Source of the DNA: a virus
Virus record (IMG/VR): IMGVR_UViG_3300034032_000007
Location: 1-46,628 of that record
Length of the DNA stretch: 46,628 bases
Strand: one strand, 5' to 3'
Under the pieces are notes generated by a model, which worked only from the letters and a program-made list of their open reading frames with translations, was not told where the DNA came from and ran no database searches. How positions within the stretch are numbered: position 1 is the first letter of the stretch; the number at the start of each line of letters is the position of its first letter. Of the stretch, positions 1 to 46,628 are shown one piece after another. Both the position numbers and the translations under genes were made by a program.

Positions 1-127
1 GCTGATTCGTAACGAAGCCAGCATCACCAAAAAGCTGTTGACGCCCGAGGACTTCGCCAAGGGCATCAGCCCCAAGTTCAATATCCGTGGCCTGCTGCGG
101 TCGGATATGAAAACGCAGACCCTTATG
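1..127. repeat. exact duplicate of 46502..46628 (circular-junction overlap)
   Basis: Read directly: the first 127 nt (gctgattcgtaacgaagcc...cagacccttatg) recur identically as the last 127 nt of the window. Confidence 0.97.
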
Positions 128-295
128 TTCGCGTCCGCGTTGCAGAACGGGTATTACAACCAAGATGAGGTCCGTGACTTCCTTGATGAGCCGCCGCTGC
201 CCAATGGCGAAGGCAAGGTATATCGCGTACAGTTGAACATGGCCGGTGCAGCAGATAATGCGCTGGGTGCCAACAACGAAAAAGGTGACGACTGA
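1..295 (+). CDS. portal protein, C-terminal part (continues 45555..46628 across the junction)
   Basis: Same frame as the ORF that runs off the window end. The joined product is ~413 aa, lies between terL and the prohead protease, and looks HK97-portal-like by eye. Confidence 0.85.
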   Translation, partial: LIRNEASITKKLLTPEDFAKGISPKFNIRGLLRSDMKTQTLMFASALQNGYYNQDEVRDFLDEPPLPNGEGKVYRVQLNMAGAADNALGANNEKGDD

Positions 296-969
296 TGCCC
301 GCTCCCAACCGCCAACTCAAGCACATCGAGCGCCCGTTCAAGGTCAAGACTGACAGCATCAAGTCGGACGGCAGCTTTGAAGGCTACGGCTCCGTTTTCG
401 GTGAGCTGGACAGCTATCGGGACATCGTGATGCCCGGTGCCTTCAGCAAGTCATTGCGCGTGGACTTCCAGGAAAAGGAACGTTCGGTCCCGATGCTGTG
501 GCAGCACGATATGTACAACCCCATCGGCATCTACCCGGAAATCCGCGAGGATGACCGAGGGCTTTGGCTGAAGGGTCAGTGCAACATGGAAGTGCAGCAG
601 GGCCGCGAAGCCCACGCGCTGATGAAGCAAGGTGCGCTCTCCGGGCTCAGCATCGGCTACACCACCGTGCGGTACGAGGACGACGACAAGCAGTTGGTGC
701 GCCGTCTGCACGAGGTTGCATTGTGGGAAGTCTCGCCGGTCACGTTCCCGGCTGGTGATAGTGCCCGCGTCAGTTCCGTGAAGTCCATCGAGGGCTTCGC
801 AACACTTTCCGACGTGGAGGACCACTTGCGCGATGCCGGTGGATTCTCCCGCAAGGAAGCCTTGGCACTCGTGTCAAGGATCAAGGCGATAGCTACGCAG
901 AGTGATTCTGCGAATGTCGATGCCGCAGTTATAAATCGCGTCAAATCCATTCTCAATTCACTCTCGTAA
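295..969 (+). CDS. prohead maturation protease (HK97 family)
   Basis: 224-aa ORF whose start overlaps the portal stop (TGATG). The N-terminus FKVK..DGSFEGYGSVFGELDSYRDIVMPGAF and the GLSIGY motif are typical of HK97-type prohead proteases. It lies between portal and capsid. Confidence 0.85.
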   Translation: MPAPNRQLKHIERPFKVKTDSIKSDGSFEGYGSVFGELDSYRDIVMPGAFSKSLRVDFQEKERSVPMLWQHDMYNPIGIYPEIREDDRGLWLKGQCNMEVQQGREAHALMKQGALSGLSIGYTTVRYEDDDKQLVRRLHEVALWEVSPVTFPAGDSARVSSVKSIEGFATLSDVEDHLRDAGGFSRKEALALVSRIKAIATQSDSANVDAAVINRVKSILNSLS

Positions 970-979
970 GGGGATACAC

Positions 980-2320
980 ATGAAGATCAACAAGCTTCGA
1001 CTGGCGTGGGGTTCGCTCATCGCCACCGCAATGGTTCTGCTGGTTGCTACCGGCAACGCCGCTGCGGCTGTCCTGATCGCGCCGGCTGCTGCGGCCGATC
1101 TGGAAGAAATCGCGGAAACGATGGGCAAGACCGTCGAGAAGTTCCGTGCGCAGCACAAGGAAGTGAAGGAAGCGCACGAGGAAATCACCCGCAAGATGGG
1201 TGAGGTCAACACGACCATCGACGTGAAGCTGAAGGAATCCATCGACAAGGTGCTGAACGACTTCAATGAGAAGTTCAACGGCGTCAAGGGCGAGCTTTCG
1301 CTGATCGAGCAGAAGGTCGTGGACGCCAACCGCAACGGCCCCACCGCTGCAACGAAGTCGTGGGGCGAGCAGTTCGGCGAAGGTGCGTTCAAGTCGCGCA
1401 TCGAGCAGGACGGTTCGGGCTTCCAGGGCACCGCGCGCCAGGAAATCAAGCAGGTTACGTCGGCGTCCGCTGGTGGCCTGATCCGTTCGTACCGCGAGAA
1501 CGACGTGGTTTCGCTGCTGCGCGAGCGCCGCGTGGTCCGTGATCTGCTGCGCACCGTGCCCATCAGCACGTCCAGCGTGGACTACGTGACCCAGACCCTC
1601 CGCACCAACAACGCTGCGCCGGTCGCGGAAGCTGCCAGCAAGCCGTACAGCGAATACGCATGGGGCTCCGCAACCGTCGTGGTTCGCACGCTCGCCCACC
1701 TTGCCAAGATCACCCGGCAGGCGATGGACGACGCGCCGCGCCTCGTGGCGGAAATCGACTCCGAAATGCGCTACGGCCTGGGCTTCGTGGAGGAACGCCA
1801 GTTCCTGTACGGCACGGGCGTAGGCCAGAACCTGCTGGGCATCATGCCGCAGGCCACGGCGTTCGCACTGCCGGCCGGCTTCACCCGTCGTCTTGGCACC
1901 ACCAAGATCGACGCGCTGCGCGTTGCCATGCTCCAGAATTCGCTGGCACTTCTGCCGGCCGATGGCATCGTGCTGCACGAGGCGGATTGGGCCGACATCG
2001 AGCTGACCAAGACCGACGACGGCGCATACCTGTTCTCCAACCCGCAGGGTTCGGTGGAACCGCGTATGTGGTCGCTGCCGGTGGTCGCCTCCCCCGCGAT
2101 GGTCGCGGGTGACTTCCTCGTGGGCAACTTCACGCTGGGTGCTACCGTGTATGACCGCATGGCCGTCGAAGTTCTCATCAGCACCGAGAACGTCGATGAC
2201 TTTGAAACCAACCGCGCCACCATGCGCGCCGAGGAGCGCGTGGCCATCGCCGTGAAGCGCCCGCAGGCGTTCACCAAGGGCACGTTCACAACGGTCATCG
2301 CCGCGATCAACCCTCCGTAA
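980..2320 (+). CDS. major capsid protein (HK97 fold) with N-terminal scaffold/delta-like region
   Basis: 446-aa ORF with SD AAGGGGA 7 nt upstream. It has a coiled-coil charged N-terminal ~100 aa followed by a capsid-like body, directly after the protease. Confidence 0.85.
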   Translation: MKINKLRLAWGSLIATAMVLLVATGNAAAAVLIAPAAAADLEEIAETMGKTVEKFRAQHKEVKEAHEEITRKMGEVNTTIDVKLKESIDKVLNDFNEKFNGVKGELSLIEQKVVDANRNGPTAATKSWGEQFGEGAFKSRIEQDGSGFQGTARQEIKQVTSASAGGLIRSYRENDVVSLLRERRVVRDLLRTVPISTSSVDYVTQTLRTNNAAPVAEAASKPYSEYAWGSATVVVRTLAHLAKITRQAMDDAPRLVAEIDSEMRYGLGFVEERQFLYGTGVGQNLLGIMPQATAFALPAGFTRRLGTTKIDALRVAMLQNSLALLPADGIVLHEADWADIELTKTDDGAYLFSNPQGSVEPRMWSLPVVASPAMVAGDFLVGNFTLGATVYDRMAVEVLISTENVDDFETNRATMRAEERVAIAVKRPQAFTKGTFTTVIAAINPP

Positions 2321-2346
2321 TCGGCGGGTAGCACCTGACGCAGTAA

Positions 2347-2372
2347 GTGGCCCCTGTTTCGGCAGGGGCCAC
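2347..2372 (+). promoter_or_regulatory. perfect 10-bp stem-loop after the capsid gene (no U-tract)
   Basis: GTGGCCCCTG-tttcgg-CAGGGGCCAC read directly, 27 nt after the capsid stop. No T-run follows, so a partial terminator or mRNA-stabilising hairpin is more likely than a full terminator. Confidence 0.5.
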
Positions 2373-2409
2373 ACCGCAACAAAACCCCATCCGTCATCGG
2401 AGCAAGAAC

Positions 2410-2781
2410 ATGAGCAAGAAGTCCTACAAGCTGCTGACCACCGCCATCGTTACCGCCGTCAACCCGAGCAACCCGACCGCCATCGGCGCGGTGTGGACGC
2501 CCGAGCAGCGCAACGATGTGCTGGAAGCGGAAGCCCTCGTGCGCGTGGGCATGGCCGAGGAATCCAGCGACAAGGCAACGGTCGAAACGGTCGATTCCGT
2601 CAACGCCAAGCGCAAGGCCGAAACCGGCGAGGAAGGCCCGCGTGTCTCGGGCGTGGCCATCGACGCGATCAAGCAGGGCGACGGCACGTTCCGCAATTCG
2701 TTCGGCATCCAGGTCAACGAGGACGGCACCGAGTACGACGCCAACGCGAAGCCGCGTACCGCCAGCAAGACCACCAAGTAA
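2410..2781 (+). CDS. hypothetical head-module protein
   Basis: ATG at 2410 with GGAG upstream. The track ORF 2347..2781 begins inside the hairpin, so the shorter start is preferred. 123 aa, no recognisable motif. Confidence 0.55.
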   Translation: MSKKSYKLLTTAIVTAVNPSNPTAIGAVWTPEQRNDVLEAEALVRVGMAEESSDKATVETVDSVNAKRKAETGEEGPRVSGVAIDAIKQGDGTFRNSFGIQVNEDGTEYDANAKPRTASKTTK

Positions 2782-2799
2782 TACGGCCAGGGCTGAAAA

Positions 2800-3255
2800 A
2801 TGAATCTCATCACGCTTGCCCAAGCACGTCAGCACGTCAAGTCCGATGGGGATGACGACGATATGTTGACGATCTATGTAAACGCTGCGGAAGCGGCGTG
2901 CATGAGGTTCATCAGCCGCAAAATTTACAAGGACTTGGCCGCACTCGATGCGGCCTTGTCTGATCTGCCAGACATTCTCGGTGATGCATGGGCCGATCAC
3001 GACGCAGCAATGGCCACGTCCAACCTGCTGACTGACCCCCGGCAACGCACGTTCGCCCAAGAAAACGCCGCTGCCGCACTCGCGCAGGCGAAGGTTGAAC
3101 ATCAAACCGTCATCAACGGCATCATTGCCACCGACGACATCATTGGCGCCGTGCTTATTGCCACGGGGCACTTCTACCGCAACCGCGATCAGGGCGACTT
3201 GCCCGATGCGGTCAAGAACATCCTGTATCCCCACCGCTGGATTGGCCCGCTATGA
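2800..3255 (+). CDS. head-tail connector (gp6-like, Phage_connect_1-like)
   Basis: N-terminus MNLITLAQARQHVKSDGDDDDMLTIYVNAAEAAC matches the typical gp6-like connector signature. The position fits. Confidence 0.75.
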   Translation: MNLITLAQARQHVKSDGDDDDMLTIYVNAAEAACMRFISRKIYKDLAALDAALSDLPDILGDAWADHDAAMATSNLLTDPRQRTFAQENAAAALAQAKVEHQTVINGIIATDDIIGAVLIATGHFYRNRDQGDLPDAVKNILYPHRWIGPL

Positions 3256-3605
3256 GCATTGCTGCTGGTGAACTGAACCGCATGATCGCCATAGAGCAGC
3301 GTGGCGCGGTGCTGGACGAAGCCAACCAATCCATCGACGCATGGACCGCCGTGCCGGGTCTGGGGGCGCTGTGGGCGCGTCCGCTCACTGCCAACGGCAT
3401 GTCGTCGGTGCGCGCGGCACAAGAGGGCATCCCGGTGAGCCCAGGCCGTTATAGCTGGCGCATCCGCTACCGCCCCGTGGGAATCACCACGGACATGCGC
3501 GTGAACCACAAGGGTATGTTTTTCGACATCCGTGACATCCGGCACGACATCGAGCATCACGACTGGACGGACCTTGTGTGCGAGTTGGGCGGCAACGATG
3601 GCTGA
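3252..3605 (+). CDS. head closure / head-tail joining protein
   Basis: ATGA overlap with the previous gene. 117 aa with a GELNRMIAIEQ..WA..P..NG pattern like head-tail joining proteins. The position fits. Confidence 0.6.
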   Translation: MSIAAGELNRMIAIEQRGAVLDEANQSIDAWTAVPGLGALWARPLTANGMSSVRAAQEGIPVSPGRYSWRIRYRPVGITTDMRVNHKGMFFDIRDIRHDIEHHDWTDLVCELGGNDG

Positions 3606-4113
3606 CCGTTACGACGCCACCGTAGACGCCGGCAATTTGCAGGCCGCGATGTTGGCGTTGGGAACGAAGGCCAAGGAATCGCTTGCACGTCGCATGCTGG
3701 TTGAAGGTGGCGTGCTGCTGCGCAACGCAGCCCAGGTGCGTGCTGCCGTATCGCGCAACAAGGAAAACGAGCCGGCGCGAGGCGTGGTTGCCAAGGCCAT
3801 CTATCTCGCGCAGAACGAGCGCGAAACCAAGAACGACATATTCACCTACTCAATCTCGTGGAACGCGACGATTGCGCCGCATGGCCACCTGATCGAGTTT
3901 GGCCACTGGCGCACGCATGCCGTGTACAAGGCTGCGAACGGCCAGTGGTACACGCGCAAGGACATTCCGCTGGCAAAACCCGTGTGGGTCGCCGCGCGCC
4001 CCTTCCTCCGTCCCGCATTCGACAATTACGGAAGCGTGGCATTGCGCAAGATGATGGATCGCGGCAAGCGCGAGCTGCCCGCACTAATTCGGGAGTGTTC
4101 CAATGGGGTTTGA
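3598..4113 (+). CDS. HK97 gp10-like neck/tail attachment protein
   Basis: ATG 3598 overlaps the upstream stop (ATGGCTGA). The APHGHLIEFG motif is typical of the HK97 gp10 family. Confidence 0.6.
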   Translation: MADRYDATVDAGNLQAAMLALGTKAKESLARRMLVEGGVLLRNAAQVRAAVSRNKENEPARGVVAKAIYLAQNERETKNDIFTYSISWNATIAPHGHLIEFGHWRTHAVYKAANGQWYTRKDIPLAKPVWVAARPFLRPAFDNYGSVALRKMMDRGKRELPALIRECSNGV

Positions 4114-4489
4114 AGCTGACGTAATCACCAAGTATGAGTCCGTCTTTGGCGGTCGCCTGTTCTGGGATACGTCGCCCGAGGGGTGGACGACGACTGACCG
4201 CAATGCGCCGTTCGGCATCGTGCAGCAGGTAGGTGGCGTCGAGCGCATTTATCTGGACAACACGCCGTCAGCACTGGCGAATGCACGCCTGATGTTCTGG
4301 GTGTGGGGCGCTCGCCGCACTGAGGTCTGCGATGCGCTCCGCGCGCTGCGCAAGGCGGTGTTGGATAGCAACACGGCAACATGGGTTGCGACGCCGGAAG
4401 GTGCCCCATCCCACGACTTCAATGAAGCCCTGAAACTGCGAGGTAGTCGGCAGGACTTCAGCATTTGGTATCCCGACCCCCTCGCGTAG
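4103..4489 (+). CDS. tail completion/terminator-like protein (DUF3168-like)
   Basis: 128-aa ORF overlapping the upstream stop. It lies immediately before the major tail gene. Family resemblance is weak. Confidence 0.5.
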   Translation: MGFEADVITKYESVFGGRLFWDTSPEGWTTTDRNAPFGIVQQVGGVERIYLDNTPSALANARLMFWVWGARRTEVCDALRALRKAVLDSNTATWVATPEGAPSHDFNEALKLRGSRQDFSIWYPDPLA

Positions 4490-4537
4490 TACACTGCCGG
4501 TGAGGCACCTGTAAACCACCACCTAGAGGAACCGCCC

Positions 4538-5194
4538 ATGCCCAGCTTGATGATTAACGGTGCCCGGTACGCTGTTGCTACGCAGCTTGCCGCCGCCGTC
4601 GCAATGACCGCGATCACGAACGCAGCACCGCCTGTTGCATCCACCACCACGCCGGCCGCGCAGGGTTCCATTCTGCTGCTGGCTTCCGGCTGGCCCGATC
4701 TGAACGAAGCCGTCGCCAAGGTCGGCACCGTCGTTGCCAACACGTCCATGCAGCTTCTGGGCTATGACGCGACGGACGCCGTGCGCTACCCGGCCGGCGA
4801 AGGCATCGGCGCTTTCCAGGTCGCTGGCAACTTCATCAACCTGCCGAAAATCCACGACATCCAGAGCAACGGCGGTGAGCAGAACTTCGCCACCCGTCAG
4901 TACGTGGATGACCCGAGCGGCAAGCAGGTCCAGGCTCCGACGTTCAAGTCGGCGCAGTCCCGCATGTTCATGCTCGACTACGATCCGACGCAGCCGCACT
5001 TTGCCGCGTTGCAGGAGCTGGACCGCAAGCGCATGGTCACCGTGCTGCGCGAAACCCTGCCGAACGGCGACGTGATCTACTACGCCGGCCGCGTGTCGTT
5101 CAACAAGGAACCGACGCGAGCAATGAACGAGTTCATGTCGAACGAGTTCACGTTCTCGATGAACACCGATTCCGTGCGCTACGCCGCGATCTAA
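4538..5194 (+). CDS. major tail (tube) protein
   Basis: 218-aa ORF with SD GAGGAA. It sits between the neck genes and the chaperone/tape-measure genes and is followed by a strong terminator, as expected for a highly expressed tail tube gene. Confidence 0.65.
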   Translation: MPSLMINGARYAVATQLAAAVAMTAITNAAPPVASTTTPAAQGSILLLASGWPDLNEAVAKVGTVVANTSMQLLGYDATDAVRYPAGEGIGAFQVAGNFINLPKIHDIQSNGGEQNFATRQYVDDPSGKQVQAPTFKSAQSRMFMLDYDPTQPHFAALQELDRKRMVTVLRETLPNGDVIYYAGRVSFNKEPTRAMNEFMSNEFTFSMNTDSVRYAAI

Positions 5195-5252
5195 TCCGCT
5201 GATGCACTAGCGGATTCCCACGGGGGCGTACTTTATGTGCGCCCCTTTTTCT
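5193..5252 (+). terminator. tandem hairpins; the second is a rho-independent terminator
   Basis: First hairpin: AATCCGCT-N8-AGCGGATT (5193-5216). Second: GGGGCGTAC-tttat-GTGCGCCCC (5223-5245) followed by TTTTTCTT. Confidence 0.8.
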
Positions 5253-5271
5253 TGTCACTTTGGAGATTCAC

Positions 5272-5601
5272 ATGCTTACCCGCAAAACCCCCACGACCTT
5301 GGCAACCGCTATCACCATCACCGGACAGGGCGAGGACATCAAGTTCAACGCCACGTTCCGCAACCGCACCCAGGATGAAATCGACGCCAAGTTCAAGGAA
5401 CTGACGGAGAGCGAAACCGGCAAGCAGGACGCAACGTGGGTCAACCGCCAGATGGCGCTGTACCTGATCGAGTCGATGGAAACCGAGTACCCGGTCACGG
5501 ATGAAGGCTTCAACGAAATGGAACAGGACCGCCCCGGTTTGATGGAAGCCCTGTTCTACGCCTACCACAAGGCTCGCAAGGTGGAACTGGCAAAAAACTG
5601 A
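5272..5601 (+). CDS. tail assembly chaperone (lambda gpG-like)
   Basis: ATG 5272 with GGAG 7 nt upstream. 109 aa, acidic, located between the major tail protein and the tape measure. It ends just after the slippery heptamer. Confidence 0.7.
   Translation: MLTRKTPTTLATAITITGQGEDIKFNATFRNRTQDEIDAKFKELTESETGKQDATWVNRQMALYLIESMETEYPVTDEGFNEMEQDRPGLMEALFYAYHKARKVELAKN
5592..5598 (+). promoter_or_regulatory. -1 programmed frameshift slippery heptamer A_AAA_AAC
   Basis: In the G frame the sequence reads GC(A AAA AAC) TGA. The -1 frame is open from 5505 and runs into the 5619..5915 ORF. Confidence 0.6.
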
Positions 5602-5618
5602 CAGAGGCGGTTGCGGCA

Positions 5619-5915
5619 ATGTATTACACGCCGGTAACCGCCGCCGACATCGCAGGTACAAAGTACACGCTGGCAGACTTTGCTGGCAATGAACCGCAGG
5701 TTGAAGTCTGGGAAGAAAATTGGGGCGTGTTGATGTTGTTCCGCACCTACTCAACGCAGTGGCGTGTAGGTGCAAACGGCCCGATGGCATTGGACTACAA
5801 CGTGTTCCACCACGCCCTTGATCGCAGGGGCGTGCGTGGAGAGCAGTTTGAAGAATGGATTGACAAGTTGGGCACCATCGAAGTTGCTGCCCTGAAGCAT
5901 TTACACACCAAGTAG
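5619..5915 (+). CDS. DUF1799-like tail assembly ORF (gpT-like; probably also made as a G-T fusion 5272..5915 by -1 frameshift)
   Basis: The motif WEENWGVLMLFRTYSTQWRVGANGPMALDYNVFHHAL resembles DUF1799 proteins found before tape-measure genes. The frame is -1 relative to 5272..5601. Confidence 0.65.
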   Translation: MYYTPVTAADIAGTKYTLADFAGNEPQVEVWEENWGVLMLFRTYSTQWRVGANGPMALDYNVFHHALDRRGVRGEQFEEWIDKLGTIEVAALKHLHTK

Positions 5916-5925
5916 GAGTGCTGCA

Positions 5926-8835
5926 ATGGCAGAAACGCTTGCCACCGCCCGAATCAATCTGACGCTCGATGCGTCAGACATGATGGTTGCGCTTGAACGT
6001 GCGAAGGAAGCGCAAAAGGGCTTGGGTGCGAATGCACAGGCTGAAGCTGCCAAGATGACGGCGGCTCAGCGGCGAGTTGTCGAAAGCCTTGATCGGCAAA
6101 TCGACAAGCTTGGCCTGACCCGCGAGCAGATGGTGATTTACAACATCGCCACGCGCACCACGGGTGAAACGCAGGCGGCGTTGCTCAGCAAGGTCCAGTC
6201 CACGACTGCGGCGCTCAACAATCAAGCGGGTGGCATCAAGAACGCCACCCGTGAGATTAACCAATACGGGCTCAGCGCAAAGCAGCAGACCGCTGCGATG
6301 CGTCAGGTGCCGGCGCAGATCACCGACATCTTTGTGTCCCTTGCTGGTGGCCAGAACCCGATGATGGTTCTGATCCAGCAGGGTGGCCAGTTGAAGGATG
6401 TGTTTGGTGGCATCGTGCCCGCTGCCCGAGCCCTGGGCGGCGCGTTGCTCGCGTTGGTCAACCCGTACACGGTGGCAGCGGCTGCAATCGCTGCTGTGGG
6501 CGCTGTGGCGATCAGCGAAAGTCAGCGCATGGAAGCGTTTGGCAAAGCGATGCTGACCACTGGCATCACGTCCCGCATGACCAAAGAGGAACTTGCTGCG
6601 CTATCCGCTGAGATTGACAAGCTGGATGGCGTGACCCGTGGACGTGCTGATGAATCCATCCTTGCGCTCGCTGCCAACACCAAGCTGAGCGGCGAGGAAT
6701 TCAAGCGTGCGTCTGCGCTGGTTGCCGAGTGGAGCAGCCTGACGGGCGACAAGGCCGAGGAAGTAGCCAAGCGTTTTGCCGATCTTGGCAAAGAGCCGTA
6801 TCAAGCACTGCTGAAGTTGGCTGAGGGTGGCGCGAATGTCACCACCGAAATGCTCGATGCGGCGTATGCATTGGAGGAATCGGGCCAGCGTGCAGATGCT
6901 GCCAAGATCGCATTCAACGCGATGGCTGATGACATGGAGCGCCGCAACGGTGCTATCCGTGCAAACCTGAGTGGTTGGTCGGCGTTCTGGCGCGACATCA
7001 AGGATGAGGCGGCGGGCGCGTGGGCTGCTATCGCAGGTGCGATGTCCGCTCAGCAGGGGCAGGCCAGCCGTGGTCCGATCAGCAACATCATCGGCCGAGG
7101 GATGGGTGCGTACAATCCTATTTTCAAAGATACGCAGGGTTCCAACAACGCCGTCGAGGCTGCGATGGCTGCGGCGTCCGCGCGTACTGCATCTGCACGC
7201 GCTGCCGGTGAGGCTCGCCGACGTGCTGCCGCAGCCACTGCTAACGACGCACTGAAGGGTTTTGAAAAGAGCGCGGAAACGCCCAAGGATCGGCTTGATA
7301 AGGAAATCACGGCAATAAAGAATTGGGGCAAGGCTCTAGTGGAGGCTGGCGGTGACGCGGCTGCCACTACCGTTCGTGTCAATGCGCTCATCGCTGCCAA
7401 GCAAAAGGCGTTCGATGACAAGCAGCCCAAGGGTCGCAGTGGTGCGGGCGCTGCACGCGCACTCTCCAATGCCGATGCCAGCCGCGAGCTGGACGGTATC
7501 AAGAACGAGGAACAGACCGCACGCAACGCGATCCAGAACAGCACCGCGCTGTTGCAGGCGCAGTACGGCGCACGCTTGGTGTCGGCGAAGGATTACTACG
7601 CTCAGCAGCGGAGCCTGTTGCAGCAGGACACGCGAGCCCAGGTTGAGAGCCTTGAAAAGCAGCTTGCGTACCTGAAGTCGCGCGATGTCGCCGGTAAGGA
7701 CTCCATCAACGTATCCAAGCAGATCGCCGACGTAGAAGCGAAGCTGTCGCAGGTGCGTGCTGATGGTGCCAACAAGCTGGAAATTCTCACGATCACCGAG
7801 GACTCAGCGGCAAAGCAGCGTGCGCGTGCGCTCAGTTCGTACAAGGAAGCGTTGGCCGCTGAGAACGATGCGTTGCAGCAGAGCAGCGATGCCACTGTGC
7901 GCCGCATCATCTTGGGCGAGGAAGCCGCCAGCCAGCAGGAACGCATCGCAGCGATCATGCAGCGTGGTGCCGAACGTCAGCGCGATCTTGCGCGCGAGCT
8001 GGCCGAGGACAATGACAGCGCCAAGTACGATGAAAAGATCGCCGAGCTGCGCCGTTGGATGGATGAGCAAATCCGCATCACCGAGGACGGCTATGCGCGG
8101 ATGAAGGCGGCGCAAGCCGATTGGTTGAACGGCGTTCGCAGCGGCGTGGCTGACTGGATGACGCGCACGAGCGACGTTGCATCCCAGGTCAGCGCGATCA
8201 CTAACAAGTCGCTCGATGGCGCGGCGGAAGCGTTCACGCAGTTCGCCATCACCGGCAAGGCCAACATCAAAGGTCTGCTTATTGACATCGGCACCGAGAT
8301 TACCCGGTTCCTTGCCAAGCAAGCGATCCTGAAGTTTCTTGCCATGTTCGGGCAGTACATGGTGGGTGCGCCTGCTGCGGGCGGTGTAACCACCATTGAT
8401 ACGGGTGCGAGCCGCGCCAATTGGGCTGCAAAGGGCGCTGCATTCGATGGTGCCAATGCGCAGTTCTTTGCCAAGGGCGGTGCTTTCACCAACGGCATCT
8501 ACAACTCGCCCACCATGTTCAAGTTCGCCAATGGCGGCAAGTTCGGTGTGATGGGGGAGGCGGGACCGGAAGCGGTGATGCCGCTGGCCAAGGACTCCGG
8601 GGGCCGGCTTGGCGTGCGCATGGCGGGCGGTGGCGGCGGTGGCCCGCCGCAGGTTGGCGTGGTGGTCAACATCCATAGCGATGGTTCGTCCAACTCCCAG
8701 GCCACGGGCAGCGGCATTGATCCCAACATGGCACGGCAGATGGGTGACAGCATGCGTGCTGTCGTGAGCGAGGAAGTTGACAAGTACATGCGCCCCGGTG
8801 GCAAGCTGTGGGCAGCACGAGGGGGAAGGCAATGA
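5926..8835 (+). CDS. tail tape measure protein
   Basis: 969 aa, Ala/Gln/Arg-rich coiled-coil sequence with a Gly-rich C-terminal region. SD GGAG upstream. Canonical position. Confidence 0.9.
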   Translation: MAETLATARINLTLDASDMMVALERAKEAQKGLGANAQAEAAKMTAAQRRVVESLDRQIDKLGLTREQMVIYNIATRTTGETQAALLSKVQSTTAALNNQAGGIKNATREINQYGLSAKQQTAAMRQVPAQITDIFVSLAGGQNPMMVLIQQGGQLKDVFGGIVPAARALGGALLALVNPYTVAAAAIAAVGAVAISESQRMEAFGKAMLTTGITSRMTKEELAALSAEIDKLDGVTRGRADESILALAANTKLSGEEFKRASALVAEWSSLTGDKAEEVAKRFADLGKEPYQALLKLAEGGANVTTEMLDAAYALEESGQRADAAKIAFNAMADDMERRNGAIRANLSGWSAFWRDIKDEAAGAWAAIAGAMSAQQGQASRGPISNIIGRGMGAYNPIFKDTQGSNNAVEAAMAAASARTASARAAGEARRRAAAATANDALKGFEKSAETPKDRLDKEITAIKNWGKALVEAGGDAAATTVRVNALIAAKQKAFDDKQPKGRSGAGAARALSNADASRELDGIKNEEQTARNAIQNSTALLQAQYGARLVSAKDYYAQQRSLLQQDTRAQVESLEKQLAYLKSRDVAGKDSINVSKQIADVEAKLSQVRADGANKLEILTITEDSAAKQRARALSSYKEALAAENDALQQSSDATVRRIILGEEAASQQERIAAIMQRGAERQRDLARELAEDNDSAKYDEKIAELRRWMDEQIRITEDGYARMKAAQADWLNGVRSGVADWMTRTSDVASQVSAITNKSLDGAAEAFTQFAITGKANIKGLLIDIGTEITRFLAKQAILKFLAMFGQYMVGAPAAGGVTTIDTGASRANWAAKGAAFDGANAQFFAKGGAFTNGIYNSPTMFKFANGGKFGVMGEAGPEAVMPLAKDSGGRLGVRMAGGGGGGPPQVGVVVNIHSDGSSNSQATGSGIDPNMARQMGDSMRAVVSEEVDKYMRPGGKLWAARGGRQ

Positions 8836-9173
8836 CTGACACGTTTACATGGCGGGCGCTCACGGCAACTTCCGGCGACGGCAAGTTCACGACCAACGCT
8901 GCGAAATTCGGTGATAACTACTCGCAGCGTTCGGCCAACGGCATCAACAACTCGCGCGAGACATACCGCGTGGTGGTCGATGGTACGCGCGAGGAAATGG
9001 AAGCCTGCATCGCGTGGATCAAGGCCAAGGCCGGCGTGGTGGCATTCTTCTGGAAACCACCGCTCAGCGTGCGCGGCCTGTATATCTGCACGGGTTGGAC
9101 GCCGGAAATCGAGGGCGTGTTGTGCAGGCTGAACCTTGAGTTTGAACAGGTCGGCACGGAGAGCATGGGCTAA
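8832..9173 (+). CDS. minor tail protein (lambda gpM-like)
   Basis: ATGA overlap with the tape measure gene. FGDNYSQR and LEFEQV match lambda M (FGDGYSQR, EFEQV). Confidence 0.88.
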   Translation: MTDTFTWRALTATSGDGKFTTNAAKFGDNYSQRSANGINNSRETYRVVVDGTREEMEACIAWIKAKAGVVAFFWKPPLSVRGLYICTGWTPEIEGVLCRLNLEFEQVGTESMG

Positions 9174-9841
9174 TGAACGAGCTGATCACTGCTGACGTAC
9201 AGAAGCTTGAACCCGGTGCGCTGGTCACGCTCTTTGAGCTGGATGCGTCCGAGTGGAACGGTGGCGTGCTGCGCTTCCACGGGATGTTCAACGGACCCGT
9301 GTTTTTCAAAGGGCTTGAGTTCTTTCCGTTCCCGGTGGAAGCGGAAGGCTTTGAGCGCACGAGTTCGCAGCAGCCTGTTCCAGTGCTGCGCGTGGGCAAC
9401 GTCAACGGCGCTATCTCCACGCTGTGCCAGATGTACGGCGATCTGCTGGGTGCGAAGTTCACCCGGCGACGCACGTTCGCTCGATACCTGGACGGCCAGC
9501 CTGACGCCAATACGCAAGCCGAGTTCACGCCTGACATTTACTTCGTTGACCGCAAGGCCAACGAGGACAATGTGATGGTGGCATTTGAGCTGGCATCGGT
9601 GCTGGACTTTGAAGGGCAGCAGCTTCCCGGTCGGCAAGTCCTCGCTGACTACTGCCCGTTCACCTATCGCGGCGAGGGCTGCATGTACGCCGGTCCACCT
9701 GTTGCCAAGGCCGACAACACGCCCACGAGTGATCCCGCGTTGGATCGCTGCGGCAAGCGCCTGAGTTCATGCGAGCTGCGCATCTGGCCGGATGACATCA
9801 AGAACTTTGGCGGTGCGCCGGCAGCGGGGCTCGCGCGCTGA
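9173..9841 (+). CDS. minor tail protein (lambda gpL-like)
   Basis: The Cys cluster CPFTYRGEGCMYAG...DRCGKRLSSC and NFGG closely parallel lambda L (CTWTYRGDECGYSG...KCSKCLSGC...NFGG). Confidence 0.9.
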   Translation: MNELITADVQKLEPGALVTLFELDASEWNGGVLRFHGMFNGPVFFKGLEFFPFPVEAEGFERTSSQQPVPVLRVGNVNGAISTLCQMYGDLLGAKFTRRRTFARYLDGQPDANTQAEFTPDIYFVDRKANEDNVMVAFELASVLDFEGQQLPGRQVLADYCPFTYRGEGCMYAGPPVAKADNTPTSDPALDRCGKRLSSCELRIWPDDIKNFGGAPAAGLAR

Positions 9842-10587
9842 TGGACGACAAGGCGCTAGCTGAGTTCAAGGCGCATGCCATCGCTGAGTACCCGCGCGAA
9901 TGCTGCGGCGTGGTGGTCATCTGGAAGGGCAAGTACCGCTACATCCGCTGCCACAACCTTGCGCAAAGCGGCGATCAGTTCACGATGTCCGATGAGGACT
10001 TCACCAACGCAGCGGACCTTGGCGAGATTGTCGCCATCTGCCACTCGCATCCCAACGCACCACCGCAACCGAGTCAGGCCGATCTTGTCGAGTGCGAGAA
10101 CGCCGAGCTGTACGAATGGCACATCATCAATGTGCATGTGAACGATAACGGACAAGTGGAGTGCGGTGCCATGCATAGCTTCAATCCCAGCGGCTACGCT
10201 GCGCCCTTGGTGGGCCGGCGCTTCCACCACGGCACGTTGGACTGCTTTACGCTGATCCGCGACTACTACGCCACGGAACACGGCATCGAGATACCCAACT
10301 TCGCGCGCGAGGATAATTGGTGGAACAACGGGCAGAACCTGTACCGTGACAACTTCCAACGCGCCGGCTTCCGTGAGCTTACGGATGCCGAGGACGTGCA
10401 GGTTGGCGATGTGTTCCTGATGACGATTCGTTCGCCCGTCGAGAACCATGCGGCGGTCTATATCGGCGATGGTATGATCCTGCATCACTTCTGGGGTCGC
10501 CTTTCCAGCCGTGACCCGTACTTGGGGTACTGGCGCGAGAACACCACCGTGGCACTTCGACACAAGGACTTGACCAATGCGCAGTGA
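9841..10587 (+). CDS. tail tip assembly protein (lambda gpK-like, MPN/JAB + NlpC/P60)
   Basis: N-terminal EYPRECCG...HSHPNAPPQPSQADL (JAB/MPN metalloprotease motif). The C-terminal half resembles NlpC/P60. It follows the L-like gene. Confidence 0.85.
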   Translation: MDDKALAEFKAHAIAEYPRECCGVVVIWKGKYRYIRCHNLAQSGDQFTMSDEDFTNAADLGEIVAICHSHPNAPPQPSQADLVECENAELYEWHIINVHVNDNGQVECGAMHSFNPSGYAAPLVGRRFHHGTLDCFTLIRDYYATEHGIEIPNFAREDNWWNNGQNLYRDNFQRAGFRELTDAEDVQVGDVFLMTIRSPVENHAAVYIGDGMILHHFWGRLSSRDPYLGYWRENTTVALRHKDLTNAQ

Positions 10588-11314
10588 GTTGTCTAGCACC
10601 GTAAGCGGTGTGTTGGGCACGGAGCTTGACCCGGAGCTGCGCGCCATCCGCCTGTACGGCAAGCTGGGGGCGATGTTCGGTCGCCTGCACTATCTCGCCG
10701 TGTCCAGTCTGTGCGAGGCGGTGCATGCACTCAGCATGATGCTGCCCGGGTTCAAGGACTACATGACGCGAGCGCACGACAAGGGCGTGGCATTCGCTGT
10801 GTTCTACGGCAAGCGCAACCTGTCGGAACAGGAGCTGTTGTTGGAAGGTGCGGGCGACATCCGCATCGCGCCGGTCATCCGTGGCCGCAAGAACGGCAGC
10901 GTGTTCCAGATCATCTTGGGCGTGGCGCTGATCGCGGTAGCAGCGTTCTTTACCGCAGGCGCGGCGCTCTCAGTGTTCAGCGCGGGTGGCTTGTGGGGCG
11001 CGGTGGCCACGATGGGCCTGTCTATGGTCATCGGCGGCGTGGTCGGCTTGCTGACGCCCGTACCCAGGCTGGAAGTCAACGAGCGACCCGAGAACACGCC
11101 GTCATCCGTGTTTGACGGCCCGGTCAATACGACGGCGCAAGGCCACCCGTTCCCCGTCCTGTACGGCGAGCTTTTCATCGGCAGCGCGGTTCTCTCCGCA
11201 GGCATCCACACAGAGGATGCGGCAATCATTCCCGCCAACACCAACACGACCGGCAGCAACGGTAGTTTCGGTGGCGGCTCCGCACCGTGGCATCTTGAGA
11301 GGTACGCGCAATGA
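10577..11314 (+). CDS. tail assembly protein (lambda gpI-like)
   Basis: N-terminal ubiquitin-like segment (IRLYGKLGAMFG...), a central hydrophobic Gly/Ala-rich stretch, and PFPVLYGELFIGS. It lies between the K-like and J-like genes. Confidence 0.8.
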   Translation: MRSELSSTVSGVLGTELDPELRAIRLYGKLGAMFGRLHYLAVSSLCEAVHALSMMLPGFKDYMTRAHDKGVAFAVFYGKRNLSEQELLLEGAGDIRIAPVIRGRKNGSVFQIILGVALIAVAAFFTAGAALSVFSAGGLWGAVATMGLSMVIGGVVGLLTPVPRLEVNERPENTPSSVFDGPVNTTAQGHPFPVLYGELFIGSAVLSAGIHTEDAAIIPANTNTTGSNGSFGGGSAPWHLERYAQ

Positions 11315-14300
11315 CGATTCGCGGTGCAGGCGGTGGCAAGAGCGGTGGCAAGCCACGTACACCTATCGAGGCTCCCGATAGCCTCCGTAGCGTGTCGTTT
11401 GCGCGCGTGTTGGATTTGCTCAGCGAGGGCGAAGTGTTCGGGCCGGTTGACCCGTTGCATCCGCTGCGCTGCATCTATCTCAATGAAACGCCCATCGAGA
11501 ATAGCGATGGCACCATGAATTTCAAATCCGTGCAGGTCGAGATTCGCACGGGTACTCAGGTGCAGGACTACATCAAGGGCTTTGAAAGCACCGAGAACGA
11601 AAACCCTGTCAACGTCGAAATCACTAGCGATCAGTCGTGGACGCAGAATTTCGTCAACACGGATGTGGACGCAGTGCGCATTCGGCTCAGCACGCCATCG
11701 CTCTACATCATCAATACCGAAAACGGCGATCAGACCGGGCACAGCTTCAGCTATGCCATCGACATGAATGTTGACGGTGGCGGCTTCGTCACCAAGTTTG
11801 AGAGCGCGGTCACCGGCAAGACCACGAGCAAGTATCAGCGGTCGCATCGCGTCGAGCTGCCCAAGTTCACGACCGGCGTTCAGTTGCGTGTGCGTCGCAC
11901 GTCGCCGTCGTCCAACAAGAGCAACATCAGTGACGGCAGCTTCATTGATGCGTTCGCCGAGCTGGTAGACGTGAAGCTGCGCTATCCGATGAGCGCATTG
12001 GTCGGGCTCACGCTTGCGGCCGAGCAGTTCAGTTCGGTGCCCTCGCGTGCGTATCACTGGAAAGGTCGGCTCATCAAGGTGCCGATTAATTACAACCCGG
12101 AAACCCGGCAGTACACCGGGCTGTGGAACGGCACGTTCAAGACGGCGTACAGCAACAATCCGGCGTGGGCGTTCTATGACATGGCGACCAACACGCGCTA
12201 TGGCCTGGGCAAGCGCGTGCCGGCTGCGATGGTGGACAAGTGGACCCTGTACGCCATCGGCCAGTATTGCGATGAGCTGGTGCCCGATGGTTTCGGCAAC
12301 ATGGAGCCCCGCTTTACCTGCAATATGTACCTTCAGACCCGCAATGATGCGACCAAGACCATGCAGGACATGGCGACGGTGTTTCGCGGGATGATGTACG
12401 TGGCGGGCGGCACGCTGGTGCCCTCGTGCGACAAGCCCGCTGACGTGCGCTATCACTTCGCACCGGCCAACGTGATCGACGGCAAGTTCACGTACATGGG
12501 CAGCAGCCAGAAGGCGCGGCATACGCTGGCGCTTGTGTCGTGGAATGACATGAGCAATTTCGGCAGGCAGAAAATCGAGCCGGTGCAGGCAGACGATGCC
12601 GCCATTGCACGGTTCGGCATCCGGCAGATCGAAGTGGCCGCGCTGGGCTGCACGTCGCGTGGGCAGGCGCACCGCCTGGGCAAGTACATCCTGCTGACCG
12701 AGCAGTACGAAACGGATACCGTCACTTTCGATGTTGGCCTTGAGGGCAACATACCGGCACCCGGCGACATCATCGAGATTGCGGACCCGCTGCGTGCAGG
12801 TTCACGCATGGGCGGCCGCGTGTTGGTCAGCGGGCTCAGCACTCTCACGCTTGATGAAGTGCCGGATGTGGTGGGCAACGGCGACGTGTTCAAGGTGATT
12901 CTGCCCAACGGCATGCCCGAAACGCGCACCATCACCGGCTTTGATCTTGTGGCCAACACGGTCACGCTGAATGCGCCGCTGAGCGCCGAGCCAGTGCGGC
13001 ATGCCGTGTGGCTCATCGAAAGCGCGAGCATCAACGCGCAGACCTTCCGCGTGCTGGCCGTGGCCGAGAAACCCGGTATCCAATTCTCCATCACCGCGTT
13101 GCAGTACGTGCCCAGCAAGTTCGGAGCGATCGAGCTGGGATTGAGCATTGACGAGCCACCCATCGGCAGCAACGGTGACATTCCCGACGCCATCACCGGA
13201 CTCAGGCTCACGAGCTTCATGCGCTACGGGCACAACATCGCCTTCAACGTACTGAACGCGGATTGGGAGAACGCCAAGAACGCATCGCGCTACGGTATCC
13301 AGTGGCGCAAGAACAATGGCCCGTGGACGACTCCGCAAAAGGTGACGGACAGCAACTTCGACTTTGAAGGTCCGTTTGCTGGCACGTATGTGTGCCGCGT
13401 GTGGGGCGAGAACTTCATGGGCATCCCTGGCCCGAGCGTGCAGTCAGACCCGTTCGTGGTGACCAACGCCGTGATGCCGGCGCGCGAGCTGAGCATTGGC
13501 GAGGGCGGCGTGGTGGACGTGGACTGCAACTTCGTCCAGTTCGTGCTGGTGCTTACCCAGAACGTCACGCGCTTCAACTTCATCAACGTGGGTCCGCAGG
13601 ACTCCATCATTGTCGATATTCGCAACACGGGGAATTTCACCGTTAATTTTGGCAACAAGGTCATTCCCATCGAGGGCTTCCAGTTCACGATGCCGCAGGG
13701 TGAGGGCGCGTTTGCCGTAATCGGCATGACCACGATGGATGCCGGCGTTTCCTGGCTGCTAAAGACCGCCGCACAGACCGCCAACGACATCTACCCGCCG
13801 CTGATCGCCACCATCAACCCGAGCCCCGCCAGCGGGACGTGGAGCGTGCCCAACAGCGGCCCCGGTGCCCCGAGCGTGCAGGTTGCCGCCAGTGCTGAAG
13901 GTGGCGATGGCACGTACAGCCACGAGTGGTTCCGTGTCGATGGCGAGGGTGGCGACAATTTCCTGATCAGCAACGCGGCAGTCACCAACCCGACCTTCAG
14001 CATCCCGGCCGGCACTACGGCTTACGGCGGCACCCAGACGTGGCGCTATCGCGTTACGGACGGACTGTTGGCGCAAGGCACCGCCGACGTGTCCATCACG
14101 CTCACGCGCGCCGTGGCAACGCCGTTCGGTATCAGTACCGCCAGCAGCCATAGCGGTTCGTGCTTCGCCAACGCCGGTCAGAACGTGGGTTGCTCGCCGA
14201 CCACTGAAGTGCAGATCGCGGTGGTGGGTGCCACCTATCCGATTACGTGGAGCATCACGCGCACGGATGGCTTGGCGCAGAACGTCGGGCAAGGCGTCAA

Positions 14301-14460
14301 CCCGCAGACGGCTGGCAACCTGTTCGCAAGTTTCTCGCTGTCGTCGGGCACGTCCAATGCCGAGCGCCAAGCCACGTACCGCGTGGACGCAACCGACGCA
14401 CTTGGCACGCCGGCATCCTGCACGTTCACGGTCAATCTCGCGCGGAGCAATGAGCTGTGA
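11311..14460 (+). CDS. central tail fibre / host specificity protein (lambda gpJ-like)
   Basis: 1049 aa. The N-terminus GGGKSGGKPRTPIEAPDSLRSVSFARVLDLLSEGEV parallels lambda J. It has an FN3-like segment (YGIQWRKNNGPW) and two Ig-like C-terminal modules. Confidence 0.9.
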   Translation: MTIRGAGGGKSGGKPRTPIEAPDSLRSVSFARVLDLLSEGEVFGPVDPLHPLRCIYLNETPIENSDGTMNFKSVQVEIRTGTQVQDYIKGFESTENENPVNVEITSDQSWTQNFVNTDVDAVRIRLSTPSLYIINTENGDQTGHSFSYAIDMNVDGGGFVTKFESAVTGKTTSKYQRSHRVELPKFTTGVQLRVRRTSPSSNKSNISDGSFIDAFAELVDVKLRYPMSALVGLTLAAEQFSSVPSRAYHWKGRLIKVPINYNPETRQYTGLWNGTFKTAYSNNPAWAFYDMATNTRYGLGKRVPAAMVDKWTLYAIGQYCDELVPDGFGNMEPRFTCNMYLQTRNDATKTMQDMATVFRGMMYVAGGTLVPSCDKPADVRYHFAPANVIDGKFTYMGSSQKARHTLALVSWNDMSNFGRQKIEPVQADDAAIARFGIRQIEVAALGCTSRGQAHRLGKYILLTEQYETDTVTFDVGLEGNIPAPGDIIEIADPLRAGSRMGGRVLVSGLSTLTLDEVPDVVGNGDVFKVILPNGMPETRTITGFDLVANTVTLNAPLSAEPVRHAVWLIESASINAQTFRVLAVAEKPGIQFSITALQYVPSKFGAIELGLSIDEPPIGSNGDIPDAITGLRLTSFMRYGHNIAFNVLNADWENAKNASRYGIQWRKNNGPWTTPQKVTDSNFDFEGPFAGTYVCRVWGENFMGIPGPSVQSDPFVVTNAVMPARELSIGEGGVVDVDCNFVQFVLVLTQNVTRFNFINVGPQDSIIVDIRNTGNFTVNFGNKVIPIEGFQFTMPQGEGAFAVIGMTTMDAGVSWLLKTAAQTANDIYPPLIATINPSPASGTWSVPNSGPGAPSVQVAASAEGGDGTYSHEWFRVDGEGGDNFLISNAAVTNPTFSIPAGTTAYGGTQTWRYRVTDGLLAQGTADVSITLTRAVATPFGISTASSHSGSCFANAGQNVGCSPTTEVQIAVVGATYPITWSITRTDGLAQNVGQGVNPQTAGNLFASFSLSSGTSNAERQATYRVDATDALGTPASCTFTVNLARSNEL

Positions 14461-16739
14461 TCGGCTCCAACCACCGAATGTTCTTTACGCTGCTGGGCGG
14501 TGCTACCGCCATGCTGGCACTACCACCTACTGATGAGGAAGATACCGTGCGCAGCTTGGTTGACTTGGGATTGATGGAAAAGGTTTGGGAGTATCAGAAC
14601 CCCGGTGGCGAGCCAATCTATTCGTCGCCTATCGGCCCGGTCACGGTGTATGCCGGCAGCGGCGGCATCGCCAACCAAGCGCCGGCAGTGATGTTCACTT
14701 CCTGGGATTGGTACGTGTATGCGCTCGACGTACACACGGGTGCGCTAATGCAGCGCCAGCCGTTCAATCTCAACATCTACGGCCGCGTGCAGGTTGGTGA
14801 TGTCAACAACGACGGCTACAACGAAATCTTTGCGCCGTGCCATAGTGGTTTCATCCGCTCGATGAATTCCGACTTGACGTACCGTTGGGAGTTCTACAGC
14901 GTGTACGACCGTGAGGCAAACGGAGCGATCACGGGTGCGGGTGTCGATTCGTTCACCGACACGACTCGCAACTGGCCGACCAACACGTTCATGCGCCGCA
15001 CAACCGCGCCGTTTACGGTCAATGCTTACGTGCGCTTCCTGAGTGGGGCTAACGCATTCGTTCCGGGCACGGCCGATCCCAACACGGGCATTGCCCCCAC
15101 TGACCGGCATGTGGCGGCATGCAGCGGCAACAGCATCACTGTCTCGGAGCCCTGGGCAGTGCAGCCCGGTGCAGGCGATTCCTACATCGTTCTGCCGCGC
15201 TATACGTCGGACAAGATTTTCATGCACGCCGGTCAGTTGGTAAAGCTGTCATCTACGGATTGGCGTTTGTTCTGCACCGGCTTTGACAACATGGTGTATT
15301 GCCTTAACGCCAACACGGGTGCGCTCATCTGGCAGTACGCCACTCTTGAAAACATCGAGCCCTACCCGCTGGTGCTTTACAACGATGGCACCTTGCGCGT
15401 GTACGCGGTAAGCATCGACGGCAAGACCCGGTGCTTTGACGGCAACGACGGCACGCTGTTGTGGGAAGCGGACACGGGACAGTGCGACGCCTTCATCAAC
15501 GCCGTGGGTGAAGCGGGTGCGCTCGATACGGACGTTTACGTGTCGTCCCGCAGGGGTCGCGTGTATCGAGTGAACGCCAATTTCGGCACGCGCGAGGCGC
15601 AGTCAACGGAAACCCGAGCGTGGGATTACGGCGACATTGATTCGTCCGCGCTGCCATTCCAGTTGACGGGCACCACCAACGAAGCGGGCCGGCGCGTGGT
15701 GGTCGGTGGCGATTCGGGGTCGGTGTATTGCTTCGACAACAATCTCAACACGATGTGGGCTCAGCCTGCCGCGCCTACCGCGATCAATTCATCGCCGGTC
15801 ATCCACAACGTGACGGGCAAGAACAATGAGCTGGCGGTGCTTCTGGCCGACATGCGCGGCACCGTGCATTGCTATGACGTGGCCACTGGCAAGTCCATCG
15901 GCAAGCTGTACCACAAGGGTGGGATCGAGGGCTACCCGTACTACGGCGACATCGACGGTGATGGAAAGATCGAGCTGATCACCACGACAACGGACGGCAT
16001 CGTGACGTGCTGGCGCTTCCTGAAGGGCGCCGAGTACATCCACACGTCGAAGCCGGGCAATGATCGCTGGAAGGGGCACATTGCGGTGCCGGTCAGCAAC
16101 AATGATCCGCTCGCGGCATTCGTGGTGGCCGATCACGATTTCACGGGCTCACTGACGGCAGACGAAACAGGCAACACCTGGGCTATCGAAGGCACGCCCA
16201 CGCTTACTGCCAACGGCATGGAAGTATCGGGCGATGAAGGTGTAACGCTGAGCGTCCCAGGTCTTGAGTTGCCTATGGGTTCGTCTACCTTTGAAGTCGT
16301 GGTGCGCATTGATAGCTCCCACGCCGAGGACAGCCGACGCACCATCGGTCAGTTCGGTGAGCTGGGGTCCGGTCTGTCGTGGGTCATGCAGCGCCTGTTT
16401 GGCACGCATGTGTTTGAAATGAGTTCTGGCAGCGGTGGAATCAACGCGGGCGGCAACCGAACCATCCCCACGGGGTACACGCATCTTTGCATTCAGACCG
16501 AATCGGACGGCGGCGTTGGACAACTGGCGTGGCTGTACGTCAACGGCGTGCGCAGCATCAACAGCTTCAACCTGCAACCGTGGCACCGTGAAGTCAGTTT
16601 CCTCCGCTTGGGCTGGGCCACCTACAGCGACAACCCCGACAACAGCAGCAACATTGTGATCCGCCGTTTCCGTTACACGCGCGGCGCATTGCGGTATGCC
16701 ATCGGCGGCTTCACTGTCCCAGCCGACATGACCTATTGA
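14457..16739 (+). CDS. distal tail protein with PQQ/BamB-like beta-propeller, FG-GAP-like Ca-binding motifs and C-terminal LamG/concanavalin-like domain (putative receptor-binding protein)
   Basis: GTGA overlap with the J-like gene. About 7 blade repeats (VYALDVHTGAL, VYCLNANTGALIW, TRCFDGNDGTLLW, VYCFDNNLNTMW, VHCYDVATGKSI, VTCW). DxDxDG motifs (GDVNNDGYNEI, GDIDGDGKIEL). LamG-like C-terminal ~200 aa. The start is uncertain (GTG 14457, ATG 14478 or ATG 14511). Confidence 0.7.
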   Translation: MIGSNHRMFFTLLGGATAMLALPPTDEEDTVRSLVDLGLMEKVWEYQNPGGEPIYSSPIGPVTVYAGSGGIANQAPAVMFTSWDWYVYALDVHTGALMQRQPFNLNIYGRVQVGDVNNDGYNEIFAPCHSGFIRSMNSDLTYRWEFYSVYDREANGAITGAGVDSFTDTTRNWPTNTFMRRTTAPFTVNAYVRFLSGANAFVPGTADPNTGIAPTDRHVAACSGNSITVSEPWAVQPGAGDSYIVLPRYTSDKIFMHAGQLVKLSSTDWRLFCTGFDNMVYCLNANTGALIWQYATLENIEPYPLVLYNDGTLRVYAVSIDGKTRCFDGNDGTLLWEADTGQCDAFINAVGEAGALDTDVYVSSRRGRVYRVNANFGTREAQSTETRAWDYGDIDSSALPFQLTGTTNEAGRRVVVGGDSGSVYCFDNNLNTMWAQPAAPTAINSSPVIHNVTGKNNELAVLLADMRGTVHCYDVATGKSIGKLYHKGGIEGYPYYGDIDGDGKIELITTTTDGIVTCWRFLKGAEYIHTSKPGNDRWKGHIAVPVSNNDPLAAFVVADHDFTGSLTADETGNTWAIEGTPTLTANGMEVSGDEGVTLSVPGLELPMGSSTFEVVVRIDSSHAEDSRRTIGQFGELGSGLSWVMQRLFGTHVFEMSSGSGGINAGGNRTIPTGYTHLCIQTESDGGVGQLAWLYVNGVRSINSFNLQPWHREVSFLRLGWATYSDNPDNSSNIVIRRFRYTRGALRYAIGGFTVPADMTY

Positions 16740-16841
16740 CATCCACGCCCGCGTGGTTATAGTCGAACGCAGGTAAGCACGATATGTTCAACACCTAGCG
16801 CGACACACGCATAGTTGAACCGCTGCACGCAACCTCCATAC

Positions 16842-16871
16842 AACCCTGCCCTGACCGGCAGGGTTTTTCTT
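16842..16871 (+). terminator. rho-independent terminator ending the structural operon
   Basis: AACCCTGCC-ctgacc-GGCAGGGTT, with the T-run continuing as TTTTTCTTT. Confidence 0.8.
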
Positions 16872-16873
16872 TG

Positions 16874-16908
16874 GACAAAAAGAAACCCCGGATGGTAAGT
16901 CCGGGGTT
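16874..16908 (-). terminator. rho-independent terminator for the minus-strand HTH operon
   Basis: On the minus strand: AACCCCGGA-cttacca-TCCGGGGTT followed by TCTTTTTGT. It lies 59 nt downstream of the stop at 16967. Confidence 0.8.
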
Positions 16909-16966
16909 CCCACTTCCTAACGGGGGCGCGGCTGTCCAGGACCGCAAGCCGACATTAAAGCCGCTC

Positions 16967-17302
16967 TCAGTCCTTGTCAACACCGTACAACTGCTTGAGG
17001 CGGATGAGGTCACGCGGCGTGAGCTTCCAGCCGTCCTCGCGCGCTCCGTACAGGCGCAGTTCGGTGGCGTCGAAGCTGTCGAGCTTCATGGCTTCGATGA
17101 ATAGCTCAACCCGTTCTGGCACTATCGCGGCATTGTGGCGGTTGCGCATGAGCGTGCCGGCGTACAGCGGGGTCACACCCAGGATGCGCGAAAGATCGTT
17201 GTGGATGTCGAGCCCATGAAAGCGCAAATGCTCACGCATGATCGAGCGCACAGTACGCGGCCCGGTCGGCTCACTCATCGGTCGGCCTTGTCTGCGCCGC
17301 AT
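16967..17302 (-). CDS. XRE-type helix-turn-helix DNA-binding protein (regulator)
   Basis: 111 aa. The segment LSRILGVTPLYAGTLMRNRHNAAIVPERVELFIEAMKLD resembles a Cro/CI-type HTH. Its start overlaps the upstream stop (TGATG). An alternative start lies at Met9. Confidence 0.6.
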   Translation of the reverse strand: MRRRQGRPMSEPTGPRTVRSIMREHLRFHGLDIHNDLSRILGVTPLYAGTLMRNRHNAAIVPERVELFIEAMKLDSFDATELRLYGAREDGWKLTPRDLIRLKQLYGVDKD

Positions 17303-17496
17303 CAGGATTCTCCCGCAGCGCGTTCAAGTTCGCCAAGGAAGCGGAACGCCTCCATGCGAGTCATGTAGTGAGTGGTGCCACCCAATTCCACCTTTACCGT
17401 ATTGAAGGCCACGCGCGCGGCCTTGATATGCAAGGGGAGTGGTGGCGGTGGTAGTGGCGGCAAGCGCGGCGGCAGTGTTGGTGGTAGCATTGCCAC
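17302..17496 (-). CDS. small hypothetical protein (62-64 aa, Pro-rich N-terminus)
   Basis: GTG 17496 or ATG 17490. It is translationally coupled to the HTH gene, and a promoter-like element sits immediately upstream. No SD is present, so the transcript may be leaderless. Confidence 0.45.
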   Translation of the reverse strand: MAMLPPTLPPRLPPLPPPPLPLHIKAARVAFNTVKVELGGTTHYMTRMEAFRFLGELERAAGES

Positions 17497-17525
17497 AACT
17501 TAACCCCTGACGGAATTGGTGTCAA
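17497..17525 (-). promoter_or_regulatory. sigma70-like promoter TTGACA-N17-TAAGTT (minus strand)
   Basis: The -35 is at 17525..17520 and the -10 at 17502..17497. The -10 ends 6 nt before ATG 17490, which would place the transcription start at or next to the start codon. Confidence 0.4.
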
Positions 17526-17526
17526 C

Positions 17527-18066
17527 ATGCCCTACGCGACAATTACGATTGCCATGCTTACCCTCGTGGTGTATCTGATCGGCAACCCGCGCGCCATGTG
17601 GCTGTCGTCCGACTGGCACTATGGGTTTGAATTCATCACCTATGCGCTGTGCCACGGTGGCAAATTGCATCTGCTGGTGAACCTGCTGGCGCTCATATCG
17701 TTCGGGCCGGCACTGGAAAGACTGTGGGGCCACCGCGTGTTCCTGTTCTGCTATCTGCTGGCCGCTGCGTTCGGCGGCCTGTTGCAGATCAAGCTGCTAC
17801 CTGGGGTGCCGGTGATCGGCGCGAGCGCGGCGCTGCTGGCCCTTTTTGCCGCCTACGCGCTGCGCAAGCCGGATGCCAAGATCGTTAGCCTGTTTGTCGT
17901 GCCGCTGCCCGCATGGGCCGTGCTGGCGCTCTACGTCGGCGTGTCGATGGCAGCGATGTACTTCAACTGGATGCCCGAGGTCAGCCACATATCGCACCTT
18001 GGCGGCATCACCGTAGGCGTGGTGTTCCGCCTCATCGACGGCTATACGACAAAACCCCAAGCGTGA
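17527..18066 (+). CDS. rhomboid-family intramembrane serine protease
   Basis: 179 aa, about 6 TM segments. Motifs in canonical order: H-x4-H-x3-N (CHGGKLHLLVN), FGPALE, catalytic GxSxx (IGASAALLALF), and catalytic His in HLGGITVG. Confidence 0.85.
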   Translation: MPYATITIAMLTLVVYLIGNPRAMWLSSDWHYGFEFITYALCHGGKLHLLVNLLALISFGPALERLWGHRVFLFCYLLAAAFGGLLQIKLLPGVPVIGASAALLALFAAYALRKPDAKIVSLFVVPLPAWAVLALYVGVSMAAMYFNWMPEVSHISHLGGITVGVVFRLIDGYTTKPQA

Positions 18067-18081
18067 GCCTGGGGTTTCGGA
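18052..18081 (-). terminator. possible terminator of the minus-strand replication operon (hairpin spans the rhomboid stop codon)
   Basis: AAACCCCA-N10-TGGGGTTT. On the minus strand the stem is followed by TTTTGTCG. The stem is modest. Confidence 0.4.
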
Positions 18082-18127
18082 GCGCCGGGGTGTCTCTCGA
18101 CATGCCCACCGCTGGTGCAATCCTAGA

Positions 18128-18520
18128 TCAGCCGCTTTCGGGGCGCAAGCGGTACTCATAGGTGTCGGCGTCGAACTTGTGCGGCGATGCGTAGCGGTGC
18201 GCCTCGTGCCAATCGCCAGCCAACTCAGGATGGTACTCGTTGGGTGTGCGCTCCCGGTACATGATGACCTTGCCTTCCTGATAGGCGTCGTACACATGGT
18301 CATAGACACGCTCCGGTTCGGGCTCCGGTTCGGCCGGCTGAGCGATGTTGACGCCGATGAACATATCCACGTCATCGGATACGATTACTGCACGAATGCC
18401 CTTGGCGGTCAGCAGTTGCATCACCCGCTCGACATGCTCAACAGACCACGGCTTGCGCGGTCGGAGGATGAGCGTTTCGCCTTCAGCAAGGGTGATGCGG
18501 TCCAGGTCGTTGATGTCCAT
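18128..18520 (-). CDS. hypothetical protein
   Basis: 130-aa ORF whose start overlaps the polymerase stop. It has an acidic PEPEPEPE linker and no recognised motif. Confidence 0.6.
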   Translation of the reverse strand: MDINDLDRITLAEGETLILRPRKPWSVEHVERVMQLLTAKGIRAVIVSDDVDMFIGVNIAQPAEPEPEPERVYDHVYDAYQEGKVIMYRERTPNEYHPELAGDWHEAHRYASPHKFDADTYEYRLRPESG

Positions 18521-20571
18521 TACTTCCTCTTTCGGTATTGGTTGCGTGAGATTTCAATGCATACGCTATGAGGGCTGACGCAATATGACCAATCTTCGTG
18601 TGCGTGCCCAACAATTAGCGTGTCAGTTTCATCGTGGTGCCAGTATCGCACCGGCACGCCGAGCGTTGCCAACATTTCCATCGCGTTGTTCTCATACTTC
18701 TGATAGTCAATGTCGCTGGGGAAGGCAAGCGGCAAGTCCATACACGGCATTGCACCGTCGCTGGTGGCCACCTTGTGCCCGTGCTTGTTGACGATGTGAC
18801 CGCCCTGCCATGCGGAGTAGTACCACCGCACCGCCTTGCCCAGCCACGCACCCTCATTGCCGTCCTTGTCGATAAAGGTTCCACCGCCAGTCACACCACG
18901 TAGCACGATGAACTTGCGGATGTCGCGGCACTGCTTGATGGTTTCGTCTATCGGCTTGCCATCTTTCAGGTAAGCCACGACGGCATCGGCGCAGATGTCC
19001 ATGTTTGGACCCTTGCCTTGCGGTCCTGCCAATACGCCGCTTTGTCCGAACGCACCCTTGCGCTTGACCTTGCCGTCCGTGCCGATGGCGATGTAATTGT
19101 TCACGTCGCGCTGCCAGATCGAGCTGTACGTAGTGGCTTCCATTTCCAGGCCGGTCTGTCGCTCCCACCACTTCACGATTTGATCGGCGATCATGTCGAA
19201 GCCGCGCGGGATTTTCAGCACGATGCCATCGGTGTTTGCGCTCAGCACTTCGATGCCGGATGCCTCCATCATTTCAATGAGCATCAGCAGCGCGAGCTGC
19301 CCGGTCAGCGTGGTGCGGATACCGAGTTCCGGCGCGAACAGAACGCTCCACTTGCTAAAGAGCTTTCCGAACGTGCCGTTCAACACAATCTTGAGCCCGT
19401 CACTTTCCGTGCCGAGGCGCTTGGATTCCTCCAACAGTTCCGCCGCGCCCATCGCCTTGTACAGATCACCGATGCGTGCTGATTCGGCCTTGGATGAAAG
19501 CCGGCGATCATAGATGCCACGGTAGATGCGCGAAAACGCCTCGCCCAACTGTTCCGGCACCATGCCCATCGTCAGGATAAGTGACGGGTAGTAGCTCTTA
19601 ACGTCGATGTCGCGGATGGTGAACGTGTCATCGGCGATGTAGTGCCGGCATTTTTCGGTGGAGTGCAAGCCACCGATACCCAGGCGGTACTTGCCGTTGC
19701 CGATGATGATGTCGCGCCCGCTCAGTGCTTCAGGGATATGCACGCCAGTGCGAATCTTAGGCGCGTTCTCATCCTCCGGGTCGTGGTAGCCGAGTGCCAC
19801 CGCTTCCTCTTTGTCGCGCACGATGAAGCGCGCAACCTGCACATCCGCCAGCAGTTGCTGCAACTGCGGCGACACGTACCGGATGTAACCGGGCGGTGTA
19901 TAACCGAACGTGAACTTGTCGGGGATGTATCGCTTGGCTGGCTTAAAGTCCAACTGCGCCTTGATCACCGCTTCCGCAATCTGTGCGTCCGATTTGCTAC
20001 GCACGTCGATGTTGTATCGCTCGCCGATGGCGATGCGAAGCTGGATGCGCTCCCAGATTTCCTTGCGCAACAGCCATGTGCCAACAAGGTCGTTGCCGCA
20101 GTAGTCAGCGATGACGAAGCGCGCGGTTGCATCGAGCGCGGTGGAGGGATCGTATGGCAAGTCCTGCAACTTGGGCGCGTGCAGGCGACCCATGTACATC
20201 TTGAGGCTGATGCGCACGCCTGGGCTGACTTCCATGATGTCTATGTGGTCAATGAACGCGAGCGGTTCTATCCCCCACTTTTTGTAGAAGTCCCACGGCT
20301 GCACGTTGCGCACGATGATGTCGTCGTTGGCTTCCTTCAGTTGCGCGGTGTCCGCGCCATAGAGCGCCAGCGTGATCATCTGCATGTCGTAATGATTGCC
20401 ATTGAACGTAACGATGGTTACGCGCGATAGCGTGTCGGTCAGACCTTGGATGTCCAGTGGCTGACCGGGCCACATGCCGTAGCTCGCATATTGATTGGTG
20501 GCACTGTCGTACAGCTTGCACAGCCAGTAGTCCGGGTAGCATTCGGTGTCGCATTCAACAAGCGGACGCAT
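18520..20571 (-). CDS. family B DNA polymerase with 3-5 exonuclease
   Basis: Exo I: ECDTE. Exo II: NGNHYD. Exo III: YCGNDLV. Pol A: DIDVKSYYPSLI. Pol B: KIVLNGTFGK. Pol C: SANTDGI. Start taken at ATG 20571 (MRPLVECDTE), which overlaps the upstream stop as TGATG; the track's longer start is rejected. Confidence 0.85.
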   Translation of the reverse strand: MRPLVECDTECYPDYWLCKLYDSATNQYASYGMWPGQPLDIQGLTDTLSRVTIVTFNGNHYDMQMITLALYGADTAQLKEANDDIIVRNVQPWDFYKKWGIEPLAFIDHIDIMEVSPGVRISLKMYMGRLHAPKLQDLPYDPSTALDATARFVIADYCGNDLVGTWLLRKEIWERIQLRIAIGERYNIDVRSKSDAQIAEAVIKAQLDFKPAKRYIPDKFTFGYTPPGYIRYVSPQLQQLLADVQVARFIVRDKEEAVALGYHDPEDENAPKIRTGVHIPEALSGRDIIIGNGKYRLGIGGLHSTEKCRHYIADDTFTIRDIDVKSYYPSLILTMGMVPEQLGEAFSRIYRGIYDRRLSSKAESARIGDLYKAMGAAELLEESKRLGTESDGLKIVLNGTFGKLFSKWSVLFAPELGIRTTLTGQLALLMLIEMMEASGIEVLSANTDGIVLKIPRGFDMIADQIVKWWERQTGLEMEATTYSSIWQRDVNNYIAIGTDGKVKRKGAFGQSGVLAGPQGKGPNMDICADAVVAYLKDGKPIDETIKQCRDIRKFIVLRGVTGGGTFIDKDGNEGAWLGKAVRWYYSAWQGGHIVNKHGHKVATSDGAMPCMDLPLAFPSDIDYQKYENNAMEMLATLGVPVRYWHHDETDTLIVGHAHEDWSYCVSPHSVCIEISRNQYRKRK

Positions 20572-20903
20572 CAGTAAAACTCCACGGCGTTGGGGCAATC
20601 TTTGATGGTGTATGTGATGGGTAAACCGACAACACCATCTTTGCCGTCGATGGATGAAATGGTGCAAGCGTTTGCCAGCATTTCACATTCCAATGCGAAC
20701 CTAACACCATAGCCGAGGCGGATACCTACAGCCGGCAGGATCGACTTTGAGTTGTGTTCTGCGAGCAGGGCGTGGAGTTGGGTTATCACGGGCGTTGGTG
20801 TATCCGCGTCGCCAAGATCGGAACGCGGCGTTTTCGGTGCTGTAACTGTATGGGACGGCAGTAACGGGAGCGCCACGTAAAAACGCCATGCGACCTGATG
20901 CAT
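20571..20903 (-). CDS. hypothetical protein
   Basis: ATG 20903 is preceded by GGAGG with a 6-nt spacer. 110 aa, coupled to the polymerase gene. Confidence 0.55.
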   Translation of the reverse strand: MHQVAWRFYVALPLLPSHTVTAPKTPRSDLGDADTPTPVITQLHALLAEHNSKSILPAVGIRLGYGVRFALECEMLANACTISSIDGKDGVVGLPITYTIKDCPNAVEFY

Positions 20904-20914
20904 ACGCTGCCTCC

Positions 20915-20944
20915 AAAGAAACACACCCGCGCTTGGCGGGTGTG
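20915..20944 (-). terminator. intra-operon rho-independent terminator/attenuator after the SSB-like gene
   Basis: Minus strand: CACACCCGC-caagc-GCGGGTGTG followed by TTTCTTT, then immediately GGAGG and ATG 20903. Confidence 0.6.
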
Positions 20945-20972
20945 CTGTTGCGGTCAGAACTGCGCGTCACTG

Positions 20973-21914
20973 TTAGCCGACGCGGATCATGTGGCCGGCA
21001 CCAATCAGCGCGTCATCGGTCCAGCCGAGGCCGTGCAGTGCTTCGCGGGTGCTGCCCTGTGCGGACGGCTGCATGATGAACTGCGGGCCGGCTGCGGCGG
21101 GCGGCGGGCCGAGGCCAGCACCGGGCGGCGTGAGCCCTGGCAGGCCAGCAGGCGCTGCTGCAACGGCAGGCGGTGCCAGTCCCGGCAGGCCGGCAGGCGG
21201 AAGGCCCACGGGCGGCTGCTGGGTGATGATGCCAGCGGGTACAGGCGGCGCACCCGTGCCCGTCAGCAACGGGCCAGCAGTGACCACCACGCCCGGAGGT
21301 GCCTGCGGAACCGGAGCGGAGCCGAACACCTTGGACGCATCGGGACCGCTGACGATTTCGTCGTAAGCCCACGGCATCATTTCCACGAGGTTGGGCGAAA
21401 CGAACAGGCCGGGGACTGCCTGACGATTCGACGGGTCCACGCCGTTGCCGTCGATGGTGCCGCTGACGCGGATGTAGCAACCCTTGCGGATCACTTCATC
21501 GGGGTTCTGGATCACCTGGGAAATGTCGTACTTGCCCAGATGGAAACAGCGCGGCGCATAGCGCGTGGCCATCTTGAAAATGTAGTGGCCAGCAAAACCC
21601 GGCTTGCCCGCAACGGACTGGCCGCTGTCGTCGGTGCCGTCACCGTCCTGCACCTTCCACGCGAAACGCGGATGGCTGATGTTGCCCGAGGCATCGAGCA
21701 GATGCGGGAACGAAAGTTTCGCCTGCGCCACGTACAGCGCGTAGAACGCCGGCAAGTCCTTGTCGTCCTTGCGGATGGCGAGCGCGATGAAGCACTCGTT
21801 AACCGGCTGGCCGGTGTCGGTCAGAACGGGCTGACCCTTCATGTCCTTTTTGGGCTGAAGGGTCATGCTGCCCTGCACGAGTCGGCCGACTGGCGAAATG
21901 AATTGCGTTGACAT
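20973..21914 (-). CDS. single-stranded DNA-binding protein-like (DUF2815/gp2.5-like) with Pro/Ala/Gly-rich linker
   Basis: 313 aa with SD GGAG. Its position between the DUF2800 nuclease and the polymerase is typical of DUF2815-type SSBs. The N-terminal ~200 aa are globular, followed by a low-complexity linker and a short C-terminal module. The assignment rests on context and general resemblance. Confidence 0.55.
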   Translation of the reverse strand: MSTQFISPVGRLVQGSMTLQPKKDMKGQPVLTDTGQPVNECFIALAIRKDDKDLPAFYALYVAQAKLSFPHLLDASGNISHPRFAWKVQDGDGTDDSGQSVAGKPGFAGHYIFKMATRYAPRCFHLGKYDISQVIQNPDEVIRKGCYIRVSGTIDGNGVDPSNRQAVPGLFVSPNLVEMMPWAYDEIVSGPDASKVFGSAPVPQAPPGVVVTAGPLLTGTGAPPVPAGIITQQPPVGLPPAGLPGLAPPAVAAAPAGLPGLTPPGAGLGPPPAAAGPQFIMQPSAQGSTREALHGLGWTDDALIGAGHMIRVG

Positions 21915-21918
21915 TGTG

Positions 21919-22116
21919 TTACTCCTGGGTGGACGTTACGGTTGCATTGAGCAGTGCGGTCGCGGCTTCGCCACGGCGCTTTGCCGCAGCACTGTATTTT
22001 GCTTCTGCCGCGCTCAAAGCGTCTGATGCCGCTTCAAGTTCATTCTGCGCTTGCACGACAGCCGCGTGGGCATCGCGGTACTTTTGTTGCGCATCGGTAA
22101 CTTTTGTGATTGCCAT
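21919..22116 (-). CDS. small coiled-coil hypothetical protein
   Basis: 65 aa, Ala/Glu/Lys-rich helix, with SD-like GGTG upstream. Confidence 0.5.
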   Translation of the reverse strand: MAITKVTDAQQKYRDAHAAVVQAQNELEAASDALSAAEAKYSAAAKRRGEAATALLNATVTSTQE

Positions 22117-22207
22117 GTTTCACCTTATCCAAATGTGGCGAGCGTCGCGGGTTTTGATGCGGTCTTGGATCGTGATGTAGCACAAACGCCAGTACGCGAT
22201 GTCGGCA

Positions 22208-23314
22208 CTACGGGGGTTGCTGAAATGCTTTTCGTGCCTCATAGGGGTCCACCTTCGTGAGTCGCACACCCGTTGACGGCTTGTGCGCAAACATTGCCAC
22301 CAAGCTGCTAGGCAGGACTTTGCGAAGCTGATTGGGGGTCATTGCACGCATCGGCTTGGCAGCGTTGACGCCTTGCAAATGCGCGAGCGTGAGAATGCGT
22401 TGCTCGCCACCTTCCTTCCATGTCTCGCGTGCGTAGGACGGTGCCAGCGTCCAGCCGTTGACTTGCTTGCCGTTGCGCAACATGGACTCAGCTTGCGTTT
22501 CCAGTCCGGTGACGCGCGCCTCCAATTTCTTGGCAGCATCCTTCAGGCGGCGTAGCTCATCGCCGAGTGCAGCGGGTGACAGTTCAAACGGGTCGCCCTG
22601 ATATGCACGCTCCAACGCGGTGAGCGCACTGTTCTGCAACGCAACGCATACGTGCCGGCCTGGGCAGTCACCACATCCGGGGTTGGGGACGTACTGCGTT
22701 TCGCGGCGGGCAGCGAGGATAAGCACGTTGATGTGACCGATGATGTCGGCGAGCTTGCACACCCACTTGCGCACCGGACCATCACGGTGACTGGATCGCG
22801 GCTGCACGATGACAAACTCGATAGTCACATCCTGATCCCACAACCCGAGCAAATCGAGCAGGCCGACCGCGTAGCAAATCATCTGCCAGTTGTCCCACAC
22901 TTCAACGAACCGGAAACCAAACTTGAGGTCCGCGATGTAGAGCCGCTTGAGCGTGGGGTTGTAGGCGAACGCATCTGGCGTGCCGGTCAGACCCTGTAGA
23001 ATGCGATCAATCGGAATGGACTTTTCGCACACCGGCACCGCTTCGCCCCACGAGCGCAGAACGTCGTGGTAGAGGTCGCAGGCGTCAAACATTTCGTCCG
23101 TCAGCACGCGACCGTTGGGGGCAAGCGTTCCTTCCGCGTGGTGCCGCCCTTCCCACAACTCAGCAGCCAGCCAATGACATGCAGTGCCATCGTCCGTGAC
23201 TTCGCTGTCGGCTTCGTCAGGTGCAGCCGGGAACATCGCTCTCATGTCGATGCTCCCGCTGCATGCAACCCACGTTGCCGCGCTAGAGGGACGAATGTAC
23301 TTAGCGCGGCTCAT
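22208..23314 (-). CDS. PD-(D/E)xK nuclease, DUF2800/Cas4-like
   Basis: N-terminal IRPSSAATWVACSGS (compare PSS..RW..CPGS of DUF2800), D..ADLKFG nuclease core, and C-terminal Cys cluster CGDCPGRHVC. Confidence 0.75.
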   Translation of the reverse strand: MSRAKYIRPSSAATWVACSGSIDMRAMFPAAPDEADSEVTDDGTACHWLAAELWEGRHHAEGTLAPNGRVLTDEMFDACDLYHDVLRSWGEAVPVCEKSIPIDRILQGLTGTPDAFAYNPTLKRLYIADLKFGFRFVEVWDNWQMICYAVGLLDLLGLWDQDVTIEFVIVQPRSSHRDGPVRKWVCKLADIIGHINVLILAARRETQYVPNPGCGDCPGRHVCVALQNSALTALERAYQGDPFELSPAALGDELRRLKDAAKKLEARVTGLETQAESMLRNGKQVNGWTLAPSYARETWKEGGEQRILTLAHLQGVNAAKPMRAMTPNQLRKVLPSSLVAMFAHKPSTGVRLTKVDPYEARKAFQQPP

Positions 23315-23317
23315 GGA

Positions 23318-24037
23318 TCAGCCGCCGAGCTGCGCGCGGATGTAGGTTTCGATCTGCGGAATGAGCGCCGGGTTGTGCGCCAGATTCTGCAACGAACCTT
23401 CCGCGACGCCGTATGCAGCCAGCACCTGACCGACCCACTCAGCGGTGAGGCGACCGGCAGGGTTGGCCGGCGATGCGGTGTTGTCGGCGATGAACTGCAC
23501 GAACGCGGTGTACGCCGGATCGGCGATGGGCTGCACGTTGGCACCCGGCAGCGACGGCAGGCCCTGGCCCGGAAGTGCGGGCGGCGTGGCAGCAGCGAGC
23601 GGAGCGATGGCAGGCGGCGTGGCGGTCGGCGTGGCACCCACGGTGGCGAGAAGTTCGGCTTCCACCTGCTTGACGATGGCGGGATTGACGCCGCGCTTGA
23701 GCCGCCACACGCCCTTGTCGGTGATGGCCTTGCTGCTGGAATGGATGCGCTCATCCCACGGCATGCCGTTCTTGTCGGCGGCGGGAACTTCTGCGGTCGC
23801 GGCAGGCGGCGTGGCATTGGCAGCGGCAGGCAGCGTGTTGGTCTGCACCGCGAGGCCGTTGGCGGTGACGCCGTTGGCGGTGGCGGGAACTTCCGCGCCC
23901 ACGAGGTACGCGGGGTCCACGCCAGCGGTGCCGGTCGGGCCGTAAACACGGTCGATCACGTCATGCGCGTGTTCGATTTCCTGCTGCGTTGCGTCGAATG
24001 CCAAGGCGATGAGAATGCAGTTGCGGAGGTTGTTCAT
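23318..24037 (-). CDS. hypothetical early protein
   Basis: ATG 24037 with SD GAGGA. 239 aa with Pro/Ala/Thr-rich linkers and a conserved-looking MPWDERIHSSSKAITDKGVWRLKRGV block. The track's longer N-terminus is rejected. Confidence 0.6.
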   Translation of the reverse strand: MNNLRNCILIALAFDATQQEIEHAHDVIDRVYGPTGTAGVDPAYLVGAEVPATANGVTANGLAVQTNTLPAAANATPPAATAEVPAADKNGMPWDERIHSSSKAITDKGVWRLKRGVNPAIVKQVEAELLATVGATPTATPPAIAPLAAATPPALPGQGLPSLPGANVQPIADPAYTAFVQFIADNTASPANPAGRLTAEWVGQVLAAYGVAEGSLQNLAHNPALIPQIETYIRAQLGG

Positions 24038-24054
24038 TGAGTCCTCAGTGGTGG

Positions 24055-24070
24055 GTGGCACGTTTGCCAC
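24055..24070. promoter_or_regulatory. palindrome GTGGCA-cgtt-TGCCAC (operator-like) in the divergent control region
   Basis: Read directly. It lies just downstream of the leftward -10 and overlaps the candidate rightward -35. Confidence 0.4.
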
Positions 24071-24077
24071 AGGACCG

Positions 24078-24106
24078 ACAATACGGTAGCTTTGAAATTG
24101 TGTCAA
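24078..24106 (-). promoter_or_regulatory. sigma70-like leftward promoter TTGACA-N17-TATTGT
   Basis: The -35 is at 24106..24101 and the -10 at 24083..24078 on the minus strand, about 40 nt upstream of ATG 24037. A weaker rightward candidate is TTGCCA(24064)-N17-TAGCTT(24087). Confidence 0.5.
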
Positions 24107-24131
24107 CTCCCTCAGACAAAAGGTGGCAACA

Positions 24132-24323
24132 GTGGATTGGAAAAGCACAGAGGGGCCGCTACTGCCCACGTTCGGGCGCGACGTGTGGCTCTACAGCCGG
24201 ATAACGGGAGAGTGGGGCAAGGGTCGGCGGATCGGAACGGGCTGGGTGCACCCGGACAGCAGGCCGTTCAAGGGTGCAACAGATTGGGCAGAGTTCGTCG
24301 CACCGGATGAGACAACCCCGTGA
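24132..24323 (+). CDS. small hypothetical protein (first gene of the rightward early operon)
   Basis: GTG 24132 is preceded by AAGGTGG with a 6-nt spacer; the track start is GTG 24123. The stop overlaps the helicase start (GTGA). Trp-rich, with faint DUF551-like character. Confidence 0.45.
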   Translation: MDWKSTEGPLLPTFGRDVWLYSRITGEWGKGRRIGTGWVHPDSRPFKGATDWAEFVAPDETTP

Positions 24324-26023
24324 CCTATCAACTCGCCGACTTTCAGGAGGATGTGGTTGGCAAAATCTATGGCGCGTACAGGGATGGTGCGCGCAATGTC
24401 ATGCCGGTGCTGCCAACAGGTGCCGGCAAGACGGTCATCATGGGGCACATCGCGCACGAGTACGACGGCTTTGGCGTGAGCATCGCGCATCGTGGTGAGC
24501 TGGTGGGACAGATGAGCGTCGCACTGGCACGCGAGGGTAAGCGGCACGACATCATCGCGCCCGACTCGCTTATCCGCACCATCGTGGGTGCGCACATGGA
24601 GGAAATCGGCAAGAGCTATTACGACTCGCGCGCCAACTGGAAGGTGAGCAGCGTCGATACGCTCATCAAGCGCGATCTGCCAGCCACCTGGACCAAGCAG
24701 GTAGGCATGGCGCACATTGATGAAGGGCATCACTGCCTTGAGAACAACAAGTGGGGCAAGGCGCTCAACATCTTTGACAACGCCTATGGCCTGCTGCCGA
24801 CTGCCACGCCCGAGCGTGCTGACCGCATCGGCCTGGGCCGTGGTCACGGTGGGATGGTGGATGCGATGGTGGAGGGGCCGGGTATGCGTTGGCTCATCGC
24901 CAATGGCTACCTGACTGATTACTTGGCCATCGCTCCGATCCCCGACGATCTGCACATGGAGGACGTGCAGGTAACCGCGACGGGTGAGTACAACATGGAG
25001 CAGACCCGCAACCGGGTCAAAGCCTCCAACAAGATCGTCGGCGATGTGGTGCGACACTACCTGACGCATGCGCGCGGCATGAAGGGCATCACGTTCGCGG
25101 TTGACATCGAGCATGCGCAAATCATCTGCGCCGAGTTCGTCAAAGCTGGCGTGCCTGCCGTGGTGGTGCATGCCAAGACGCCTGAGAGCGAACGACGCGA
25201 ATACATGCGTCGCTTCCGTCGCGGCGACCTGATGCAGTTGGTCAACGTCGATCTGTTCGGTGAGGGCGTGGACGTGCCCGCCGTACAGGTAGTCAGCATG
25301 GCGCGACCGACCGCGAGCTATTCGCTGTACGTGCAGCAGTTCGGCCGTGCGCTTCGCTTGCTGGTGTCGCCGATCCTGCGAGCTGCGTGGCACACGTACA
25401 CGGCTGCACAGCGACTGGCGTTCATTGCTGAAAGCGAAAAGCCGCGTGCGCTCATCATTGACCACGTTGGCAACATCATCAAACACAATGGGCCACCGGA
25501 CTGGCGGCTTATCCCGTGGTCGCTTGAATCACCGCTCAAGCGTCGGCGTGCGAATGACGCTATTCCACTGCGCGCGTGTGCGAGCCCGACGTGCATGCAG
25601 CCGTTCTTGCGCATCTACCCGTCGTGCCCGTATTGCGGATGGACGCCACCCGAGCCCGCCGACCGTAGTAAACCCGAATTCGTTGACGGCGATTTGGTGA
25701 TGTACACGCCTGAGTTGTTGGAACAGCTATTTGGCGCAAAGAACGCGATAGACAGCGACTTCGTGCCGGTGCCCTACGGCGTTGCGCATGACTCGCCGAT
25801 TGCGTACAGGCTGCGGAACATCCATGCCAACAACAAGGCTGCGCAGCAGCAGTTGCGGACGGTCATGGACCTGACGTTGCCACCTGGGCAGGATGAGCGC
25901 GTGGCCAATCGCCGGTTCTTTCACACGTTCGGAATTGACAGACTTACGGCACAAGGTTTAACGTCGGCTGACGCGGAGGCATTGCGCCAGCGCATTCTTG
26001 AAAAACTAACCGGGGCAAAGTGA
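24320..26023 (+). CDS. superfamily 2 DNA helicase (DEAD/DEAH-like) with C-terminal zinc ribbon
   Basis: Walker A: PTGAGKT. Motif II: DEGH. Also LPTATPER and a helicase C-domain (LVNVDLFGEGVDVP, QQFGRALR). CxxxxC...CPYC follows near the C-terminal third. Confidence 0.85.
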   Translation: MTYQLADFQEDVVGKIYGAYRDGARNVMPVLPTGAGKTVIMGHIAHEYDGFGVSIAHRGELVGQMSVALAREGKRHDIIAPDSLIRTIVGAHMEEIGKSYYDSRANWKVSSVDTLIKRDLPATWTKQVGMAHIDEGHHCLENNKWGKALNIFDNAYGLLPTATPERADRIGLGRGHGGMVDAMVEGPGMRWLIANGYLTDYLAIAPIPDDLHMEDVQVTATGEYNMEQTRNRVKASNKIVGDVVRHYLTHARGMKGITFAVDIEHAQIICAEFVKAGVPAVVVHAKTPESERREYMRRFRRGDLMQLVNVDLFGEGVDVPAVQVVSMARPTASYSLYVQQFGRALRLLVSPILRAAWHTYTAAQRLAFIAESEKPRALIIDHVGNIIKHNGPPDWRLIPWSLESPLKRRRANDAIPLRACASPTCMQPFLRIYPSCPYCGWTPPEPADRSKPEFVDGDLVMYTPELLEQLFGAKNAIDSDFVPVPYGVAHDSPIAYRLRNIHANNKAAQQQLRTVMDLTLPPGQDERVANRRFFHTFGIDRLTAQGLTSADAEALRQRILEKLTGAK

Positions 26024-26196
26024 TGAAAGATGAAACGAGAATCGAATTGCCGGCCGGCGACGGCAAAACCGAAACCGATCTGATGCGCCTGCTGGAATCT
26101 GGCGTTCTTATTTTCATGGATCAAGCCATGTGCGCAGACGATGGCGTCAAGCGCGCGGTTGACTGGCTGCACGCCAAGTACGGGAGCGCGAAATGA
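26023..26196 (+). CDS. small hypothetical protein (57 aa; below the ORF-track cutoff)
   Basis: ATG 26023 overlaps the helicase stop (TGATG), and its stop overlaps the next start (ATGA). Translation by hand: MKDETRIELPAGDGKTETDLMRLLESGVLIFMDQAMCADDGVKRAVDWLHAKYGSAK. Confidence 0.45.
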   Translation: MKDETRIELPAGDGKTETDLMRLLESGVLIFMDQAMCADDGVKRAVDWLHAKYGSAK

Positions 26197-26465
26197 GCAA
26201 CGCAGTTGACGTACTGTTGGTGGGTGGCCCCAAGAACGGCAGCATGCTGTGCGTGCCGCGCCCCGTGGTCAATATCCCGGTCGATGCCGGCCAGTTGCAG
26301 GGTGACCCGGAGTACATCTATAACGTGCAGGCATGGACCGACCCGTTGAGCGGGAAGCGGTACTGGATCGGCACGCGCGAGAACGATCCGCCACCGAACG
26401 ATTCGGTTGTCACAGTCCTGATCCTCGTGCAGCAGATGCCACCATCCTGGGACTTGAACCCGTGA
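26193..26465 (+). CDS. hypothetical protein
   Basis: 90-aa ORF coupled on both sides by overlapping stop/start codons. Confidence 0.55.
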   Translation: MSNAVDVLLVGGPKNGSMLCVPRPVVNIPVDAGQLQGDPEYIYNVQAWTDPLSGKRYWIGTRENDPPPNDSVVTVLILVQQMPPSWDLNP

Positions 26466-26629
26466 ACCAAGTGCATGCGGTGTTGTTCTATCAGACGTTG
26501 ATGCTTACGCAGGGCGGGTCGCCCGCAATATTCCGCGACTTCGACACAGCCGACGCGTTCCGCAAGAACCTGATTGAACGCGGTTACGATCCGTACCAAG
26601 TCACTGTAATGACCTGTCAGGTGCTGTAG
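26462..26629 (+). CDS. small hypothetical protein
   Basis: GTG 26462 overlaps the upstream stop (GTGA). The C-terminal part of track ORF 26333..26629 looks protein-like. The start is uncertain (GTG 26471 is also possible). Confidence 0.4.
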   Translation: MNQVHAVLFYQTLMLTQGGSPAIFRDFDTADAFRKNLIERGYDPYQVTVMTCQVL

Positions 26630-27130
26630 GTGTGGATTGACCTATGGGCTGCAAAGCATGGGGTGAGTGCTGCGGCACTTGCCGATCTGCGCATGCAGTT
26701 GGGGGAGGATGACCACGCACCGCCCGTGGACGCGAAGGCAGGTGCGCCGGGTAGCGAGGCGCGGCAACAATCCCTGATCCGCCTGGACGCCGCTGAGCAT
26801 CGCGTGTGGCTGACGCGCAACAACGTCGGTGCGTTGCTCGATGAGCGGGGCGTGCCAGTGCGCTACGGGCTGGCCAATGAATCCAAGGCACAGAACAAGG
26901 CGGTCAAGTCGGCCGACCTTATCGGCATCCGCCGCGTGCTGATAGGTCCGCATCATGTCGGCATGGTGCTGGGTCAATTCGTCAGCATTGAATGCAAGGA
27001 ACAGGGCTGGACGTACAACCCACGCGACAAGCACACGGTGGCGCAAGCCGCATGGCGAGACTTCGTTCTGGCTAACGGAGGCTTTGCTACTTTTGCCACT
27101 GGACCGGGCGCATTTGACAGAACTGTCTAG
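26630..27130 (+). CDS. VRR-NUC domain nuclease
   Basis: PD-(D/E)xK pattern: ...SADLIGI...VSIECK. 166 aa, following the helicase in the replication/recombination module. Confidence 0.72.
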   Translation: MWIDLWAAKHGVSAAALADLRMQLGEDDHAPPVDAKAGAPGSEARQQSLIRLDAAEHRVWLTRNNVGALLDERGVPVRYGLANESKAQNKAVKSADLIGIRRVLIGPHHVGMVLGQFVSIECKEQGWTYNPRDKHTVAQAAWRDFVLANGGFATFATGPGAFDRTV

Positions 27131-27180
27131 TGGTGGCAATGTGCCCGCCTGTCCAACCCAACAATCAACCGGAGAAATTC

Positions 27181-27648
27181 ATGGCAAGAATCAAGATGGA
27201 TGCTGCTGACCGAAAGGCCAGCATCCTCGCAGCAGCGGGCAAGCTGGCAAAGAAACACGGTTCGTCCAATCTGACGCGCCGCATGATTGCTGAGGCGGCA
27301 AAGTGCAGCGAAGCACTCGTGACCGTCTATCTCGGTGACAACGCCACGGCACGCAAGGCCATCGCTGCGTACTGCAAGCGCAACAAGATCGAGGAACCGT
27401 CCAAGGAAAAGCAGGAAGCCATCGGGCTCAAGCTGCGTGCCCACGGTCCTCGTGACGCCCGCCGCGAGCGCGTGCGGACCCCTCGTGAAGTGAAAGCAAT
27501 CAGGGAGAAACGCCCCGTGCGTGAGTCCAAGCCGGCACCCGCCGCCAAACGCGAAACCAAGCCGAGCCCGGAGGCCAAGCGCAAGCCGACCGCCGCGCGC
27601 CAGCCCAAGGCACCACCCGTGCAGCAGGAACAGAGCGCCAGCCTGTAA
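27181..27648 (+). CDS. HTH DNA-binding protein (TetR-like N-terminal HTH) with Lys/Arg/Pro-rich tail
   Basis: ATG 27181 with GGAG upstream. RKASILAAAGKLAKKHGSSNLTRRMIAEAAKCSEALVTVYLG resembles a TetR-type HTH. The C-terminal 70 aa are strongly basic. Confidence 0.5.
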   Translation: MARIKMDAADRKASILAAAGKLAKKHGSSNLTRRMIAEAAKCSEALVTVYLGDNATARKAIAAYCKRNKIEEPSKEKQEAIGLKLRAHGPRDARRERVRTPREVKAIREKRPVRESKPAPAAKRETKPSPEAKRKPTAARQPKAPPVQQEQSASL

Positions 27649-27668
27649 ACAATGCTGCGCTGCACATG

Positions 27669-27708
27669 AAAGGCCGGTACTCCGTTTAGGATGCCGGCCT
27701 TTTTCTTG
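27669..27708 (+). terminator. rho-independent terminator
   Basis: AGGCCGGTA-N12-TGCCGGCCT (one G-U pair) followed by TTTTTCTTGTT. Confidence 0.8.
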
Positions 27709-27737
27709 TTGACGCCCAAATAGAATTGTGGCAATTT
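27709..27737 (+). promoter_or_regulatory. possible promoter TTGACG-N17-CAATTT with TG extended -10
   Basis: Read directly after the terminator and upstream of ATG 27764. The -10 is weak but preceded by TGn. Confidence 0.35.
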
Positions 27738-27763
27738 GATCCCACACCCAACGGAGCTACACC

Positions 27764-28171
27764 ATGAATCGCCTGCAACGCATGATCGCCCGCCTGTTCA
27801 ACATCCCCGCCATCACTGCCGAGGAATTCAGGAGCGTGGTCACCCAGGCCGGGGCCGAGCAGTTCAAGCTGGGCACGCTTGCCGCCAAGACCCACTGGCG
27901 TGTCATCCCGCTGCCCTTCAGCGCATTTGAGCTGGCCGGTGCGTCGTATGGCGAGTTCATCACGCCGCGTGGCTTCGCTTCTGATCTGGATGGTGAATGC
28001 ACGGTTCCCGCCCCGAGCGCGCACGGCTATGAGCAGCGTGCGTACTATGTGGATCGAGACATGCTGGATGGCGTGGTGCAAACCGATCTGATCTGCCATC
28101 ACCACGCCAAGTTTGACAACCCTTCCGCCAGCGAGCGCCTTGTGCCAGTCATCGTGACGGTGCTGCGGTGA
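27764..28171 (+). CDS. hypothetical protein
   Basis: 135-aa ORF with SD GGAG. Confidence 0.6.
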   Translation: MNRLQRMIARLFNIPAITAEEFRSVVTQAGAEQFKLGTLAAKTHWRVIPLPFSAFELAGASYGEFITPRGFASDLDGECTVPAPSAHGYEQRAYYVDRDMLDGVVQTDLICHHHAKFDNPSASERLVPVIVTVLR

Positions 28172-28578
28172 CCGTTGACATCCCCGCACTCGCCAAGGAC
28201 ATCCGCCGTGCTGCCCACGCTACCGCCGCGCTTGCCGCCGCCGCTCCCACCGACATCGAGCGGCACAACATCTTTGCCCGCGCCTATCAGCGTCCCACCA
28301 TTGCCGCCTACGCTGCCGCCCTTGCCGCGATTGGGTGCAGCCCCACCGTTGTTGCCGTCCTTACCGATGCGGAGCCCGCCACCGTTACCGGCTGCACCCG
28401 CGTGTGGATCGGCGACATTGAAGTCTGGAATGTCAATGATGATCCCACCGCCACCGCTGACCGCCGAGCAGCGCAAGACCCGGCAATTCGCGGAAGCCGC
28501 GACCCGTTTGCGCAAGCGTGGCCTGAGTCGCAACAGCTACCCCACCGGATTGGCATGGATCGAGGCGATACAACATGA
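28168..28578 (+). CDS. hypothetical Ala-rich protein (3-prime extent uncertain; see finding)
   Basis: GTGA overlap upstream and ATGA overlap downstream. The coding signal appears to move to the +1 frame (28430..28591) after about 28440. Confidence 0.45.
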   Translation: MTVDIPALAKDIRRAAHATAALAAAAPTDIERHNIFARAYQRPTIAAYAAALAAIGCSPTVVAVLTDAEPATVTGCTRVWIGDIEVWNVNDDPTATADRRAAQDPAIRGSRDPFAQAWPESQQLPHRIGMDRGDTT

Positions 28579-28730
28579 AGCAACTCGTTGAACTACTCAT
28601 GGTCGTGCTGATGTCGCCCGTGGTGCTGCTGGGCTATCTGTGTGGCTGGATCGGGCAGGCGTTCTACACTGGCATGGTGATGCAGCAGAAGTGGCACAAC
28701 ACACGGGAGCAAAGCGATGTCGATGAATAA
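28575..28730 (+). CDS. small membrane protein (51 aa; not in the ORF track)
   Basis: ATG 28575 with GAGG 9 nt upstream. Hand translation: MKQLVELLMVVLMSPVVLLGYLCGWIGQAFYTGMVMQQKWHNTREQSDVDE. One TM helix, with mostly G/C third positions. Confidence 0.45.
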   Translation: MKQLVELLMVVLMSPVVLLGYLCGWIGQAFYTGMVMQQKWHNTREQSDVDE

Positions 28731-29610
28731 GCGCGTGCTGGAAGTAGTGGAGAGCATCGAGGCGTGCCAGGGTGACCGCGATGCGTTGGTTGCCATCGTG
28801 CAGGAACTGATGGTGGCGACGCGGGCGGTGGAGCTGATTCCGCACCGGACGCACCGCTACGCACGCCGGCGGATAGAGAAGGAGATGGAGCCTTTCCGTG
28901 CGTTGCGGAAGGCCACACCCCCGCAGGTCGAGGACGCGCGCGGGGGCGGGGAGGCCGCGCCTGCGGATGCGCTGCTGATGCAGGCGACGCTAGCCGATCT
29001 GCTGGACGCGGCGACGGAACTGCGCGACCTCATGCAAGGCGTAATCGACGGCGACTACAAGCCCGACTCCTTCACCCTGCAACCCATCGACCACGCGATC
29101 AAGGAAGCGGCTGAACTAGCAGCAGACCCCGCACAGGAGGCCGCGCCGGATGCGTGGACCTGGGCGAAAGCGTGGAAACAGGCCGCTAAGAAATGGTGGA
29201 CGACCTATGAATTCGCGGTCGAATGCGGCAAGCAGACGACACCGGACGCGAGCAGGGGCGGGGCGGCGGTAAAAGCTGCCCGGCAACGATGGGAGGGACA
29301 GTGCGGCGCATGTCTTGATGCGGCCGTGGACTGCGTATGCGGCACCACACCCCCGCAGAAACACGGCGAGGGGGCGGCAGATGCCAACGTCGAAGCGGTG
29401 CGCACCAAGCTGCACGAACGCTCAGCCGTGGGCTTCGCCAAGTACGGTGTGACCACCGAGCGCAAAGACCTGACGCGGCTGCAATGGTTGCAGCACTTGC
29501 AAGAGGAATTGATGGACGCCGCTGTGTACATCGAGGCGTTTATCGCTCAGCCGGTGCCGGTGAGTGGCGATCTGTTTTCTAACGTGTCAGGACCGGAGCC
29601 GCGCTTGTGA
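28717..29610 (+). CDS. hypothetical protein
   Basis: 297-aa ORF; ATG 28723 is an alternative start. The C-terminal helix pair (FAKYGVTTERKDLTRLQWLQHLQEELMDAAVYIEAFI) is faintly NTP-pyrophosphohydrolase/MazG-like, but this is not secure. Confidence 0.55.
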   Translation: MSMNKRVLEVVESIEACQGDRDALVAIVQELMVATRAVELIPHRTHRYARRRIEKEMEPFRALRKATPPQVEDARGGGEAAPADALLMQATLADLLDAATELRDLMQGVIDGDYKPDSFTLQPIDHAIKEAAELAADPAQEAAPDAWTWAKAWKQAAKKWWTTYEFAVECGKQTTPDASRGGAAVKAARQRWEGQCGACLDAAVDCVCGTTPPQKHGEGAADANVEAVRTKLHERSAVGFAKYGVTTERKDLTRLQWLQHLQEELMDAAVYIEAFIAQPVPVSGDLFSNVSGPEPRL

Positions 29611-30098
29611 CCGCAGCAATTAGCCCATGTGGCAAGTACCGTTACCGCTTGGATCGCGGCCCGAAGAATGGTGGTGGGTGGTCGCGGCCGGTGTTCATCG
29701 GGGTCAACCCGTCCACGGCAGATGCAACCCAGGATGACGCCACCATCCGCAAGCTGAAGGGATTTTTGCAGCGGTGGGGCATGCAGCCGACCTTCACCAT
29801 CATCAACCTGTTCTCTTACCGGGCTACCGACGTGCGCGAGCTGGCGACGTGCGAGCATCCCAAGGGACTGGATCACGACTACTACGTCAACGAAGCCATC
29901 AACGATGCGGGCATGCTGATCCCGTGTTGGGGCGATCAGACCAAGTTGCCACTGGCGCTGCGCGGCGAGATAGACACGATGCTGCGCCGCGTGCGCAACT
30001 CCGAGAAACCCGTGTATGTGTTCGGGCGCACCAAGCTGGGTGACCCGATGCATCCGCTGATGCTTCCCTACTCAACAAACATGGTGCCCTTCAAATGA
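29607..30098 (+). CDS. DUF1643 domain protein
   Basis: CGKYRYRLDR...VFIGVNPSTADATQDDATIRK...IINLFSYRATD...PCWG...GDPMHPL follows the characteristic DUF1643 pattern. Confidence 0.75.
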   Translation: MTAAISPCGKYRYRLDRGPKNGGGWSRPVFIGVNPSTADATQDDATIRKLKGFLQRWGMQPTFTIINLFSYRATDVRELATCEHPKGLDHDYYVNEAINDAGMLIPCWGDQTKLPLALRGEIDTMLRRVRNSEKPVYVFGRTKLGDPMHPLMLPYSTNMVPFK

Positions 30099-30622
30099 AC
30101 AATCGCTCAAAGCTGTTTCGTGACACATGCGCGGTGCTGACCACTAACGACGATCAGAACGCGCTGATCGTTCTCAATCAGGCGTTGGAGGGTTCGGGCG
30201 TCGAGCTGCTACCCCAGGTCAAGGCGCGGTTGCAGGTAGCAATCGCTGCTGCGCTTAAGGTGGAGCGCATGCATGCGGCCAAGCGTGCCTATGACCCCGA
30301 TGCGTTCGTGCTGGTGGCGTCGAACTTGGCAGACAGGCACGGCTTTTCGTTGGACGCACTGCGTGCAGTGGGTTGGACGGATGACGCACTGTTGAGCCGT
30401 GGTTGGGCGTACCTTGCGTCCAAGGTCATCGAGGACTCGCCGGAACTACCCGATCCCGTGCTGCGCCCTTTGCCCATGCACCTGACCATCAACTTGCATG
30501 GCGAAAAGTTGCACATGGTGGAACACGGAAACCTGTACACCGTGGACGTTCAGGAGTCCCGCGCAAAGGATTTGCTGTGCCGCTTGCGTGATGCTATCGT
30601 CGGCGTGCCTGCCAAGGCGTAG
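30095..30622 (+). CDS. hypothetical protein
   Basis: 175-aa ORF with ATGA overlap upstream. It contains a GWTDDALL motif also present at the C-terminus of the SSB-like protein. Confidence 0.6.
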   Translation: MNNRSKLFRDTCAVLTTNDDQNALIVLNQALEGSGVELLPQVKARLQVAIAAALKVERMHAAKRAYDPDAFVLVASNLADRHGFSLDALRAVGWTDDALLSRGWAYLASKVIEDSPELPDPVLRPLPMHLTINLHGEKLHMVEHGNLYTVDVQESRAKDLLCRLRDAIVGVPAKA

Positions 30623-30642
30623 GGAAGCGGTAGCACTCCCGG

Positions 30643-30673
30643 CCCCCGTCTTGTTAGGCGGGGGTTTTTGTTT
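30643..30673 (+). terminator. rho-independent terminator
   Basis: CCCCCGTC-ttgtta-GGCGGGGG followed by TTTTTGTTT. Confidence 0.78.
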
Positions 30674-30696
30674 CACGCCTTGGCACGGAGTTCAAC

Positions 30697-31026
30697 ATGC
30701 ACTGTTCAGAATGCGGCACTCGCATGAGTGTCCCGCGCGGTATCGCTTCGACAAGTTGCCCCAGGTGCGGCGAGGTCTACTGGACCGAGACTGGCAACAA
30801 GTTCTATCCGGCGCTGCGCATGTATCCCGTCACGACTGATGGGGTTGTCAGCAAATGGATGCTCACGGGGACGCGACCCCTGATGATCGGCGAGTACGAA
30901 TGCCGATTCCGCCACACCGACCCGCATCACATCCGCCTTTGGTGGAACGGCATGCGCTTTGTCAGCCTGAAGGGTGAACCCGTGGACATGACGCACTTCC
31001 TTTCATGGCGGGGGATGTTGGCATGA
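30697..31026 (+). CDS. zinc-ribbon protein
   Basis: N-terminal CSECG...CPRCG pair. 109 aa with SD GGAG. The stop overlaps the methyltransferase start (ATGA). Confidence 0.6.
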   Translation: MHCSECGTRMSVPRGIASTSCPRCGEVYWTETGNKFYPALRMYPVTTDGVVSKWMLTGTRPLMIGEYECRFRHTDPHHIRLWWNGMRFVSLKGEPVDMTHFLSWRGMLA

Positions 31027-32318
31027 TCCAATTTGGTTCTGTGTGCAGCGGCATCGAGGCTGCATCGGTGGCGTGGAAGCCGATGGGATGGAAAGCCGCG
31101 TGGCTGTCCGAAATCGAGCCGTATCCGTCCGCACTGTTGGCACACCACTACCCGGACGTTCCCAATCTGGGGAACATGCTTGACGTTGCCGAGCTGGTAC
31201 GGCAGCGGAAAGTAAAGGCACCCGACGTGTTCACTGGTGGTACGCCCTGCCAGTCGTTTTCGTTTGCCGGTAAGCGGGGCTCATTGGGCGACGCGCGCGG
31301 CAATCTTTCCCTCGCATTCGTGGACATAGCAAATGCCATCGACGCCATCCGGGCTACCGACCTTGCCCCAGCTTCCATCGTTGTCTGGGAAAACGTCCCA
31401 GGTGTTCTCTCGACAAATGACAACGCCTTTGGCTGCTTTCTTGGCGCACTTGCCGGAAGCGGGTGTGCATTGCAGCCAGCAGGGAAGCGATGGTCAGACG
31501 CTGGTGTTGTGCATGGACCCCAGAGAACAGTCGCGTGGCGGGTATTGGATGCCCAATATTTCGGTCTGGCCCAACGTCGCAAGCGTGTGTTCGTTGTGGC
31601 AAGTGCTAGAACAGGGTTCTGTCCATTCTCGGTTCTTTTTGAGTCCGAAGGCGTGCGCCGGGATTCTGCGCCGAGCCGCGAAGCGAAAGAAAACGCTACC
31701 CGTCGAGTTAGACACGTTACTGAGGGCCGGAGCTGGCCCGCTGAAGTGACAAGCACGCTCAACGCGCACTACGGCGACAAGTGGGGTTTGGAGGATCAGC
31801 ACGCGCTTAACGGCGCGGAGCTGTTCGTGCCAGCCATCTGCGGCACGTTGACTGCGCGTGGCGTCACGTCGCTGGGTGCGCCTGAAGTTGACGGTGGCAT
31901 GTTCATCCCCGACGTAGCGCAAGCCATCACCGCGTCTATGGGCAATAGCTGCCTTGGCCACAACAAGGATGAGAACGTCATTGCATTCGACTCGCGGCAG
32001 GAGTGCATCAGTTCCAAAAATGTGTTCGGCGCGTTGGGCAGCAGTACGCCGCAGGCCCAGGCCGTGGCGCACCCAGTCATCGGCGTGCGCCGGCTCACGC
32101 CGATCGAGTGCGAGCGGTTGCAGGGGTTCGGCGACAAGTACACGGCGATTCCGTGGCGTGGCAAGCAGGCCGAGCTGGCACCGGACAGCACCCGATACAA
32201 GTCGTTGGGCAATAGCTGGCCCGTGCCAGTCGTTACGTGGATCGGATGGCGCATCCATCGCCAGCTGTACCCGTTGCCGACGTTGAGCAAGTTGCCTCAG
32301 TTGGGAGTGCCGGCATGA
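31023..32318 (+). CDS. DNA (cytosine-5)-methyltransferase
   Basis: Motif I: FGSVCSGIEA. Motif IV: GGTPCQSFS. Motif VI: ENVPG. Also RRLTPIECERLQGFGDKYT and GNSWPVPVV. Start taken at ATG 31023. Confidence 0.9.
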   Translation: MIQFGSVCSGIEAASVAWKPMGWKAAWLSEIEPYPSALLAHHYPDVPNLGNMLDVAELVRQRKVKAPDVFTGGTPCQSFSFAGKRGSLGDARGNLSLAFVDIANAIDAIRATDLAPASIVVWENVPGVLSTNDNAFGCFLGALAGSGCALQPAGKRWSDAGVVHGPQRTVAWRVLDAQYFGLAQRRKRVFVVASARTGFCPFSVLFESEGVRRDSAPSREAKENATRRVRHVTEGRSWPAEVTSTLNAHYGDKWGLEDQHALNGAELFVPAICGTLTARGVTSLGAPEVDGGMFIPDVAQAITASMGNSCLGHNKDENVIAFDSRQECISSKNVFGALGSSTPQAQAVAHPVIGVRRLTPIECERLQGFGDKYTAIPWRGKQAELAPDSTRYKSLGNSWPVPVVTWIGWRIHRQLYPLPTLSKLPQLGVPA

Positions 32319-34921
32319 GTCCGATGTTCCGCGAGTGCGTTGGGGGAATGGCTGCGATCCCGCAGTGGTTCGTATGGCGGTTGCAGTGGGATGAGCAGGA
32401 AGGGAAGTACCGCAAGATTCCGTGCGGTCACGATGGGCGTCCGCTGCCCGAGGGTGAGGGTGCATCCAACCCTACAACGTGGACTTCATTTGATGCTGCT
32501 GAGCGCGTCGTCAATGCGCTGAACGGCAACGTGGTGGAAGGTAGCCCGCTGCGCTATGCGTTGGGTTTCTGGCTGACTGCTGACAGTGGCTATTGGTTCC
32601 TTGATCTGGACAAGGCCAAGGACAACAACTTCGCGTATCAGATGGTGGGAGCCTTCAATGGTTGCTTTGTCGAGTGGTCTAGCAGTGGCAAGGGTCTGCA
32701 TGTTATCGGCCGTTATGCAGGTGCAATGCCCGCACACCGTTGCAAGCCGCCGCGTGAGATTAAGCAACAGCTTGCACCGCTTGAACTTGAGTTCTACCAC
32801 GATGGACGTGGCATTGCTTTCGGGCTATCTGGCGAAGCGGCGGGCAGTGTCGATACGCAGGCTGACATACATGCCCTTGTTGAGCGATATTTTCCGCCCC
32901 GCGAGGTAGCCGACAACGGGGCGCGCGTTGAATGGCGTGGTCCTGCTGATGATGACGTTCTGATTGAACGCATGCTCAACGCCAGGGTGAGCGCGGCGGT
33001 GACGTTCGGTGGCAAGGTGGGGCTGCCGGCGCTGTGGAAGGGTGAGTGCGAGCGCAACAGTGAACACGACATGGCGTTGGCGTCGCACCTTGCGTTCTGG
33101 ACGGGTGCCGATGCCGAGCGCATCGAGCGTCTTATGCGCCGCAGCGGACTGGTGCGTTCCAAGTGGAATGAGCGCCGGCCGGGTGGCACATACCTGACCA
33201 TGACCATCGAGCGCGCATGCGAGTCGTGCGAGAACGTCTATCAGGAACCGGAACGCAACCTGACGGTGCAGCGTGAGTTGTATGGTGCGGTGGGTGCTGT
33301 AGGTGGGGGTGAACCGTTCGTTATTCCGGGTCTTGCCACCACTGTAGTGAACAGTGAGCAGCCTCAGTTGGTGTCGCCGGAAGTGTTTGCGCGTGTCGGT
33401 GTGTTGCTCGATGCGGTGGCGGCGTGCGCTACGGAGTTGGAGTTGCACAACGTAGTGATCCCGCAGATTCAGCAGGCGGGTGTGCCCGGTGCGTTGCAGG
33501 AACGGTTGGTCAGCGCGGTAAAGAAAAAGCTGAAGTTCTGGGACAACGACATGGGCGTGGTGAAACTGCGCGGCCTGTTGTTCCCGAGTGCCATGCGTCG
33601 TGACGTTGCGGGCGAGCTGCCCGAGTGGGCGCAACCGTTCTGTTTCGTCAGCGATGGTGACTACTTCTACAACCTGCACAACGGCCAGCAACTGACGATG
33701 ATGGGCTTCCAGGCCGTCTATGGTCGGGTCATGCCGGTGACCGAGACTGGCAAGCGTGAGAACGCTGCCGAGAAATGCTTGCACTTCTGGAACATGCCGG
33801 TGGTCGAGCGCGTCGGCTATCGGCCTGACTGCGGCCCGTTCTATACGTGGGATGGGGTGAGCTACGCCAATCTGTACAGCCCGAGTTCGCTGCCACTGCT
33901 GGCAACGGAGTACACCGCCGAGGGTATCGCCGGCATCAACGCCTTCCAGTCGCACATCTGGGATATGTGCGGCCGGCGTCAGGATGTGTTCAACGCGCTG
34001 CTGTATTGGTTCGCGCACAACGTGCAGAAACCCGGCATCAAGATTCGTTGGTCGCCGCTGCTGAAGGGCGTCAACGGCGATGGCAAAACGCTGATGACCT
34101 ACGTGGTCCGTGGCGCTATGGGTCACCGCAACGTATCCACCACGAGTAACAGCAATCTCAAGAACAGCGGTGGGTTCACCGATTGGGCTGTGCGCGGTGC
34201 CGTCAACATCATTGAAGAAATCATGTTGAAGGGCGAGCAGCGCCATGCCATCTACAACGAGACAAAAGAGTTCATCACCAACAACTTCGTTGACATCAAC
34301 CCCAAGGGCAGCAAGCCGTATCAGGCGTACAACACAACGAACCACATTGCCTTGACCAACCACAATGACGCCCTGCCACTTGAAAAGACTGACCGCCGAT
34401 GGTTGGTCATCTTTACGCCGTGGGGATCACTGGACGAAGCGATGCGTTATTGCGGCGTGGATGTGGCGGGGTGGAAGGGGAGGATGGCGAGCATTGACCA
34501 TGCAGTGAATAACTGTGCGGGCGAGCTGCGCAAGTGGTTCCTGTCGATCCAGATACCGGCCGACTTCGACATCAATGAGAGCGCGTTGGAAACGCCTGAG
34601 AAGCGGCGCATGAAGGCGATGGGCCAGGACAGCGCGGAAATGGCTGCGCTCGACATCATTGAAGGCGGGGGCGTACCGGGAATTACACGGGACGTGTTCT
34701 CATCCAGCATCCTGACGCAGCAGTTGACGTGGCGAGCGGCGCAAGAGGGATTTGAAGTACCGAAAACAAGTAATTTGAACTTCATGCTCACGCGGCTGGG
34801 GTATAGCCAAGTTGAACGTGTAATTAAGTGGAACGGACGTACACACCGTGTTTGGCTCAGAAATGGCGTTGAGCTGGGCAATGAGGACATCCGGTTACGG
34901 CTTGATCAGCCTGTAACCTGA
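32315..34921 (+). CDS. bifunctional primase-polymerase (AEP) / SF3 (D5-like) helicase
   Basis: ATGA overlap with the methyltransferase gene. AEP motifs: FLDLDKA and SSSGKGLHVIG. Helix-bundle motif: DMALASHLAFWTGADAERIERLMRRSGLVRSKWNE. Walker A: GVNGDGKT. Confidence 0.85.
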   Translation: MSPMFRECVGGMAAIPQWFVWRLQWDEQEGKYRKIPCGHDGRPLPEGEGASNPTTWTSFDAAERVVNALNGNVVEGSPLRYALGFWLTADSGYWFLDLDKAKDNNFAYQMVGAFNGCFVEWSSSGKGLHVIGRYAGAMPAHRCKPPREIKQQLAPLELEFYHDGRGIAFGLSGEAAGSVDTQADIHALVERYFPPREVADNGARVEWRGPADDDVLIERMLNARVSAAVTFGGKVGLPALWKGECERNSEHDMALASHLAFWTGADAERIERLMRRSGLVRSKWNERRPGGTYLTMTIERACESCENVYQEPERNLTVQRELYGAVGAVGGGEPFVIPGLATTVVNSEQPQLVSPEVFARVGVLLDAVAACATELELHNVVIPQIQQAGVPGALQERLVSAVKKKLKFWDNDMGVVKLRGLLFPSAMRRDVAGELPEWAQPFCFVSDGDYFYNLHNGQQLTMMGFQAVYGRVMPVTETGKRENAAEKCLHFWNMPVVERVGYRPDCGPFYTWDGVSYANLYSPSSLPLLATEYTAEGIAGINAFQSHIWDMCGRRQDVFNALLYWFAHNVQKPGIKIRWSPLLKGVNGDGKTLMTYVVRGAMGHRNVSTTSNSNLKNSGGFTDWAVRGAVNIIEEIMLKGEQRHAIYNETKEFITNNFVDINPKGSKPYQAYNTTNHIALTNHNDALPLEKTDRRWLVIFTPWGSLDEAMRYCGVDVAGWKGRMASIDHAVNNCAGELRKWFLSIQIPADFDINESALETPEKRRMKAMGQDSAEMAALDIIEGGGVPGITRDVFSSSILTQQLTWRAAQEGFEVPKTSNLNFMLTRLGYSQVERVIKWNGRTHRVWLRNGVELGNEDIRLRLDQPVT

Positions 34922-35150
34922 GCTTGTAACCGGCTAAAACCCTTATTCTACAAGGTTCTATACTCTCTAAGTTACAAGTTATAAGTATATAGAGAAAAGC
35001 AGTCAGCCATTCCAGAAATGGCATGTTCTGAATTCTGGGCCGGCTGACCCGAGCGTGGCTGTAACCCTGAAACCCGACCCCTATTTCCTGTTTAGAATCA
35101 ATGGCTTAGGTGGGTTTTTCGGGTCGTAACCCATAACCCCTGTAATTACA
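34912..35150. repeat. AT-rich intergenic region with repeated GTAACC...AACCC motifs and short palindromes
   Basis: GTAACC occurs at 34913, 34926, 35061 and 35126. Three copies extend as GTAACC-N3-5-AA(A)CCC-N..-TATT. Palindromes: GCCATT-N5-AATGGC (35006-35022) and TGTAATTACA (35141-35150). Confidence 0.6.
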
Positions 35151-35169
35151 TAATTTAAGGAGCGTCATC

Positions 35170-35670
35170 ATGTTTATCGCAGCCGGTCACTCAAATAGCG
35201 ACCCTGGGGCGTACGCTTACGGACGTAGGGAAGCGGACATCGCTGTCGAGTTCAGGAACATGGTTTCGTTCTATCTCGCACAGAGCAACGTCAAGCACGA
35301 GGTTGACGGGAAGGAAACCGAGAACATGCCGCTGAGCGTTGCAGCCAAGCGAGCCCGGTTGCACAAGGTCAGCGTCGAGTTCCATTGCAACGCATCGAGC
35401 AACGTCACGGCGACCGGCGTGGAAGTGCTGTGCGCACCCAAGGACAACAAGCGTGCTGCCGCCATCTGCGAAGCGATCAGCAAGGCGCTGGGCATCCGCA
35501 ACCGGGGAGTCAAGCCAGAGAATTCAGGGCAGCATCATCGGCTGGCGTTCATCCAGTCGGGCGGCATGATCGTGGAGCTGTTTTTCATTACCAACCGGAG
35601 TGACCTGATAGCGTATGACGCACGCAAGTGGGTGGCCGCGCGCGAGGTCGCCCGATGCCTGCTAGACTGA
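35170..35670 (+). CDS. endolysin, N-acetylmuramoyl-L-alanine amidase (Amidase_3-like)
   Basis: SD AAGGAG. Pattern AAGHSNSDPGA...E...FHCNA...GVEV...VELFFITN is typical of zinc amidase_3 enzymes. It is the first gene of the lysis cassette. Confidence 0.8.
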   Translation: MFIAAGHSNSDPGAYAYGRREADIAVEFRNMVSFYLAQSNVKHEVDGKETENMPLSVAAKRARLHKVSVEFHCNASSNVTATGVEVLCAPKDNKRAAAICEAISKALGIRNRGVKPENSGQHHRLAFIQSGGMIVELFFITNRSDLIAYDARKWVAAREVARCLLD

Positions 35671-35692
35671 ACCTGAACGGAGCGGGAAGCCT

Positions 35693-36082
35693 ATGAGCCT
35701 TCAGAATGTCGGTAAGACCGTAGTGGGCGTTGGCTTGGCAGCACCCGCATTCGTAACCAACGAGCATATTGCTGCATTTGCTCTCTTTGTCGCCTGCCTG
35801 GGCGGCACCTATGCGTCTTTCGCATGGGGCGATCCCGTCGCGCCACGGTCCAAGTTTTTCAGGCTGTTCGTGTCGTGCGTCATCATGGGACTGGCTTTCA
35901 GCATCGTCACTACCGTAGTGGTCGAATGGTATTTCGATACGCTGGAACTGACTGTTGCGGCACGGTGTGGAATTGGTGCCATCGTTTCCTGCCTGACTCG
36001 CTTCATCATGCCCAAGGTCATCGGAGCTATAAGCGATGGCACTTGGAAAGAACTAATCCCCTTCTACGGACGCAAGCAATGA
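35693..36082 (+). CDS. holin-like membrane protein
   Basis: 129 aa with 3-4 hydrophobic helices and a charged C-terminus. It lies between the endolysin and the spanins. Confidence 0.55.
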   Translation: MSLQNVGKTVVGVGLAAPAFVTNEHIAAFALFVACLGGTYASFAWGDPVAPRSKFFRLFVSCVIMGLAFSIVTTVVVEWYFDTLELTVAARCGIGAIVSCLTRFIMPKVIGAISDGTWKELIPFYGRKQ

Positions 36083-36387
36083 CCGCAAATTGGATAACTC
36101 TCGGCGTGAGCGTCGTGGCGCTCGCATTCATCAGCCTCACGATGTTGCTGCGCGGCAACGACTTTCGCCGACGCAGTTTGAAAGATGGTCGGCTCGCTAC
36201 GCTGCGCCTGCTGGGTTTCGTACTGGCAGGGTTCTCGCCGTGGGGCATCGTCGGCTGGTGGTTTTTCCTGGGCCTGTTCCCATCACCCTTCATGGCCGCG
36301 TTCCTGACTGGCGTGGCCTTCGTGTTCTTTACTTCCCCGAACCTGCCGCCGTGGCACAAGTTCCTGACTGAAGGGAGCGATGCGTAA
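36079..36387 (+). CDS. second lysis-cassette membrane protein (holin/antiholin candidate)
   Basis: ATG 36079 overlaps the upstream stop (ATGA). 102 aa with 3 TM helices. It is the C-terminal part of track ORF 35824..36387. Confidence 0.5.
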   Translation: MTANWITLGVSVVALAFISLTMLLRGNDFRRRSLKDGRLATLRLLGFVLAGFSPWGIVGWWFFLGLFPSPFMAAFLTGVAFVFFTSPNLPPWHKFLTEGSDA

Positions 36388-36803
36388 TGGAACCGCTGAC
36401 GTTGCAAGCCAAGATCATCAGCGCGGTTGTCACCGCTGTTGTCATCGGGCTTCTGAGTGTGATGGCCTACAGCCAGATCAAGCAGATGCGCATGGCAGCG
36501 GCACAGAACGAGCAGCGCGGAGGGGTACTGGATGCAGCGTCAGCGGGAATTGCGGAGGGCTCGCGCGTTGACCGTTGGGCTGAGACACACAATGCCGGCG
36601 TGACTGCCGGCCGCGAAACCTTCCGCCAATCCAAGACCGAGGCAATCCGCAATGAACCTGAAACTGCTACCCGTGCTGATCGTCCTGTTCCTGCCAGCGT
36701 GCGTGACGCCTACCGTGCGCGACGACTCGCCCGCGAGCGACTTGGATGCGCTGAGGGCGAATGTGGCCAAGACCGCCAGCCCCACACTGCTACCAAACGG
36801 TAA
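36387..36803 (+). CDS. Rz: i-spanin (Rz-like)
   Basis: N-terminal TM anchor (IISAVVTAVVIGLLSVMAY) followed by a charged helical periplasmic domain. A lipoprotein ORF overlaps it in the +1 frame. Confidence 0.65.
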   Translation: MEPLTLQAKIISAVVTAVVIGLLSVMAYSQIKQMRMAAAQNEQRGGVLDAASAGIAEGSRVDRWAETHNAGVTAGRETFRQSKTEAIRNEPETATRADRPVPASVRDAYRARRLARERLGCAEGECGQDRQPHTATKR

Positions 36804-37005
36804 GGAATACTGCGCGGAGCTGGCACGCACCGAGGATGAGCAGGACGATTGCACGGGCGACCTGGAGGATGCGTTGTTCACTGCCAACCGCAAGGGTGAG
36901 CGCACCTTGCTGACAGTTGACGCATTTATCGAGCGGGAAAAGCTGCGGCGCAATCCGTGTTCGCGCTGGGAAAAGCTGACTCGCCGGGCCCGGTGCAAAC
37001 GCTGA
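36652..37005 (+). CDS. Rz1: o-spanin (Rz1-like outer-membrane lipoprotein), overlapped architecture
   Basis: Signal peptide plus lipobox: MNLKLLPVLIVLFLPAC. It starts inside the Rz-like gene in another frame and extends ~200 nt beyond it. At 117 aa it is large for an o-spanin. Confidence 0.6.
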   Translation: MNLKLLPVLIVLFLPACVTPTVRDDSPASDLDALRANVAKTASPTLLPNGKEYCAELARTEDEQDDCTGDLEDALFTANRKGERTLLTVDAFIEREKLRRNPCSRWEKLTRRARCKR

Positions 37006-37006
37006 C

Positions 37007-37107
37007 CCAAAAACTCCACCACACGGCCAGGCCAAAAATCCCATTACAGGGGGTGCCTGAAAAATTCCACTACAGGGGTGGTCCAAAAATCCCGCTACAG
37101 GGAGGGG
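37007..37107. repeat. four tandem ~25-bp direct repeats (iteron-like), consensus CCAAAAATCCCnnTACAGGGG
   Basis: A5 tracts begin at 37009, 37034, 37060 and 37085 (spacing 25/26/25). Units 2-4 share CAAAAAT(C/T)CC..(T/C)TACAGGG. Unit 1 is degenerate. Confidence 0.8.
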
Positions 37108-37350
37108 TCGGAAAAGCGGCTTTTCTGAACGGGATTCAGGTTTCAGGGGTCGGTCGGGGCATCCTCGCCGGCCCTTTTTCACGCCTGCCAACTGCCACCA
37201 TTTGCCCGCTGCGCCCCGCGCGTCACCCTGCCCTGTACTACCCTACCGCTCAGCACCCTGATTGCCACCAAACGCGAAAGCCCCGCGCGCCTGCCCCTGT
37301 TGATCTAGGGACCGGCACGCGGGGCGATGGACTGCGAGGCGTGAGGGCTG

Positions 37351-37387
37351 AAACGAAAACGCCCCGACCGTGTGAGGGTCAGGGCGT
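37351..37387 (-). terminator. rho-independent terminator of the minus-strand accessory cassette
   Basis: Minus strand: ACGCCCTGACCC-tcacac-GGTCGGGGCGT (one mismatch) followed by TTTTCGTTT, 50 nt after the stop at 37438. A second GC-rich hairpin at 37279-37330 follows. Confidence 0.7.
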
Positions 37388-37437
37388 GGGCCGTCAATGA
37401 CGGGAAACGCTAGGTTGTCAATGTACCGCGTGAAGCG

Positions 37438-37803
37438 TTAAAGACCCGCGAGTGCTTGGACGTTGCCGGCCACGCGCTTTATCGTGTTGATGCGCTGTGG
37501 GTCGGTTTCCGTGTCGAGCATTGCCGCCAAATGGTCAAGGTACAGGCCCGCAATGTCGCCAACGGCAAGCCGTGCAGCATTGCCTGCGGCTACGTCGTCA
37601 AGCGGCGCGGCAATAGCCGCCAAGAGTTGACCGTCTGCGCTAAGGGTCGGCGCGTTCAATGCCGCCGCGAGTGTTGCCGCTGTTTCTGCTGAGTCACAGA
37701 ACGCAACGGGCAGGGTCATCGGCCGCGCGACGCTGTAGTGGTAGCGCGCGACCGTGGAGCGTGACAGTTGGCCCGTTGGGCTGTCCCATACCGTGTAGTT
37801 CAT
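37438..37803 (-). CDS. hypothetical protein
   Basis: ATG 37803 overlaps the upstream stop. 121 aa, Ala-rich, no recognised motif. Confidence 0.55.
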   Translation of the reverse strand: MNYTVWDSPTGQLSRSTVARYHYSVARPMTLPVAFCDSAETAATLAAALNAPTLSADGQLLAAIAAPLDDVAAGNAARLAVGDIAGLYLDHLAAMLDTETDPQRINTIKRVAGNVQALAGL

Positions 37804-38327
37804 GCGCCGTACCTCCGCGCGAGCAACACACGCGCATGGTCCCATGCCGAATTCCAGATGTCCGCGTGTGCTTGTGATGCCGCGTCAAATTCGGGGCCGT
37901 CCAAGTCTCGCCACGCTTTGTCCATCGCCATGTTTGCATCACAAAAATCATGGGTGTGGCAGATCATTGGATCAGTCTGCGCCGCGTTGCGTTCCACGAC
38001 TTGCCGCAATTCGTCAAGGCTCAACCACTCGCGCAGCACGTTAACGAAGCCATGCGCGAGCGTGTACGTGGTGAATTCGTCATCAACGCTTGTGCAGAAT
38101 TCAAAACCTAGCGAATACAGTCCGTCCGCGTCGGGCGTGCGTGCCGCGAATTTCGCAGATCGCTCCGCATCGTCAGGGTCATGCCATGCTGCAACTAGGC
38201 GTGGCCACTCGTGCGCATCTACCCACACGTTGCTCCATCCGTTCCATGTGCTGCCATCGGTGTATCCGTCGAATTCATCGCCGCATGCGTCATAGAAACG
38301 CACGTTATCCAATTTTGTATTGATCAT
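37800..38327 (-). CDS. hypothetical acidic protein
   Basis: ATG 38327, 1 nt after the upstream TAA. 175 aa, Asp/Trp-rich (GYTDGSTWNGWSNVW), with a Cys/His cluster CHTHDFCDANM. Confidence 0.6.
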   Translation of the reverse strand: MINTKLDNVRFYDACGDEFDGYTDGSTWNGWSNVWVDAHEWPRLVAAWHDPDDAERSAKFAARTPDADGLYSLGFEFCTSVDDEFTTYTLAHGFVNVLREWLSLDELRQVVERNAAQTDPMICHTHDFCDANMAMDKAWRDLDGPEFDAASQAHADIWNSAWDHARVLLARRYGA

Positions 38328-38328
38328 G

Positions 38329-38637
38329 TTATGCCCCCGCCTTGTTGTCGAATTGCCACATGCCTTCAGACACGGCCCACTCATATGTCACGGCAATCAT
38401 GTCGGCGAGTGGGCCGACCGCTTCATGGTTGTAGATGGTTGCGACCGCTTCGCCGGCTTCAGGGCGCGGATGCCGATAGATGAAAAGCGGCACGCTGTCC
38501 CATTCGGGCGGCAAGTCATACACCCAACCTGCCAACGGCTCACCATCGGTGAATTCAGCGATCTGCGGATGTACTGCGCCGATGTCGGCAACCTCGCGCC
38601 AAGCTGCGCGGAATTCTTCAAGCGTTGGAGTTTTCAT
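38329..38637 (-). CDS. hypothetical protein
   Basis: 102-aa ORF with GAGG upstream. Confidence 0.6.
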   Translation of the reverse strand: MKTPTLEEFRAAWREVADIGAVHPQIAEFTDGEPLAGWVYDLPPEWDSVPLFIYRHPRPEAGEAVATIYNHEAVGPLADMIAVTYEWAVSEGMWQFDNKAGA

Positions 38638-38674
38638 CGGGAAGCCTCAAGGGCGGGCCGGCGACATTGCCGAA

Positions 38675-38700
38675 CTTGCGCATTCTCACGAGTGCGCAAG
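38675..38700. promoter_or_regulatory. intercistronic hairpin CTTGCGCA-N10-TGCGCAAG
   Basis: Perfect 8-bp inverted repeat read directly between two minus-strand genes. There is no clear U-tract. Confidence 0.4.
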
Positions 38701-38712
38701 GGCAGCGGGAGT

Positions 38713-39051
38713 CTATTTGCAAGCGTTGATTGCGCGGGCGTAAACGTCGCGGATCAGTTCGGCAGGCTTCATGCCCGTCTGTTCGTAAATCGCACGGGCG
38801 TACTCATAGCCGAATGGCTGCGCGATTTCATAGCAGAAGCAAAAGCCGTCATGCTCGGTGGCGTCCGCGTATGTGTCTAGTTCCAATGCTGCGCGCGTCA
38901 CTTCGTCTATGAATTCAAGTTCTCCGGTGTCAATACCAAAATTCCGATCCTCCTCGCGCATGGTTTGCAGGAATTCGTATGCGCCAATCGCAAGGTAAGC
39001 GATTGTCAGGGAATCCGGCGCGACGCGGCCGTCAAGGTTGACAGCGTTCAT
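38713..39051 (-). CDS. hypothetical acidic protein
   Basis: 112-aa ORF whose start overlaps the upstream stop. Rich in Asp/Glu. Confidence 0.6.
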   Translation of the reverse strand: MNAVNLDGRVAPDSLTIAYLAIGAYEFLQTMREEDRNFGIDTGELEFIDEVTRAALELDTYADATEHDGFCFCYEIAQPFGYEYARAIYEQTGMKPAELIRDVYARAINACK

Positions 39052-39341
39052 GCCGTCACCCCTTCGCGTGCAGCTTCGATGCCCTTTAGGAATGCATGCA
39101 TTTGGTCATACAGTTCGCGCTTTGGCACATGACCGAAACCCAAAACAGCATGTACACCGCCGCCAAGGTTGCAAATCTGATGGAGCGCGACGCCGCCGTA
39201 AGCATGCGACAAGCAATAATTCCCGATTTGCGCAACATGGAAGCCGTCATCACCCTTGATATACGGGGCCATCGGCTTATTCAGCGTGCGATTGATGCGG
39301 TCCACGACGGCTTGAAGTTGCTTTTCAGTGATGCGGTTCAT
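39048..39341 (-). CDS. hypothetical protein
   Basis: ATG 39341 (MNRITEKQLQAVVDRINRTLN...). 97 aa with a conserved-looking AYGGVAL...G..PKRELY pattern. The function is unknown to me. Confidence 0.6.
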   Translation of the reverse strand: MNRITEKQLQAVVDRINRTLNKPMAPYIKGDDGFHVAQIGNYCLSHAYGGVALHQICNLGGGVHAVLGFGHVPKRELYDQMHAFLKGIEAAREGVTA

Positions 39342-39442
39342 GCGGAAAGCCTCAGAAAGAGAATGACAAAGATGGAAAGCCAAAACGCGCACATCAGGAT
39401 CGGGCCGGCAATGCGCCAGAACTTAGACTCGCGCTGTTCCAT
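39338..39442 (-). CDS. micro-ORF, single-pass membrane peptide (34 aa; not in the ORF track)
   Basis: Hand translation: MEQRESKFWRIAGPILMCAFWLSIFVILFLRLSA. The stop overlaps the next ATG (ATGA). Confidence 0.35.
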   Translation of the reverse strand: MEQRESKFWRIAGPILMCAFWLSIFVILFLRLSA

Positions 39443-39474
39443 GCGCTCGCGCTTAGTGAGCGGGCCGCGCCGGA

Positions 39475-39606
39475 TCACGCGCAGATGCCCACAAGGCGCA
39501 GAAGGTCGCCCACCGTGAAAGCCTTACGCTGTGGCGCATGCTTGCGGCTGCGGTCTGCTACCGTGAGGCGCGTGGGTCGGTTAGCGTGGGAGCGGTTCTG
39601 ATTCAT
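39475..39606 (-). CDS. micro-ORF, basic peptide (43 aa)
   Basis: ATG 39606 is preceded by GGAGG with a 5-nt spacer. It is the first ORF after the candidate promoter. The track's longer form (39672) lacks an SD. Confidence 0.35.
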   Translation of the reverse strand: MNQNRSHANRPTRLTVADRSRKHAPQRKAFTVGDLLRLVGICA

Positions 39607-39643
39607 GGGAGCCTCCGTTAGAGGGTTGCCGTTGGTGTGATTC

Positions 39644-39672
39644 ATACTCTCATGGTAACCATTTGGTGTCAA
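39644..39672 (-). promoter_or_regulatory. possible promoter TTGACA-N17-GAGTAT (minus strand)
   Basis: The -35 is at 39672..39667 and the -10 at 39649..39644, in the divergent gap between the accessory cassette and the HNH gene. Confidence 0.35.
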
Positions 39673-39700
39673 TTAGAATCACTACCGTTTGTCGGGAATT

Positions 39701-40018
39701 ATGAAACTAAAGAGCATCGGTTCAAGGCTAGGCAAGGCGGGTGAACGGATCGCCGATGGCGGATCGTGGCGCAGTGATAAGCGGACATCCGGCGCGCGTG
39801 GCTATACCTATGAGTGGCAACGCTACCGTGCGCAGTACCTAGCAGAGCATCCTATGTGCCGCATCAAGGGTAAGGGGTGCGAGATAGCCGCGAGCGTGGT
39901 TGACCATATCAAGCCGCATCGCGGTGACATGGTGTTGTTCTGGGATCAGACCAATCACCAGGCTGCATGCGCTCATTGCCACAATGCGCACAAGCAAAAG
40001 AGCGAGCGAAAAGGGTAG
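39701..40018 (+). CDS. HNH endonuclease (packaging-associated type)
   Basis: HPMCRIKGKGCE...VDHIKPHRGD...NHQAACAHCHNAHK is a classic HNH motif with Cys pairs. It lies immediately upstream of terS, as in HK97-like cos phages. The start is ATG 39701 (TTG 39689 in the track). Confidence 0.8.
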   Translation: MKLKSIGSRLGKAGERIADGGSWRSDKRTSGARGYTYEWQRYRAQYLAEHPMCRIKGKGCEIAASVVDHIKPHRGDMVLFWDQTNHQAACAHCHNAHKQKSERKG

Positions 40019-40030
40019 GCAATTACCGAT

Positions 40031-40108
40031 GCGCTTATATCGCGGCGTGGGCGACTGGAACCCCATCACACGATGTGGCTGTAACGAAACCTGACGCTGT
40101 ATAAGCGC
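40031..40108. repeat. 9-bp perfect inverted repeat GCGCTTATA ... TATAAGCGC separated by 60 bp
   Basis: Read directly in the HNH-terS intergenic region. The loop contains GTGGCTGTAACGAAACCTGAC, which also occurs upstream of the lysis cassette. Confidence 0.7.
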
Positions 40109-40162
40109 GTCAATATCGAGCGGTGGTATCGCATAGGGCCGGGCACGCGCGGGCAGAGCGCA

Positions 40163-40191
40163 TTGACAGAAGGGGGAGGGAGGGGTAAAAG
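40163..40191 (+). promoter_or_regulatory. possible promoter TTGACA-N17-TAAAAG upstream of terS
   Basis: Read directly. The 17-nt spacer is an all-purine tract (GAAGGGGGAGGGAGGGG). A complementary CCCTCTCCCTC tract lies at 40219-40229. Confidence 0.4.
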
Positions 40192-40266
40192 TTCGGGCAG
40201 GTACTGCCACCTAGACCGCCCTCTCCCTCACGCACGGATTATTTTGCCCATAGCGGTAACAAAGTC

Positions 40267-40767
40267 ATGTCAAAACTAACTCCAATGATGGCAGCATTCG
40301 CCGCTGGCAAGGTTGCCGGCCTTACAAACCGCGATGCAGGGCTCCACGCCGGGTATTCCGAGAAGTGCGTGGAGCAAACTGCCACCAAACTGATGAAGCA
40401 TCCTGGGGTCAAGGCTGCGATCAAGGCGGGTACGCCGCGTGTGCGTAAGCCCAAGGGTGGCAAGGACGATTGGGACGGCGATGGTGCCGGCGAATCGGCC
40501 AAGGTGGACGCACTGGAAATGCCCAAGGCGAAGTACACATGCGCCAAGGAGTTCTTGACCGATGCGATGAACCACCCGCGCCTGCCCATCGCCGCGCGTG
40601 CCGATTACGCCAAGGCGCTGCTGCCGTATCAGCACGGCAAGGTCGGCGACGTGGGCAAAAAGGAAAACGCCAAGACGCGCGCCGAGAAAATCGCGGGTAA
40701 TGGTGGCAATGGCAAGCCGTCGAAGTTCCAGACGAAGGAAGCGCCGCAACTGAGGGTGGTCAGATAA
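40267..40767 (+). CDS. terS: terminase small subunit (Terminase_2-like)
   Basis: LTPMMAAFAAGKVAGLTNRDAGLHAGYSEKCVEQTATKLMKHPGVKAAI parallels the LTPKQ..F...Y...N...AA..AGYS...A...G..LL..P.V motif of small terminases. Confidence 0.8.
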   Translation: MSKLTPMMAAFAAGKVAGLTNRDAGLHAGYSEKCVEQTATKLMKHPGVKAAIKAGTPRVRKPKGGKDDWDGDGAGESAKVDALEMPKAKYTCAKEFLTDAMNHPRLPIAARADYAKALLPYQHGKVGDVGKKENAKTRAEKIAGNGGNGKPSKFQTKEAPQLRVVR

Positions 40768-40955
40768 TGGCAATCGAGGATCAGGAAGCGATTTTCCGCG
40801 AAGCACTCCGCGTGGGCGCCCGCTCCCGCATGACAAACGAGGACTCCACGCCGGGTAATGCGTCCGTTCCAGCAGCCGTATTGGTGCATAATGCGGATGA
40901 GAACGCGCATGGCATCGGCAATCTTGTCTTGCTTTACAACGTCAGCAAACTCTAA
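40767..40955 (+). CDS. small hypothetical protein
   Basis: 62-aa ORF. ATG overlaps the terS stop (TAATG). Third-position GC is moderate. Confidence 0.4.
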   Translation: MAIEDQEAIFREALRVGARSRMTNEDSTPGNASVPAAVLVHNADENAHGIGNLVLLYNVSKL

Positions 40956-40967
40956 GGGGTTCCAAAA

Positions 40968-41444
40968 ATGTCACTGCAAACCCGTATCAGCGCGTTGATC
41001 ACCGCCATTGGCGTTGACATCAAGACCCTCACGACCCGGATCGGCACGCTCGCCAACCTGACCACGACCGACAAGACCAACCTTGTCAGCGCAATCAACG
41101 AGGTCAAGGCATCGGTGGGCAGCGCCGGGGCCACGATCAACGACACGACGCCATCGGGCACGACGGTCTACTCGTCCAACAAGACGGATTCGCAGATCAC
41201 CGCAGCCATCACGGCGCTCATCAACGGCGCACCCGGTGCGCTCGATACGCTCAATGAGCTGGCCGTGGAACTGGCGGCGCAGGACAGCGTTTCAGACGGA
41301 CTCGTGACCGCCGTGGCCAACCGCGTGCGCTTCGACGCGCCGCAGACCTTGGACACGACGCAGCAGGCCCAGGCGTGTACCAACATCGGCGTGGGCAACC
41401 CCGAGGTCGATCTGGCCGCGCTGTACGTCACCGCCAAGGCGTAA
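40968..41444 (+). CDS. tail-fibre-like protein
   Basis: Fibre signatures LTTTDKTNLVSAINEV and GAPGALDTLNELAVELA. 158 aa. Confidence 0.65.
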   Translation: MSLQTRISALITAIGVDIKTLTTRIGTLANLTTTDKTNLVSAINEVKASVGSAGATINDTTPSGTTVYSSNKTDSQITAAITALINGAPGALDTLNELAVELAAQDSVSDGLVTAVANRVRFDAPQTLDTTQQAQACTNIGVGNPEVDLAALYVTAKA

Positions 41445-41447
41445 ACC

Positions 41448-42632
41448 ATGAGCCTTCAGACGCGACTTGCCGCGCTGATTACCCTAATCGGCGCGGACAT
41501 CAAGGCCCGTGCGCTCAAGGCCACGACGTTCGCGGGCTATGGCATCACGGGCGCGCAGACGCTAGACAGTCAACTGACGGTCGAGCCCGCCACGGGGCAA
41601 GGCTTGTTGATCGCTGCCGGCAACGGCGAGTTCAACTATTCGGGTCTGATTCTCTACAACAAGGCGTACACCCGGTATTGGTCTTTCATGCACCGCTCCG
41701 GTGGTGCCAGCGATGAAGGATCGTTCAAGGCTGAGTATTGGAACGGCACCACCTACAACACGTTCTTTGAGATAACGAAGCTGGGTGTAATGAAAGTGGG
41801 TCCGTCGCTTTCGACGGTCATCCACACCGGCAATCTCGGAACGGGTTTGTCATGGGACGGTGCGGCACTCAACGCCGTTGCATCGCCGACGCCCGCTGCC
41901 ACCCTGACGACTGCGCAAACGCTCGCGTGGAACGGCGACTATCAGGCTACCCAGGCCGCGAACCACACGCTGCCCACTGCGGCATCGGGTGACGTTGGCA
42001 AAACGATCTTTGTCACGTCCTACGCGGATGGCGTGGTGTTGCTTCGCGGCACCAACACCATCAACGACATCGGAGCCGGCAACGATCTGGGCTTGGACAA
42101 CGGCGATTCGGTCACGCTCATGGTGCGGTCGGCCGGCGTGCTGGAAGTCGTCAACCAAGGCACGCGCGGTGCCCCAGGTGGGCAGGCCAAGACGGCGATT
42201 GTGTTGGCATCCAACTTTTCGTCAATCAGTAGTGTACCCGCTGCCGTAACGGGCTGGACCTTTTATGCTGTTGCGGGGAAGAAATACCGCATCCAAGTTC
42301 TCGGTGCGTATCAAAGTGCCGCGACAACCACGGGTGGCGTCATCAAGTTGCTTGCCACTAACGGGGCCGCAGGTACGTTTGCCGGTCAAGCGTGGGGTGC
42401 CATTACGACTGCTGCGGCTGCAACGGAGTTGGGTATTGCCATAACCGCTATCGGGTCAACGCTGACTACGACCGGCGTAAGCGCGATCAACAGCCCGCAC
42501 TACATCGGCATGGATGTTGGCTTCGCTTGCACCACGTCCGGTGACATATCTGTTGGCTGGGCCACGGAAGTTGCCGCAAGCGCCTCGCAACTCAACGCGG
42601 GCTCCATGCTTATCATCGAGGAATTGCCGTAA
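41448..42632 (+). CDS. fibre-like protein sharing the N-terminal module of 40968..41444
   Basis: N-terminus MSLQTRLAALITLIGADIKA versus MSLQTRISALITAIGVDIKT in the preceding gene. 394 aa, Thr/Gly/Ala-rich and beta-rich in appearance. Confidence 0.55.
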   Translation: MSLQTRLAALITLIGADIKARALKATTFAGYGITGAQTLDSQLTVEPATGQGLLIAAGNGEFNYSGLILYNKAYTRYWSFMHRSGGASDEGSFKAEYWNGTTYNTFFEITKLGVMKVGPSLSTVIHTGNLGTGLSWDGAALNAVASPTPAATLTTAQTLAWNGDYQATQAANHTLPTAASGDVGKTIFVTSYADGVVLLRGTNTINDIGAGNDLGLDNGDSVTLMVRSAGVLEVVNQGTRGAPGGQAKTAIVLASNFSSISSVPAAVTGWTFYAVAGKKYRIQVLGAYQSAATTTGGVIKLLATNGAAGTFAGQAWGAITTAAAATELGIAITAIGSTLTTTGVSAINSPHYIGMDVGFACTTSGDISVGWATEVAASASQLNAGSMLIIEELP

Positions 42633-43330
42633 TGATCGTGCCTTTGGGCTCAACTATTGCGGGTGTACGTCGCCGCATCCACATTCTTACCGCGTCTAAT
42701 GCCGCGCTTGCGATCCCAACGTGGGCTCAAGGTGGCAAGGGGCTGATGCTGGTCACCGGCACTGGCGGTGGCGGTGGTGGCGGTAACGATGGCGCGTTCT
42801 CAGGGTCGGACGGTGGCAGTGGCGCGATGGCGTTTAACCATCCCATCCCGATTCCATCTGGCATCACGACTGCCAACATCGCTATTGGTGCAGGCGGCAC
42901 TGCGGCAACAAGCGGAAATTCCGGTGGTACAGGTGGCGCGTGTTCAATCACGCTAGGTTCTGTTGTTCCGCTCTTGTTGGGCGGCGGGAGTGGCGGTCCC
43001 TCTAGCAACTCACCGGGTACAGGCGGCACACCGCAAGTGTACGGCGCGAATTTCCTGGTCAACGCCGGCAGCGACACTACGGGCGTTACGACCTTGAACA
43101 TGGCCGCGGCCTTCCAAACGCTTGCCCGAGGCATACACGGCTACGCGAGCGCCAATTTGCAGCCGTATGGCATGAACGCCCGGATGGCAACGCCCTTTGG
43201 CGGCGCAAGCAATGGGGCGACTCCCGGCTCAGGATATGGTTACGGTGGAAAGGGGACTAGCAGTGGCGGCGGCGCGGCCTACGCGGGCGGTCCAGGCATG
43301 CTGATCATTGAATTCGTGGAGGGCTACTGA
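42632..43330 (+). CDS. glycine-rich fibre-associated protein
   Basis: TGTGGGGGGGNDGAFSGSDGGSG...IGAGGTAATSGNSGGTGG...GGPGMLIIEF resembles glycine-rich domains seen in phage fibre modules. The start overlaps the upstream stop. Confidence 0.55.
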   Translation: MIVPLGSTIAGVRRRIHILTASNAALAIPTWAQGGKGLMLVTGTGGGGGGGNDGAFSGSDGGSGAMAFNHPIPIPSGITTANIAIGAGGTAATSGNSGGTGGACSITLGSVVPLLLGGGSGGPSSNSPGTGGTPQVYGANFLVNAGSDTTGVTTLNMAAAFQTLARGIHGYASANLQPYGMNARMATPFGGASNGATPGSGYGYGGKGTSSGGGAAYAGGPGMLIIEFVEGY

Positions 43331-43767
43331 TGTCCAAGGTATTTGCCATCGTTGAAAGCGGCGTGGTCACCAACGTGATCAATGCCGAGTCGTGGCAGGG
43401 CGGCATCGACGTAACCAACGTGACGCCGCGTCCCGGTCCCGGCTGGACGTACAGCAACGGCGTGTTCACCGCGCCGGCTCCGGTGGTGCGTGAGCGTTTC
43501 AACGTACTCAAGGCCGAACTGCTGCGCGAAATGTCGCCTGCCGAGTACGCCACCTGGGAGAACATCGCCCACATCGCGCGCACCACCACGGCGACTCAGG
43601 CGCAGCGGCGTGCGCTCAAGGCGCTGGCCGTGTTCAACGCCTACCCGCCGATGTTCGACAAGCGCGATGGCTCTTTCAGCGGACTCAAGGCGATCTGGGT
43701 GGAAAATGGCATTGTTGCCACTGATGCGCGTGCAGATGCCATCATTACGGCGGCATTGACGGGGTAA
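43330..43767 (+). CDS. hypothetical protein (possible fibre assembly/chaperone by position)
   Basis: 145 aa. The N-terminus MSKVFAIVESGVVTNVI is a pattern common in small phage proteins next to fibre genes. Functional evidence is weak. Confidence 0.45.
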   Translation: MSKVFAIVESGVVTNVINAESWQGGIDVTNVTPRPGPGWTYSNGVFTAPAPVVRERFNVLKAELLREMSPAEYATWENIAHIARTTTATQAQRRALKALAVFNAYPPMFDKRDGSFSGLKAIWVENGIVATDARADAIITAALTG

Positions 43768-43773
43768 AACAGC

Positions 43774-45555
43774 GTGGCAGCACTAAAAATGTGGTCAACA
43801 GCGTGTCCCGACTGGGAAAAACGCATCGTAAAGGCGCAAACACTTATCCCGTTTGCGCCTTTATTCCATGAGAACGCCGTCGAAGCGTTGGAAGTTTTCG
43901 ACAATCTCAAGATGGTGGACGCGGCAAATTCGCCCCTTTTCGGGGACATTTGCCGTGAATGGACGCGCGAATTTGTCGCTCAAATCTTTGGCTCTTACGA
44001 AAATGAGACAGGTATTCGGCATATCACCGAATATTTCATGCTCATTTCCAAGAAAAACGGCAAATCCACCACTGCGGCGGGCATTATGCTCACTGCACTC
44101 ATTCTTAACTGGCGAATGGAGGCAGAATTCCTGATTCTGTCGCCGACCAAGGAAATTGCCGACAATTCGTTCAAGCCCGCTGCTGCGATGATCCGCGCGG
44201 ACGAAGAATTGAGCGATTTGTTCATGGTGCAGGACCATCTGCGCCAGATCACGCATCGAGTGACCGGCGCAACGCTCAAAGTAGTCGCTGCTGACAGCAA
44301 TACCGTGTCTGGCAAAAAGGCCGTGGGCGTGTTGGTCGATGAGCTGTGGCTATTCGGCAAGGATGCGAAGGCAGATGCCATGCTGATGGAGGCAACAGGC
44401 GGCATCGCATCGCGCCCCGAGGGCTTCATCATCTACCTGACGACGCAAAGCGATGACCCGCCTGCCGGCGTGTTCAAGACGAAGCTGGAATACGCACGCA
44501 ACGTGCGTGATGGACTCGTGGATGACCCGCAGTTCCTGCCAGTGATCTATGAATTCCCCAAGGCCATGATCAAGGCCAAGGCGTATTTGAAGCCTGAGAA
44601 CTTCTATGTCACCAATCCGAACCTGACGCGCGAAGGTTCCAACGATGGCAGCGTCAACGTTCATTACATCGAGCGTTTGCACCGTCAGGCGATGGAGGAA
44701 GGCGAGGAAAAGCAGCGCATCTTTTTCGCCAAGCATCTGAACGTCGAAATCGGGCTCAATCTGCGCGCGGATCGGTGGGCCGGGACCGAGTTCTGGGAAG
44801 CTGCGGCCGAATTGCCGCAAGTCAGCATCGACTACCTGATTGAACACTGCGAAGTGATCACCGCAGGCATCGACGGCGGCGGTCTTGACGACTTGCTAGG
44901 CATGGCAGCGGTCGGGCGCACCAAGGAGCCGCAGTGGGTCACCATCCCCGAGTACAACGATGAAGAAACGGGCGAGTTGATGCCCGAGCAGCGCGTGTAC
45001 ATCCGCCGATGGGTTGCGTGGATGCATGCATGGGCGCACAAGATCGTGCTGAAGCGCCGCATGGACATTGCCAGCCTGCTGCGCGATTACGCCAAGACGG
45101 GTCACGTCACCATCTGCCAGTACGCAGGCCAGGACACGGAACAAATCGGAAAATTGGTGGCCAAACTGGATCGCAGCGGCCTGCTTTATCAGGTGGGTTT
45201 CGATCCCGCTTGCCTTGGCGGGCTTCTGGATGCCATTATCCTTGAGAACGTGGACCCCGAAAAACTGGTAAAAGTCAATCAGGGGTACAAGCTGGCCGGC
45301 TCGATTCGCACTACTGAACGCAAGTTGTTTGAGCGCGTGTTGATACACGACGGAAATGCGATGTCGAATTGGGTGGTGGGGAACGCCAAGGTGGTACAGA
45401 GGGGCAACGGAACCTATGTCACCAAGCAGGTAAGCGGAACCGCAAAAATTGACCCGCTCATTGCACTGTTCAACGCGGTAGCACTGATGGAACTTAACCC
45501 CGATGCGCAATGTGCTACTGACGACATCGCATCCCAAATGGTGATAGCCGGCTAA
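43774..45555 (+). CDS. terL: terminase large subunit (Terminase_1-like)
   Basis: 593 aa. N-terminus WSTACPDWEKRIVKAQTLIP. Walker A-like ISKKNGKST and Walker B-like VLVDELW. The C-terminal nuclease region includes ITAGIDGGGLDD. The start is GTG 43774 or ATG 43789. Confidence 0.9.
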   Translation: MAALKMWSTACPDWEKRIVKAQTLIPFAPLFHENAVEALEVFDNLKMVDAANSPLFGDICREWTREFVAQIFGSYENETGIRHITEYFMLISKKNGKSTTAAGIMLTALILNWRMEAEFLILSPTKEIADNSFKPAAAMIRADEELSDLFMVQDHLRQITHRVTGATLKVVAADSNTVSGKKAVGVLVDELWLFGKDAKADAMLMEATGGIASRPEGFIIYLTTQSDDPPAGVFKTKLEYARNVRDGLVDDPQFLPVIYEFPKAMIKAKAYLKPENFYVTNPNLTREGSNDGSVNVHYIERLHRQAMEEGEEKQRIFFAKHLNVEIGLNLRADRWAGTEFWEAAAELPQVSIDYLIEHCEVITAGIDGGGLDDLLGMAAVGRTKEPQWVTIPEYNDEETGELMPEQRVYIRRWVAWMHAWAHKIVLKRRMDIASLLRDYAKTGHVTICQYAGQDTEQIGKLVAKLDRSGLLYQVGFDPACLGGLLDAIILENVDPEKLVKVNQGYKLAGSIRTTERKLFERVLIHDGNAMSNWVVGNAKVVQRGNGTYVTKQVSGTAKIDPLIALFNAVALMELNPDAQCATDDIASQMVIAG

Positions 45556-46628
45556 TGAGTATTTGGCATCGAGTCTATGGCGGTTCCATTCGGGGCGGCT
45601 GGCGTACCCACGGCCCCGGTAGTGACGGGCTGGTTGGCGCGTTAGATTCCGGGTCTGACGGCGCAGGGGAGGCGACGGTCAATGCCGAATCCGCCATGCG
45701 CCTGTCGGCGTTCCACGCCTGCATCAGCTTGCGCGCGGAAATCATCGGCTCGCTGCCACTGCATCTGCGCGACGCCAACAAGAACGTGGTGCGTGACCAT
45801 CCGCTTTCGCTCTTGCTGAGCGTGTCGCCCAACGCCAATCAGACCAAGCCCGAATTTTGGTCGCTGGCAACAGCGATGCAGGACATCAAGGGCAACAGTG
45901 TCAGCATCATCGAGCGCATCGGCAAAAAGCCGGTGGCGCTTACGCCAGTGGACCCGGATGATTGCAGCTTCGACTACAACAAGTCGGGCTCGCGCAAGGT
46001 CTGGACCATCGGCAAGGAAAAGTTCAACGATGATGACATCCTGCATCTGAGGGGCTTCAGCCTGAAGTCCGATTGGGGCACGCCCCGTCTGGAATTGGGC
46101 CGACACATCCTTCAGGCGCAGTTGACGGCCAACAACTCCGCGTTGCGCGCGTTCCGCCAGGGTCTGAAGGTCGGCGGCTTTTTCGTCAACGAAGGCACGC
46201 GCGATCTTGGCGGGCCGGAACTGGCGCAGTTCGCCGAGCGGTTGAATTTCTTTGGTCGCCCCGAGAACGCCGGCAAGTGGATGACGTTGCTGAAGGGACT
46301 CAAGCCCATCGCCGGCACCGAGTTCAGCGTCAAGCCTGCCGATGCGCAGTTGCTGGAATCGCGCTATTTCGGCATCGAGGAAATCTGCCGGCTGTGCAGC
46401 GTGCCGCCGCAACTCATCGGCCACACCAACAAGGCGTCCTCGTGGGCATCGAGCATCGAGAACGTCAACCTGTTCTTCCTGATGTACTCGATTCAGCCCA
46501 CGCTGATTCGTAACGAAGCCAGCATCACCAAAAAGCTGTTGACGCCCGAGGACTTCGCCAAGGGCATCAGCCCCAAGTTCAATATCCGTGGCCTGCTGCG
46601 GTCGGATATGAAAACGCAGACCCTTATG
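45555..46628 (+). CDS. portal protein, N-terminal part (open at the window end; continues at 1..295)
   Basis: ATG 45555 overlaps the terL stop (TAATG). The frame stays open to the end of the window and is in phase with 38..295 through the 127-nt duplicated junction. Confidence 0.85.
   Translation, partial: MSIWHRVYGGSIRGGWRTHGPGSDGLVGALDSGSDGAGEATVNAESAMRLSAFHACISLRAEIIGSLPLHLRDANKNVVRDHPLSLLLSVSPNANQTKPEFWSLATAMQDIKGNSVSIIERIGKKPVALTPVDPDDCSFDYNKSGSRKVWTIGKEKFNDDDILHLRGFSLKSDWGTPRLELGRHILQAQLTANNSALRAFRQGLKVGGFFVNEGTRDLGGPELAQFAERLNFFGRPENAGKWMTLLKGLKPIAGTEFSVKPADAQLLESRYFGIEEICRLCSVPPQLIGHTNKASSWASSIENVNLFFLMYSIQPTLIRNEASITKKLLTPEDFAKGISPKFNIRGLLRSDMKTQTLM
46502..46628. repeat. exact duplicate of 1..127
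   Basis: Read directly. Confidence 0.97.

What the first reader, a model, noticed from the sequence alone, without database searches (positions are those of the whole stretch)
14457..16739. Distal tail protein built from a BamB/PQQ-like beta-propeller, FG-GAP-like calcium motifs and a LamG-like lectin domain
The gene is translationally coupled to the J-like gene (GTGA) and is the last gene of the tail operon, where side fibres or receptor-binding proteins sit. It lacks fibre or collagen-like repeats. It carries about seven blades with the x-V-Y-C-x-D-x-x-T-G-x-x-x-W signature, two DxDxDG loops and a ~200-aa concanavalin/LamG-like C-terminus. I do not recognise a propeller-plus-lectin architecture as a standard siphophage adhesin. 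It could define host range through glycan binding.
Basis: partly seen in the sequence, partly recalled or inferred. Interest (0 to 1): 0.65.

Follow-up and report, generated by a model that had tools for sequence, protein, structure and literature searches.

The report
Propeller-shaped phage tail-tip adhesin
The last gene of this phage's tail operon encodes a rare, unnamed tail-tip protein built on an eight-bladed propeller, probably used to recognise the host; propeller adhesins are already known in phages, and the claimed lectin domain could not be confirmed.

Summary
The ORF 14457-16739 (760 aa) is real. It overlaps the J stop codon (GTGA) and closes the tail operon. Residues 37-540 form a confidently modelled eight-bladed (not about seven) PQQ/BamB-type beta-propeller. 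It carries two DxDxDG loops and a 105-aa insertion. The "LamG-like" C-terminus (547-760) is not supported: no profile hit, an unusable model, and only one homologue among 1.84 billion representatives.

The propeller family is rare, about 25 clusters plus about 20 loci. It has no PHROG and no match in GenBank phages. It lies inside tail modules of at least ten unrelated phage contigs. Its N-terminus is variously a short peptide, a tail-fibre anchor domain, a collagen-like stalk or a large tail protein. Its C-terminus is usually absent, or swapped (a discoidin domain in a sister phage). In five genomes the gene sits directly after a conserved 350-aa "J C-terminal" module, which suggests a two-part tip complex.

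Best reading: a virion tail-tip host-recognition protein, a new variant of the known propeller receptor-binding proteins (phi11 Gp45, PRD1 P2, phiKZ gp131). Binding versus enzymatic action is unresolved.

A side finding: a fast-evolving, propeller-only copy sits in a conserved non-phage locus of freshwater Burkholderiales genomes.

The parts
14457..16739 (+). Propeller tail-tip protein gene, 760 aa, GTG start overlapping the J stop (GTGA). The public gene call uses M8 (753 aa).
   Evidence: The 4-nt overlap with J is also seen in L001 and L003. Residues upstream of M8 align with homologues.
14444..14447 (+). GGAG Shine-Dalgarno-like motif 9 nt upstream of the GTG start, inside the end of J
   Evidence: read from the sequence
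14457..14564 (+). N-terminal peptide, residues 1-36. It is disordered in the model. Its motif LLGG...(D/E)EEDxV(R/Q)SLVDxGL is shared only with homologues that follow a J C-terminal module. Proposed docking peptide (inferred).
   Evidence: pLDDT <50 for residues 1-30; alignment A1; entropy 2.59 bits versus about 1.4 in the propeller
14565..16076 (+). Eight-bladed PQQ/BamB-type beta-propeller, residues 37-540. Blade signatures at residues 85, 131, 278, 322, 367, 421, 468 and 513.
   Evidence: PQQ_2 55.9 bits versus cut-off 27.6; pLDDT >90; Foldseek Cake8 TMt 0.86 and BamB TMt about 0.7; profile versus PDB 3HXJ 5.5e-21; motif scan
14799..14816 (+). FG-GAP-type calcium-loop motif DVNNDG (residues 115-120)
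   Evidence: FG-GAP 21.7 bits versus cut-off 22.1 at residues 111-124; D115 present in >=90% of the family and G120 invariant
14901..15218 (+). Insertion subdomain of about 105 aa (residues 149-254) between blades 2 and 3. It is beta-rich, conserved in the family, and has no known relative.
   Evidence: strands and pLDDT; alignment; no PDB hit
15948..15965 (+). FG-GAP-type calcium-loop motif DIDGDG (residues 498-503)
   Evidence: D498, D500, G501, D502, G503 and E506 are each present in >=90% of the family; ITFG2 FG-GAP match at 487-514
16095..16736 (+). C-terminal domain, residues 547-760. It is predicted all-beta and is an orphan by sequence. It is absent from nearly all homologues. Its one relative is the middle domain of the tail-fibre-like protein P0039.
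   Evidence: P0039 context and N-terminus
11311..14460 (+). J-like central tail fibre / tip attachment gene, 1049 aa
   Evidence: phrog_31 7.8e-273; FNIII-A_GpJ and Phage-tail_3
13408..14457 (+). J C-terminal module (J residues 700-1049). It recurs immediately upstream of the propeller gene in four other genome types, once as a separate 500-aa gene. Proposed partner of the propeller protein.
   Evidence: tblastn: L031 65% identity, L001 33%, L032 35% (separate ORF 8349-9851), L003 36%. Also.
16842..16865 (+). Terminator-like hairpin followed by a T run, closing the tail operon
16881..16911 (-). Convergent terminator-like hairpin for the minus-strand gene 16967-17302

Best explanation
The gene encodes a virion protein of the tail tip that takes part in host recognition.

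Shown:
- It is co-transcribed with J and its start overlaps the J stop, so it is probably translationally coupled.
- Its core is an eight-bladed PQQ-type propeller with FG-GAP-type loops.
- The same propeller is a mobile module found only in tail modules of unrelated sipho- and podo-like phages. There it is joined to whatever anchor the local tail uses.

Inferred:
- In this phage, the short N-terminal peptide (residues 1-36) docks the protein onto the 350-aa C-terminal module of J. The two travel together as a cassette.
- One face of the propeller, stabilised by calcium in the two DxDxDG loops, binds a cell-surface ligand, most likely a polysaccharide. This mediates initial, probably reversible, adsorption.
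- The extra 210-aa all-beta C-terminal domain is a swappable accessory binding module that tunes specificity. The sister phage carries a discoidin domain plus another beta domain at the same place. Most relatives carry nothing there, so the propeller alone must suffice for the basic function.
For: Position and coupling:
- GTGA overlap with J, GGAG 9 nt upstream, terminators after the gene.
- The same 4-nt overlap with J occurs in L001 and L003.

Propeller:
-.

Family context, always in tail modules:
- After J or J-like genes in L001, L003, L012 and L031, and two genes after one in L032.
- Between the tape measure and the tip genes in L005 and L033.
- In podovirus-like modules in L006, L007 and L008.
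- Beside a collagen-like fibre and a Dit gene in L020.
- As the C-terminal domain of a 1383-aa tail protein in L022.

Anchors:
- P0012 N-terminus matches tail-fibre phrog_2712 at 1.2e-25, and P0015 matches phrog_9729 at 1.2e-11.
- Collagen G-x-y runs lie upstream of the propeller in L019, L020, L021, L023 and P0015.

Cassette:
- The J C-terminal module lies just upstream of the propeller in five genome types.

C-terminal swapping:
-.
- The only relative of the C-terminal domain, P0039, follows a J-like gene and has a tail-fibre N-terminus (phrog_19976, 1.9e-21).

Precedents:
- Phi11 Gp45, PRD1 P2 and phiKZ gp131C (PMC4901313).
- Beta-propeller lectin plus collagen fibres in eCIS (PMC12923769).
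Against: - There is no direct evidence of virion incorporation or of binding.
- The window protein matches no PHROG and no GenBank phage at E<=1e-3.
- It has no obvious trimerisation stalk, unlike most fibres.
- Propeller loops are rather uniformly conserved across phages that presumably have different hosts. That fits a conserved ligand or an active site better than a hypervariable receptor-binding surface.
- Propeller-only homologues sit in non-phage chromosomal loci of Burkholderiales genomes, so the fold is not restricted to virions.
- The docking of the N-terminal peptide on J rests on co-occurrence only.
Confidence: 0.6

Rival explanations
1. A tail-associated enzyme. The propeller would be a catalytic domain, such as a polysaccharide lyase, hydrolase or esterase acting on capsule, EPS or O-antigen. 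The active site would sit in the central funnel, and the C-terminal domain would be a carbohydrate-binding module that feeds it.
For: - Propellers are the second most common polysaccharide-degrading fold in phages (PMC11326577).
- Loop motifs rich in Asp, Glu, Arg and His are highly conserved across the family: E298, E301, D321, D344, R365, D395, D419, N444 and E491.
- Conservation is even along the propeller.
- Tetrathionate hydrolase and quinoprotein dehydrogenases are among the structural neighbours.
- There is a weak Beta-prop_CGLA (carrageenase) match of 27.6 bits against a cut-off of 26.8.
Against: - There is no Pfam hit to any glycoside hydrolase or polysaccharide lyase family.
- The CGLA match covers only the 35-residue calcium-loop motif.
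- The top 50 PDB neighbours contain no glycoside hydrolase or polysaccharide lyase.
- The closest sequence relatives in the PDB are non-enzymatic PQQ-like repeat proteins: 3HXJ, a protein deposited as 'cell surface protein', and BamB.
- Many of the conserved motifs are the generic 'SSP' and 'DG' repeat signatures of PQQ-type blades.
Confidence: 0.22
2. Not a virion protein. It would be a moron or accessory gene parked after J, like lambda lom, and perhaps captured from the host. It would act in the infected cell or lysogen, for example in exclusion, receptor masking or surface modification.
For: - The slot downstream of J is a classic moron site in lambdoid phages (established knowledge).
- Stand-alone, propeller-only homologues exist in a conserved metabolic neighbourhood of five Burkholderiales genomes, with no phage genes nearby.
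- The gene has no PHROG.
Against: - The gene has no promoter or terminator of its own ahead of it. Its start overlaps the J stop codon.
- It has no signal peptide or membrane segment.
- Relatives are fused to tail-fibre anchors, collagen stalks or a large tail protein.
- Relatives sit in the middle of tail modules, not only at their ends.
Confidence: 0.08
3. A structural tail-tip component with no receptor role. For example, a cap or decoration that stabilises the J C-terminal module or controls tip opening, while receptor binding is done by J itself.
For: - The linkage with the J C-terminal module is tight, and the two diverge to a similar degree (65% versus 61% identity to the closest relative).
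- The propeller is conserved rather than hypervariable.
Against: - In many relatives the propeller is the distal end of a fibre-like protein with interchangeable anchors. That is the pattern of receptor-binding modules, not of core tip parts.
- C-terminal domains of binding type (F5/8 type C) are appended to it in L001.
Confidence: 0.1

Closest known systems
Staphylococcus phage phi11 receptor-binding protein Gp45 (PMC4901313)
   Same: It is a siphophage tail-tip receptor-binding protein. Its central domain is a beta-propeller and is followed by a C-terminal all-beta domain ('tower'). The ligand is thought to sit in a cavity of the propeller. This is the closest known architecture.
   Different: Phi11 has a five-bladed propeller of a different superfamily. 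It also has a long triple-helical N-terminal stem that makes a homotrimer, and it sits on a Gram-positive baseplate. The protein here has eight PQQ-type blades with FG-GAP-type loops, only a 36-residue N-terminus, and a lambda-like J tip. No sequence similarity was found.
PRD1 P2 and phiKZ gp131C propeller domains (as summarised in PMC4901313)
   Same: These are propeller domains at the host-contacting periphery of a virion. They are proposed to act as a receptor-binding or cell-degrading module.
   Different: They have five (distorted) and seven blades, and the virus types are unrelated. Neither appeared among the top 50 Foldseek matches.
Phage beta-propeller depolymerases, e.g. K1F endosialidase (PMC11326577; PMC12632334)
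   Same: These are tail-spike or fibre proteins in which a propeller faces the cell surface, often with lectin-like companion domains.
   Different: Those propellers belong to glycoside hydrolase or lyase families with known catalytic residues. No such family matches here.
PQQ-like beta-propeller superfamily: BamB, archaeal PQQ-repeat proteins (3HXJ), quinoprotein dehydrogenases
   Same: The fold and blade signature are the same, and there are eight blades. PQQ_2 scores above its cut-off. The family profile matches 3HXJ at 5.5e-21 and BamB at about 5e-6. TM-scores are about 0.7 to 0.86.
   Different: It is not BamB: the BamB model scores 43.5 bits against a cut-off of 285, and there is no lipoprotein signal. 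It is not a quinoprotein: the PQQ model PF01011 does not hit. It carries FG-GAP-type DxDxDG loops, a 105-aa insertion and a phage tail context.
PilY1/PilC type IV pilus tip adhesin (PMC6322766; the calcium site is from my own knowledge)
   Same: A propeller carrying PQQ-type repeat motifs sits at the tip of a filament and is used for adhesion. It also has a calcium-binding loop. This is an analogue in how it works.
   Different: PilY1 has a seven-bladed modified propeller and is a bacterial pilus protein. No sequence relationship was detected here.
eCIS tail fibres with beta-propeller lectins on collagen-like shafts (PMC12923769)
   Same: Some relatives of this protein (L019, L020, L021, L023, P0015) also place the propeller after a collagen-like stalk.
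   Different: The fold family of the eCIS propellers was not compared here. The window protein has no collagen stalk.

Membership tests
PQQ-like beta-propeller (Pfam PQQ_2, PF13360) | Score above the family's gathering threshold | tested here: met
   55.9 bits against a cut-off of 27.6, E 6.4e-15, residues 267-481. All 24 close homologues carry PF13360.
PQQ-like beta-propeller (Pfam PQQ_2, PF13360) | Eight four-stranded blades closing into a ring | tested here: met
   Eight blade signatures. About 33 strands outside the insertion, with pLDDT >90. The best neighbours are eight-bladed: Cake8 TMt 0.86 and BamB.
BamB (outer membrane protein assembly factor) | Score above the NCBIfam equivalog cut-off; lipoprotein signal peptide | tested here: not met
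   TIGR03300 scores 43.5 bits against a cut-off of 285.2, and NF008351 scores 31.5 against 423. The N-terminus has no signal or lipobox.
PQQ-dependent dehydrogenase | Match to the quinoprotein propeller model (PF01011) and to the cofactor and active-site residues | tested here: not met
   PF01011 is not among the hits at E<=1. Only short single-blade matches to dehydrogenases were found. Cofactor residues were not examined.
FG-GAP / integrin-alpha-type repeats (PF01839, PF13517) | Score above the gathering threshold | tested here: inconclusive
   FG-GAP scores 21.7 against 22.1, and FG-GAP_3 scores 17.1 against 26.9 in the window protein. The homologue P0007 passes FG-GAP_3 at 30.0 against 26.9.
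FG-GAP / integrin-alpha-type repeats (PF01839, PF13517) | DxDxDG calcium-binding loop in the hairpin between the first two strands of a blade | tested here: met
   DVNNDG at 115-120 and DIDGDG at 498-503. Both lie between the first two strands of their blades in the model. They are conserved in at least 90% of the family. Calcium binding itself was not tested.
LamG / concanavalin A-like lectin domain (PF13385, PF02210, PF00054) | Profile match to a LamG or ConA-like family | tested here: not met
   No Pfam family at E<=10 for residues 531-760. No NCBIfam hit. hhalign against the LamG regions of P0007 and P0028 gives E 0.27 and 0.39.
LamG / concanavalin A-like lectin domain (PF13385, PF02210, PF00054) | Two-sheet jelly-roll beta-sandwich fold | tested here: inconclusive
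   The model is all-beta, but pLDDT is 34. Its Foldseek matches are noise, with best E 0.16.
Phage tail fibre / receptor-binding protein | Encoded in the tail module next to the tip or J gene | tested here: met
   for the window. for more than ten related loci.
Phage tail fibre / receptor-binding protein | Modular build: interchangeable N-terminal anchor and distal binding module | tested here: met
   Tail-fibre PHROG anchors, collagen stalks, fusion to a 1383-aa tail protein, and C-terminal domain swapping.
Phage tail fibre / receptor-binding protein | Match to an annotated tail-fibre family | tested here: not met
   No PHROG for the window protein at E<=0.01. No tblastn match in 50,697 phage records.
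Phage tail fibre / receptor-binding protein | Presence in the virion and binding to the host surface | not testable with these tools
   This needs virion proteomics and adsorption assays.
Dit (distal tail protein), as the finding's title could be read | Dit-type ring protein encoded directly after the tape measure | tested here: not met
   The slot after the tape measure is occupied by the gpM-like gene 8808-9173 (phrog_14). The propeller protein matches no Dit family.
Beta-propeller glycoside hydrolase or polysaccharide lyase depolymerases | Profile or fold match to a glycoside hydrolase or polysaccharide lyase propeller family with catalytic residues | tested here: not met
   No such Pfam hit. 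The Beta-prop_CGLA match (27.6 against 26.8) covers only the 35-residue loop motif. None appears in the top 50 PDB neighbours.

The most novel reading that the evidence does not exclude
The propeller is not just another adhesin module. It would be a gene family shared between phage tail tips and a single, conserved, rapidly diverging chromosomal gene of the likely host lineage, freshwater Burkholderiales.

The chromosomal copy is 59% identical between two genomes whose flanking genes are 91-94% identical. It lacks any anchor or signal peptide.

That copy could be a domesticated receptor-binding module used by the cell against these phages, for example as a decoy that titrates the J C-terminal module or blocks tail assembly. 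Alternatively, it could be the cellular source from which phages captured their tip protein.
Probability: 0.12. Interest if true: 0.75.

Novelty: new variant of a known kind. Interest (0 to 1): 0.5.

Why it matters
Receptor-binding proteins decide which bacteria a phage can infect. They are also the parts that people re-engineer for phage therapy and diagnostics.

This family adds an eight-bladed, PQQ-type, calcium-loop propeller to the short list of propeller adhesins. It behaves as a portable module across sipho- and podo-like tails. It also comes with a recognisable partner, the J C-terminal module, that could serve as a defined docking system.

The family is invisible to current phage annotation resources: it has no PHROG and no GenBank phage homologue. 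Such genes are therefore left as 'hypothetical' or mislabelled 'BamB' in metagenomes. Naming the family would improve host-range prediction for freshwater betaproteobacterial phages.

Tried and rejected
- **LamG assignment of the C-terminus.** I tried Pfam at E<=10, NCBIfam, PDB sequence and profile searches, a word-indexed search of 5.8 billion proteins (twice, once with a two-sequence profile), an exhaustive search of 1.84 billion representatives, hhalign against two LamG regions, and AlphaFold plus Foldseek. Only one homologue was found and the fold remains unassigned.
- **Insertion subdomain.** A profile of residues 146-258 against the PDB gave nothing significant.
- **BamB identity.** Rejected: it scores far below the equivalog cut-off.
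- **Carrageenase-like enzyme.** Rejected: the Beta-prop_CGLA match is confined to the calcium-loop motif.
- **Relatives among cultured phages.** None by megablast or tblastn.
- **Small RNA between the stop codon and the terminator.** No Rfam match near any gathering score.
- **Mapping conservation onto the propeller faces.** This was not possible because model coordinates are not exposed. Only a linear entropy profile was made, and it was uninformative.
- **L005.** Its propeller gene lies between a tape-measure fragment and L. I treat this with caution because that assembly shows many split genes.


Full report
**1. Observation**

The window is a siphovirus-type phage contig with about 60% G+C.
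- On the plus strand it encodes a protease, a major capsid protein, a major tail protein, a tape measure, and gpM-, L-, K-, I- and J-like genes.
- A replication block follows, partly on the minus strand: DNA polymerase, a Gp2.5-like SSB, an exonuclease, a helicase, a methyltransferase and a primase. The large terminase lies near the right end.
- No cultured phage is close. The large terminase is at most 55% identical and the DNA polymerase at most 50%.

The ORF 14457-16739 is the longest in its region.
- Its GTG start overlaps the TGA of J, reading GTGA, and GGAG lies 9 nt upstream.
- The public gene call starts at Met8. However, the residues before Met8 align with homologues whose ATG also overlaps J by 4 nt.
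- A convergent pair of terminator-like hairpins follows the gene, and the next gene is on the other strand.
- The gene has no collagen-like runs and no tandem repeats.

**2. The propeller**

- Pfam PQQ_2 is above its cut-off (55.9 against 27.6 bits). Beta-prop_ACSF4 scores 83.7 bits, below its cut-off of 133. Beta-prop_CGLA just passes and FG-GAP just fails, and both of those cover only the loop at residues 111-147.
- With a 25-sequence alignment, AlphaFold models residues 31-546 at pLDDT mostly above 90.
- Outside a 105-residue insertion there are about 33 strands. A motif scan finds eight blade signatures, not seven.
- The best PDB neighbours are eight-bladed: designed Cake8 (TM 0.86), BamB (about 0.7), tetrathionate hydrolase and quinoprotein dehydrogenases.
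- The family profile matches the archaeal PQQ-repeat protein 3HXJ at 5.5e-21 and BamB at about 5e-6.
- It is not BamB: it scores 43.5 bits against a cut-off of 285.
- The two DxDxDG loops (115-120 and 498-503) are present and conserved. Relatives keep up to about six such loops at equivalent hairpins. The family is therefore a PQQ-type propeller with integrin-like calcium loops.

**3. The C-terminus**

- Residues 547-760 have no Pfam or NCBIfam match, even at E<=10 or E<=1.
- They have no relative in the PDB.
- They have no relative in the word-indexed 5.8-billion-protein set.
- They have exactly one relative among 1.84 billion representatives: P0039, E 1.2e-9, 37% identity. The two align over the whole domain of about 210 residues.
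- The structure models are unusable, with pLDDT below 50 in the full-length model and 34 for the domain alone, and the fold search returns noise.
- hhalign against two LamG regions is not significant.
- The LamG label is therefore unproven. All that can be said is that the domain is predicted all-beta.
- P0039 is informative in another way. It is encoded directly after a J-like gene in a GTA-like tail module, and it begins with a tail-fibre N-terminal motif (phrog_19976, 1.9e-21).

**4. The family and its contexts**

About 24 protein clusters share the propeller at 28-61% identity. Most end right after the last blade. Scans of viral and genome collections added 20 loci. No PHROG and no GenBank phage record matches.

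In phage contigs the gene is always inside a tail module:
- It lies after J or J-like genes in L001, L003, L012 and L031, and two genes after one in L032.
- It lies between the tape measure and the tip genes in L005 and L033.
- It lies in podovirus-like modules with SU10-type adaptors or a P22 gp10-like protein.
- It lies beside a collagen-like fibre and a Dit gene in L020.
- It forms the C-terminal domain of a 1383-aa protein two genes after the tape measure in L022.

The N-termini differ with the tail type:
- tail-fibre anchor domains (phrog_2712, 1.2e-25; phrog_9729, 1.2e-11);
- collagen G-x-y stalks;
- or a short peptide, as in the window.

Only the window protein and P0007 of the sister phage L001 have long C-terminal extensions. 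L016 has a shorter one of about 100 aa. P0007 carries an F5/8 type C domain plus a further beta domain. This interchangeable-anchor, interchangeable-tip pattern is the hallmark of receptor-binding proteins.

**5. A two-part cassette**

The last 350 residues of the window's J recur immediately upstream of the propeller gene in four other genome types:
- L031, 65% identity;
- L001, 33%;
- L003, 36%, at the end of an otherwise unrelated 1240-aa tip protein;
- L032, 35%, where the module is a separate 500-aa gene.

The propeller proteins of the window, L031, L001 and L003 share the N-terminal motif LLGG...(D/E)EEDxV(R/Q)SLVDxGL. P0006 of L032 has a different N-terminal extension and keeps only the VQSLVDLG end of the motif. 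I infer that the peptide docks onto the J C-terminal module. This inference rests on co-occurrence only.

**6. Mechanism and rivals**

The best-supported reading is a tail-tip host-recognition protein. Its propeller binds a surface ligand, and its C-terminal domain is an accessory specificity module.

The main rival is an enzymatic propeller.
- For it: conservation is even along the propeller, and there are many invariant acidic and basic loop residues.
- Against it: no glycoside hydrolase or lyase family or fold appears, and much of the conservation is the generic blade signature.

A moron reading is weakened by the overlap of the start with the J stop, by the fusions seen in relatives, and by the lack of any signal peptide.

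**7. Comparison with the known**

Propeller receptor-binding proteins are established. Examples are phi11 Gp45 (five blades followed by an all-beta tower), PRD1 P2 and phiKZ gp131C (PMC4901313). Propeller depolymerases are also known (PMC11326577), as are eCIS fibres that combine a propeller lectin with a collagen shaft (PMC12923769).

Literature searches found nothing on eight-bladed, PQQ-type or FG-GAP-type propellers in phage tails. Among viral predicted structures, the nearest tailed-virus match is a PQQ-repeat protein of a haloarchaeal tailed virus, at TM 0.53.

This is therefore a new variant of a known kind.

**8. Verdict**

- The interpretation as a host-range protein is well supported by context but remains untested.
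- Interest is moderate at 0.5. It is raised a little by the J-module cassette and by the fast-evolving chromosomal copies in freshwater Burkholderiales.

Noticed in passing
L026:8016-9488, L027:7986-9458, L028:7737-9482 (the 490-aa product, as in the other four loci, would start at about 8010), L029:1050-2522, L030:7986-9458: Five freshwater Burkholderiales/Betaproteobacteria genomes assembled from metagenomes carry a 490-aa, propeller-only homologue, 40-44% identical to the window protein. It has no anchor, no signal peptide and no C-terminal domain. It sits in a conserved non-phage locus: TRAP solute-binding protein, acyl-CoA dehydrogenase, propeller, periplasmic binding protein, ABC transporter. 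Between L026 and L030 the upstream flanks are 91-94% identical, but the propeller is only 59% identical. The gene therefore evolves much faster than its neighbours.
   Followed up: partly
window 17527-18066 (+): A 179-aa rhomboid-family intramembrane protease gene lies just after the tail operon (Pfam Rhomboid 90.2 bits against cut-off 22.6, E 1.8e-25; phrog_16931 of unknown function). It lies among mostly minus-strand genes. This is an unusual gene for a phage.
   Followed up: no
window 13408-14457 (+) and L032:8349-9851: The C-terminal 350 residues of J behave as a separable module. In L032 it is a gene of its own, and in L003 it ends an otherwise unrelated tip protein. In every case it lies just upstream of the propeller gene. 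Its fold is unknown; the only hint is a weak PKD-like match.
   Followed up: partly
window 16736-16763 (+): A near-consensus sigma-70-like promoter (TTGACA, 16 nt, TATAGT; 11 of 12 matches) straddles the stop codon of the propeller gene. It points at the terminator 80 nt downstream, with no ORF in between. This could be chance or a very short transcript. No Rfam family comes near its gathering score.
   Followed up: partly
window 41448-43330 (+): Two genes lie upstream of the terminase. One is a 394-aa protein with no PHROG or Pfam match. The other is a 232-aa protein with a glycine-rich domain (Gly_rich_2, 27 bits against cut-off 24.3). These might be further virion or fibre-like proteins.
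   Followed up: no
L019:3433-5442, L020:5377-7446, L023:5398-7455: The propeller relatives in these viral contigs begin with what looks like a cleavable Sec signal peptide (for example MNKLLRSALLTIGTLAFALAAYA). A domain of about 120 aa, a collagen-like G-x-y stalk and then the propeller follow. A signal peptide is odd for a phage fibre. In L020 the gene sits between tail genes, next to another collagen-like fibre.
   Followed up: partly
L005:10001-11668 and L033:7179-8744: In two loci the propeller gene lies between the tape measure and the L/DUF1833 tip genes, roughly the gpM/Dit slot, rather than after J. L005 is a noisy assembly with split genes, in a bacterial contig.
   Followed up: no
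window ends, 1-294 and 45556-46628: No portal gene was seen among the complete ORFs. The large terminase ends at 45555 and the protease starts at 295. The portal is probably split across the contig ends, as expected for a circularly permuted or circular assembly. No tRNA genes were found.
   Followed up: no

Follow-up and report, generated by a model that had tools for sequence, protein, structure and literature searches.

A rhomboid intramembrane serine protease gene in the genome of an uncultured siphovirus

Three systems are the only mechanistic paradigms for bacterial-type rhomboids: YqgP and MgtE, AarA and TatA, and GlpG and Rhom7. In all of them an N-out transmembrane (TM) segment is cleaved, and as a result a membrane protein is activated or removed. 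The YqgP protein of B. subtilis acts on MgtE. P. stuartii AarA trims TatA, which is reported as a case of activation by rhomboid cleavage (PMC3712462), and the Shigella rhomboids GlpG and Rhom7 are reported to serve in membrane-protein quality control (PMC7232013). Only a handful of bacterial rhomboids have known physiological substrates. For phages, we found no functional study of any rhomboid in the literature, and the sole mention found is one line in the genome announcement of the temperate Stenotrophomonas phage DLP5, where a "rhomboid membrane protein" is listed among the morons (PMC5834331). Three rhomboid queries in tblastn failed to detect the DLP5 protein.

We analyzed a 46,628-nt stretch of viral DNA (IMG/VR record IMGVR_UViG_3300034032_000007), referred to here as the window. 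An earlier sequence-only reading had proposed that one of its open reading frames encodes a rhomboid, had stated that no role for such a protein is established in a phage, and had named profile search, structure prediction and a survey of related phages as ways to check the proposal. The literature agrees with the statement, and the proposal is borne out by profile evidence, by the sequences of solved structures and by the predicted fold. In a profile search the ORF matches Pfam PF01694 with 90.2 bits (E 1.8e-25), far above the gathering cut-off of 22.6 bits, and the match spans 135 of the 143 profile positions (5-139). The sequence of H. influenzae GlpG, a rhomboid of solved structure, matches it in HMMER with E 2e-8. 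The start site at 17527 is backed by the homologs, which start with MP(Y/R)(I/V/A)T. The NCBIfam equivalog models of GlpG (NF008155 and TIGR04239) score below their cut-offs (24.6 bits against 335 and 17.7 against 250). The rhombosortase model TIGR03902 gives a weak match across the whole core (E 1.7e-5), with 24.8 bits against a cut-off of 84; the phage also differs from rhombosortase systems in that the GlyGly-CTERM partner is absent from it. We conclude that the window ORF is a rhomboid with the complete set of catalytic residues.

GlpG (E. coli and H. influenzae; MEROPS S54; PDB 2ic8, 2nr9 and 5f5j) is among the closest known proteins. The two proteins have the same six-TM core, the phage protein is about the size of the crystallized GlpG core, and the HxxxN motif of TM2, the Gx-Ser motif of TM4 and the HxxGxxxG motif of TM6 all align. 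However, sequence identity is merely 20-23%, and the phage rhomboid, which begins two residues ahead of TM1, has no N-terminal cytoplasmic domain. Its loop 1 is shorter and carries F-E instead of W-R, GASA stands in place of GLSG and Leu in place of Tyr205, and it is encoded by a phage. Among the other paradigm proteins, seven TM helices are found in AarA and Rhom7 and additional domains in YqgP; the phage rhomboid is a bare six-TM protein.

The three motifs recognized in the sequence-only reading (HxxxxHxxxN, GASAA and HLGG) were all found and correspond residue for residue to those of GlpG. They are encoded at positions 17650-17682 (C42-H43-G-G-K-L-H48-L-L-V-N52), 17818-17832 (G98-A99-S100-A-A) and 17995-18006 (H157-L-G-G). 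Residues H43, H48, N52, G98-A99-S100, H157, G160 and G164 are unchanged in 13 of 13 members of the clade to which the protein belongs. In the wider subfamily the catalytic Ser, His and Asn are kept in 78 of 78 sequences, as are the TM2 motif and the TM6 His together with the first Gly (H157 and G160). The W-R motif of loop 1, which matters for the stability of GlpG, is absent; the window rhomboid has F-E at this place, and nearly all of its 78 closest relatives have W-Q. The missing W-R is a trait of the subfamily rather than a peculiarity of the phage. The dN/dS ratio of the rhomboid is 0.15-0.6 in every pair, and these values are qualitative only because dS is saturated. We consider it very probable that the protein is an active rhomboid protease employed during phage infection.

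The AF2 model of the protein (pLDDT 85.6, pTM 0.82) has six long helices (residues 3-18, 46-67, 69-90, 98-113, 129-145 and 154-171) and a short L1 helix. A Foldseek search matches this model to E. coli GlpG 5f5j with a TM score of 0.71 and a probability of 1.0, and the scores against GlpG structures range from 0.63 to 0.72. The best 35 fold matches in the PDB are GlpG or iRhom structures, and iRhom and Derlin appear among the weaker matches (ranks 17 and 35-40). Positively charged residues are located in the TM2-3 loop, in the TM4-5 loop and at the C-terminus. The rhomboid would be inserted in the host inner membrane with both termini inside (N-in/C-in), and the Ser100-His157 dyad would then face the periplasmic side.

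Table 1. Features of the rhomboid locus and of related sites in the window. Residue numbers of GlpG are those we take to be equivalent.
Feature	Position	Strand	Details
Terminator-like hairpin ending the leftward PPLP-p111 unit	16881..16911	-	12-pair stem followed by a T run
111-aa gene, second in the leftward unit	16967..17302	-	phrog_26100, family of unknown function
Divergent "PPLP" gene, 62-64 aa	17302..17490	-	Pro-rich N-terminus; C-terminal xFRxIGELER helix; no TM segment
Conserved palindromic promoter-like element	17490..17525	.	Left arm TTGCCACAACT 17490-17500 (+); right arm TTGACACCAAT 17525-17515 (-)
Rhomboid intramembrane serine protease gene	17527..18066	+	ORF with ATG start; 179 aa; bare six-TM core
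TM2 motif H43-x4-H48-x3-N52 (GlpG H145/H150/N154; oxyanion-hole residues)	17653..17682	+	HMMER alignment to GlpG
G98-A99-S100, TM4 catalytic serine (GlpG G199/S201)	17818..17826	+	HMMER alignment to GlpG
H157-L-G-G160-I-T-V-G164, TM6 catalytic His and GxxxG (GlpG H254/G257/G261)	17995..18018	+	HMMER alignment
Bidirectional terminator-like hairpin at the convergent junction	18053..18076	.	Rhomboid stop codon (18064-18066) in the loop
Convergent downstream operon	18128..20571	-	130-aa conserved protein (18128-18520) and DNA polymerase (phrog_1252)
Replication-operon promoter-like site TTGACA-17-TATTGT	24078..24106	-	Exact TTGACACAATT motif

The window is a complete circular siphovirus genome of about 46.5 kb. 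It has a terminal overlap of 127 bp with a portal ORF spanning the junction, its gene order was recovered identically in two independent assemblies, and it encodes head, tail, lysis, replication and packaging modules. On these grounds the gene is phage-encoded, as had been proposed. The rhomboid gene has GC1/2/3 values of 0.61/0.42/0.81, which are inside the range of the neighboring genes, and the GC profile of the window is flat. Rfam and tRNA scans of the window returned no matches, and a megablast comparison of 12 kb with INPHARED gave only chance-size matches of 37-41 nt. At NCBI the contig is filed within a bacterial MAG and the protein is named after Allosphingosinicella, which is the name of the MAG bin only.

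The survey of related phages recovered the rhomboid, with 40-56% identity, in the same slot of seven other phage contigs from different samples, so that eight loci are available including the window. In these contigs tail J flanks the slot on one side and the convergent DNA-polymerase operon on the other. Rhomboids of 48-53% identity go with polymerases of 64-70% identity, and a rhomboid identity of 40% goes with a polymerase identity of 57%; the fact that the two track each other supports vertical inheritance of the rhomboid in this lineage. Two more distant relatives, L060 and L059, retain the same tail and replication genes and have no rhomboid. In L060 about 300 bp separate the ORF ends where tail J and the polymerase operon abut, and in L059 the convergent junction is free of the gene. 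Two of the rhomboid-bearing contigs, L068 and L071, have the gene in the orientation of the late tail genes. L071 places it within the tail operon, with a 4-bp overlap with the upstream gene and translational coupling to the tail genes. A neighbor-joining tree groups the main clade of 18 sequences together but places the L071 rhomboid (P0022) elsewhere, with sequences of cellular type, and so does not show strict monophyly of all phage copies. The window rhomboid is a member of a small phage-specific clade, vertically inherited at one locus.

Outside this clade, relatives are distant. The nearest cellular homologs are about 33-42% identical to the rhomboid, and among named cellular proteins the one nearest to the clade is Burkholderia gladioli WP_186019631.1 (P0026, 189 aa), which scores 134 bits against the clade profile at 33% identity. 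This protein has the same short proteobacterial architecture and the WQ / GAS(G/A) / HLGG motifs, but it is encoded in a chromosomal stress-gene neighborhood (Usp, HSP20, CBS, BON) with no phage genes. A scan of IMG/VR for the rhomboid clade found no relatives. Of 50,697 phage records, about a dozen contain rhomboid homologs. Several INPHARED "phage" matches to GlpG turned out to be host fragments or bacterial contigs, and a match in Ralstonia phage YO382_2 was set aside because the record is unverified and the gene lies 1 kb from its end. Other viral rhomboids include the rhomboid-like family PHROG 16931 (profile match, E 1.7e-10), the UniProt entries A0A8S5Q3G3 (Siphoviridae sp.), A0A6J5NSS0 and A0A8S5QAB7 (fold matches, TM 0.59-0.72), and weak tblastn matches in the huge phages LR756502 and LR745206 (26-32% identity). 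None of them, nor the DLP5 rhomboid, is found in this locus or phage group, and since they are only distant relatives, they are attributed to independent acquisitions.

The sequence-only reading had described a lone plus-strand gene amid minus-strand genes, and this arrangement is confirmed by the two leftward genes on one side and the convergent operon on the other (Table 1). The Pro-rich PPLP protein has no match in Pfam, PHROG or PADLOC, and its gene is missed by public gene callers. The gene is kept upstream of the rhomboid in the window, L001, L002, L003 and L066 (five of eight loci), and no homolog of the 111-aa gene was found in the related loci. A PADLOC search with the rhomboid and nine neighbors of no known function returned no matches. 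Accessory genes vary by locus, and in the search for a partner or substrate gene co-conserved beside the rhomboid the Pro-rich gene alone recurs; no membrane protein consistently co-occurs next to the rhomboid. The slot is an accessory hot-spot, which in the relatives holds variable small proteins that are signal-anchored or periplasmic. The small N-out TM proteins of L003 and L068 and the signal-anchored ones of L001, L002 and L066 are absent from the window.

Conservation at the locus extends to the intergenic DNA. The segment TTGACACAATT...AATTGTGTCAAC is invariant in a five-phage alignment in which the surrounding DNA has diverged, and the palindrome arms in L001 are 13 nt each and 100% complementary. 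The TTGACA palindrome is located directly upstream of the rhomboid in six of the eight loci, and L068 carries a TTGACA-17-TAGATT site upstream of the gene. The palindrome reads as two overlapping divergent -35 boxes, putatively serving the rhomboid and the Pro-rich gene. It had been claimed that the start codon abuts the -35 box of a divergent promoter. A perfect TTGACA on the minus strand (17525-17520) does lie 1 nt from the rhomboid ATG as part of the conserved palindrome, and to this extent the claim stands; as for the promoter itself, a generic sigma-70 scan of the window calls none upstream of the rhomboid, since the -10 hexamers are weak. The relatives carry a 5' leader and a Shine-Dalgarno sequence that are deleted in the window, and together with the weak -10 hexamers this makes the expression level of the rhomboid uncertain. 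The replication operon carries the same promoter motif, structural and lysis genes do not, and this suggests that rhomboid expression is early and driven by host RNA polymerase. The placement within the tail operon in L071, with its 4-bp overlap, instead points to late expression in that phage.

Downstream, the hairpin at the convergent junction has on the minus strand a 13-pair stem followed by UUUUGU (-41.9 kcal/mol for the 95-nt context, z -3.1), and on the plus strand its z is -2.4. The description of the gene as moron-like is partly upheld: the promoter-like element, the hairpin terminator and the absence of the gene from L060 and L059 fit it, but its composition is not foreign and its inheritance is vertical.

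The reading that we favor, to which we give roughly even weight, is that during lytic infection the rhomboid works as an active protease in the inner membrane of the host and probably cuts a membrane protein of the host or of an incoming phage. The gene would be transcribed as a separate unit from the conserved TTGACA-type promoter, which may overlap back-to-back with that of the divergent Pro-rich gene and shares its motif class with the promoter of the replication operon. Given a promoter of the replication class, host RNA polymerase would be expected to transcribe the rhomboid early or in the middle of infection, and because the leader and Shine-Dalgarno sequence are missing in the window its mRNA may be leaderless. 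The enzyme would then cut the TM segment of a single-pass, N-out membrane protein. The likeliest target would be a protein of the host inner membrane or, from an incoming competitor phage, a component that inserts into the membrane, and the infected cell would be protected through superinfection exclusion or through the disarming of a membrane-acting defense effector. We lean slightly toward a target in the host or a competitor over one in the phage itself. A narrower version, in which the early-made enzyme cuts either membrane-embedded host immunity effectors or sensors or the inner-membrane entry machinery needed by competitors (a host channel, or an inserted tape-measure or pilot protein), is tentative, and any single named role is doubtful when taken by itself.

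Ends of tail modules in siphophages host exclusion genes, such as llp of T5, cor of T1 and phi80, and gp15 of HK97. The phage rhomboid may be analogous to these genes in its position just after the host-recognition genes, its autonomous expression and the membrane location of its product. In contrast to the rhomboid, these genes encode unrelated lipoproteins or small proteins of the inner membrane, which work through binding instead of proteolysis.

Alternatively, the rhomboid could process a membrane protein of its own phage, a holin or antiholin, another lysis protein or a tail or ejection protein, and in this way set lysis timing or mature the virion or its ejection apparatus. The window phage encodes a holin-like multi-TM protein (35693-36082), a second holin-like ORF (about 101 aa, starting MTANWITLG upstream of 36387) whose first TM is predicted to be N-out, and a spanin pair; the orientation of the gene in L071 and L068 with the late tail genes and the reported precedent of TatA activation by AarA (PMC3712462) point the same way. 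We nevertheless regard such self-processing as unlikely. The lysis cassette (35170-37005) is 17 kb away and never adjacent to the rhomboid, the promoter motif is that of the replication operon, and L060 and L059 manage with the same tail and replication genes. Moreover, no TatA-like substrate was seen in the phage or near the rhomboid, and no ORF of the window phage ends in a TM anchor or in a tail of the GlyGly-CTERM kind.

Still less probable is a role in lysogenic conversion, with the gene a moron that a temperate phage would express as a prophage to benefit the host through membrane-protein quality control, as with Shigella GlpG and Rhom7, or through Tat activation. Its moron-like anatomy, with a promoter-like element and a terminator, the rhomboid moron listed for temperate DLP5 (PMC5834331) and the reported quality-control function of bacterial rhomboids (PMC7232013) would fit this explanation. 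Against it, genes for an integrase, a repressor or partition did not turn up among all window ORFs of at least 200 aa, and a free circle was assembled twice. In GTDB genomes no relatives of the DNA polymerase were found, and a scan for the rhomboid recovered distant cellular rhomboids only and no prophage copies. The nearest cultured phages by DNA polymerase, which are presumably lytic-type siphophages, have no rhomboid.

A non-proteolytic function of the derlin or iRhom type, in which the protein would thin the membrane or serve as a scaffold and bind or dislocate a membrane protein, is very improbable. The presence of iRhom and Derlin among the weaker fold matches and the loss of the loop-1 W-R motif are compatible with it. 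However, known rhomboid pseudoproteases have lost catalytic residues, and here the Ser, the two His and the Asn are unchanged in the whole clade and in 78 of 78 subfamily members. Lastly, the notion that this is no functional phage gene at all but a mis-assembled or mis-binned bacterial gene or a decaying passenger, which the bacterial MAG and the protein name at NCBI might suggest, is effectively refuted by the synteny data (identical gene order in two assemblies and a slot shared by seven other contigs), and it is also at odds with the fitting codon composition, the intact catalytic residues, a dN/dS below 1 and the low identity to cellular homologs.

The rhomboid described here adds a new member, in an unusual context, to a known enzyme family, and such enzymes are very rare in phages. 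Its practical value is limited at present, as the phage is uncultured and rhomboid-like genes are already annotated in other phages. Phages have little room for idle genes, and a catalytically intact rhomboid has been kept at a single locus of a lytic-looking lineage through about 50% divergence, which implies a specific and selectable cleavage at the inner membrane of the host during infection. Discovery of the substrate would reveal a new phage route to envelope manipulation, be it exclusion, anti-defense, host takeover or lysis control, and would give the rhomboid field a case that ties function to a sharp phenotype. If the protease does act against host defenses or competing phages at the membrane, this would be the first instance of intramembrane proteolysis used for anti-defense or superinfection exclusion in bacteria, and it would offer a natural handle on how rhomboids choose their substrates.

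The 179-aa protein at the centre of this analysis carries every catalytic residue expected of a rhomboid intramembrane serine protease. The sequence-only reading had proposed a phage-encoded enzyme of this family; the frame and its ATG start were recovered exactly by ORF reading, and profile search and structure prediction, the checks it had suggested, both support a rhomboid fold. The protein covers the PF01694 (Rhomboid) profile almost end to end (90.2 bits against a gathering score of 22.6, E 1.8e-25) and has a second match in PHROG 16931, a family of phage proteins without known function (E 1.7e-10). The closest sequence with a solved structure is H. influenzae GlpG (2nr9, E 2e-8). An AlphaFold2 model built from 13 homologues (mean pLDDT 85.6, pTM 0.82) has six long helices and a short loop-1 helix, and its first ~30 PDB fold matches are GlpG entries (TM-score up to 0.72, probability 1.0), followed by iRhom and Derlin.

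In sequence alignments, all three motifs named in that reading fall on the GlpG catalytic positions. In GlpG numbering, H145, H150 and N154 correspond to H43, H48 and N52 of the window protein, G199 and S201 to G98 and S100, and H254, G257 and G261 to H157, G160 and G164. Residues H43, H48, N52, G98-A99-S100, H154, H157, G159, G160 and G164 are invariant in the rhomboid clade alignment. At the loop-1 W-R motif the window protein has F-E, and its subfamily has W-Q. The protein consists of the rhomboid core alone, with TM1 two residues from the start and ~8 residues beyond TM6. Clusters of basic residues in the TM2-3 loop, the TM4-5 loop and the C-terminus suggest, by the positive-inside rule, the canonical N-in/C-in topology, which would turn the active site toward the periplasm. 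The NCBIfam GlpG equivalog models and the rhombosortase model were missed by wide margins; judged by these profiles, the protein is a rhomboid of neither named subfamily.

Twelve relatives with 42-56% identity, all of 176-204 aa, were found in a collection of 5.8 billion proteins. A profile search of 1.84 billion cluster representatives returned about seven clusters at 159-282 bits and, below 159 bits, a continuum of ordinary rhomboids (12,388 matches at E<1e-10). Genomic context was visible for seven relatives (P0005, P0006, P0008, P0009, P0011, P0012 and P0022), and all seven lie on phage contigs of the window's type, each time flanked by the tail-J module on one side and the convergent DNA-polymerase operon on the other. 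This is the survey for a shared insertion that the earlier reading had recommended, and synteny in eight contigs excludes an assembly or binning artefact. In the more distant IMG/VR relative L060 (polymerase 49% identical) the gene is absent and the polymerase operon meets the tail J end directly; it is likewise absent from the convergent junction of a second such relative, L059 (polymerase 56% identical). The rhomboid is thus accessory, a gene that one sub-lineage either gained or kept, and no recent pick-up. Its identity to the window copy is 48-53% where the polymerases are 64-70% identical and 40% where they are 57% identical, a parallel that fits vertical descent, and its codon-position GC (0.61/0.42/0.81) is like that of neighbouring genes. 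Pairwise dN/dS is 0.15-0.6, with dS saturated. Computation thus shows a rhomboid with its full catalytic set, which a phage lineage has kept under constraint.

In a quick neighbour-joining tree the copy of contig L071 (P0022), from a more distant relative, falls outside the main phage rhomboid clade, so the phage copies as a whole may not be monophyletic. The gene order there (5401-9466) is J, a 95-aa gene, the rhomboid, which overlaps the upstream gene by 4 bp, a 109-aa gene and a 963-aa collagen-like fibre (GPxG repeat). The nearest named cellular relative, Burkholderia gladioli WP_186019631.1 (189 aa), is unlike the window rhomboid in lying among stress genes, with no phage genes nearby. 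The accessory slot beside the rhomboid holds unrelated small membrane proteins in the relatives, none shared with the window; some are signal-anchored with an AxA-like site and others are 56-59-aa N-terminal-TM proteins, typical candidates for exclusion functions.

The window is a phage genome. Its ends are identical over 127 bp (1-127 = 46502-46628) and the portal ORF is split by the junction, which indicates a complete circular assembly of ~46.5 kb; a second run gave an independent assembly of the same genome with another start point. Its larger ORFs gave no match to an integrase, repressor or partition protein, and no integrated relatives turned up when GTDB genomes were scanned by pattern, so the phage is probably virulent. 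NCBI places the contig in a bacterial MAG and names the protein 'rhomboid family intramembrane serine protease [Allosphingosinicella sp.]', where the host label is a bin name. Given this name, the enzyme family is not a new annotation; the phage context is the part missing from that record.

Three other features of the genome deserve mention. Next after the J-like fibre comes a 760-aa beta-propeller protein with PQQ_2/FG-GAP-like repeats (14457-16739, +), probably a swapped receptor-binding module; none of the seven related loci encodes a homologue, and other distal genes stand in its place there. Four genes (40968-43767, +) occupy an unusual insertion site between TerS (40267-40767) and TerL (43774-45555): one of 158 aa has tail-fibre-like PHROG matches, and those of 394, 232 and 145 aa have no match of any kind. 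Two starts are possible for the DNA polymerase ORF (18520-20667, -): 20571 (683 aa), as in public gene callers, and TTG 20667 (715 aa), which would make it overlap the 110-aa gene upstream.

Features of the window and of related phage contigs
Feature	Contig	Position	Strand	Details
Rhomboid protease gene	window	17527-18066	+	ATG start, 179 aa, ORF reading
Small Pro-rich gene	window	17302-17490	-	62-64 aa; conserved divergent from rhomboid, 5/8 loci
111-aa gene	window	16967-17302	-	ORF reading
Terminator-like hairpin	window	16911-16881	-	ends leftward genes
Hairpin ending rhomboid	window	18053-18076		rhomboid stop codon in loop
11-nt motif TTGACACAATT, usually inverted pair	window	17490-17525, 24063-24106, 27709-27734
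11-nt motif	L001	9943-9982
11-nt motif	L066	6178-6213, 7946-7981
11-nt motif	L060	3150-3173
11-nt motif	L059	~2550-2591
Small membrane protein, accessory slot	L001	7870-8217
Small membrane protein, accessory slot	L002	9180-9668
Small membrane protein, accessory slot	L066	5691-6152
Small membrane protein, accessory slot	L003	8505-8675
Small membrane protein, accessory slot	L068	3795-3974
Head/connector module	window			head protease, major head protein, head-tail adaptor
Tail module	window			major tail protein, 969-aa tape measure, M/L/K/I-like tail-tip proteins, 1049-aa J-like fibre
Replication module	window			DNA polymerase, gp2.5-like SSB, DUF2800 exonuclease, helicase, methyltransferase, primase
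Lysis cassette	window	35170-37005		endolysin/holin-like/Rz/Rz1
Packaging module	window			TerS, TerL

The rhomboid, which on computational grounds appears to lie in an autonomous transcription unit, forms one half of a compact ~1.2-kb module with hairpins at both ends. The minus strand of the hairpin that ends the rhomboid reads as a 13-pair stem followed by UUUUGU and can thus terminate the incoming replication operon too. The divergent small gene, missed by public gene callers in this genome, encodes a protein with a Pro-rich N-terminus (MLPPTLPPRLPPLPPPPLP; including PPPP) and a conserved C-terminal xFRxIGELER helix but no family match; it may be a regulator, reflect EF-P-dependent translation or be a partner of the rhomboid. 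Directly after the tail-gene stop (16736-16865, +) there is a near-consensus promoter-like site (TTGACA-16-TATAGT, 11/12) and, ~80 nt beyond, a 9-pair terminator hairpin with a T run; this interval, which has no Rfam match, could yield a ~100-nt transcript, a candidate small RNA or small-peptide message.

It had also been remarked that the rhomboid start codon abuts a divergent -35. This is correct, and it gains meaning from a palindromic element, TTGACACAATT(T)-N11-14-AATTGTGTCAAC, that five phages share between the rhomboid and the small gene although the DNA around it has diverged. In L001 its arms are perfect 13-mers; in the window they are slightly degenerate (TTGCCACAACT at 17490-17500, TTGACACCAAT on the minus strand at 17525-17515). 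Each arm contains a -35 consensus hexamer and the AATT end of one arm overlaps the -10 position of the opposite-strand promoter (TAGAAT with 16-nt spacing in L001 and L066), so the element may be read as two fully overlapping, back-to-back promoters. A generic promoter scan called no promoter at the window element, where the -10 hexamers are weak. The same 11-mer forms the -35 of a promoter-like site for the leftward replication operon (24106-24078, TTGACA-17-TATTGT) and recurs at 27709-27734 and at equivalent divergent regions of relatives, rhomboid-less ones included, with arm spacings of 2-22 nt. Its sites are divergent or internal regulatory regions across the phage group, and it looks like a lineage-wide early-promoter (or regulator-binding) signature; the variable spacing favours a promoter-type unit over a fixed-geometry operator. 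Sharing of the 11-mer with the replication operon suggests that host RNA polymerase transcribes the rhomboid together with genes of the early or replication class. A 13-25-nt leader with a Shine-Dalgarno sequence, present in four related phages, is deleted in the window (17515-17529), whose palindrome stops 1 nt short of the ATG, and the mRNA may thus be leaderless; that of L068, with similar promoter-to-ATG spacing, may be as well. The L071 gene, inside the tail operon, implies late expression there, and timing may differ between lineages.

We propose that the rhomboid, once transcribed by the host polymerase, would insert in the inner membrane and cleave an N-out transmembrane segment. The favoured substrate is a protein of the host inner membrane or a component that an incoming phage has inserted there, with exclusion or anti-defence as the outcome, because the gene occupies a variable accessory slot ending the host-recognition genes, filled in relatives by other small exported or anchored proteins, because its promoter motif belongs to the early or replication class, because the lysis cassette is 17 kb away and because no phage membrane protein was found to co-occur with it. 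The main rival, in which it would process a membrane protein of the phage itself, for example a holin, is kept alive by L071 and L068, where the rhomboid is arranged in a late operon. A non-catalytic role is unlikely since every catalytic residue is invariant, and lysogenic conversion lacks any sign of lysogeny. PADLOC gave no match.

Rhomboids are rare in phages. When 50,697 phage records were searched by tblastn with three queries (the window protein, the core of E. coli GlpG and a generic bacterial rhomboid), about a dozen records were found in all, among them two huge phages of 630-640 kb, several short faecal contigs and several host fragments or bacterial contigs filed as phage. A few further proteins annotated as rhomboid-like, from giant viruses and uncultured tailed phages, are present in a viral library of predicted structures. 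The sequence-only reading knew of no established role for a phage rhomboid, and our literature search likewise turned up no study of function; the one mention that it yielded is in the genome announcement of Stenotrophomonas phage DLP5, where a single line names a 'rhomboid membrane protein' as one of the phage's morons (PMC5834331). The initial finding is real and its interpretation supported: a known enzyme family gains a member in a setting that is rare and unstudied, and the gene's conserved locus and regulatory element are well defined. Should the enzyme prove to cut a host defence or entry protein, its interest would be sharply higher.
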